Source: an uncultured Saprospiraceae bacterium (GTDB lineage Bacteria > Bacteroidota > Bacteroidia > Chitinophagales > Saprospiraceae). From it: a stretch of DNA of 28,755 nucleotides. Below the pieces are notes generated by a model that was not told the DNA's origin, searched no databases, and was given only the letters and a program-made list of their open reading frames with translations. The stretch lies in assembly GCA_964439115.1 (NCBI GenBank), contig CAYTNI010000001.1:1-28755 (forward strand). Direction: 5' to 3'. Position 1 is the stretch's first letter; each line of letters starts with the position of its first letter. This document shows positions 1 to 28,755 of the stretch, piece after piece. A program made the translations under genes and the position numbers.

Positions 1-1158
1 ACCGGTGGACTTACCCCGGCAACTACTGTACAAAACTCCGACATAAATGTCTCCGGGCTGCTCCAAAAAGCAACCGTTGGCGGTGGCGCTACGACAGGTT
101 CGGGAGGATTGGAGGCAGGAGGGAATGGTGCAACACCGGAGTTGCAGGCGATGACCCCTGCAACGATTGCAGCCCTACAGGACACTCATTTGGAAACCGC
201 AAATAATGCTTCGACACAAGACAACACTTCCGGGCGCGAATTATCCCCGATAGTTCCTGCGGTAAAGCTGGGCGAACCTGTCAGTTATTCCGTGGTGGCA
301 CCCTTGCCGTTGAATTTTGGCATCAGGGAGGGCATTCCTGCAGAATTTTCCATGTCTTTAGGTTCCACACGTAGGGCAGCCTCGGGCAGTCGTGTTTTTG
401 CAGGACTTGTGCTGACTCAAAATCTCAGCTATCGCACCATTCAATCAAACCGGCCTTTGAATATTTTGCCCCCATTTCTGCGGGAAAATGAATCCGCAGC
501 TTTTGCCTCGGAAATGGGTATTAAAATAGGTTGGCGTGCATCTTCCCGTTTTGCAATTAGTGGAGGTTTGGGTTTGTACAATGTGGGGCTGCAATCCATG
601 CACCAATTAAGAGTCCCTTTTGATCCCGGCAGGGAGAACCCGGCAGGGAATGATAGTTTTGAAAGTAATTATGCACTTTCCGTACCTTCAGCCTATGGAG
701 ACGCCACCGTGGAAGTGGGCCTGCGCCGCCCCAATCAGCAGCAGGTGCCTCCAGGGCAAAACATTAACCTGGTGATGAAAACTAATTTGAACCTCAGATA
801 TATCTCCATTCCTGTCAATGCTTATTACTTTTTGAGTTCCGGGCGTTTTTCCGCAGGCTTAAAGGCCGGATTGGCGTTGAACATCCTCCAAAAGCAGGAA
901 TTTACCGCTTCAGCGCAGATTATGGAACGGGGATTAAGATCCAGAACAGTTACAGTACAGCCTCGCCTGGAACCTCTGGAACAGATTATTCCGGATTTAC
1001 AACTAGGTGCGGCGCTATGGTATCGCCCAGTTGCAGGGTGGCTAATCAGCATGGAGCCGACCTACCGGAATAGCCTCAAACCAGCTGTAAACCGGGAATT
1101 TTTCAGTGTTTCGCAATACGCTATGGGGTTGCAAATCGGCGTTCAAAAAATTTTCTAA
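1..1158 (+). CDS. Outer-membrane beta-barrel domain protein (PorT/OMP_b-brl-like) with low-complexity N-terminal spacer; 5'-truncated by the window edge
   Basis: Frame 1 is open from base 1, with no stop before the TTG called at 109. A G/T/A/S-rich spacer is followed by amphipathic strands (FAGLVLTQN, MGIKIGWR, ISGGLGLY, YISIPVNAYY, GLKAGLALN). It ends GLQIGVQKIF with a terminal Phe typical of BAM substrates. Confidence 0.7.
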   Translation, partial: TGGLTPATTVQNSDINVSGLLQKATVGGGATTGSGGLEAGGNGATPELQAMTPATIAALQDTHLETANNASTQDNTSGRELSPIVPAVKLGEPVSYSVVAPLPLNFGIREGIPAEFSMSLGSTRRAASGSRVFAGLVLTQNLSYRTIQSNRPLNILPPFLRENESAAFASEMGIKIGWRASSRFAISGGLGLYNVGLQSMHQLRVPFDPGRENPAGNDSFESNYALSVPSAYGDATVEVGLRRPNQQQVPPGQNINLVMKTNLNLRYISIPVNAYYFLSSGRFSAGLKAGLALNILQKQEFTASAQIMERGLRSRTVTVQPRLEPLEQIIPDLQLGAALWYRPVAGWLISMEPTYRNSLKPAVNREFFSVSQYAMGLQIGVQKIF

Positions 1159-1237
1159 CCCACAGGCAACCTTTCTTCTTATATGAACACCTATTGTTTT
1201 GAATTCCTTATTATTTTGTCATAAAAATTCAGTTTAC

Positions 1238-2017
1238 ATGAAAAAAGTGCTTTTTGCGGGCTTGCTGCTCTCTCTCACCGCAGGATTCCTTTTCCAAAGC
1301 TGCGACAAGGAGCAAAACCTTACTGACGAGCAATTGATTGAACAGCTCTCCACAGCAAATTTGCAAACTATCGAACCGGCGCAACTTCCGGTTGAGGTTC
1401 GTCAGACTGTGGAAGAATTGTTCTTCGACACGTACATGGAGAATCTTTACCACGGGCCGGGGCTTGGCTATCGCATCGAGCTTGGCAACGAGACCTTGTT
1501 GTACTTTCACGAAAATGGCGACATGGTAGAATTTCGGGATCCCAACCCAAGTGGCCGTGGTGGCAGGTGGTTTGGTCCCAATGGGCCTCACGGACCATGT
1601 TTTGACCGAATCAATGGTTTTGGACGTCCGGTGCGGCCGGCCAATTTGCCGGAAGCTGTGCAGAACTATATTGCCGAAAATTATCCCGATGAAACTATTC
1701 GCATAGCCAGAATGAACCCAAGTCGCATTGTGGTACTCATTTCAGGGCCTCTCGTGCTGGTATTCGACAATGCCGGCAATTTCATCCAGGAAGTTTCGCC
1801 TTTGGAAAATTGCAACCCGGGGCGCTGTAACCGCGTGGCAGAAGCAGATCTTCTCCCCGCCATTCAAACGTATATTGAGGCCAATTATCAGGATGCAACC
1901 TTCCGTGGCGCATGCACCCGTACTGACCGCACCGCTGTATTCATGGTCAATGACGGAGAAAGGCTGATTTTGGTATTCGACAGTGCTACCGGAGAGTTTC
2001 TGTTCTCTAGACCATAA
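1238..2017 (+). CDS. Lipoprotein with three tandem PepSY-like (BLIP-like) repeats
   Basis: The ATG at 1238 gives MKK + hydrophobic stretch + FQS-C lipobox, followed by acidic DKEQNLTDE. Three repeats share the pattern LP(E)AVQxYIxxNYPD...LxFDxxGxF (QLPVEVRQTV; NLPEAVQNYIAENYPD; LLPAIQTYIEANYQD). Confidence 0.75.
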   Translation: MKKVLFAGLLLSLTAGFLFQSCDKEQNLTDEQLIEQLSTANLQTIEPAQLPVEVRQTVEELFFDTYMENLYHGPGLGYRIELGNETLLYFHENGDMVEFRDPNPSGRGGRWFGPNGPHGPCFDRINGFGRPVRPANLPEAVQNYIAENYPDETIRIARMNPSRIVVLISGPLVLVFDNAGNFIQEVSPLENCNPGRCNRVAEADLLPAIQTYIEANYQDATFRGACTRTDRTAVFMVNDGERLILVFDSATGEFLFSRP

Positions 2018-2050
2018 GAGAATAGTAGTACAAGTGTTTTCATAATCCTG

Positions 2051-2091
2051 GGAGGGGTGGCGAGGTTTACTCACTACCCCTCCTTCTTTTT
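2051..2091 (+). terminator. Rho-independent terminator after the PepSY-like gene
   Basis: GGAGGGGTGGCGAG-gttta-CTCACTACCCCTCC forms a 14-position stem with one G-U pair and one mismatch, followed by TTCTTTTT. Confidence 0.75.
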
Positions 2092-2134
2092 ATAGGAATG
2101 CGCCAAGTATCTTTTACACATGGCGCCACTTCGC

Positions 2135-2142
2135 TAATTTTG
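2135..2142 (+). promoter_or_regulatory. Bacteroidota -7 promoter element (TAATTTTG) for the gldA-gluQ unit
   Basis: Matches TAnnTTTG 29 nt upstream of the ATG at 2172 and just downstream of a terminator. Confidence 0.6.
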
Positions 2143-2171
2143 CATATTGAAAGCATCATACACCAAACGTC

Positions 2172-3095
2172 ATGGATATTCGCATTGACCATCTCACCAA
2201 GTATTATGGCACCCAAATTGCCGTAGATCATATCTCCTTTGAAGTAAAAACGGGGGAAATTCTCGGCTTTCTGGGGCCCAATGGCGCAGGAAAGACGACC
2301 ACCATGAAGATGATAACCGGCTATTTGCCGCCAGACGAAGGCAATATTCTCATCGGAGGGCAATCTATCCGCGAACACGACATGCGACGACATATAGGAT
2401 ATCTACCGGAGCACAATCCGCTTTATCTGGATATGCCCGTGATGGACTACCTCGCCTATTGCGCCGCCCTCCATGGAACAAAAGAAGCGGAAATTCCCGG
2501 GCGAGTCAGGGAAATGGTTCGTTTGTGCGGCCTCAATGTGGAAAAACACAAGCGCATCGGGGAGTTGTCCAAGGGTTATCGCCAGCGCGTAGGGCTTGCA
2601 CAGGCCATGATCCACGATCCCGCCATTCTTATCCTCGATGAACCAACTACCGGACTCGACCCCAACCAAATTGTCGAAATCCGGCAACTCATCCGCGATC
2701 TGGGAAAAGAAAAAACCGTAATCCTCAGCACCCATATCCTCCCGGAAGTTGAAGCTACCTGCGATCGCATTCTTATTATCAATAAAGGTGTTATTGCCGC
2801 AGATGGTACAGCCGAAATGCTTCGCAAGCAGGCGCAGGGCAAGCAGGTGCTCCATACCCGAATTGAAGGCGCTCCCGCTACCAGGATACAGGAAGCACTA
2901 CAAACCCTGCCCGGTGTAGAAACAGTAGGTATCCTGGACGCAGAAACAGGCAGATTTGAATTGGAAAGCCTGCCCGATAGTCATTCTGCCAGAGAAGTAT
3001 TTGAGCTGTGTGTCCGCCAAAAATGGATTGCTACAGAACTGATTCCTTTTGAAACCAAGCTGGAGGATGTATTCCGAAATCTCACCATGAACTAA
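2172..3095 (+). CDS. gldA: ABC transporter ATP-binding protein, GldA-like (gliding motility-associated)
   Basis: Walker A GPNGAGKT, signature LSKGYRQR, Walker B ILILDEP and H-loop STH. Length is about 307 aa with a C-terminal LEDVFRNLT extension. No permease gene is adjacent, consistent with gldA being unlinked from gldFG in other Bacteroidota. Confidence 0.75.
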   Translation: MDIRIDHLTKYYGTQIAVDHISFEVKTGEILGFLGPNGAGKTTTMKMITGYLPPDEGNILIGGQSIREHDMRRHIGYLPEHNPLYLDMPVMDYLAYCAALHGTKEAEIPGRVREMVRLCGLNVEKHKRIGELSKGYRQRVGLAQAMIHDPAILILDEPTTGLDPNQIVEIRQLIRDLGKEKTVILSTHILPEVEATCDRILIINKGVIAADGTAEMLRKQAQGKQVLHTRIEGAPATRIQEALQTLPGVETVGILDAETGRFELESLPDSHSAREVFELCVRQKWIATELIPFETKLEDVFRNLTMN

Positions 3096-3106
3096 AGGCT
3101 CGTACC

Positions 3107-4000
3107 ATGCCTGTTCGCACCCGGCTGGCTCCGACACCTAGCGGATACCTCCATCCTGGCAACGGAGCTTCATTTGCACTAACCTGGGCCTTGGCCCGCG
3201 CAGCGAAGGGTAGTGTATTGCTCCGGATTGACGACCTCGACCGGGCAAGGTTCCGGCACGATTTTTTGGAAGATATTTTTTTAACCTTAGACTGGCTGGG
3301 GCTCGATTGGGATGAGGGCCCGGCCACCCCTGATGATTTTTTGGCGCATTTCTCGCAAACTCAGCGCGTGGAAGCCTACGAAGCCGCTATTCAACAGCTC
3401 GTATCATCTGGGTTGATATTTGCTTGTGATTGCTCGAGAAAATCTATACGGCTGCAGGGAATGGATGGTCACTGCCCCGGCAATTGCAGAAACAGGCAAC
3501 TCAGCCTGTCTTTGCCTTCCACTGCCTGGCGCGTGCGGCTACCTGACCCCTGTATAGTGGAATTAAAACCCTGGCGAGAATCGGCACCCTATTCAGTGAA
3601 TTTGAAATCCGGCATGGGGGATTTCGTATTGCGGCAAAAAGATGGCACGCCGGCCTATCAAATTGCCTCCCTGTGTGATGACATTCACTGGAATATCAAT
3701 CTGATTGTCAGAGGAGAAGATTTACTGAACTCCACGGCGGCACAAATATGGCTGGCAGAGCAGTTGTCGGCGGTATCCTTTCAGGAGGTTGATTTTTTGC
3801 ATCATCCTTTGATTACCGATGATACCGGAGAAAAGCTCTCGAAATCCTCCGGTGCATTGGCTTTGGCATCCTGGCGTAGCTCCGGACGCAGTCCCATGCC
3901 CCTTTTTGCGCAGGCCGCACAATGGTTGGGATTAGCTGCACAGCCGGAAACAGCGCAGCAACTTATGCTGCTTGTACGCACCCATTTTTTTTCGGAATAA
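3107..4000 (+). CDS. gluQ: Glutamyl-Q tRNA(Asp) synthetase (GluRS catalytic domain only, no anticodon-binding domain)
   Basis: RTRLAPTPSGYLHPGN (HIGH-type), LRIDDLD, Zn-binding CDCSR...CPGNCR, YQIASLCDD, VRGEDL and KLSKS (KMSKS-type). At 297 aa it lacks the anticodon domain. Confidence 0.85.
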   Translation: MPVRTRLAPTPSGYLHPGNGASFALTWALARAAKGSVLLRIDDLDRARFRHDFLEDIFLTLDWLGLDWDEGPATPDDFLAHFSQTQRVEAYEAAIQQLVSSGLIFACDCSRKSIRLQGMDGHCPGNCRNRQLSLSLPSTAWRVRLPDPCIVELKPWRESAPYSVNLKSGMGDFVLRQKDGTPAYQIASLCDDIHWNINLIVRGEDLLNSTAAQIWLAEQLSAVSFQEVDFLHHPLITDDTGEKLSKSSGALALASWRSSGRSPMPLFAQAAQWLGLAAQPETAQQLMLLVRTHFFSE

Positions 4001-4045
4001 AGGCTGGCGGAGCTCAACGGATAAGGAGATGAACCCGGCGAAATG

Positions 4046-5902
4046 CTATTGCAACTGAGCACGAAGCGCATCGAATTTAGGATCTCCGCGAAGTGCGTCG
4101 AGGTTGCTGTCGTGGTCAAACCATCCCTTTTGGCTGATTCCGAGGGAAATAGAATGTTCCAGGCAATTGAGGGCCTCTTCGGGCATGCCGAGCAGGGCAT
4201 ACACACAGGCGGCATTATACTGTAGCATAGCATCGTTGGGATCCATGGCGAGTGCTCTTCTTAGCCATTGCATAGCCTTTTCTTCTTCTTTTAGTGCAGC
4301 AAGCCCGTTGGCTCCAAAATACAAGGCACGGGTATCTGCAGGATTGATACTGAGCGCTTGTTCGGCTATGTCCACGCCCAAAGTCCTTGCTTCGAGCGCA
4401 CGGGGTTCAAGACCCAGGTCGGCATAAACCTGAGCGGCCAGCAGGATGGCTTGAAAATCTCCCGGCAAGAGCGTATGGGCTTTTTCAAAAAGTCGGGCAG
4501 CCTTTTCCAGTTTACCCATGGTAAAACAAACTCTTCCGTACCAATACCAGGCTTCATAGAGACGAGGGTCCAATTCGATAGCACGTTCAAAAGAGGCTTC
4601 GGAAGCCTCGTACTGTTTATTGAGCGAAAGTGCAATACCTCGGGAAACATGGGCCTTGGCGAGGAGTGGATCAATTTCGAGCGCCTTCATGCTAAGGTCA
4701 TGAGCTGCGACGAGGTGTTTTTCGCTATCATCCACATAAAGGAAGAGGTAGGAAAAGCAATCCGCCAGGCCGCAATAAGCCAGGGCATAGGATTCGTCCT
4801 CCTCAATGGCTTTCCGAAACATTTGTGCGGCAAATTCAACCCCTTGGCGACTGAACTGCCCGTAAAATCGGCGGCCACGCAGATAATAGTCATAAGCATT
4901 GATGTTGCTGGTTTGTGTGCTGCTGATGTCGCGTACTTGCCGGGACACCAGCTTGACCCGCAGGGCAGAAGCAATATTGGAGGCGATTTCATCCTGTACA
5001 GAAAAAACGTCTTCCACAAATTTGTCATAGCGGCCCGACCAGAGATTAATTCCGGACTCTACGTCTGCCAGTTCAGCAGTAATGCGAAGCCGACGTCCGG
5101 AGAAGCGAACAGCCCCGGTGAGCAGAGCGGAGGCACGTAGCTTTCGTCCTGTTTCCAGAAAGTCGAGATCCTGGCGATTTTTAAGTGCAAATACGGAAGA
5201 ACGGGAGATTACCTGCAGCCCTTGAACTTTGCCGAGTGCTACAATTATTTCCTCGGCCATTCCGTCGCAAAAGTTATCCCATTTGGGGTCTCCCCCGAGA
5301 TTTTGAAAAGGTAGTACCGCGATGGTATGGGTTTGAAGAGAGGTTCGTGGAGGGGGAAAGTCTGAAGGCACTCCGGAGATGAAAAGTTGGTGTAGTGTTT
5401 CGGGGCGGTCGAAATCTTTAAGCCAGAACGCTCCGACCTCCTGCAGGCGGACACCTTCGGGAAGTTGGGCAGCTACGGCGCGGGCGGTGGCATCGGAGAG
5501 CAGAACCTGGCCCCCATGTGCTGCGTTGCAAACCCGGGAAGCACGGTGTACTTCAATTCCAATATAACCTCCTGTAGGCCCCAAAATAGCCTCGCCACTA
5601 TGAATACCTATGCGAACTTTATAGGAAATTGCGCCGGATATACTCTCCACCACAAAAGCTCGCTGTACAGCCACGGCCACGGCTACGGCTTCTGCGGGAG
5701 CATCAAAGACGGCGAAAAATCCGTCCCCTGCCGTATCAATCTCCTTGCCTCTGTGATGCCCTACTGCGGCTCTGATAATGGCACGATAGCGCTCCAGCAC
5801 CGTGGCATAGGCGGCACCCAAGCGCTGTGCAATCCTGGTGGAGCCTTCCATATCGGTGAAGAAAAAAGTTTTTCTAGCCTTGGGGAGATCGTGCATATTC
5901 AT
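4046..5902 (-). CDS. Class III adenylate/guanylate cyclase domain + TolB-N-like domain + TPR repeats
   Basis: FFTDMEGST and TAGDGF supply the two metal-binding Asp; VRIGIHSGE and GGQVLLS are also present. IAVLPFQNLG...DGMAEEII...VISRSS...L.G.VR marks the TolB-like module, followed by several TPR helices (YNAACVYALLG). The start could be TTG 5905, ATG 5902 or ATG 5896. Confidence 0.88.
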   Translation of the reverse strand: MNMHDLPKARKTFFFTDMEGSTRIAQRLGAAYATVLERYRAIIRAAVGHHRGKEIDTAGDGFFAVFDAPAEAVAVAVAVQRAFVVESISGAISYKVRIGIHSGEAILGPTGGYIGIEVHRASRVCNAAHGGQVLLSDATARAVAAQLPEGVRLQEVGAFWLKDFDRPETLHQLFISGVPSDFPPPRTSLQTHTIAVLPFQNLGGDPKWDNFCDGMAEEIIVALGKVQGLQVISRSSVFALKNRQDLDFLETGRKLRASALLTGAVRFSGRRLRITAELADVESGINLWSGRYDKFVEDVFSVQDEIASNIASALRVKLVSRQVRDISSTQTSNINAYDYYLRGRRFYGQFSRQGVEFAAQMFRKAIEEDESYALAYCGLADCFSYLFLYVDDSEKHLVAAHDLSMKALEIDPLLAKAHVSRGIALSLNKQYEASEASFERAIELDPRLYEAWYWYGRVCFTMGKLEKAARLFEKAHTLLPGDFQAILLAAQVYADLGLEPRALEARTLGVDIAEQALSINPADTRALYFGANGLAALKEEEKAMQWLRRALAMDPNDAMLQYNAACVYALLGMPEEALNCLEHSISLGISQKGWFDHDSNLDALRGDPKFDALRAQLQ

Positions 5903-5912
5903 CAATAAGCCG

Positions 5913-5920
5913 CAAAGTTA
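5913..5920 (-). promoter_or_regulatory. -7 promoter element (TAACTTTG) for the cyclase gene
   Basis: The plus strand reads CAAAGTTA. It lies in the short gap between the yciO-like stop and the cyclase start. Confidence 0.6.
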
Positions 5921-5951
5921 ATGCCGTGCGGCGGGTTTCAGCGCGTGGAGT

Positions 5952-6566
5952 TCAGAAAATCAATTCCCCGGCACCTTGACGGATGATTTCCGGTTCCGGC
6001 CCCGTACAATCCACCAAGGTGGAGGGAATGATTCCCCCAGGGCCGCCATCAATCACCATGTCAACCAGTTTATGAAACTCCTCTTCCAGTAAATCCGGAT
6101 CAGTGTAATATTCCAGGATATCGTCTTCTGTCTTCAGTGAAGTCGTAAGTATAGGTCGGCCCAGCTCTTCAAGCAAGGCCATAATGATGGGATTATCGGG
6201 AATGCGTATTCCAATCGTTTTTTTTCGGTTCACAAAGATCTTTGGGGTTTTATGCCCGGTAGGAAGCACAAAGGTAAATGGCCCGGGAAGATTGCGACGA
6301 AGGATTTTAAATATCGGTGTATCAATTTGGGCGGCATACTCTGCCACCTGACTGATATCCTTGCACATCATGGTCAGCATTGCCTTGCCGGGATCGAGCT
6401 TTCTCAGACGGCAAACACGCTCCACGGCTTCCTTAGACATAATATCACAGCCTATGGCATATACGGTATCCGTAGGATAGATAATCACACCGTCCGCTTT
6501 CAGAATACTCACCACCTGAGTAATCTTGCGTGAATCTGGATTTTGGGTATTTATGGTAAGTAACAT
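5952..6566 (-). CDS. Sua5/YciO/YrdC family protein (L-threonylcarbamoyladenylate synthase-like, YciO-type)
   Basis: YPTDTVYAIGC, LPGPFTF, TIGIRIP, RPILTTS, DGG and STLVD motifs are present. It lacks the KxR and SxN motifs of canonical TsaC. Confidence 0.85.
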   Translation of the reverse strand: MLLTINTQNPDSRKITQVVSILKADGVIIYPTDTVYAIGCDIMSKEAVERVCRLRKLDPGKAMLTMMCKDISQVAEYAAQIDTPIFKILRRNLPGPFTFVLPTGHKTPKIFVNRKKTIGIRIPDNPIIMALLEELGRPILTTSLKTEDDILEYYTDPDLLEEEFHKLVDMVIDGGPGGIIPSTLVDCTGPEPEIIRQGAGELIF

Positions 6567-6569
6567 AAA

Positions 6570-7601
6570 TCAATCTTTGTAAATTCCGGTAAAGCGCTCG
6601 CCCGGCTTGGCATAACCTCTGTACATACCTTCCGAGTTGAATGGCATGGCAATGTTGCCCTTCTTATCGAGTGCAATAAGACCTCCCTCACCACCAGCAG
6701 ATTTCAACTTTTCATGAACCACCAAATCTGCAGCGTCACCAAGGGTAAGGCCTTTATACTTAATGAGTGCGGCCACATCGTGAGCCACTGTATAACGAAT
6801 AAAAAACTCCCCATGTCCGGTAGCAGATATCCCGCAGCTGGCATTTTCAGCATAAGTGCCTGCGCCGATGATGGGCGAATCTCCAATTCGGCTGTAGCGT
6901 TTATTGGTCATTCCACCGGTGGAGGTGCCTGCTGCGATGTTTCCGTTTTTATCCAGTGCCACACATCCGACCGTACCAAACTTGTTGTCCTGTGAGGGCG
7001 GAAATAATACGCCTGAGGATTTATTTTCCTCGGCTTTGGCGCGCTCCAGGGCATTCCACCGCTCCTGGGTAAAAAAATAATCCGGTGCAACCGTATCCAG
7101 CCCTTGGGCGATGGCAAATTCTTCAGCACCATCCCCTGCCATCATGACATGCGCAGAGTGATCCATGACCGCTCTTGCCAGCCGAATGGGATTTTTAACA
7201 ATGGTAACACCCGCTACAGCGCCGGCTTCGAGCGTAGCGCCATTCATAAATGCAGCGTCCAACTCATTGCGGCCTTCATGGGTAAAAACAGCTCCTTTTC
7301 CGGCATTAAAAAGGGGCATATCCTCTAAAAATACCACCACAGCTTCCACTGCATCCATGGCGGTACCCCCGGATTTTAGAATTTGTTCACCGACGTCAAG
7401 CGCACCGTTCAATGCAGCAATATAGGCGGCTTCTTTTTCCGGGCTCATGCTCTCCCGACGAATAGTACCCGCCCCTCCGTGAATAACAAGTGCGTATTCA
7501 GGAGCTGATTCCGAGGAACCCTTGTTCTGCATAGATGTTTCAGATTGGCAACTCATAAGGACGGAAAGAAAGCTAATCCAGTAAATAAAACGCATTTTCA
7601 T
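6570..7601 (-). CDS. iaaA: Isoaspartyl peptidase/L-asparaginase (Ntn hydrolase), predicted lipoprotein
   Basis: HGGAG, FNAGKGAV, ELDAAFMNG, the autoprocessing site FG|TVGCVALD, AAGTSTGG, RIGDSPIIGAG and SATGHGE. N-terminal signal with an LMS-C lipobox. Confidence 0.88.
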   Translation of the reverse strand: MKMRFIYWISFLSVLMSCQSETSMQNKGSSESAPEYALVIHGGAGTIRRESMSPEKEAAYIAALNGALDVGEQILKSGGTAMDAVEAVVVFLEDMPLFNAGKGAVFTHEGRNELDAAFMNGATLEAGAVAGVTIVKNPIRLARAVMDHSAHVMMAGDGAEEFAIAQGLDTVAPDYFFTQERWNALERAKAEENKSSGVLFPPSQDNKFGTVGCVALDKNGNIAAGTSTGGMTNKRYSRIGDSPIIGAGTYAENASCGISATGHGEFFIRYTVAHDVAALIKYKGLTLGDAADLVVHEKLKSAGGEGGLIALDKKGNIAMPFNSEGMYRGYAKPGERFTGIYKD

Positions 7602-7638
7602 AGTTTAGGTATATCCAGGATGAGGAAAATCGCGTAAC

Positions 7639-8262
7639 TCAGGCCATCAACAACGCTTCTATATGTTCGAAAAACATCCCTACATGGCGGGCATCCATCA
7701 GGGCGTGATGCGCGTGAACGGAAATTGGGATGGTGAACTGCCCGTTTTGTTCCAACATTTTTCCAAAGGTAACTTTCGGGATAGAATCCCCGATAGAAAA
7801 TCTTCTTGCATGGGATAATCCGGAGAAATGAATCCAGGGAATAGAAGAAAAATGGATGACGTCGAGCCTGTGGTCACCCAGCTCCAGTCCGCTACTTGCC
7901 TGCACCCTGGCCATTTCCTTTTTTGCATGCGTTTCAAACTCCGCGAAGTTCGGATAATACTCCATGTAAGAGAAGCCGAAAGTGCCATCCGGACGGCCGA
8001 TGGTTGGTGAAACATGAATTTTATCAAATACGGCTACGGCGTCCTCTTCTATACGGTATCGGAACGCTTCCTCTGCATTGACGGCTACAAGGGTTTTGTG
8101 TAAATAGGATAAGAAAAAGGAATGACCTTCTTTTTTTGACCGCTCATAGGCCTTGGTGCACGGAAGCTGGGTACAGATGCCAAAGAAAGGCTCTTCAAAA
8201 TCTTTGAAGAACTGAAAATGCGCCTTTCTGGGCCAGGATGCTATATCTAACCATGTTTTCAT
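7639..8262 (-). CDS. CatA-like O-acetyltransferase (chloramphenicol acetyltransferase family)
   Basis: W.RKAHF.FF N-terminus, SSIPWIHFS, IPKVTFGK and HHALMDARH (compare canonical HHAVCDGFH); 207 aa. Confidence 0.85.
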   Translation of the reverse strand: MKTWLDIASWPRKAHFQFFKDFEEPFFGICTQLPCTKAYERSKKEGHSFFLSYLHKTLVAVNAEEAFRYRIEEDAVAVFDKIHVSPTIGRPDGTFGFSYMEYYPNFAEFETHAKKEMARVQASSGLELGDHRLDVIHFSSIPWIHFSGLSHARRFSIGDSIPKVTFGKMLEQNGQFTIPISVHAHHALMDARHVGMFFEHIEALLMA

Positions 8263-8948
8263 GGTTGCAAAAATGGCAATATTTCCCTGATATGCGCCAC
8301 TTGGCGGAACCGGGGATTATCCAGTTGAATATCCAGTTTTTCATGTGCCCAGGTGATGTGGTAGGGCACATGAATTCCATGACCACCCAGTTCCAGTACA
8401 GGTAAGACATCGGATTTCAGGGAATTGCCTATCATCAGAAACTCATGAGGGTGAATGTCGAGGTGTCTGATGAGTTTGCGGTAATCATTTTCCTTCTTCT
8501 CAGACATAATCTCGATGTGGTGAAAAAACTGCTCCAAGCCTGACTTTTGGAGTTTTCTCTCCTGATCGAGCAGGTCTCCCTTTGTAGCAAGAACCAGGCG
8601 ATAGTGGCCGTGGAGCGCATGAAGGGTTTCTTCTACGCCTTCGAGAAGCTCAACGGGCTTTTCAAGCACTTCCCGCCCAAACTGGACTACCTGCTCTATT
8701 ACCTCTAAGCTGACGGTTTTTCCGGTAATACGGATGGCGGTCTCAATCATGGAGAGCATGAAACTCTTCACCCCGTAACCATACAGAGGAAGATTTTCTA
8801 TTTCGGTTTGCAACAGTTCGCGGGAGATGGAATGCGCGGGCATAAAATCCTCCAATAACGCACAAAATTTTTGTTCAGCCTCCTGATAGTTAGGTTCGTT
8901 CACCCAAAGGGTGTCATCTGCATCAAATGCAATAACTTTAAAAGACAT
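8259..8948 (-). CDS. HAD-family hydrolase (phosphatase/nucleotidase-like)
   Basis: Motif I FDADDTLW, motif II ATKGD and motif IV MIGNSLKSDV. Its stop overlaps the cat start by 4 nt (ATGA). Confidence 0.85.
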   Translation of the reverse strand: MSFKVIAFDADDTLWVNEPNYQEAEQKFCALLEDFMPAHSISRELLQTEIENLPLYGYGVKSFMLSMIETAIRITGKTVSLEVIEQVVQFGREVLEKPVELLEGVEETLHALHGHYRLVLATKGDLLDQERKLQKSGLEQFFHHIEIMSEKKENDYRKLIRHLDIHPHEFLMIGNSLKSDVLPVLELGGHGIHVPYHITWAHEKLDIQLDNPRFRQVAHIREILPFLQP

Positions 8949-8979
8949 AGCAGGAAATTAGGCAAAACAAATTGCCTTT

Positions 8980-10821
8980 TCAACGATTAAAACGATAGAC
9001 GACGCGCTCCGTCCACACACTTGCACCAACCCGAATACGCAAAAATGCCATTCCCTGTGCGGGAAGGTGTGCAGGAATATGCAGCGGAACATCATGTCGT
9101 CCTGAATCCAGATTCGCCTGACGGCTCCAGATTTGCCGGCCAAGCGGATCCAGTAAATCGAAACGAACATTTTGGCGACTTGCGAGATCAAGTTGTACGG
9201 TAAAATCACCCTCGTTGGGATTTGGGAAAATCAAAGGCCGCGGGGCATCTTCGACATCCGGCTCCTGTGTACTGACCGGAATACACTGATAAGTGGCCAC
9301 CCATCCGGGAGCGGTTACCCCGGCATCTGATTTGAAGCGAAAGGTGAGTGTTGGCCCGGTGGATTCGATGGTTCCCGGAAAATTATCCCCTGTGTATGCG
9401 CCAATCAATGGTGCAGATACAGAAGACCCATTGTAAATCCAGAGGGTATCAAAGCCGTTTTCAAGCTGGAAAGTGAAAAAAGTCAGTATGATGCGAGCAG
9501 CTCCCTGGGGAGCAATGGTATAAGTATATTGTTCGTTGTTGTAGTAATTTCCACCAGGGCCGCCGCCGTCAAACAGGGTATCTGCACAAACCTGGCTGGC
9601 GCAGTCAGTGAAATTCCGGCGCAGCAAATCCCACAGTTCCGAATAGCCGGCATCGTATCCGAGTGCCCAAATGCCAATTCCGGCCAGTCCGCGTCGCATG
9701 GCAAACTGGTATCTTCTTTCCAGCGTGTGTTCGGAATTAATGAAGCACTGCCGCCAGAGGTTTCCGGAAGGATACACAAAATAATTGGAAGCACTCTGAT
9801 AGTGATAATTACGGTTGTTATAGGTCGTACTGTTATCGCGCACTGCTTTGTAGGTGCGAGAAGAGTGAAAGTTTCCGGTGGTGCCTGAGGGTGCCTGACC
9901 GCTGGAGGTTTCCCATTCGCGGCCATAATAGGGCAATCCGAGCAGCAATTTTTGGGAGGGCACCCCTACATTTTGATAAAATGTGACAGACCGTGAGTGG
10001 TTGTAATTGTAACTTGCGGTAAAGCTATACAAGGGATCCGTAGGCCCGGCCTGGGTACTTCCACTCCAATAATAGTCGTAGCCCATAATGATGAATAAAT
10101 CCACATGAGGGCCCATGGCCGATACATTGAACACGTTACTCCAATCTACTGCAGGAAGCGCCATGGACAGTTCAGCCCCCGGAATAGCTGTTTTTAGCTG
10201 TGTGCTAAGGTCAATGATAAAAGCAGTAAGATTACCGCTTTGTGTGGCTGGCACAGCTTCGAAGTCAATATTTACGCCATGGGCGCCGCGTTGTTGGACA
10301 AGATTAATCAGGTTGGTGATGAGCGTCTGACGAGCATTGGCATTACCAAAAAAAGTGGCGTGGTTGCTGAACAGGGTCACACAGAGGTGTACCCTTACTC
10401 CATTGGCAAGCGCCTGGGTCACCACAGGCGCGGTAGCCCAGTTGTAGGTATTATTGGCATTGCCGGTATTGGGGTTCACCTCGTAGGCGAAGTAGGAAAG
10501 ATCGCTGAGCAGGCTCCAGTCATATTGGGTTTCCAACCCATTACTCCAATAGGGATGCCATCCGAAGACGCGTTTTTGAAGTTCGCAATTTTCATCGTTT
10601 TTAATAGGGGCCGGCAATCTGAGCGAGGCATTCCAGTTCTGCCAATCTTCAGCACTCCATCCGATAGACTGATAGTGTCTCCATTCCGCCTGGTGGGTGG
10701 ATTCATGTTGGGCGAAGAGCAGGGAGTTGCATGCAAAGTGTAGCATAGCGACCCCGATAACGAGGTACTTCAGGCATTTCCTCTGAATGCTGCTAACCAC
10801 ATGGAACGACTTAATATTCAT
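8980..10821 (-). CDS. T9SS-secreted glycoside hydrolase family 18 protein with CUB domain and type A C-terminal sorting domain
   Basis: Signal peptide ending LFA-Q. GH18 motifs VFGWHPYW, HGVNIDFE, IMGYDYY, LLGLPYYG and GIGIWALGYD. CUB domain: NYYNN...TIAP...LTF..FQLENGFDTLWIYNG...F.SD..V...GW.A.Y. The CTD reads IFPNP...DLLDPLGR. Confidence 0.85.
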   Translation of the reverse strand: MNIKSFHVVSSIQRKCLKYLVIGVAMLHFACNSLLFAQHESTHQAEWRHYQSIGWSAEDWQNWNASLRLPAPIKNDENCELQKRVFGWHPYWSNGLETQYDWSLLSDLSYFAYEVNPNTGNANNTYNWATAPVVTQALANGVRVHLCVTLFSNHATFFGNANARQTLITNLINLVQQRGAHGVNIDFEAVPATQSGNLTAFIIDLSTQLKTAIPGAELSMALPAVDWSNVFNVSAMGPHVDLFIIMGYDYYWSGSTQAGPTDPLYSFTASYNYNHSRSVTFYQNVGVPSQKLLLGLPYYGREWETSSGQAPSGTTGNFHSSRTYKAVRDNSTTYNNRNYHYQSASNYFVYPSGNLWRQCFINSEHTLERRYQFAMRRGLAGIGIWALGYDAGYSELWDLLRRNFTDCASQVCADTLFDGGGPGGNYYNNEQYTYTIAPQGAARIILTFFTFQLENGFDTLWIYNGSSVSAPLIGAYTGDNFPGTIESTGPTLTFRFKSDAGVTAPGWVATYQCIPVSTQEPDVEDAPRPLIFPNPNEGDFTVQLDLASRQNVRFDLLDPLGRQIWSRQANLDSGRHDVPLHIPAHLPAQGMAFLRIRVGASVWTERVVYRFNR

Positions 10822-10872
10822 GACTTATGATTTTGAAAATCAGGTGCCCCTCCTTGCTCATCCGTCAAAGCA

Positions 10873-13752
10873 TCAGTTGTTTACCACATTTCCGTCTTTA
10901 TCCAGCATGATGACATCCGCAAACCCAAGGCTTTTGAGTAGCAATGCCTGGGTAGCGGCGTCTCCCACCACGAGATAGAACATTTTCTCCGGGTCGAGAT
11001 ATTTACCGATCAGGCCTTTAGCCTGGTCGAGGGTCATGGAGAGCAACTGCTGTTCTTCCTTTTTGATAAAATCCGCCGGAAGGTCGAAGGTACTCATAGA
11101 AAGAAGGATGTTCATTTTATCCCCGAGGGTTTCAAAAGCAAGTGCATTGCTGCGCAACTGAGCCGTGCGGGTAATATCGAGGTCTTCCTGCTTGTAGTCT
11201 TCCTTATATCCGGCCAGGATTTCCCGGAAAAGTTCCACAGATTCTTTGGTTACGTTGGAACGCACGCTGGAAAATGCCGTAAAGAACCCTTGGTTGATAC
11301 GACGCGGCATAGCCGAGTTAGCCCCATAGGTATAGCCGCGTTCTTCGCGCAGACGCTGAAACAATCGGCCGGAAGTACCTGCACCGAGGCGATCATTGAT
11401 GATAGAGGCCCCGAAGAAGTCGGGATGATTACCGGCTACCAAAGGAGCACCCAGGCGGATGACAGACTGCTTAGATCCGGGAATGTCCACAAAATAAATT
11501 ACGGGTTTGTTTACAGGTTTGGCACCCTCTAAGACGGGGATAGCCACCTTTTTATCGGCCCAACCAGACTGAACACCCTTCAATGCAGCAGAAACTTGTG
11601 CAGGAGTGACAGCTCCTACCACATGGAACGCGGACACATTGGGGCTGACAAAGCGTTCGTAGTACGATTTTAAGTCTGCAATGCCTATTCGCTCCAGGCT
11701 TTCCAGGGTTCCTATAGGAGATTGGGCGAGAATATTACGCTGGCCGTACATCAGTTTGTTGAATACCGCACCTGAGATGGCATTGGGTTGGCCCGCTTGC
11801 TGCTTGATGCGGTTGAAGTTGGCCGTTTTGATGCGCTCGAACTCTTTTTCATCCCAGCGGGGCTGGAGCAGAATTTCGGTGACCAGCGCCATGACCTCAT
11901 CGAAGTTACGGGCAAGGCAGTTGCCGGAAAGACTGATAAACTCAGAGCCTGATGAGACGTTGATGGAAGCCCCAAGCTGACCGATGGCGTCCTGAAGGGC
12001 TTCGGGTGTTTTGTTTTGGGTTCCCTCCATCATCAGTTCGGCCATCAGATTGGCCACGCCGGTTTTGGCAGGGTCTTCATGCATCATCCCCCCCTTGATA
12101 CGAAGACTGAAACTGACAAGTGGCAGTTCATTATTTTCAATGCCGAATAATTTCAAGTTATTAGAGAGCGATTTAGTCCATACTTCGGGGATACGGATGA
12201 CCGGGGGAGCACCCAGTGGCGGTACTACCGTGCGGTCAATTTTAGATGGTGTGCGGGGGAATTCCGTCTCGTTTTCCTCCATAGGTGGCGCCTCTGCGCC
12301 CTGAACAATAGGTTCTTCCTCCACCTCAGCCTTTTGGGAGTTGGCCAGCGCCAGTTCAGTTTTTCCCTTAGGGACGAAGCTGGTCGCAATAAAAGGCCGG
12401 TTCCTGATGTATTTTTGATATACGCGCATCACATCCTCTTTGGTGACGGCGAGGGTTTTGGCTATATCATCCTTGAGGGCATCGGGACTGCCGGAAAATT
12501 CATTGGCGAAGGCGAGTTGGAAAGCCTTTGAAAACACGCTGGAAAGTCCATTATAGAAACTGGTTTCCAAAGAATTCTTAATGCGCTCCATATCCTTATC
12601 ATCAATGCCGGACTGTTCAAACCGGGACAGAGAGGCCATGACGCCTTCAAAGGCCTGGTCGAGATCCACGCCGGCATTCGCTCTTACCGCAATACTGAAT
12701 TCTCCGGCCACCTCCCTGGTGCGATTGAAAGCACGAGGAGAGGAGGCTACCTGCCGTGCCTCCACTAGTTCTTTGAAGAGTGGGGCCCGCTTTCCGTCAT
12801 AGAGTAATTGACCCAGATATTGAAGGGGGTAAGCGTCCGGATGACCATCCTCGACCGTAGGCCATACCAGCCTTAATTCCGGAGCTTGTGCAAAATTATC
12901 TTCATGCATCAGGCGAATTTCGGAATTGAGTACACCGGGGCGCGGCTTGAGCGAAGCGACTTCGGCCTTTGCCGGAATTTCCGAAAAATATCGGTCAATC
13001 CATTGTTTGGTTTGTGTGATATCAATATCGCCGGCGATGACGAGCGTGGCGTTATTGGGGCCATACCATTTATCGTAAAATTCCTTGACATCTTCGATGG
13101 TGGCTGCCTGGAGGTCTTCCAGACTCCCAATGACCTGCCAGTTGTAGGGATGGTCAGCGGGGTACATTGCCTTGTCTGTTACATAAGATGTATGGCCGTA
13201 AGGTACATTATCCACGCGTTGGCGTTTTTCATTCTTAACTACCTCCTTTTCGTTTTCCAAAACGGGCACCGTAACGGTGTTAATCAAAAAACCCATGCGA
13301 TCACTTTCCATCCACAGGATTTTTTCCAGCGCATCCTTTGGGAAAGTCTCGTAATACACGGTATAGTCATTGGAGGTTCCACCATTGAAATTCCCACCAA
13401 GTTCATTGATAATTTTAAAAAAATTGCCCTTTCCTACATTTTCCGAGGCCTGAAAAAGCATGTGCTCAAAAAAGTGTGCGAAGCCTGTACGGCCGGGTAC
13501 TTCACGGTTAGAACCCACGTGAAATAGGATAGACACCGCCACTACCGGGTCGGAATCATCGCGATGCAACACCACATCCATCCCATTAGGCAGGGTGTAG
13601 TGTTCGTAGGGGACTTCGAATGATGGCGATTTTTGTGAGGCAGTATCTGTGCTGCGCGCGGCAGTTGCACAGCCCGAAAGTACCCATCCCAATGTGGCCA
13701 CGAAGAGGATGGCAGTGAAAGAAAGGCGTCGGGCAAAACCTGATTTTTGCAT
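10873..13752 (-). CDS. M16 family zinc protease (insulinase/PqqL-like), predicted lipoprotein
   Basis: Inverted zinc motif HFFEH, GGNFNGGT and EKEVVKNEKRQR, then a second inactive M16 unit (GVANLMAELMMEGT) and RLREERGYTYG. The ATG at 13752 gives a signal peptide with an LSG-C lipobox. Confidence 0.9.
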   Translation of the reverse strand: MQKSGFARRLSFTAILFVATLGWVLSGCATAARSTDTASQKSPSFEVPYEHYTLPNGMDVVLHRDDSDPVVAVSILFHVGSNREVPGRTGFAHFFEHMLFQASENVGKGNFFKIINELGGNFNGGTSNDYTVYYETFPKDALEKILWMESDRMGFLINTVTVPVLENEKEVVKNEKRQRVDNVPYGHTSYVTDKAMYPADHPYNWQVIGSLEDLQAATIEDVKEFYDKWYGPNNATLVIAGDIDITQTKQWIDRYFSEIPAKAEVASLKPRPGVLNSEIRLMHEDNFAQAPELRLVWPTVEDGHPDAYPLQYLGQLLYDGKRAPLFKELVEARQVASSPRAFNRTREVAGEFSIAVRANAGVDLDQAFEGVMASLSRFEQSGIDDKDMERIKNSLETSFYNGLSSVFSKAFQLAFANEFSGSPDALKDDIAKTLAVTKEDVMRVYQKYIRNRPFIATSFVPKGKTELALANSQKAEVEEEPIVQGAEAPPMEENETEFPRTPSKIDRTVVPPLGAPPVIRIPEVWTKSLSNNLKLFGIENNELPLVSFSLRIKGGMMHEDPAKTGVANLMAELMMEGTQNKTPEALQDAIGQLGASINVSSGSEFISLSGNCLARNFDEVMALVTEILLQPRWDEKEFERIKTANFNRIKQQAGQPNAISGAVFNKLMYGQRNILAQSPIGTLESLERIGIADLKSYYERFVSPNVSAFHVVGAVTPAQVSAALKGVQSGWADKKVAIPVLEGAKPVNKPVIYFVDIPGSKQSVIRLGAPLVAGNHPDFFGASIINDRLGAGTSGRLFQRLREERGYTYGANSAMPRRINQGFFTAFSSVRSNVTKESVELFREILAGYKEDYKQEDLDITRTAQLRSNALAFETLGDKMNILLSMSTFDLPADFIKKEEQQLLSMTLDQAKGLIGKYLDPEKMFYLVVGDAATQALLLKSLGFADVIMLDKDGNVVNN

Positions 13753-13781
13753 GGCAGAAAGGATTTTTTCAAAATGAAAGA

Positions 13782-13789
13782 CAAATATA
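13782..13789 (-). promoter_or_regulatory. -7 promoter element (TATATTTG) for the M16 protease
   Basis: The plus strand reads CAAATATA, 29 nt upstream of the ATG at 13752, which supports that start over 13821. Confidence 0.55.
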
Positions 13790-13889
13790 TGCAAAACCCT
13801 TCGAACAATGCGACGATGCATCTACATCAAGTTGAGGCCCCCTTTGCCCGAAAAGAATAGAAGCATCGTTATAATATCTCTCGTTTGTA

Positions 13890-13897
13890 TAATTTTG
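13890..13897 (+). promoter_or_regulatory. -7 promoter element (TAATTTTG) for the ribF-GT2 unit
   Basis: TAATTTTGCAGC ends 7 nt before the ATG at 13905 (counting from the G of TTTG) in a divergent intergenic region. Confidence 0.65.
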
Positions 13898-13904
13898 CAG
13901 CGTC

Positions 13905-15935
13905 ATGAGAGTATTTTACGAGCTGAACGCCCTGCCGGAGTTTCGCAATGCAGTGGTAACCATAGGATCCTTTGACGGTGTACATGCCGGTCATCAGGAA
14001 ATACTGAGGCGTGTAAACCGCCTTGCACAGCAGTGCGACGGAGAAAGTATTGTTGTCACCTTTCATCCGCATCCTCGCGAAGTGATATACCCTCAGGATG
14101 ACCGCCCACTGAAGTTGCTTACCACCATCCAGGAACGAATCCAACTGTTTGAACACTACGGAGTGGACAATGTGGTAGTTGCTCCATTCACCGTGGAGTT
14201 TTCCCAGCAAAGTGCCGATGAATACATCCAAAAATTTCTCATCGGCTCCTTTCACCCGCGCTATATTGTCATAGGGTATGATCATCGCTTTGGTCTGAAC
14301 CGCTGGGGCGACATTCACTATCTGCGCGCCCATGCGGCAGCCGGTGGATTTGAAGTCCTGGAGATTGAGCCACAAACTATTGACGAACTCGCCGTTAGTT
14401 CTTCCAAAATCAGGTCAGCAGTTGAGCAAGGTAATATGCCTGCTGCCGGAAAATTATTACGACACTTTTTCCCGCTCAGCGGAGAAGTAGTACGCGGCCA
14501 GAACATTGGTATCACGCTGGGTTTTCCTACCGCCAATATTGATACCGGCGCCAAAAACAAGCTTATTCCTCCCGACGGCATCTACGCGGTTTTCGCCCAC
14601 CACCAGGGAGTGCGCTATGGAGGAATGCTCTATATCGGCACGCGACCTACACTGCCCGAATTCAACAACCGCACCATCGAAGTCCACCTTTTTGACTTCA
14701 ATCAAACCATCTACGGCCATCGCATACGGCTGGAAGTGCTGGATCGCATTCGCGACGACGCAGCCTTCCAAGGCCTTGATGATTTGCGCAGCCAACTGAG
14801 GAAAGACCAGGTTTCCGCACAGGAGGTACTCCGACGCTACGGTTGGACTGATGTGCAGGCTCGGCAACAAGCAGCCTGGCCGGAGGTCGCCATCGTCATT
14901 CTCAACTATAATGGCCGACACCACCTGGAGCATTTTCTGCCCGCAGTAAGTGCTTCTAAATATCCCAACATGCGCATCGTAGTGGCGGATAATGGATCAA
15001 CCGATGACTCCCTGGAGTTTGTCCGGCAACACTATCCTGAAATTGATTGTGTAGAAATGGGGCGTAACAGGGGCTTCGCCGAGGGTTACAACCAGGCGCT
15101 GCGAAAAGTCAATTCGCCTTATTTGGTATTATTGAATTCAGATATTGCCCCCGCCCCCGGATGGCTGCAGCCGATTATTCAACGGATGGAGAAAAACATG
15201 GGTATTGCCGTCGTTCAACCCAAAATTCTATCTTACGAAAACCGGCAGCGCTTTGAATATGCCGGTGCCTGCGGAGGATGGCTCGATGCTTTCGGGTATC
15301 CTTTCTGCCGGGGTCGGATCTTTTCGGAAACGGAAGAAGACAACGGTCAATACGATGATGCAGCCGATATTTTTTGGGCCAGCGGAGCCGCTTTCGTCAT
15401 TCGGAAAGCACTTTATGAAAAGTTTGGAGGGTTTGACGGCGATTACTTCGCCCATTCGGAGGAAATAGACCTTTGCTGGAGGCTTAAAAGGGCCGGATAC
15501 AGCATCGTTGTAGAACCGGAATCCGTAGTATATCACCTCGGCGGCGGCACCCTGGCATATAATACACCTCGAAAGACCTACCTCAATTTCCGAAATAGTT
15601 TATTTACCATCGCAAAAAATGAGCAGCTTTTTCATCTTGCCGGGCTCATTCCCCTTCGCCTTGTGTTGGATGGCCTTGCCGCCATACTCTTTTTTATCCA
15701 GGGTAAATGGAGCCATATTCTTTCCATCCTACATGCCCATTTCAGTCTTTATGCTTCCTGGATACCACTGATGCGCAAACGGAGGCAAACTGCGAACCTC
15801 ATTGAGCAGCACCGGATAAAACCGGAAGCAGACAAGGCCGGGCTGTACCCGGGAAGCATTGTCTGGCAATACTATGCCAGGAATATCCACCGCTTTCAGG
15901 ACCTCCTCAAAGTTCCGGAAAAAAAAAGCCATTAA
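13905..15935 (+). CDS. ribF: Fusion: bifunctional riboflavin kinase/FAD synthetase (aa ~1-310) + family 2 glycosyltransferase (aa ~326-676)
   Basis: RibF part: TIGSFDGVHAGH, TFHPHP, GYDHRFG, SSSKIR, GFPTAN, IGTRPT and IEVHLFDF. GT2 part: AIVILNYNG, ADNGSTD, GFAEGYN, LLNSD, WASGA, GGFD and EEIDLCWR. The frame is continuous across the junction at 14835-14880. Confidence 0.9.
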   Translation: MRVFYELNALPEFRNAVVTIGSFDGVHAGHQEILRRVNRLAQQCDGESIVVTFHPHPREVIYPQDDRPLKLLTTIQERIQLFEHYGVDNVVVAPFTVEFSQQSADEYIQKFLIGSFHPRYIVIGYDHRFGLNRWGDIHYLRAHAAAGGFEVLEIEPQTIDELAVSSSKIRSAVEQGNMPAAGKLLRHFFPLSGEVVRGQNIGITLGFPTANIDTGAKNKLIPPDGIYAVFAHHQGVRYGGMLYIGTRPTLPEFNNRTIEVHLFDFNQTIYGHRIRLEVLDRIRDDAAFQGLDDLRSQLRKDQVSAQEVLRRYGWTDVQARQQAAWPEVAIVILNYNGRHHLEHFLPAVSASKYPNMRIVVADNGSTDDSLEFVRQHYPEIDCVEMGRNRGFAEGYNQALRKVNSPYLVLLNSDIAPAPGWLQPIIQRMEKNMGIAVVQPKILSYENRQRFEYAGACGGWLDAFGYPFCRGRIFSETEEDNGQYDDAADIFWASGAAFVIRKALYEKFGGFDGDYFAHSEEIDLCWRLKRAGYSIVVEPESVVYHLGGGTLAYNTPRKTYLNFRNSLFTIAKNEQLFHLAGLIPLRLVLDGLAAILFFIQGKWSHILSILHAHFSLYASWIPLMRKRRQTANLIEQHRIKPEADKAGLYPGSIVWQYYARNIHRFQDLLKVPEKKSH

Positions 15936-15938
15936 GCC

Positions 15939-16667
15939 ATGCAACAACAACCCGAAATATTATTTCACGATGATGACGTAGTAGTAATGGCCAAACCTCC
16001 GGGGCTCCTCACTATTCCCGATCGCTTCGACACCGATAAGCCCAGTCTCCACGATGCCCTCAAGGCCGTATTTCCCAGAATTTGGACGGTACACCGATTA
16101 GACCGGGAAACCAGCGGCGTCATCGTTTTCGCCTTGAATGAAGTGGCTCATCGCGCCCTGTCTATACAATTCGAGCGCCGCACGGTAGAAAAGACGTACC
16201 TCGCCATAGTAGAAGGCGTCCCAATTCCTGAAGAAGGCACCATCGAAAAATATATAGGCCCGCATCCAGGTAAGCCAGGGCACATGACGATTATCCGCCG
16301 CGGTGGGAAATATGCACTCACCACCTACAAAGTGCAGGAAGCCTTTAGGGGATTTGCACTTGTCGAAGCAAAAATACACACCGGCAGAACCCATCAGGTT
16401 CGCGTACATCTCGCCTCCATCGGTCACCCTCTTGTTGCTGACCCGCTCTACGGGCGGAGTGATGCCCTTTTTCTCTCACAAATAAAATCCAGAGGGTTTC
16501 ATCTCGGAAAGTTTCAGGAAGAAACACCCCTGCTGCATCGCACAGCCCTTCATGCCTGGCAACTGAGTTTTGACCATCCGACCACCGGAGAAAGATTCAC
16601 TGCCGAAGCCCCCCTTCCCAAAGACCTCAGAGCCGTAGTTAACCAGCTTAGAAAATGGAAAAAGTAG
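15939..16667 (+). CDS. RluA-family pseudouridine synthase
   Basis: AKPPG, catalytic VHRLDRETSG, KTYLAIV and HTGRTHQVRVHL, DPLY, LHAWQL. No S4 domain. Confidence 0.9.
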   Translation: MQQQPEILFHDDDVVVMAKPPGLLTIPDRFDTDKPSLHDALKAVFPRIWTVHRLDRETSGVIVFALNEVAHRALSIQFERRTVEKTYLAIVEGVPIPEEGTIEKYIGPHPGKPGHMTIIRRGGKYALTTYKVQEAFRGFALVEAKIHTGRTHQVRVHLASIGHPLVADPLYGRSDALFLSQIKSRGFHLGKFQEETPLLHRTALHAWQLSFDHPTTGERFTAEAPLPKDLRAVVNQLRKWKK

Positions 16668-16753
16668 CATAACGACTCCAGAGTTCAACTGCTCCGGAAT
16701 TTTATCACACAACTAACACCCATGATTGTCGTTATTATACTATCTTTTCGCCC

Positions 16754-17413
16754 ATGATTGCAGAAGAACTCATTCACAACGATATAGTGCCGCTGCGTAC
16801 CTCCGACACAGGAGAAGAAGCACTCGGCATCATGGCTGACTTTTACGTCAGGCATCTGCCCATTGTCAACAACACACAGCTGCTCGGGCTTATCTCCGAA
16901 GACGACCTCCTGGACCACGACCCGGAAACCCCTGTCGGCGCTATGGATTTATCACTTCCAAGGCCTTACGTTAAGCAAAGTGATCACTTTTATGAGGTCT
17001 TCCGCCTGCTATCCCTGCACCAACTTTCCGTCATACCTGTAGTGGATAACGATGACACCTACATCGGCCTCATTACCCAGGATGACATCCTTCAGTACTT
17101 CGCCCGCATCGGTGGGTTTTCAGAACCGGGAAGTATTATCGTACTGGAGACCAGCCGCCGAGGATACTCGCTTTCGGAAATTTCCAGAATTGTCGAGTCG
17201 GAAAATGCCTCGGTTTTAAATTCTTTCATCGCCTCCTCTCTGGACGGCTCCACCCTGGAAGTGACGATAAAGGTCAACGTACAAAATGACAACGCTATTC
17301 TTGCCACTTTTGAACGATTTGGTTACGAAGTAAAAGCCTCGTTCAAGGAGGAGGCCTACGGCGACATACTCAAAGAGCGATACGATGCCTTCATGAACTA
17401 TCTCAATGTTTAA
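16754..17413 (+). CDS. CBS-pair domain protein with C-terminal ACT-like domain (AcuB-like)
   Basis: Two CBS motifs (HLPIVNN.QLLGLISEDD; VIPVVDNDDTYIGLITQDD), then GSIIVLE...YSLSEISRIVESENA and LATFERFGY. Confidence 0.8.
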   Translation: MIAEELIHNDIVPLRTSDTGEEALGIMADFYVRHLPIVNNTQLLGLISEDDLLDHDPETPVGAMDLSLPRPYVKQSDHFYEVFRLLSLHQLSVIPVVDNDDTYIGLITQDDILQYFARIGGFSEPGSIIVLETSRRGYSLSEISRIVESENASVLNSFIASSLDGSTLEVTIKVNVQNDNAILATFERFGYEVKASFKEEAYGDILKERYDAFMNYLNV

Positions 17414-17777
17414 TTTTCTCTTAATCCACTGCATCCTTCCTTTGGCCACGGCTTTTTCTCCATTGGAAAATCCCGTAGTTTGGCTTTGTCCCGTTCATCA
17501 CGATTTCGGCACCATACCATTATCCGTCCCAGCTGCTGTGCGTTTCGAATTCAAAAATACCGGAACCTCCCCGCTCGTCATAGACAACGTGCGAACCCCA
17601 TGTGGTTGTACCGCTGTGGAGTGGCCTGAGAAACCCGTATCCCCCGGTGAAAAGGCCAGCATCCTCGTGGAGTATAATGCTGCAAAGGTTGGCTACTTTT
17701 ACAAGGACATCAAAGTGTTTTTTCACGATATTCGCCAGGCAGAACGCCTTTCGGTGGAAGGCCTCGTTGAAGAATAA
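17406..17777 (+). CDS. DUF1573 domain (Ig-like) exported protein
   Basis: HDFGTI...FEFKNTGTSPLVIDNVRTPCGCT...PVSPGE signature with an N-terminal hydrophobic signal. It overlaps the CBS stop by 8 nt. Confidence 0.8.
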   Translation: MFNFLLIHCILPLATAFSPLENPVVWLCPVHHDFGTIPLSVPAAVRFEFKNTGTSPLVIDNVRTPCGCTAVEWPEKPVSPGEKASILVEYNAAKVGYFYKDIKVFFHDIRQAERLSVEGLVEE

Positions 17778-17818
17778 ACATATTGGTCTGGTCATAATCT
17801 TTAATCTGAGCCTGCCTT

Positions 17819-18862
17819 ATGCTCGAAAAACCCATCCCTGAAGTATTACCCGGCAGAACTATGCTTTGGAAGGGCCGGGAGTTTCTTTACTTTAGCGGTA
17901 CCGGTTACTTAGGAATGCACACTGATGAAGATTTCAGGGCACTTGTCCGGGAAGGTCTTGACCAATACGGTGGTCATTTTGGAGGATCCCGATTGTCGCA
18001 GGTACAACCTTCCATTTTTGAAACCGCAGAAAGATGGCTCGCAGGCTGGGCGAATGCCGAATCCGCCATAGTGCTTTCCTCCGGCACGCTTGCAGGCCAG
18101 ATCATGGCCCGGTTTCTGGCTGACACGCATCATTGTCTGTACGCTCCGGGAGTACATCCTGCGCTTTGGAGTTCAACGGCTCCCGCCCAAATCGGATGGG
18201 AGGAATGGGTATCCGGAATCTGTCATTTGATGACGCACAACAAGAAGCCTTTGGCTATTTTTGCCAATGCCGTTGATCCTTTGAAGGCTTGCCCCGTTGA
18301 CTTTGACTGGATTGCGAAGATCCCCCCTGATAATCCGGTCACCCTGGTATTGGACGACTCCCATGGTTTTGGTATTACCGGAACTGACGGAGGCGGAATT
18401 TACCGCATCCTACAATGCCCCCCTCATATTTCTTTGGTGGTCATAGCCTCCCTGGGCAAAGCCCCGGGTATTCCTGCCGGCGTAATTCTTGGAAACAGGC
18501 AGCTTCTCGATGAAATCCGGGGAAGCCCCCTATATGGCGGAGCTTCACCCCCTACCCCCGCCTTTTTGTACGCCTTATGCCACAGTCAGGAAATTTATCG
18601 TCGGAATTTGGAGTGCCTGCGGAGCCGCATCCGTCATTTTATAAGAGAACTCCCCACGAGGTGGCCACTTCAATTTATGGAAGATTACCCTGTTTTTTAT
18701 ACCCCCGATGAATCCGTGGCCGGTCAGCTAGAAGGCAAGGGAATAATAATATCCAGCTTTTCTTATCCGCGGCCGGGAGACAATCGTATTTCAAGGATTA
18801 TCCTGAACGCCCAGCACACAGAAGCTGACATACAAAAGCTTTTGCAGGCCTGTAAAGGATAG
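17819..18862 (+). CDS. Divergent PLP-dependent alpha-oxoamine synthase-like protein (BioF/Kbl fold)
   Basis: FSGTGYLG, GGSRL, SSGTLAG, LDDSHGFG (PLP Asp/His), SLGKA (Schiff-base Lys), and a C-terminal SRIILNAQH. Confidence 0.7.
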   Translation: MLEKPIPEVLPGRTMLWKGREFLYFSGTGYLGMHTDEDFRALVREGLDQYGGHFGGSRLSQVQPSIFETAERWLAGWANAESAIVLSSGTLAGQIMARFLADTHHCLYAPGVHPALWSSTAPAQIGWEEWVSGICHLMTHNKKPLAIFANAVDPLKACPVDFDWIAKIPPDNPVTLVLDDSHGFGITGTDGGGIYRILQCPPHISLVVIASLGKAPGIPAGVILGNRQLLDEIRGSPLYGGASPPTPAFLYALCHSQEIYRRNLECLRSRIRHFIRELPTRWPLQFMEDYPVFYTPDESVAGQLEGKGIIISSFSYPRPGDNRISRIILNAQHTEADIQKLLQACKG

Positions 18863-18918
18863 GAAGCCATCCTCCAAAATAAGGAGCTGATACGCTACCT
18901 TGCCCCCATGTCTTTTGT

Positions 18919-18926
18919 TAGCTTTG
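18919..18926 (+). promoter_or_regulatory. -7 promoter element (TAGCTTTG) for nadB
   Basis: TAnnTTTG 25 nt upstream of the ATG at 18952, with a TTG 16 nt further upstream. Confidence 0.55.
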
Positions 18927-18951
18927 TGCCTTTTAAATAATTAACCAAGGG

Positions 18952-20559
18952 ATGAAGAACCCTACTGACGTCCTCATTATTGGCTCTGGTATCGGCGGAC
19001 TGAGCACAGCCATCCAAATTGCCACCAAACGCCCTGACCTGCAAATTACGGTGCTGACTAAAACTGTCGAACATGAAAGCAACACCCGCTATGCGCAAGG
19101 AGGGGTGGCCGCAGTATGGAACGAAGGGATTGATTCTTTTGAAAAACACATAGAAGATACATTGGATGCCGGAGATGGCCTATGCGACCTGGACACCGTC
19201 CGTATCGTCGTAACCGAAGGGCCCCAGCGCGTCCGCGAAATCATTGAATGGGGGACGCGTTTTGATAAAACATCCAGCAATACAGACTACGACCTTGGTC
19301 GGGAAGGCGGACACTCTGAAAACCGAATTTTACACTACAAAGACCTCACCGGCTGGGAAATTCAGCGTGCCCTCATCGCCAAAGCCGATGAATTTGCCAA
19401 TATTTCTGTATTGGAACATTACTTCGCCATTGACATCATTACGCAGCACCATCTAGGTCATATCATTACGCGACTGACGCCCGGTATTGCCTGTTTCGGC
19501 GCTTATGCGCTCAATAAACACACCGGAGAAATCGAAACCTTCCTCGCCAGAATGACGGTGGTGAGCACGGGCGGCGCCGGTCAGGTGTACCGCAACACCA
19601 CCAACCCCGTCATTGCCAGTGGAGATGGTATTGCCATGGTATATCGCGCTAAGGGATGGGTGGAAAATATGGAATTTGTTCAGTTTCACCCCACCGCCTT
19701 GTATAATCCTGCCGGAGAAAATCCGGTCTTCCTGGTATCAGAGGCTGTGCGCGGCTTTGGAGGTATCCTGAAAAACCGCCATGGGGAAGAATTTATGCAC
19801 AAATACGACCCCCGCAAGTCCCTGGCGCCACGAGACATTGTAGCACGCGCCATTGACAACGAAATGAAGCTGCACGGCGAGGAATGCATGTTTCTCGATT
19901 GCCGGCACCTGGAAAGCGCCGCATTTATCGCCCATTTTCCGACCATTTACGACAAGTGCATGAGCATTGGTATCGACCCCATGAAAGATATGATTCCGGT
20001 GGTTCCCGCTTGCCACTATATGTGCGGAGGGATTCAAACCGATGAGCTGGGTAGAACCAATATTTCGCATCTTTATGCTGTGGGAGAATGTACCAGCACG
20101 GGACTACATGGTGCTAACCGACTGGCCTCTAATTCTTTGCTGGAAGCCTTGGTGTTTGGATACCGCGCCGGCACGGATATCCTCCGCCATATTGACACCG
20201 TGGCGCTACAACAGGAAATTCCGAACTGGAATGCCAGCGGTACGACTGACCCGCCTGAAATGGTGCTCATTACCCAAAGCACCAAAGAGCTGAAAGAAAT
20301 CATGAGCAGTTATGTAGGCATTGTACGTACAAACGTTCGTTTGAAACGAGCTATGGATCGCCTGGAATTGCTATACCGGGAAACGGAAGATTTGTACCAC
20401 TCGACGACCATTTCACCACAACTCTGTGAGTTGCGCAATCTGATAACCATTGCCTACCTGATTACCCGTTCGGCTTCCATGAGACGGGAGAGCCGAGGGT
20501 TGCATTTCAATACTGATTTTCCGGAAAAACAGTCCTTTATACAAACCTCGCTGCTTTAA
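18952..20559 (+). CDS. nadB: L-aspartate oxidase
   Basis: FAD motif IIGSGIGGL, NTRYAQGG, REGGHS..RI.H, MEFVQFHPT, SEAVRG, LAPRDIV, HYMCGG, TGLHGANRLASNSL and ESRGLH. Confidence 0.95.
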   Translation: MKNPTDVLIIGSGIGGLSTAIQIATKRPDLQITVLTKTVEHESNTRYAQGGVAAVWNEGIDSFEKHIEDTLDAGDGLCDLDTVRIVVTEGPQRVREIIEWGTRFDKTSSNTDYDLGREGGHSENRILHYKDLTGWEIQRALIAKADEFANISVLEHYFAIDIITQHHLGHIITRLTPGIACFGAYALNKHTGEIETFLARMTVVSTGGAGQVYRNTTNPVIASGDGIAMVYRAKGWVENMEFVQFHPTALYNPAGENPVFLVSEAVRGFGGILKNRHGEEFMHKYDPRKSLAPRDIVARAIDNEMKLHGEECMFLDCRHLESAAFIAHFPTIYDKCMSIGIDPMKDMIPVVPACHYMCGGIQTDELGRTNISHLYAVGECTSTGLHGANRLASNSLLEALVFGYRAGTDILRHIDTVALQQEIPNWNASGTTDPPEMVLITQSTKELKEIMSSYVGIVRTNVRLKRAMDRLELLYRETEDLYHSTTISPQLCELRNLITIAYLITRSASMRRESRGLHFNTDFPEKQSFIQTSLL

Positions 20560-20567
20560 AAAAGCAA

Positions 20568-20597
20568 TCGGGCTTCTGCAGGATAACAGAAGCCCGA
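20568..20597 (-). terminator. Intrinsic terminator between convergent nadB and RND permease genes
   Basis: Perfect 11-bp stem TCGGGCTTCTG-caggataa-CAGAAGCCCGA. The U-tract (TTGCTTTTTT) follows on the minus strand; it may also act bidirectionally. Confidence 0.8.
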
Positions 20598-20621
20598 CGA
20601 ATACCGTTGTGAATTAGCTAA

Positions 20622-23600
20622 TTAGTTGGAAAGCACAAACTCCTTTTCAGGCTTGGGCTCCCCGTGCCCGTGGTGGTCACTGCCGAAGTCGCTCAAGGGG
20701 CGCGTACCGGTCTTCTTTTGCCGGCGAATATCTCCTTTTATCATATCCATCACGTAATACACCACCGGCACTACCACCAGCGTGAGCAACATGGAACTGG
20801 TGAGACCGCCAATCAAGGCCCATGCAAGACCATTCTTCCATTCGGCACCGGCACCTTTGGCCAATGCAATGGGCAGCATACCGAATACCATGGCAATTGT
20901 GGTCATCAGGATGGGGCGCAAACGAATACGACCGGCAAGAAGGAGCGAGTCAAAAGTACCGAAGCCCTCCGATTTCATCTGATTGGCGAAATCCACCAAA
21001 AGGATGGCATTTTTACCGACGAGACCCACGAGCATGATGATTCCGACAATGGAAAAAATATCGAGCGTTTGCATAGTGAGTGCCATGGCCAATAAAGCTC
21101 CTACGATGGCCACCGGAATGGAGAATAACACCACGAAAGGATATACCCAGTTGTCATACAAGGCGACCATGATAAAATATACAAAAAGAATGGCGGCCAA
21201 AAAAGCGATACCCAGGCTGCCAAAACCCTCTGACTGCGCTTTCAAATCACCATCATAAGCAATGAAGATGCCCGGAGGGGGTGGATTTTGGGCAATAATC
21301 TCCTTGATTTCATTACCTACGGTACCTGATGGACGGCCAAGCACTTTAGATTGAAGGGTAACTGCTGCCGTTCGATCTTTGCGCTCCAACCTGGAAGGGC
21401 CGGTAGTCTGAGTAACCGCGGCGAATTGGTTGAGGCGAATCATTTCCCCACTGCTGTTGACAAAGCTCAGTGCACTGATATCGCTGAGGCTCTTGCGGTC
21501 AAAAGCATCCAGCTTGATATTGATATCGTACTCATTATTGCCGTCGCGATACTTGGCATTGGTATTGCCGGAGAAGGCAGTTTGCATCGTAGCACCTACG
21601 GTTTGCATGTCGAGGCCTAGTTCGGCCATTCGTTCGCGATTGACCTGTACATTGATTTCGGGGTTTCCCTCTTCCACGGTAAGCTCAGCCTCCAGGGTGC
21701 CGGGCACTTTTTTAGCCTCTACTAAGAGAAAACGGGCATATTCCATGGCTTCCTCCAAGCGCGCGGAGCTTACAATAACCTGAATAGGCGCCTGGTCAGC
21801 GCCGCCGAAGAAGCTCACTAAATTAGTGGTGACCTCAACCCCCGGGAGTTGCCTTTCGATTTCATTGCGAACTCGGCTGCCATACACATCAGAGCGCACG
21901 CCACCGCGCTCTTCAAGGCCAACCATTTTCACCTGGATTTCAGCGAGGTAAGGCGTGCTTTGTCCGCCAAGAAGCCCGGTGGTTCTACCAACAGTGGTAA
22001 AAAGGTTAGTTACTTCCGGTTTTGAGGAAAGAATGCGCTCGGCTTTTTGCACAGCAAGGTTGGTTTCCTTCAAGGTTGCATCTTTGGGCAATTCCAGTTG
22101 AATAATAAACTCCCCGCGATCGCTGTTGCCAAAGAAGGCCGTACCGATAAAACCACCGCCTACGAGCGCGAACGAACTGAAAAAGAGAACAGAGGTAAGT
22201 ATTAAAACCAAAGCTTTATGGCGCAGTGACCAGTTTAAAAGGCGGTTGTAGGCCTCTGCAAGATGGTGCAGTATGCGTTCAAAGCCTATGAAAAATGCGC
22301 CAAAGATATTTTTATTGCTCAAATTCTCAATTTTGGAAAATCGGGAAGCCAACATGGGGGTAACGGTAAAGGAAACCACCAAGCTCATAAGGGTTGAAAA
22401 CACAACCACCCAGGCAAACTGCGACATGATGCTACCCACAATTCCACCGGAAAGAGCCAGGGGCACAAATACCACTACGTCCACAAGGGTAATGGAAAGG
22501 GCTGTGAAGCCAATTTCATTACGGCCATCGAGGGCTGCCACCCGGCGGTGTTTGCCCATTTCCATGTGTCGGTAAATATTTTCGAGTACCACGATGCTAT
22601 CATCCACCAGGATACCAATCACCAGCGACATGGCGAGGAGGGTCATCAGGTTGAGGGTAAAATCAAAGAGGTACATGCCGATGAACGTAGAAATTAAGGA
22701 TGCCGGAATCGCCACCATGATGATGAGCGAGTTGCGGAGGCTGTGCAGAAATACCAGCATGACTAAGGCTACAAGCACGATGGCGAGGCTAAGGTCAAAT
22801 ACTACCGCATCAACGGCCTCATTGGTAAAATCTGTAGAGTCATTGCCGATTTTGAAGGCTAAATTCTCCTCTTTGTAAATATCTTCAAGGCGTTTCATCG
22901 CTGTTTTTACCCCGGCAGAGACGGCTACAGCATTGGCGTCATTTTGCTTTTGAATAAGGATACCGATAGCACTTCGGCCATTGAGTCGGTTGATGTCATC
23001 GGCATCTTTCTGGATATCTTGTACTTCGGCCACATCAGATAGTTTGATGGAGCCGCCATTGGGAAGGTTGCGCAGCGGAAGATTGCGCAAATCGTCGAGG
23101 GTTTGGAATTTCCCGGCAAGACGAACGAGAATCTGTTCCTGTTCGCTCTTTATTTTTCCTGTCGGAAAGTCGAGATTTGCAGCCTGGATGGCCTGTCCGA
23201 TTTGAAGCAGCGATAGGTTGTTTTGTTCGAGCTTGGCTCTATTGACCTGCACCTGAATTTCTCGTTCCTGCCCCCCGACGAGCGTGACTTGCCCCACGCC
23301 TTCAACGCGGGAGAGCGCAGGTTTGATGCGATTTTTCATCAGGTCGTAGAGGTCCGCAGGAGCGAGTTCGGCATTGCCGGCAATACTCATGATTGGAAAC
23401 TCATCAGAAGCAAATTTAGACACCACGGGAGCCTTGGCATCGGCGGGCAGCGTAGATTCTGCCGCGTTCACCTTGCGCTGAACTTCCTGGAGGAGGAGAT
23501 CCACTTCTGCATCCTGTTTGAATTCGATAGTGACTGCGGAGAGTCCTTCAAGGGAGGAGGAGCGAATTCCTTCAATCCCTTCTACACCGGAGACGGCATC

Positions 23601-23804
23601 CTCTATGGGCTTGGTCAGGTTATTTTCCACTTCGGAGGGGGAGGCTCCTGGATAAACTGTGGACACAAAAATGATGGGCGCCGAGAATTTGGGAATCAGC
23701 TCGTAACTGAGCCTGGAATAGGAGAGCAAACCCAGGATGGTGAGCACCAAAAACGACACAATAATGAGAGATGGGCGTTTTATGGCTATTTCGGTAATGG
23801 ACAT
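20622..23804 (-). CDS. RND efflux permease (AcrB/AcrD/AcrF, HAE1 family)
   Basis: 1060 aa with two large periplasmic loops. Proton-relay motifs LVDDSIVVLEN, GKNAILLVD and RLRPILMTT are intact. Confidence 0.95.
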   Translation of the reverse strand: MSITEIAIKRPSLIIVSFLVLTILGLLSYSRLSYELIPKFSAPIIFVSTVYPGASPSEVENNLTKPIEDAVSGVEGIEGIRSSSLEGLSAVTIEFKQDAEVDLLLQEVQRKVNAAESTLPADAKAPVVSKFASDEFPIMSIAGNAELAPADLYDLMKNRIKPALSRVEGVGQVTLVGGQEREIQVQVNRAKLEQNNLSLLQIGQAIQAANLDFPTGKIKSEQEQILVRLAGKFQTLDDLRNLPLRNLPNGGSIKLSDVAEVQDIQKDADDINRLNGRSAIGILIQKQNDANAVAVSAGVKTAMKRLEDIYKEENLAFKIGNDSTDFTNEAVDAVVFDLSLAIVLVALVMLVFLHSLRNSLIIMVAIPASLISTFIGMYLFDFTLNLMTLLAMSLVIGILVDDSIVVLENIYRHMEMGKHRRVAALDGRNEIGFTALSITLVDVVVFVPLALSGGIVGSIMSQFAWVVVFSTLMSLVVSFTVTPMLASRFSKIENLSNKNIFGAFFIGFERILHHLAEAYNRLLNWSLRHKALVLILTSVLFFSSFALVGGGFIGTAFFGNSDRGEFIIQLELPKDATLKETNLAVQKAERILSSKPEVTNLFTTVGRTTGLLGGQSTPYLAEIQVKMVGLEERGGVRSDVYGSRVRNEIERQLPGVEVTTNLVSFFGGADQAPIQVIVSSARLEEAMEYARFLLVEAKKVPGTLEAELTVEEGNPEINVQVNRERMAELGLDMQTVGATMQTAFSGNTNAKYRDGNNEYDINIKLDAFDRKSLSDISALSFVNSSGEMIRLNQFAAVTQTTGPSRLERKDRTAAVTLQSKVLGRPSGTVGNEIKEIIAQNPPPPGIFIAYDGDLKAQSEGFGSLGIAFLAAILFVYFIMVALYDNWVYPFVVLFSIPVAIVGALLAMALTMQTLDIFSIVGIIMLVGLVGKNAILLVDFANQMKSEGFGTFDSLLLAGRIRLRPILMTTIAMVFGMLPIALAKGAGAEWKNGLAWALIGGLTSSMLLTLVVVPVVYYVMDMIKGDIRRQKKTGTRPLSDFGSDHHGHGEPKPEKEFVLSN

Positions 23805-23843
23805 TGTCTGCTGATTTAAATGAAACGAGGGAAGGTGAGTTTG

Positions 23844-24914
23844 TTATTTCGAAGAAGTATCGACCTGGGTGCCCTCATCGAGATTGATTTGTCCGGCAAC
23901 GACTACGACATCTCCTTCTTTCAATCCGTCTTCTATTGCAACGAAATCTCCGTAAATGGCGCCAAGCCGAACGGGTTTCAGGCGAGCAATTCCATTGTCA
24001 ACGACAAAAACCCTGGCATCGCGCACACTTCCCACCACGGCTTCGCGCGGCAAGGCCAGCACTACAGCAGAGCGGCCACTGTCGAAATATGCATAGCCGT
24101 TCATACCCCCTTTAAGGGGCGTAGCAGACGGGTTATTCAGCTCGATTTCCACCATGAACCGCCGTGCATTATCTGCTTTGGCAGAGATATAGGATACGAC
24201 TCCTGAAAAGCTACCTGCAGGATATAAATCTGCTGACAGCTTTACATTTTGCCCTATCTTGACCTGGACTACTTCCTCCTCACTGAGATTGACCTGAAAT
24301 TTGAGGCGCGCCACATTAACAATATTCAGGATAGGAGCGCCGGGGCCGATAAAAGCGCCTTTTTCTACCGTCTTTCCGGAAACAATACCGGCAATGGGTG
24401 CTTTGACCACGGTGAGCGAGATTTGTTTTTCCAAGCCTCTGATCTGGGCTTTCAGGTTTTCCACGGCAATTTCGGCGTCATTCACCTGCTGTTGGGTGAC
24501 ACCACCATCGCCGACGAGGTTCTTTAGGCGAGTAAGGTCCTGTTCTGCTTTTTTCAGATTGAGCGATGTAATATCGAGTTGGTTCTTGAGCAAGTCATTA
24601 TCCACGGTGAGTATAATGGAACCTTCATTTACGGAAGAGCCATTGTTGACGTTCAGCTGGGTAATACGCCCAGACACATCTGATACCAGGGCAAGCTCCT
24701 TAAAGGGTTGAAATTGTCCGGAGGATTTAAAACTTGCACTCACGCTTTTGCGGGAAACGGAAGCCGTTTTTACCGGAATGATCTCATTGCGCTCCTGGGC
24801 GAGCTTTGCCTGTTCGTTAATGACTTTTTTGTTGTCGTTGAGTTTCCATACGACCACGCCGACAGCTGCACCGGCAACGACAAGGAAGAGGAATATGCGA
24901 ATGAACTTATTCAT
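23844..24914 (-). CDS. RND efflux periplasmic adaptor (membrane fusion protein)
   Basis: N-terminal TM anchor, lipoyl-type halves (VSGRITQLNVNNGS; VKAPIAGIV) around a coiled coil, and GLKEGDVVVVAG. Confidence 0.92.
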   Translation of the reverse strand: MNKFIRIFLFLVVAGAAVGVVVWKLNDNKKVINEQAKLAQERNEIIPVKTASVSRKSVSASFKSSGQFQPFKELALVSDVSGRITQLNVNNGSSVNEGSIILTVDNDLLKNQLDITSLNLKKAEQDLTRLKNLVGDGGVTQQQVNDAEIAVENLKAQIRGLEKQISLTVVKAPIAGIVSGKTVEKGAFIGPGAPILNIVNVARLKFQVNLSEEEVVQVKIGQNVKLSADLYPAGSFSGVVSYISAKADNARRFMVEIELNNPSATPLKGGMNGYAYFDSGRSAVVLALPREAVVGSVRDARVFVVDNGIARLKPVRLGAIYGDFVAIEDGLKEGDVVVVAGQINLDEGTQVDTSSK

Positions 24915-24934
24915 GATGATTGTTTTAAAAGAAA

Positions 24935-26335
24935 TCAGAGATTGAATAGCTGGAGGAGTTTTCCATTAGCGTACTCTACATCGAGGCTGGCCCACTTGTG
25001 TTGAAGCAGTGCGGCCAGGTAATTAGTCTGTACTTCGCGCATGGCGTTTTCAGCATTCAATACCTCGGTGATGGGAGCGAGACCTTCACTAAAACGCTTT
25101 TGTGTGATGGCGTACACCTCTTCGGCCATGCGGCGGTTTTCTCTTTGAGCCAATAAGCTGTTGTAATTGGTCTGCAATTGGAGCAAAGCGTTGTAATACT
25201 GCAACTCCAGGCCGTTTTGAGCAATCTGGCGGTCTTTTTCGTTTTGTAGGATTTCCAGCTGGTCTTGTTGCAGGCGATGGTTTTTGCTGAATCCGTCGAA
25301 AATAGGTATTTTGAGGTTCAACCCCAGCAAGGCAAAATCAAACCATTGACGACCCTGACCGAAATCGGCGAAATTATTGGCCTGACCTTGCAGGGTGTAA
25401 TTGGCGAACATCCGGGCGGAGGGGTAATAACCTGCGCGGGTGCGATTGTATTCGAGTTTCAGGAGTTCCTTTTGCTGGTCGAGGATGGCGATATCAATTT
25501 TATTTTGGAAGCCCGGAGTAAGAGCCTCGGGCAGCACAGCTTCCGGTAGGAGGTCATCCTGGAGGGTATCTGTCAGCATCACAGGGGCATCCAGAGGCAT
25601 AGCCATGGCGTGTTTGAGGGCGCGTAGTGTCTGTTCGTACTGAAGATTGAGATTCAGCAGTTGAGATTCGAGGTTGCTACGGCTGACTCGAAGCTGATCC
25701 ACGTCGAGTTTTGTGGCAAATCCATTTTGGTATTGTTTCTCGGTGGCACGCAGCAGGCCGTCCACCTGACGGAGATTAGCCTCCAGGATGCCGCGTTGCT
25801 TCCCTAGAATTTGCGCCTGGAAGTAAATCTTAACTACGTTATAGGCGAGATCCTCTTTGGTTTTGACCTCGAGGAGACGGTTAAACTGATTGAGTTTCTG
25901 CGTTGCTTTAATACCGAGCCAGAAAGTTTGGTCATACACGAGTTGGCTCAGCTCAACGCCGGCTGTCGTATTCAAGGTGGTACCGAACTGCACCGGAATC
26001 AACTCATCGGGGCGGCCGGCAAAAAAATTAGGTACCAGCTGGGTCGGAAGTTTAATGTTGTAAGTAAAGTTTCCCGTTCCATTTAACTGTGGCAGGCCGG
26101 TGGAAAGATACTCCTTAACGAGGTACTGCCCCTTTTGTATTTCCAGGGCGGCCCTGTGCGCCTGAGGGTTGTTTTGAACGGCATACTGAACGCTATTTTG
26201 CAGCGAGAGAGGTTGCTGTGCCATAGCAGGAAATACAGCGGCGAGACACAAGCCCCCCAGGAGGAAACCGATAATTTGCCTGGCAATTCCAGACGATTGA
26301 ATATTCATGGTCGCTTGATGGTTTTTACAATTCAT
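24935..26335 (-). CDS. TolC-family outer membrane efflux protein
   Basis: Signal peptide ending AMA-QQ, LSLQNSVQYAVQNNP, two OEP repeats, and LNLKIPIFDG. The start is 26335 (overlapping the tetR end) or 26308. Confidence 0.9.
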   Translation of the reverse strand: MNCKNHQATMNIQSSGIARQIIGFLLGGLCLAAVFPAMAQQPLSLQNSVQYAVQNNPQAHRAALEIQKGQYLVKEYLSTGLPQLNGTGNFTYNIKLPTQLVPNFFAGRPDELIPVQFGTTLNTTAGVELSQLVYDQTFWLGIKATQKLNQFNRLLEVKTKEDLAYNVVKIYFQAQILGKQRGILEANLRQVDGLLRATEKQYQNGFATKLDVDQLRVSRSNLESQLLNLNLQYEQTLRALKHAMAMPLDAPVMLTDTLQDDLLPEAVLPEALTPGFQNKIDIAILDQQKELLKLEYNRTRAGYYPSARMFANYTLQGQANNFADFGQGRQWFDFALLGLNLKIPIFDGFSKNHRLQQDQLEILQNEKDRQIAQNGLELQYYNALLQLQTNYNSLLAQRENRRMAEEVYAITQKRFSEGLAPITEVLNAENAMREVQTNYLAALLQHKWASLDVEYANGKLLQLFNL

Positions 26336-26948
26336 TCAAATAATGCTGTAGTCTTTTGAGTCCTTCTATCGAAGCAATACCCCGGAGGTGGTACTCAATA
26401 AATTCGCGATAGAGTTTATCCCAATGATAGTTATAATTGGGAAAAAAGGTATCATCAAGAAGGAGTCTTACACTTCCCAGATAGAGCCTGGCGAGGATGT
26501 CCACATGGAGGTTATCCCGGTAGAGGCCTTCTTGTTTGCCCCGAGCCATGTTTTGAACCAGCACCATATAGATGTATTCGCGCTGGGCGTTTTCTACGGA
26601 ATGCCAGATATCGGGATAATACTTTTTCAAATCAAAAATGGTGGCAGGAGACATTTGCCGGAGTTGCACCATGAAATGGCGTGCGAATCCAAACATCTCC
26701 TGAAGTGCATCCCCTGAATCCTTCAAAGTGAGGGCAAGGGCTTTCTTCTGTTCAGCCTGGTGCTGCTGAATGGTCTTAAGCACCAGATCCTCCTTGCTTT
26801 CAAAGTACTGATAAAGGGTTTTTTTGGAGATGCCCAGTTCGCGGGTAACATCATCCATGCTCACGCTTTTCAGACCAAAGCGCAGAAATAGCGATTCCAC
26901 TTTGGCGATGATGGCCAGTTTGGCCCCGTGCTGCTCGTCTGATTGCAT
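26325..26948 (-). CDS. TetR/AcrR family transcriptional regulator
   Basis: HTH FLRFGLKSVSMDDVTRELGISKKTLYQYFESKEDLV; first gene of the efflux operon. Confidence 0.92.
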   Translation of the reverse strand: MQSDEQHGAKLAIIAKVESLFLRFGLKSVSMDDVTRELGISKKTLYQYFESKEDLVLKTIQQHQAEQKKALALTLKDSGDALQEMFGFARHFMVQLRQMSPATIFDLKKYYPDIWHSVENAQREYIYMVLVQNMARGKQEGLYRDNLHVDILARLYLGSVRLLLDDTFFPNYNYHWDKLYREFIEYHLRGIASIEGLKRLQHYLNEL

Positions 26949-26954
26949 AAATCA

Positions 26955-27002
26955 CAAAAACTGTGGAAACTTTAAATTGTTTTAAAGTTTCCACAGTTTT
27001 TG
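26955..27002. promoter_or_regulatory. Perfect 22-bp inverted repeat, probable TetR operator
   Basis: CAAAAACTGTGGAAACTTTAAA-ttgt-TTTAAAGTTTCCACAGTTTTTG, 6 nt from the tetR ATG. Confidence 0.7.
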
Positions 27003-27035
27003 ATTGTTTTTCGACGAAAAGAAGATTGTGCCCGC

Positions 27036-27043
27036 CGAAGGTA
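27036..27043 (-). promoter_or_regulatory. Candidate -7 element (TACCTTCG) for the tetR-efflux operon
   Basis: One mismatch to TAnnTTTG; lies upstream of the palindrome. Confidence 0.4.
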
Positions 27044-27105
27044 GGAATGGTCTATGGGTGGTGTACTGAAACAATCCGGGATTCAGCCTGTGGGCATACA
27101 GGGCA

Positions 27106-27579
27106 TTATTCCAAATCTCCGAGTGTGATAGGGCGGTCAATACCCTCTTCGAGGGAGATAAAAGTTTCCGTGCGTTGTATCCCGGGGATTTTTTGGATTT
27201 TATCGTGGAGTACTTCGCGCAGATGATTGGTATCCCTGCAGAGGATTTTGGCGAAGATGTTGTAAAGCCCGGTTGTATAATGGAGGCTCACCACTTCGGG
27301 AATTTCCTTGAGTTGGGATACGGCATCATCGTAGAGCGAGCTTTTGTCTAAATAAATACCCAGGAAAGCACAGATGTCGTAGCCGAGTTTCCCGTGATCT
27401 ACGGAGAGATGGTAACCCTTAACCACACCGGCATCTTCCAGTTTTTTCATACGAACATGAATAGTGCCTCCAGAAACAAAGAGCTGTTTGGCAATATCGG
27501 TGTAGGGCTGCTTGGCATTTCGCATCAATATACCCAGGATTCGGCGGTCGAGGTCGTCAACGTCGTTCACTTTGGCCAT
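27106..27579 (-). CDS. asnC: Lrp/AsnC family transcriptional regulator (AsnC-like)
   Basis: DDLDRRIL...YTDIAKQLFVSGGTIHVRMKKL HTH; LGYD.CAFLGI, HYTTGLYNIF and IQKIPGIQRTETFISL closely parallel AsnC. ATG 27579 is preferred to the track's 27618. Confidence 0.85.
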   Translation of the reverse strand: MAKVNDVDDLDRRILGILMRNAKQPYTDIAKQLFVSGGTIHVRMKKLEDAGVVKGYHLSVDHGKLGYDICAFLGIYLDKSSLYDDAVSQLKEIPEVVSLHYTTGLYNIFAKILCRDTNHLREVLHDKIQKIPGIQRTETFISLEEGIDRPITLGDLE

Positions 27580-27585
27580 AAATAG

Positions 27586-27593
27586 CAAATTTA
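27586..27593 (-). promoter_or_regulatory. Candidate -7 element (TAAATTTG) for asnC
   Basis: The plus strand reads CAAATTTA, 6 nt from the ATG. A TTTG (-33-like) lies 22 nt upstream at 27616-27619. Confidence 0.5.
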
Positions 27594-27610
27594 TCGGTCT
27601 AAGATACGCG

Positions 27611-27658
27611 TAAATCAAATGTTAAAAATATTTTAGGTTATTTTTAACATTTGATTTA
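27611..27658. repeat. Perfect 20-bp AT-rich inverted repeat between lpxD and asnC
   Basis: TAAATCAAATGTTAAAAATA-ttttaggt-TATTTTTAACATTTGATTTA. Confidence 0.8.
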
Positions 27659-27674
27659 ATTTTTCAATCACATT

Positions 27675-28607
27675 TTAGCGATAATAGTTTGCAAAAAAAT
27701 CGGGTAAAAGCCGCAGCGCTGCCAGTTCGCGATACATGGTTCGGGCTTCTCCGGCAGGAATGCCAAAGTAGAGTTTGCCGCCTTCCAGGTCTTTGGATAC
27801 CCCGGCCTTCGCAGAAATGATGGACTTATCACCGATGGTAAGGTTTTGAGCCACTCCTGCCTGGCCGTAAAGTACCACATCATCGCCTATCACGGTATTG
27901 CCGCCCACGCCTACCTGAGCCGCCAGGAGGCAGCGCTTTCCGATGCGCACATCATGGCCGATGTGCACCTGACAATCCAACTTGCTGCCGGCACCAATGA
28001 CAGTATCACTGGAAACTCCCTTATTGATGGTACAGCCGGCACCTATCTCCACGTCGTCTTCCAGGATGACGCGGCCGCAGGACCTCCACTTTTCATACCC
28101 GGCAGTGGTTTTTTTGAAATAAAACGCCTCTGTACCGATGATGGCGCCGGGTTGAACCAGTACCCGATCGCCCAACTGGGTATATTCGGCAATGTAGGCA
28201 TTGGCGCCGATGTAACAGTTTTTTCCGATTTGTACGTGTGGGCCGATGATGGCATTGGGCTCCACCACGGTACCCTCACCGATGATGGCTGTATCGCTGA
28301 CAGTTGAAGAGATTGCCTGAACCGGGCGATAATGCAAGGCGAGCCGGTTGTAGGCGACAAAGGGCTCGTCACATAGCAACAACACCTTGCCGGCAGGAGC
28401 CTCCACGCGTTGATTCAGAATGATGACGCTGGCTGCTGATTGCAGCGCCTTGTCAAAATACTTGGCCAGATCCACGAAAGTAACGTCACCGGGCTTCACA
28501 TGATGGATTTCATTCATGCCGTAAGCCTCCAGAGCCGCATCACCAATCAATTCGGCACCGAGCATTTGCGCCAATTCGCGCACGGGGATAGGTTGGGGAA
28601 ATACCAT
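27675..28607 (-). CDS. lpxD: UDP-3-O-(3-hydroxyacyl)glucosamine N-acyltransferase (LpxD family)
   Basis: N-terminal uridine-binding domain (PGDVTFV), hexapeptide repeats, GAIIGTEAF, VEIGAGCTINKG, LDCQVHIGH (catalytic His) and GQAGV. Confidence 0.85.
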   Translation of the reverse strand: MVFPQPIPVRELAQMLGAELIGDAALEAYGMNEIHHVKPGDVTFVDLAKYFDKALQSAASVIILNQRVEAPAGKVLLLCDEPFVAYNRLALHYRPVQAISSTVSDTAIIGEGTVVEPNAIIGPHVQIGKNCYIGANAYIAEYTQLGDRVLVQPGAIIGTEAFYFKKTTAGYEKWRSCGRVILEDDVEIGAGCTINKGVSSDTVIGAGSKLDCQVHIGHDVRIGKRCLLAAQVGVGGNTVIGDDVVLYGQAGVAQNLTIGDKSIISAKAGVSKDLEGGKLYFGIPAGEARTMYRELAALRLLPDFFANYYR

Positions 28608-28620
28608 TTGCTTTTTTCAG

Positions 28621-28628
28621 CAAAGGTA
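28621..28628 (-). promoter_or_regulatory. -7 promoter element (TACCTTTG) for lpxD
   Basis: The plus strand reads CAAAGGTA, 13 nt upstream of the ATG at 28607. Confidence 0.6.
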
Positions 28629-28704
28629 AAGGGTCACAGGCATATCACCGCCATGAGTGCTTCAAACAATCTGCAAATTCATCAATTGAATCCCTTATTT
28701 TTTG

Positions 28705-28712
28705 TAACTTTG
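28705..28712 (+). promoter_or_regulatory. -7 promoter element (TAACTTTG) for a divergent gene running off the window
   Basis: Sequence reads TAACTTTGCAGC-ATG. Confidence 0.6.
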
Positions 28713-28716
28713 CAGC

Positions 28717-28755
28717 ATGGAATCAACGACAGATCACAAAAACAAAAGCGCCGGC
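28717..28755 (+). CDS. Probable start of a gene truncated by the window edge (MESTTDHKNKSAG...), product unknown
   Basis: ATG 4 nt after a consensus -7 element; the frame is open to the end. Only 13 codons are visible. Confidence 0.45.
   Translation, partial: MESTTDHKNKSAG

Follow-up and report, generated by a model that had tools for sequence, protein, structure and literature searches.

The ribF::GT2 gene is one uninterrupted reading frame

The window (the whole 28,755-nt stretch of DNA analysed here, from an uncultured Saprospiraceae bacterium) carries a ribF::GT2 fusion gene followed directly by a pseudouridine synthase gene (Table 1). Translation of the fusion runs from an ATG to a TAA without internal stop codons, and the product is laid out as a complete RibF, a 16-residue polar linker, a family-2 glycosyltransferase (GT2) of GT-A fold and a hydrophobic C-terminal helical tail. 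Pfam recognises FAD_syn (3e-47) and Flavokinase (1.4e-35) over the residues given in Table 1, and then Glycos_transf_2 at residues 330–452 (3e-22) and Glyco_tranf_2_3 at 326–550 (1e-17). A preliminary description, made from the sequence alone, had reported a single frame of this length holding two complete enzymes. The frame was confirmed, the completeness of both enzymes is borne out by motifs and Pfam domains, and each quoted motif was found where it had been placed: HAGH at 27–30, SSSKIR at 165–170, PTAN at 208–211 and IEVH at 258–261 in the RibF half, and DNGSTD at 362–367, LLNSD at 409–413, FEYAGACGG at 450–458, YPFCRGRIF at 465–473 and EEID at 519–522 in the GT2 half.

Table 1. Features of the ribF::GT2 locus (coordinates are those of the window)
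Feature	Residues	Position	Strand	Evidence and remarks
Whole ribF::GT2 fusion ORF	676 aa	13905..15935	+	stop codon included
FMN adenylyltransferase module of RibF	1–186	13905..14462	+	Pfam FAD_syn 13–167, FADS motifs; dN/dS 0.05
Riboflavin kinase module of RibF	187–311	14463..14837	+	Pfam Flavokinase 187–309, motifs; dN/dS 0.03
Inter-enzyme linker, polar	312–327	14838..14885	+	unconserved sequence, variable length
GT-A-fold family-2 glycosyltransferase catalytic domain	328–554	14886..15566	+	PF00535, PF13641, AF2, Foldseek; dN/dS 0.07
C-terminal helical tail of GT2	555–676	15567..15932	+	hydropathy, AF2 helices, invariant columns
RluA-family pseudouridine synthase gene		15939..16667	+	Pfam PseudoU_synth_2; starts 4 bp past the fusion stop codon
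TAATTTTG, matches TAnnTTTG		13890..13897	+	8 nt upstream of the ATG; candidate -7 element, lead only

The N-terminal half is predicted to be an ordinary FAD synthetase

Judging from motifs, profile scores and structure matches, residues 1–311 are predicted to be an ordinary type-I bifunctional FAD synthetase, in which the kinase module would convert riboflavin to FMN and the adenylyltransferase module FMN to FAD. Motifs were scored against the FADS consensus (PMC2573891). All nucleotidyltransferase motifs (consensus GxFDGxHxGH, FxP[HQ]P, GxD[FYH]x[FY]G and SS[TS]x[IV]R) are present, with N1 reading IGSFDGVHAGH at residue 20, N2 FHPHP at 53, N4 IVIGYDHRFG at 121 and N5 VSSSKIR at 164; these four recur in 119–120 of 120 homologues. 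All kinase motifs (consensus G[FY]PT[ALIV]N, PxxG[VI][YF] and the catalytic Glu in [LVI]Ex[HFYN]) are likewise found, as GFPTAN at 206, PPDGIY at 222 and IEVHLFDF at 258, together with IGTRPTL. The RibF half passes the equivalog cut-offs of TIGR00083 (234.6 bits vs 184.35) and NF004162 (252.9 vs 241) and falls slightly under that of NF004160 (287.5 vs 295). It aligns end to end with the FADS enzymes of T. maritima (PDB 1mrz) and C. ammoniagenes (PDB 2x0k), at E ~1e-43. Unlike these enzymes, the fusion protein has a C-terminal extension of 365 residues that forms a second, unrelated enzyme. Known RibF proteins are soluble and ~290–340 aa long, and the earlier view of RibF as normally a stand-alone enzyme is supported.

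The C-terminal half belongs to glycosyltransferase family 2

The second half scores 79.9 bits against PF00535 (gathering score 23.3), which places it in family GT2. Its AF2 model (pLDDT 95, pTM 0.92) matched the GT-A enzymes ppGalNAc-T2 and PcManGT in Foldseek (probability 1.00, TM 0.5–0.6); a search for a close solved structure gave none, the best matches being generic GT-A enzymes of this kind. The motifs ADNGSTD, LLNSD, FEYAGAxGG, YPFCRGR and EEIDLCW are kept in 112–120 of 120 homologues. Invariant acidic residues, whose roles are assigned by analogy, are D362, D367, D413 (within the NSD at 411–413) and E519/E520/D522; the DxD position thus reads NSD, a variant.

Two named groups were considered for this half. 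It had been likened to the WbbL-type rhamnosyltransferases, with which it has in common the GT-A fold and the broad Glyco_tranf_2_3 group; the resemblance proved generic, as TIGR01556 gave 44.1 bits against a cut-off of 200.55, and membership was rejected. The best-scoring named NCBIfam model was that of the mycofactocin glycosyltransferase MftF (TIGR03965), again of GT-A fold and the Glyco_tranf_2_3 group. This assignment was also rejected, with 86.7 bits against a cut-off of 280 and no mft genes in the window. Elsewhere, members of the GT2 family to which the second half belongs are fused to GT-C PMT_2 and AftD domains, to GT1, to a second GT2, to glutaminyl cyclase and to GH2, a variety of partners consistent with a fusion-prone envelope glycosyltransferase.

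With its FADS consensus motifs, a TIGR00083 score above cut-off, invariant GT2 motifs and dN/dS of 0.03–0.07 across the three catalytic modules, which indicates strong purifying selection on both halves, the protein appears to be functional in both. One half might in principle be a degenerate passenger, the GT2 serving as a mere membrane anchor or RibF as a flavin-binding regulatory domain while the real enzyme is encoded elsewhere. The low dN/dS speaks against this, as do the catalytic motifs of both halves, kept in ~95–100% of the 120 homologues. Moreover, no stand-alone GT2 copy from a fused genome occurred among the best 80 loci, and we consider the idea hardly credible.

A hydrophobic tail and an unconstrained linker

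Strong hydrophobicity is confined to one segment of the fusion, in its C-terminal tail, where the 19-residue Kyte-Doolittle mean reaches 2.07 around residues 574–607. AF2 places four long helices there (555–572, 575–598, 602–617 and 619–635); the hydrophobic one, 575–598 (nt 15627–15698), contains the invariant R585 and D589 and is preceded by an invariant LNFRN motif. A hydrophobic tail helix is conserved in 120 of 120 homologues (mean maximal hydropathy 1.76), and stand-alone orthologues have a helical tail too. From these features we infer that the GT2 is membrane-associated. It may act on the cytoplasmic side of the inner membrane, with a lipid-linked envelope glycan or a lipid as acceptor. 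A mode of action like that of polyprenyl-phosphate or lipid-linked-acceptor GT2s (GtrB/DPMS-like or WbbL/GlfT-like) is conceivable; the observations bearing on it are the hydrophobic helix with its conserved R585 and D589 and the GT-C fusions within the family, and by sequence the protein is not a direct member of these groups. Given the hydrophobic tail, RibF, and with it FAD synthesis, is probably tethered to the membrane as an incidental result of the fusion. The preliminary description had offered such tethering as one reading, and it is plausible as a physical consequence, adaptive value aside.

The stretch quoted earlier as the linker, RRYGWTDVQARQQAAW, corresponds to residues 310–325 (nt 14832–14879). 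Mean column conservation was 0.24 in the linker vs 0.72–0.80 in the domains, and the spacing between the motifs that flank it ranged from 28 to 46 residues in 220 fusions, with K, E, Q, S and A abundant. Comparison of fused relatives, suggested as a check for a conserved linker, thus gave the opposite result: the sequence is not conserved, the length differs by as many as 18 residues, and the linker is evidently unconstrained in both respects. AF2 places a short helix at 316–323 within it. In the full-length model (pTM 0.69) the linker has a pLDDT of ~85, values that leave room for the two enzymes to pack in a defined way. A search for an internal promoter or start codon for separate expression of the GT2 yielded a single in-frame GTG (residue 317), and TAnnTTTG did not occur close to the junction.

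The GT2 half is evidently orthologous to a stand-alone Bacteroidota enzyme

Among the best 80 species loci, 61, spread across Bacteroidota, carry a stand-alone GT2 of ~345 aa, of which the GT2 half is evidently an orthologue; the claim that Bacteroidota as a rule encode such a GT2 in a separate, conserved gene therefore holds. The stand-alone proteins, such as WP_090246769.1 of Lishizhenia tianjinensis, which carries no annotation beyond 'glycosyltransferase family 2 protein', are 45–54% identical over the full length, tail included (residues 6–347 of the GT2 half), and have in common with the fused form the motifs DNxSxD, NSD, FEYAGAxGG, YPFCRGR, EEIDLCWR and LNFRN. Between fused and stand-alone sequences, 72 sites are at least 90% conserved for the same residue, none is fixed differently, and per-site conservation is correlated (r = 0.81). 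The 72 common sites and the lack of differently fixed ones give no sign of a new substrate or function for the GT2. Candidate clade-specific changes that might signal a new acceptor came down to E573, where the stand-alone proteins have L, and a short tail insertion of ~6 residues near 637–642. The fusion draws attention to this phylum-wide membrane GT2 and to the question of its substrate.

While the Saprospiraceae-type GT2 is fused to RibF, the stand-alone gene is unlinked to ribF, which was absent within 4 kb at 59 of 61 loci, and its neighbours depend on the lineage. They vary by order (histidine kinase, GWxTD-like protein, LpxL-like acyltransferase, HsdR-N/holA/aroQ, WbqC-like protein), and no conserved operon partner that would reveal a pathway was found among its loci. 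At two of the 63 loci without the fusion (L055 and L073), ribF and the stand-alone GT2 lie on opposite strands, 0.6–1.5 kb apart. The absence of ribF near most stand-alone genes rules out that the fusion merged genes which are neighbours in all Bacteroidota. The proposal that the fusion is neutral and joins adjacent core genes nevertheless comes closest to the evidence; what has to be amended is the adjacency, which is specific to the clade, as the genes lie apart in other Bacteroidota.

The existence of the fusion could itself be taken as a hint that the GT2 acts on a flavin, on a flavin-derived cofactor or in a pathway that needs FAD, with the product of RibF being channelled to it. The two loci with a nearby ribF fit such a coupling, and so does the best NCBIfam match, since MftF decorates the redox cofactor mycofactocin. 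However, the MftF score is so far under its cut-off that it reflects generic GT2 similarity, and no clade-specific fixed substitutions set the fused GT2 apart from ribF-unlinked orthologues of Flavobacteriales, Bacteroidales, Sphingobacteriales and Chitinophagaceae. Elsewhere the family is fused to glycan rather than flavin enzymes, the hydrophobic tail points to an acceptor bound to the membrane, and natural fissions are tolerated (see below). In the literature searched, we found no paper on a RibF-GT2 fusion or on flavin-glycosylating chemistry of this kind. We regard the coupling as very improbable. The narrower suggestion that the GT2 glycosylates riboflavin or FMN is disfavoured by a constraint pattern equal to that of the ribF-unlinked orthologues and by the persistence of split alleles. 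In a wider form, the stand-alone GT2 would be tied to flavin metabolism throughout the phylum, either glycosylating a flavin or derived cofactor or having FAD synthesis placed beside it for envelope or exported flavoproteins, and the Saprospiraceae would have made the link covalent; this is a long shot. Altogether, the evidence points to the joining of two ordinary housekeeping enzymes and not to new flavin-sugar chemistry.

The fusion is real, old and common to Saprospiraceae-type bacteria

In public data, over 220 different full-length fusions can be found, at 41–96% identity; the set of 220 sequences used here combines the best 120 matches to the window protein with the best 120 to a divergent member, all of them full-length fusions. 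Every named carrier belongs to Saprospiraceae, Saprospirales, Lewinellaceae, Phaeodactylibacter or Neolewinella or is an unclassified Bacteroidota MAG, and the cultured ones include Neolewinella persica and Phaeodactylibacter xiamenensis. At the level of GTDB species loci, 17 of the best 80 are fused, all of the Saprospiraceae type. The fusion is a simple molecular marker of this lineage.

The preliminary description had asked whether the fusion might be unique to this assembly, and it clearly is not. In some relatives, a genuine 1-nt indel in a homopolymer does set the gene apart from the fused form, and an assembly or gene-calling artefact, in which loss of a stop codon or a frameshift error would fuse separate genes, is otherwise a general possibility only. 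Against it stand hundreds of fused sequences obtained independently, from isolates, from contigs of 7.9 and 8.9 Mb and from many metagenomes. An independent ENA assembly (L089) carries a 96%-identical orthologue with matching architecture and neighbours, which differs at 122 nt and is collinear without gaps. We therefore discard the artefact, whose probability is next to nil. An identical 676-aa protein, with 0 nt differences, is also encoded on a Logan contig (L088), possibly from the window's own read set.

NCBI names the fusion proteins just "bifunctional riboflavin kinase/FAD synthetase", so hundreds of entries are predicted to be in fact trifunctional, with the GT2 half overlooked. As a consequence, Saprospiraceae seem to lack a core Bacteroidota glycosyltransferase.

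Split alleles and a probable origin of the fusion

The rluA gene lies directly downstream of the fusion at 17 of 19 fused loci and also in two lineages of the clade in which ribF and GT2 are separate genes. These overlap by 19 bp in one lineage (L083/L084) and by 8 bp in the other (L085–L087), and the mrp-nifU | ribF-GT2-rluA synteny is kept. Both split lineages nest inside the fused clade in a numpy neighbour-joining tree, in which a single fused-plus-split clade has weak bootstrap support (79/200). In L083, a 658-aa fused ORF is regained when an A9 run is lengthened by one A. As at least two lineages carry split, overlapping genes in an unchanged operon, the covalent linkage between RibF and GT2 is apparently dispensable. 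The clade offers a natural experiment: with fused, frameshift-split and cleanly split overlapping genes side by side, fusion and translational coupling can be compared. The suggestion that flavin status is coupled to envelope glycan synthesis finds support as far as co-transcription and no further.

We think it probable that the gene is an old fusion of operon neighbours, near-neutral or kept for co-expression, in which each module has retained its ancestral job and RibF is tethered to the membrane incidentally. In a Saprospiraceae-type ancestor, the GT2 gene would have come to lie between ribF and the rluA-type pseudouridine synthase gene. Loss of the ribF stop codon would then have merged the reading frames through a short, unconstrained polar linker, giving one polypeptide of three enzyme modules, each with its ancestral role. 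The outcome would be 1:1 co-expression and a probable anchoring of FAD synthesis, and at least two lineages would later have reverted to two overlapping genes with the operon unchanged.

In this account the architecture, conservation, distribution, orthology and split alleles are shown, while near-neutrality, like membrane association and the class of acceptor, is inferred. Long maintenance weighs against neutrality: the fusion was kept clade-wide while the RibF halves diverged down to 40% identity, which could reflect selection. The GT2 could have its ancestral role and the fusion be retained because a membrane-anchored FAD synthetase is useful, for instance as a local source of FAD or FMN for membrane or exported flavoproteins; in split lineages, translational coupling and protein-protein association would preserve the benefit. 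The hydrophobic tail helix present in all 120 homologues agrees with this, as do the fusion or tight gene overlap held throughout the clade and the defined domain arrangement that the AF2 pTM of 0.69 allows. Yet the two genes are linked in no other Bacteroidota lineage among the species loci compared, the linker is unconserved and variable in length, split alleles persist in several samples, and no flavin-export or flavinylation gene was found in the window or at related loci. An adaptive role for the tethering thus seems unlikely, and the old, near-neutral or co-expression fusion is the reading we prefer.

Covalent joining of a flavin-cofactor enzyme to a second domain has counterparts. Eukaryotic FAD synthase carries a molybdopterin-binding-like domain, and plant riboflavin kinase is fused to an FMN hydrolase. 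PMC9678776 describes a plant FAD synthetase joined to an inactivated FAD pyrophosphatase. Those partners act on flavins or nucleotides, whereas in RibF-GT2 the partner is a glycosyltransferase without a known flavin link.

Upstream sequences

Sigma-70 and terminator scans gave nothing above chance level, and the window contained no Rfam match to a riboswitch or other RNA element. TAnnTTTG is the Bacteroidota-type -7 promoter element; its sole occurrence on the + strand between 13700 and 16100 is the TAATTTTG that precedes the fusion gene.

Architecture and distribution of the RibF-GT2 fusion

The ORF joining RibF to GT2 is uninterrupted from ATG to TAA, as in the preliminary description, and the motifs quoted there all lie where they were placed. 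Pfam assigns to the window protein FAD_syn (residues 13–167, 3e-47), Flavokinase (residues 187–309, 1e-35) and Glycos_transf_2 / Glyco_tranf_2_3 (residues 326–550), and its score with the TIGR00083 ribF equivalog, 234.6 bits, is above the cut-off of 184. The RibF half can be aligned over its entire length with the solved enzymes of T. maritima and C. ammoniagenes. Between the kinase and GT2 domains lies the 16-residue stretch RRYGWTDVQARQQAAW (residues 310–325, nt 14832–14879), and strong hydrophobicity is confined to one stretch in the C-terminal tail (~574–607; Kyte-Doolittle 19-residue mean 2.07).

Coordinates of the fusion, the split junctions and neighbouring features
Feature	Sequence	Position	Strand	Remarks
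RibF::GT2 fusion ORF	window	13905-15935	+	676 codons, ATG start, TAA stop, uninterrupted
TAATTTTG	window	13890-13897	+	matches TAnnTTTG; 8 nt upstream of fusion ATG
Split junction	L085, L086, L087	around 6001-6008		ribF stop codon overlaps GT2 ATG by 8 bp (GATGACTAG)
Split junction	L083 (identical in L084)	5987-5995		A9 run within lysine-rich linker
ribF near stand-alone GT2	L055, Sphingobacteriaceae MAG	5634-6542	-	
ribF near stand-alone GT2	L073, Bacteroidia MAG	3586-4470	-	
Cyclase-TPR protein	window	4046-5905	-	619 aa
CAT-family acetyltransferase	window	7639-8262	-	
GH18-CUB protein	window	8980-10821	-	613 aa
NadB-like (L-aspartate oxidase) enzyme	window	18952-20556	+	FAD-dependent; 3 kb 3' of fusion
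Apparent RND efflux operon	window	20622-26948	-	TetR regulator, outer-membrane factor, membrane-fusion protein, AcrB-type pump

When 5.8 billion proteins were searched with the window protein, the best 120 matches were all full-length fusions (661–735 aa, 56–96% identity, 98–100% coverage), each with all three domain families. A second search, starting from the most divergent fused representative (P0151; GT2 half 41% identical), again returned 120 fusions among its best 120 matches. Pooled, these give 220 distinct fusion sequences, so the fusion is not unique to one assembly. Those with names belong to Saprospiraceae, Saprospirales, Lewinellaceae, Phaeodactylibacter and unclassified Bacteroidota MAGs; in P. 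xiamenensis the fusion sits on a 7.87-Mb contig. A Logan contig (L088) encodes the exact window protein with 0 nt differences and may derive from the same read set, while an independent ENA assembly (L089) holds a gap-free, 96% identical orthologue with the same neighbours. The many fused sequences across databases, together with this orthologue, rule out an assembly artefact. NCBI and JGI name the fusions only "bifunctional riboflavin kinase/FAD synthetase", and we found no published description in the literature searched. The fusion is an uncharacterised new architecture of two known enzyme kinds, common in databases yet unremarked; its interest is modest, and it is useful mainly for annotation, for marking the clade and as a series of natural fusions and fissions.

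Identity of the GT2 half

Searched alone against 1.84 billion cluster representatives, the GT2 half matched fusions and many stand-alone proteins of ~345 aa, 45–54% identical over the full length including the tail (for example the "glycosyltransferase family 2 protein" of Lishizhenia tianjinensis). In genomes representing each GTDB species once, >600 stretches matched, and we classified the best 80 loci. Seventeen were fused, all Saprospiraceae-type and including Neolewinella persica DSM 23188, and 61 carried a stand-alone GT2 with ribF absent within 4 kb (one of them, L020, ends at a contig edge). Hosts of the latter were Chitinophagaceae, Sphingobacteriaceae, Flavobacteriales, Bacteroidales and Marinilabiliales, and no conserved operon partner was found for the stand-alone genes among these 80 loci. 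At the remaining two, L055 and L073, neither from Saprospiraceae, ribF lies 0.6–1.5 kb downstream of a stand-alone GT2 on the opposite strand; this closeness may be chance or a relic of proximity.

No curated family claims the GT2 domain, which falls below cut-off with both the MftF model (86.7 bits against 280) and the rhamnosyltransferase model. With the latter it reaches just 44.1 against 200, which speaks against the WbbL-type likeness proposed earlier. The AlphaFold model combines a confident GT-A domain with four long helices on its C-terminal side (pLDDT 95, pTM 0.92). Foldseek retrieved generic GT-A relatives only, namely ppGalNAc-transferases (TM ~0.6) and the membrane mannosyltransferase PcManGT, and no close sequence relative with a solved structure was found. 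Nine GT2 relatives (P0168, P0181, P0218, P0237, P0184, P0208, P0213, P0133 and P0145; 28–53% identical) are fused to other domains: GT-C (PMT_2, AftD), GT1, a second GT2, glutaminyl cyclase or a GH2 hydrolase. The GT-C partners may point to a pathway with lipid-linked sugars. Because the tail has a hydrophobic helix (575–598) with invariant R585 and D589, the LNFRN motif is invariant, and relatives are fused to GT-C, GT1 and second GT2 domains, we infer that the enzyme is probably active at the membrane, with a lipid-linked envelope substrate.

Constraint on the modules and the linker

In an alignment of the window protein with 120 homologues, mean column conservation was 0.80 for FMNAT, 0.72 for the kinase, 0.77 for the GT2 core, 0.63 for the tail and 0.24 for the linker. 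The window protein carries every FADS motif of the consensus of Frago et al. (PMC2573891), and each is found in 95–120 of the 120 homologues. The GT2 motifs ADNGSTD, LLNSD, QPK, FEYAGAxGG, YPFCRGR, FWAxGA, EEIDLCW, HxGGGT and LNFRN occur in 112–120 of 120. Between window and L089, the dN/dS values were 0.05 (FMNAT), 0.03 (kinase) and 0.07 (GT-A domain). In the linkers of the 220 fusions K, E, Q, S and A are abundant, and the motifs on either side are 28 to 46 residues apart. Judged from these patterns, selection acts on both halves and not on the linker.

The preliminary description had also suggested that the GT2 acts on flavins. When 19 fused GT2 sequences were compared with 62 stand-alone ones, 72 sites had the same residue at least 90% conserved in both groups, 0 sites were fixed differently, and per-site conservation was correlated (r = 0.81). 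The only differences were E573 (nt 15621–15623), mostly L in stand-alone proteins, and a tail insertion of ~6 residues (637–642, nt 15813–15830). The comparison gives no sign of a new function in the fused copies and speaks against re-targeting to flavins through fusion to RibF; we regard a real functional link between GT2 and flavins as very improbable.

Natural split alleles and origin of the fusion

Two stand-alone forms, P0123/P0271 and P0135, resemble the fused clade more closely than they do other stand-alone proteins. Their loci encode separate ribF (316–318 aa) and GT2 (345–347 aa) genes in the synteny of the Phaeodactylibacter fusion locus (ribF, GT2 and rluA, preceded by oppositely oriented mrp/ParA and nifU). 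The genes overlap by 19 bp in L083 and L084 and by 8 bp in L085–L087, the latter an arrangement typical of translational coupling. P0135 occurs on at least 24 contigs; three sampled copies, differing by 4–6 nt, are all split, and the L085–L087 junction is stable across them. Adding one A to the A9 run of L083 yields an uninterrupted 658-aa fusion, and a -1 slip of the ribosome there, or slippage during transcription, could still yield some fused protein.

In a neighbour-joining tree (200 bootstraps) both split forms fall inside the fused clade. L083 joined three fused sequences in 140/200 replicates; all fused sequences grouped without the split ones in 0/200. The simplest reading is a single old fusion that was later undone at least twice. 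The fused-plus-split clade appears in 79/200 replicates, and this weak deep-node support leaves room for an ancestrally split L085 lineage. Under either history it is the ribF-GT2-rluA operon that is conserved as a unit, and the split alleles show the covalent link to be dispensable.

Probably the product is a trifunctional polypeptide whose parts would each retain their ancestral role. The fusion would have arisen when the stop codon between two operon neighbours was lost in an ancestor of the Saprospiraceae-type lineage; by-products would be co-expression and, probably, the tethering of RibF to the membrane. That tethering itself has adaptive value, as the hydrophobic tail might suggest, seems unlikely beside the split alleles. 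A full-length AF2 model (pLDDT 86, pTM 0.69) is compatible with a fixed RibF-GT2 interface and equally with none.

Genomic context

Upstream of the fusion lies an 83-nt intergenic region, which includes TAATTTTG, and an rluA-type gene starts 4 bp past the fusion's stop. TAATTTTG, the only TAnnTTTG match among + strand positions 13700–16100, is a lead only: as a candidate Bacteroidota -7 promoter element it would imply a very short leader. The window holds no glycan or flavin gene cluster and no Rfam element; its remaining genes are ordinary housekeeping ones (M16 peptidase, CBS-domain protein, DUF1573, aminotransferase, NadB-like oxidase, Sua5, asparaginase, RND efflux operon and others). The NadB-like enzyme is linked to the fusion by proximity alone. 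Two further proteins combine domains: one joins an N-terminal adenylate/guanylate cyclase catalytic domain to a long TPR array, the other a GH18 chitinase-like domain to a CUB domain, a type known mainly from animal extracellular proteins.
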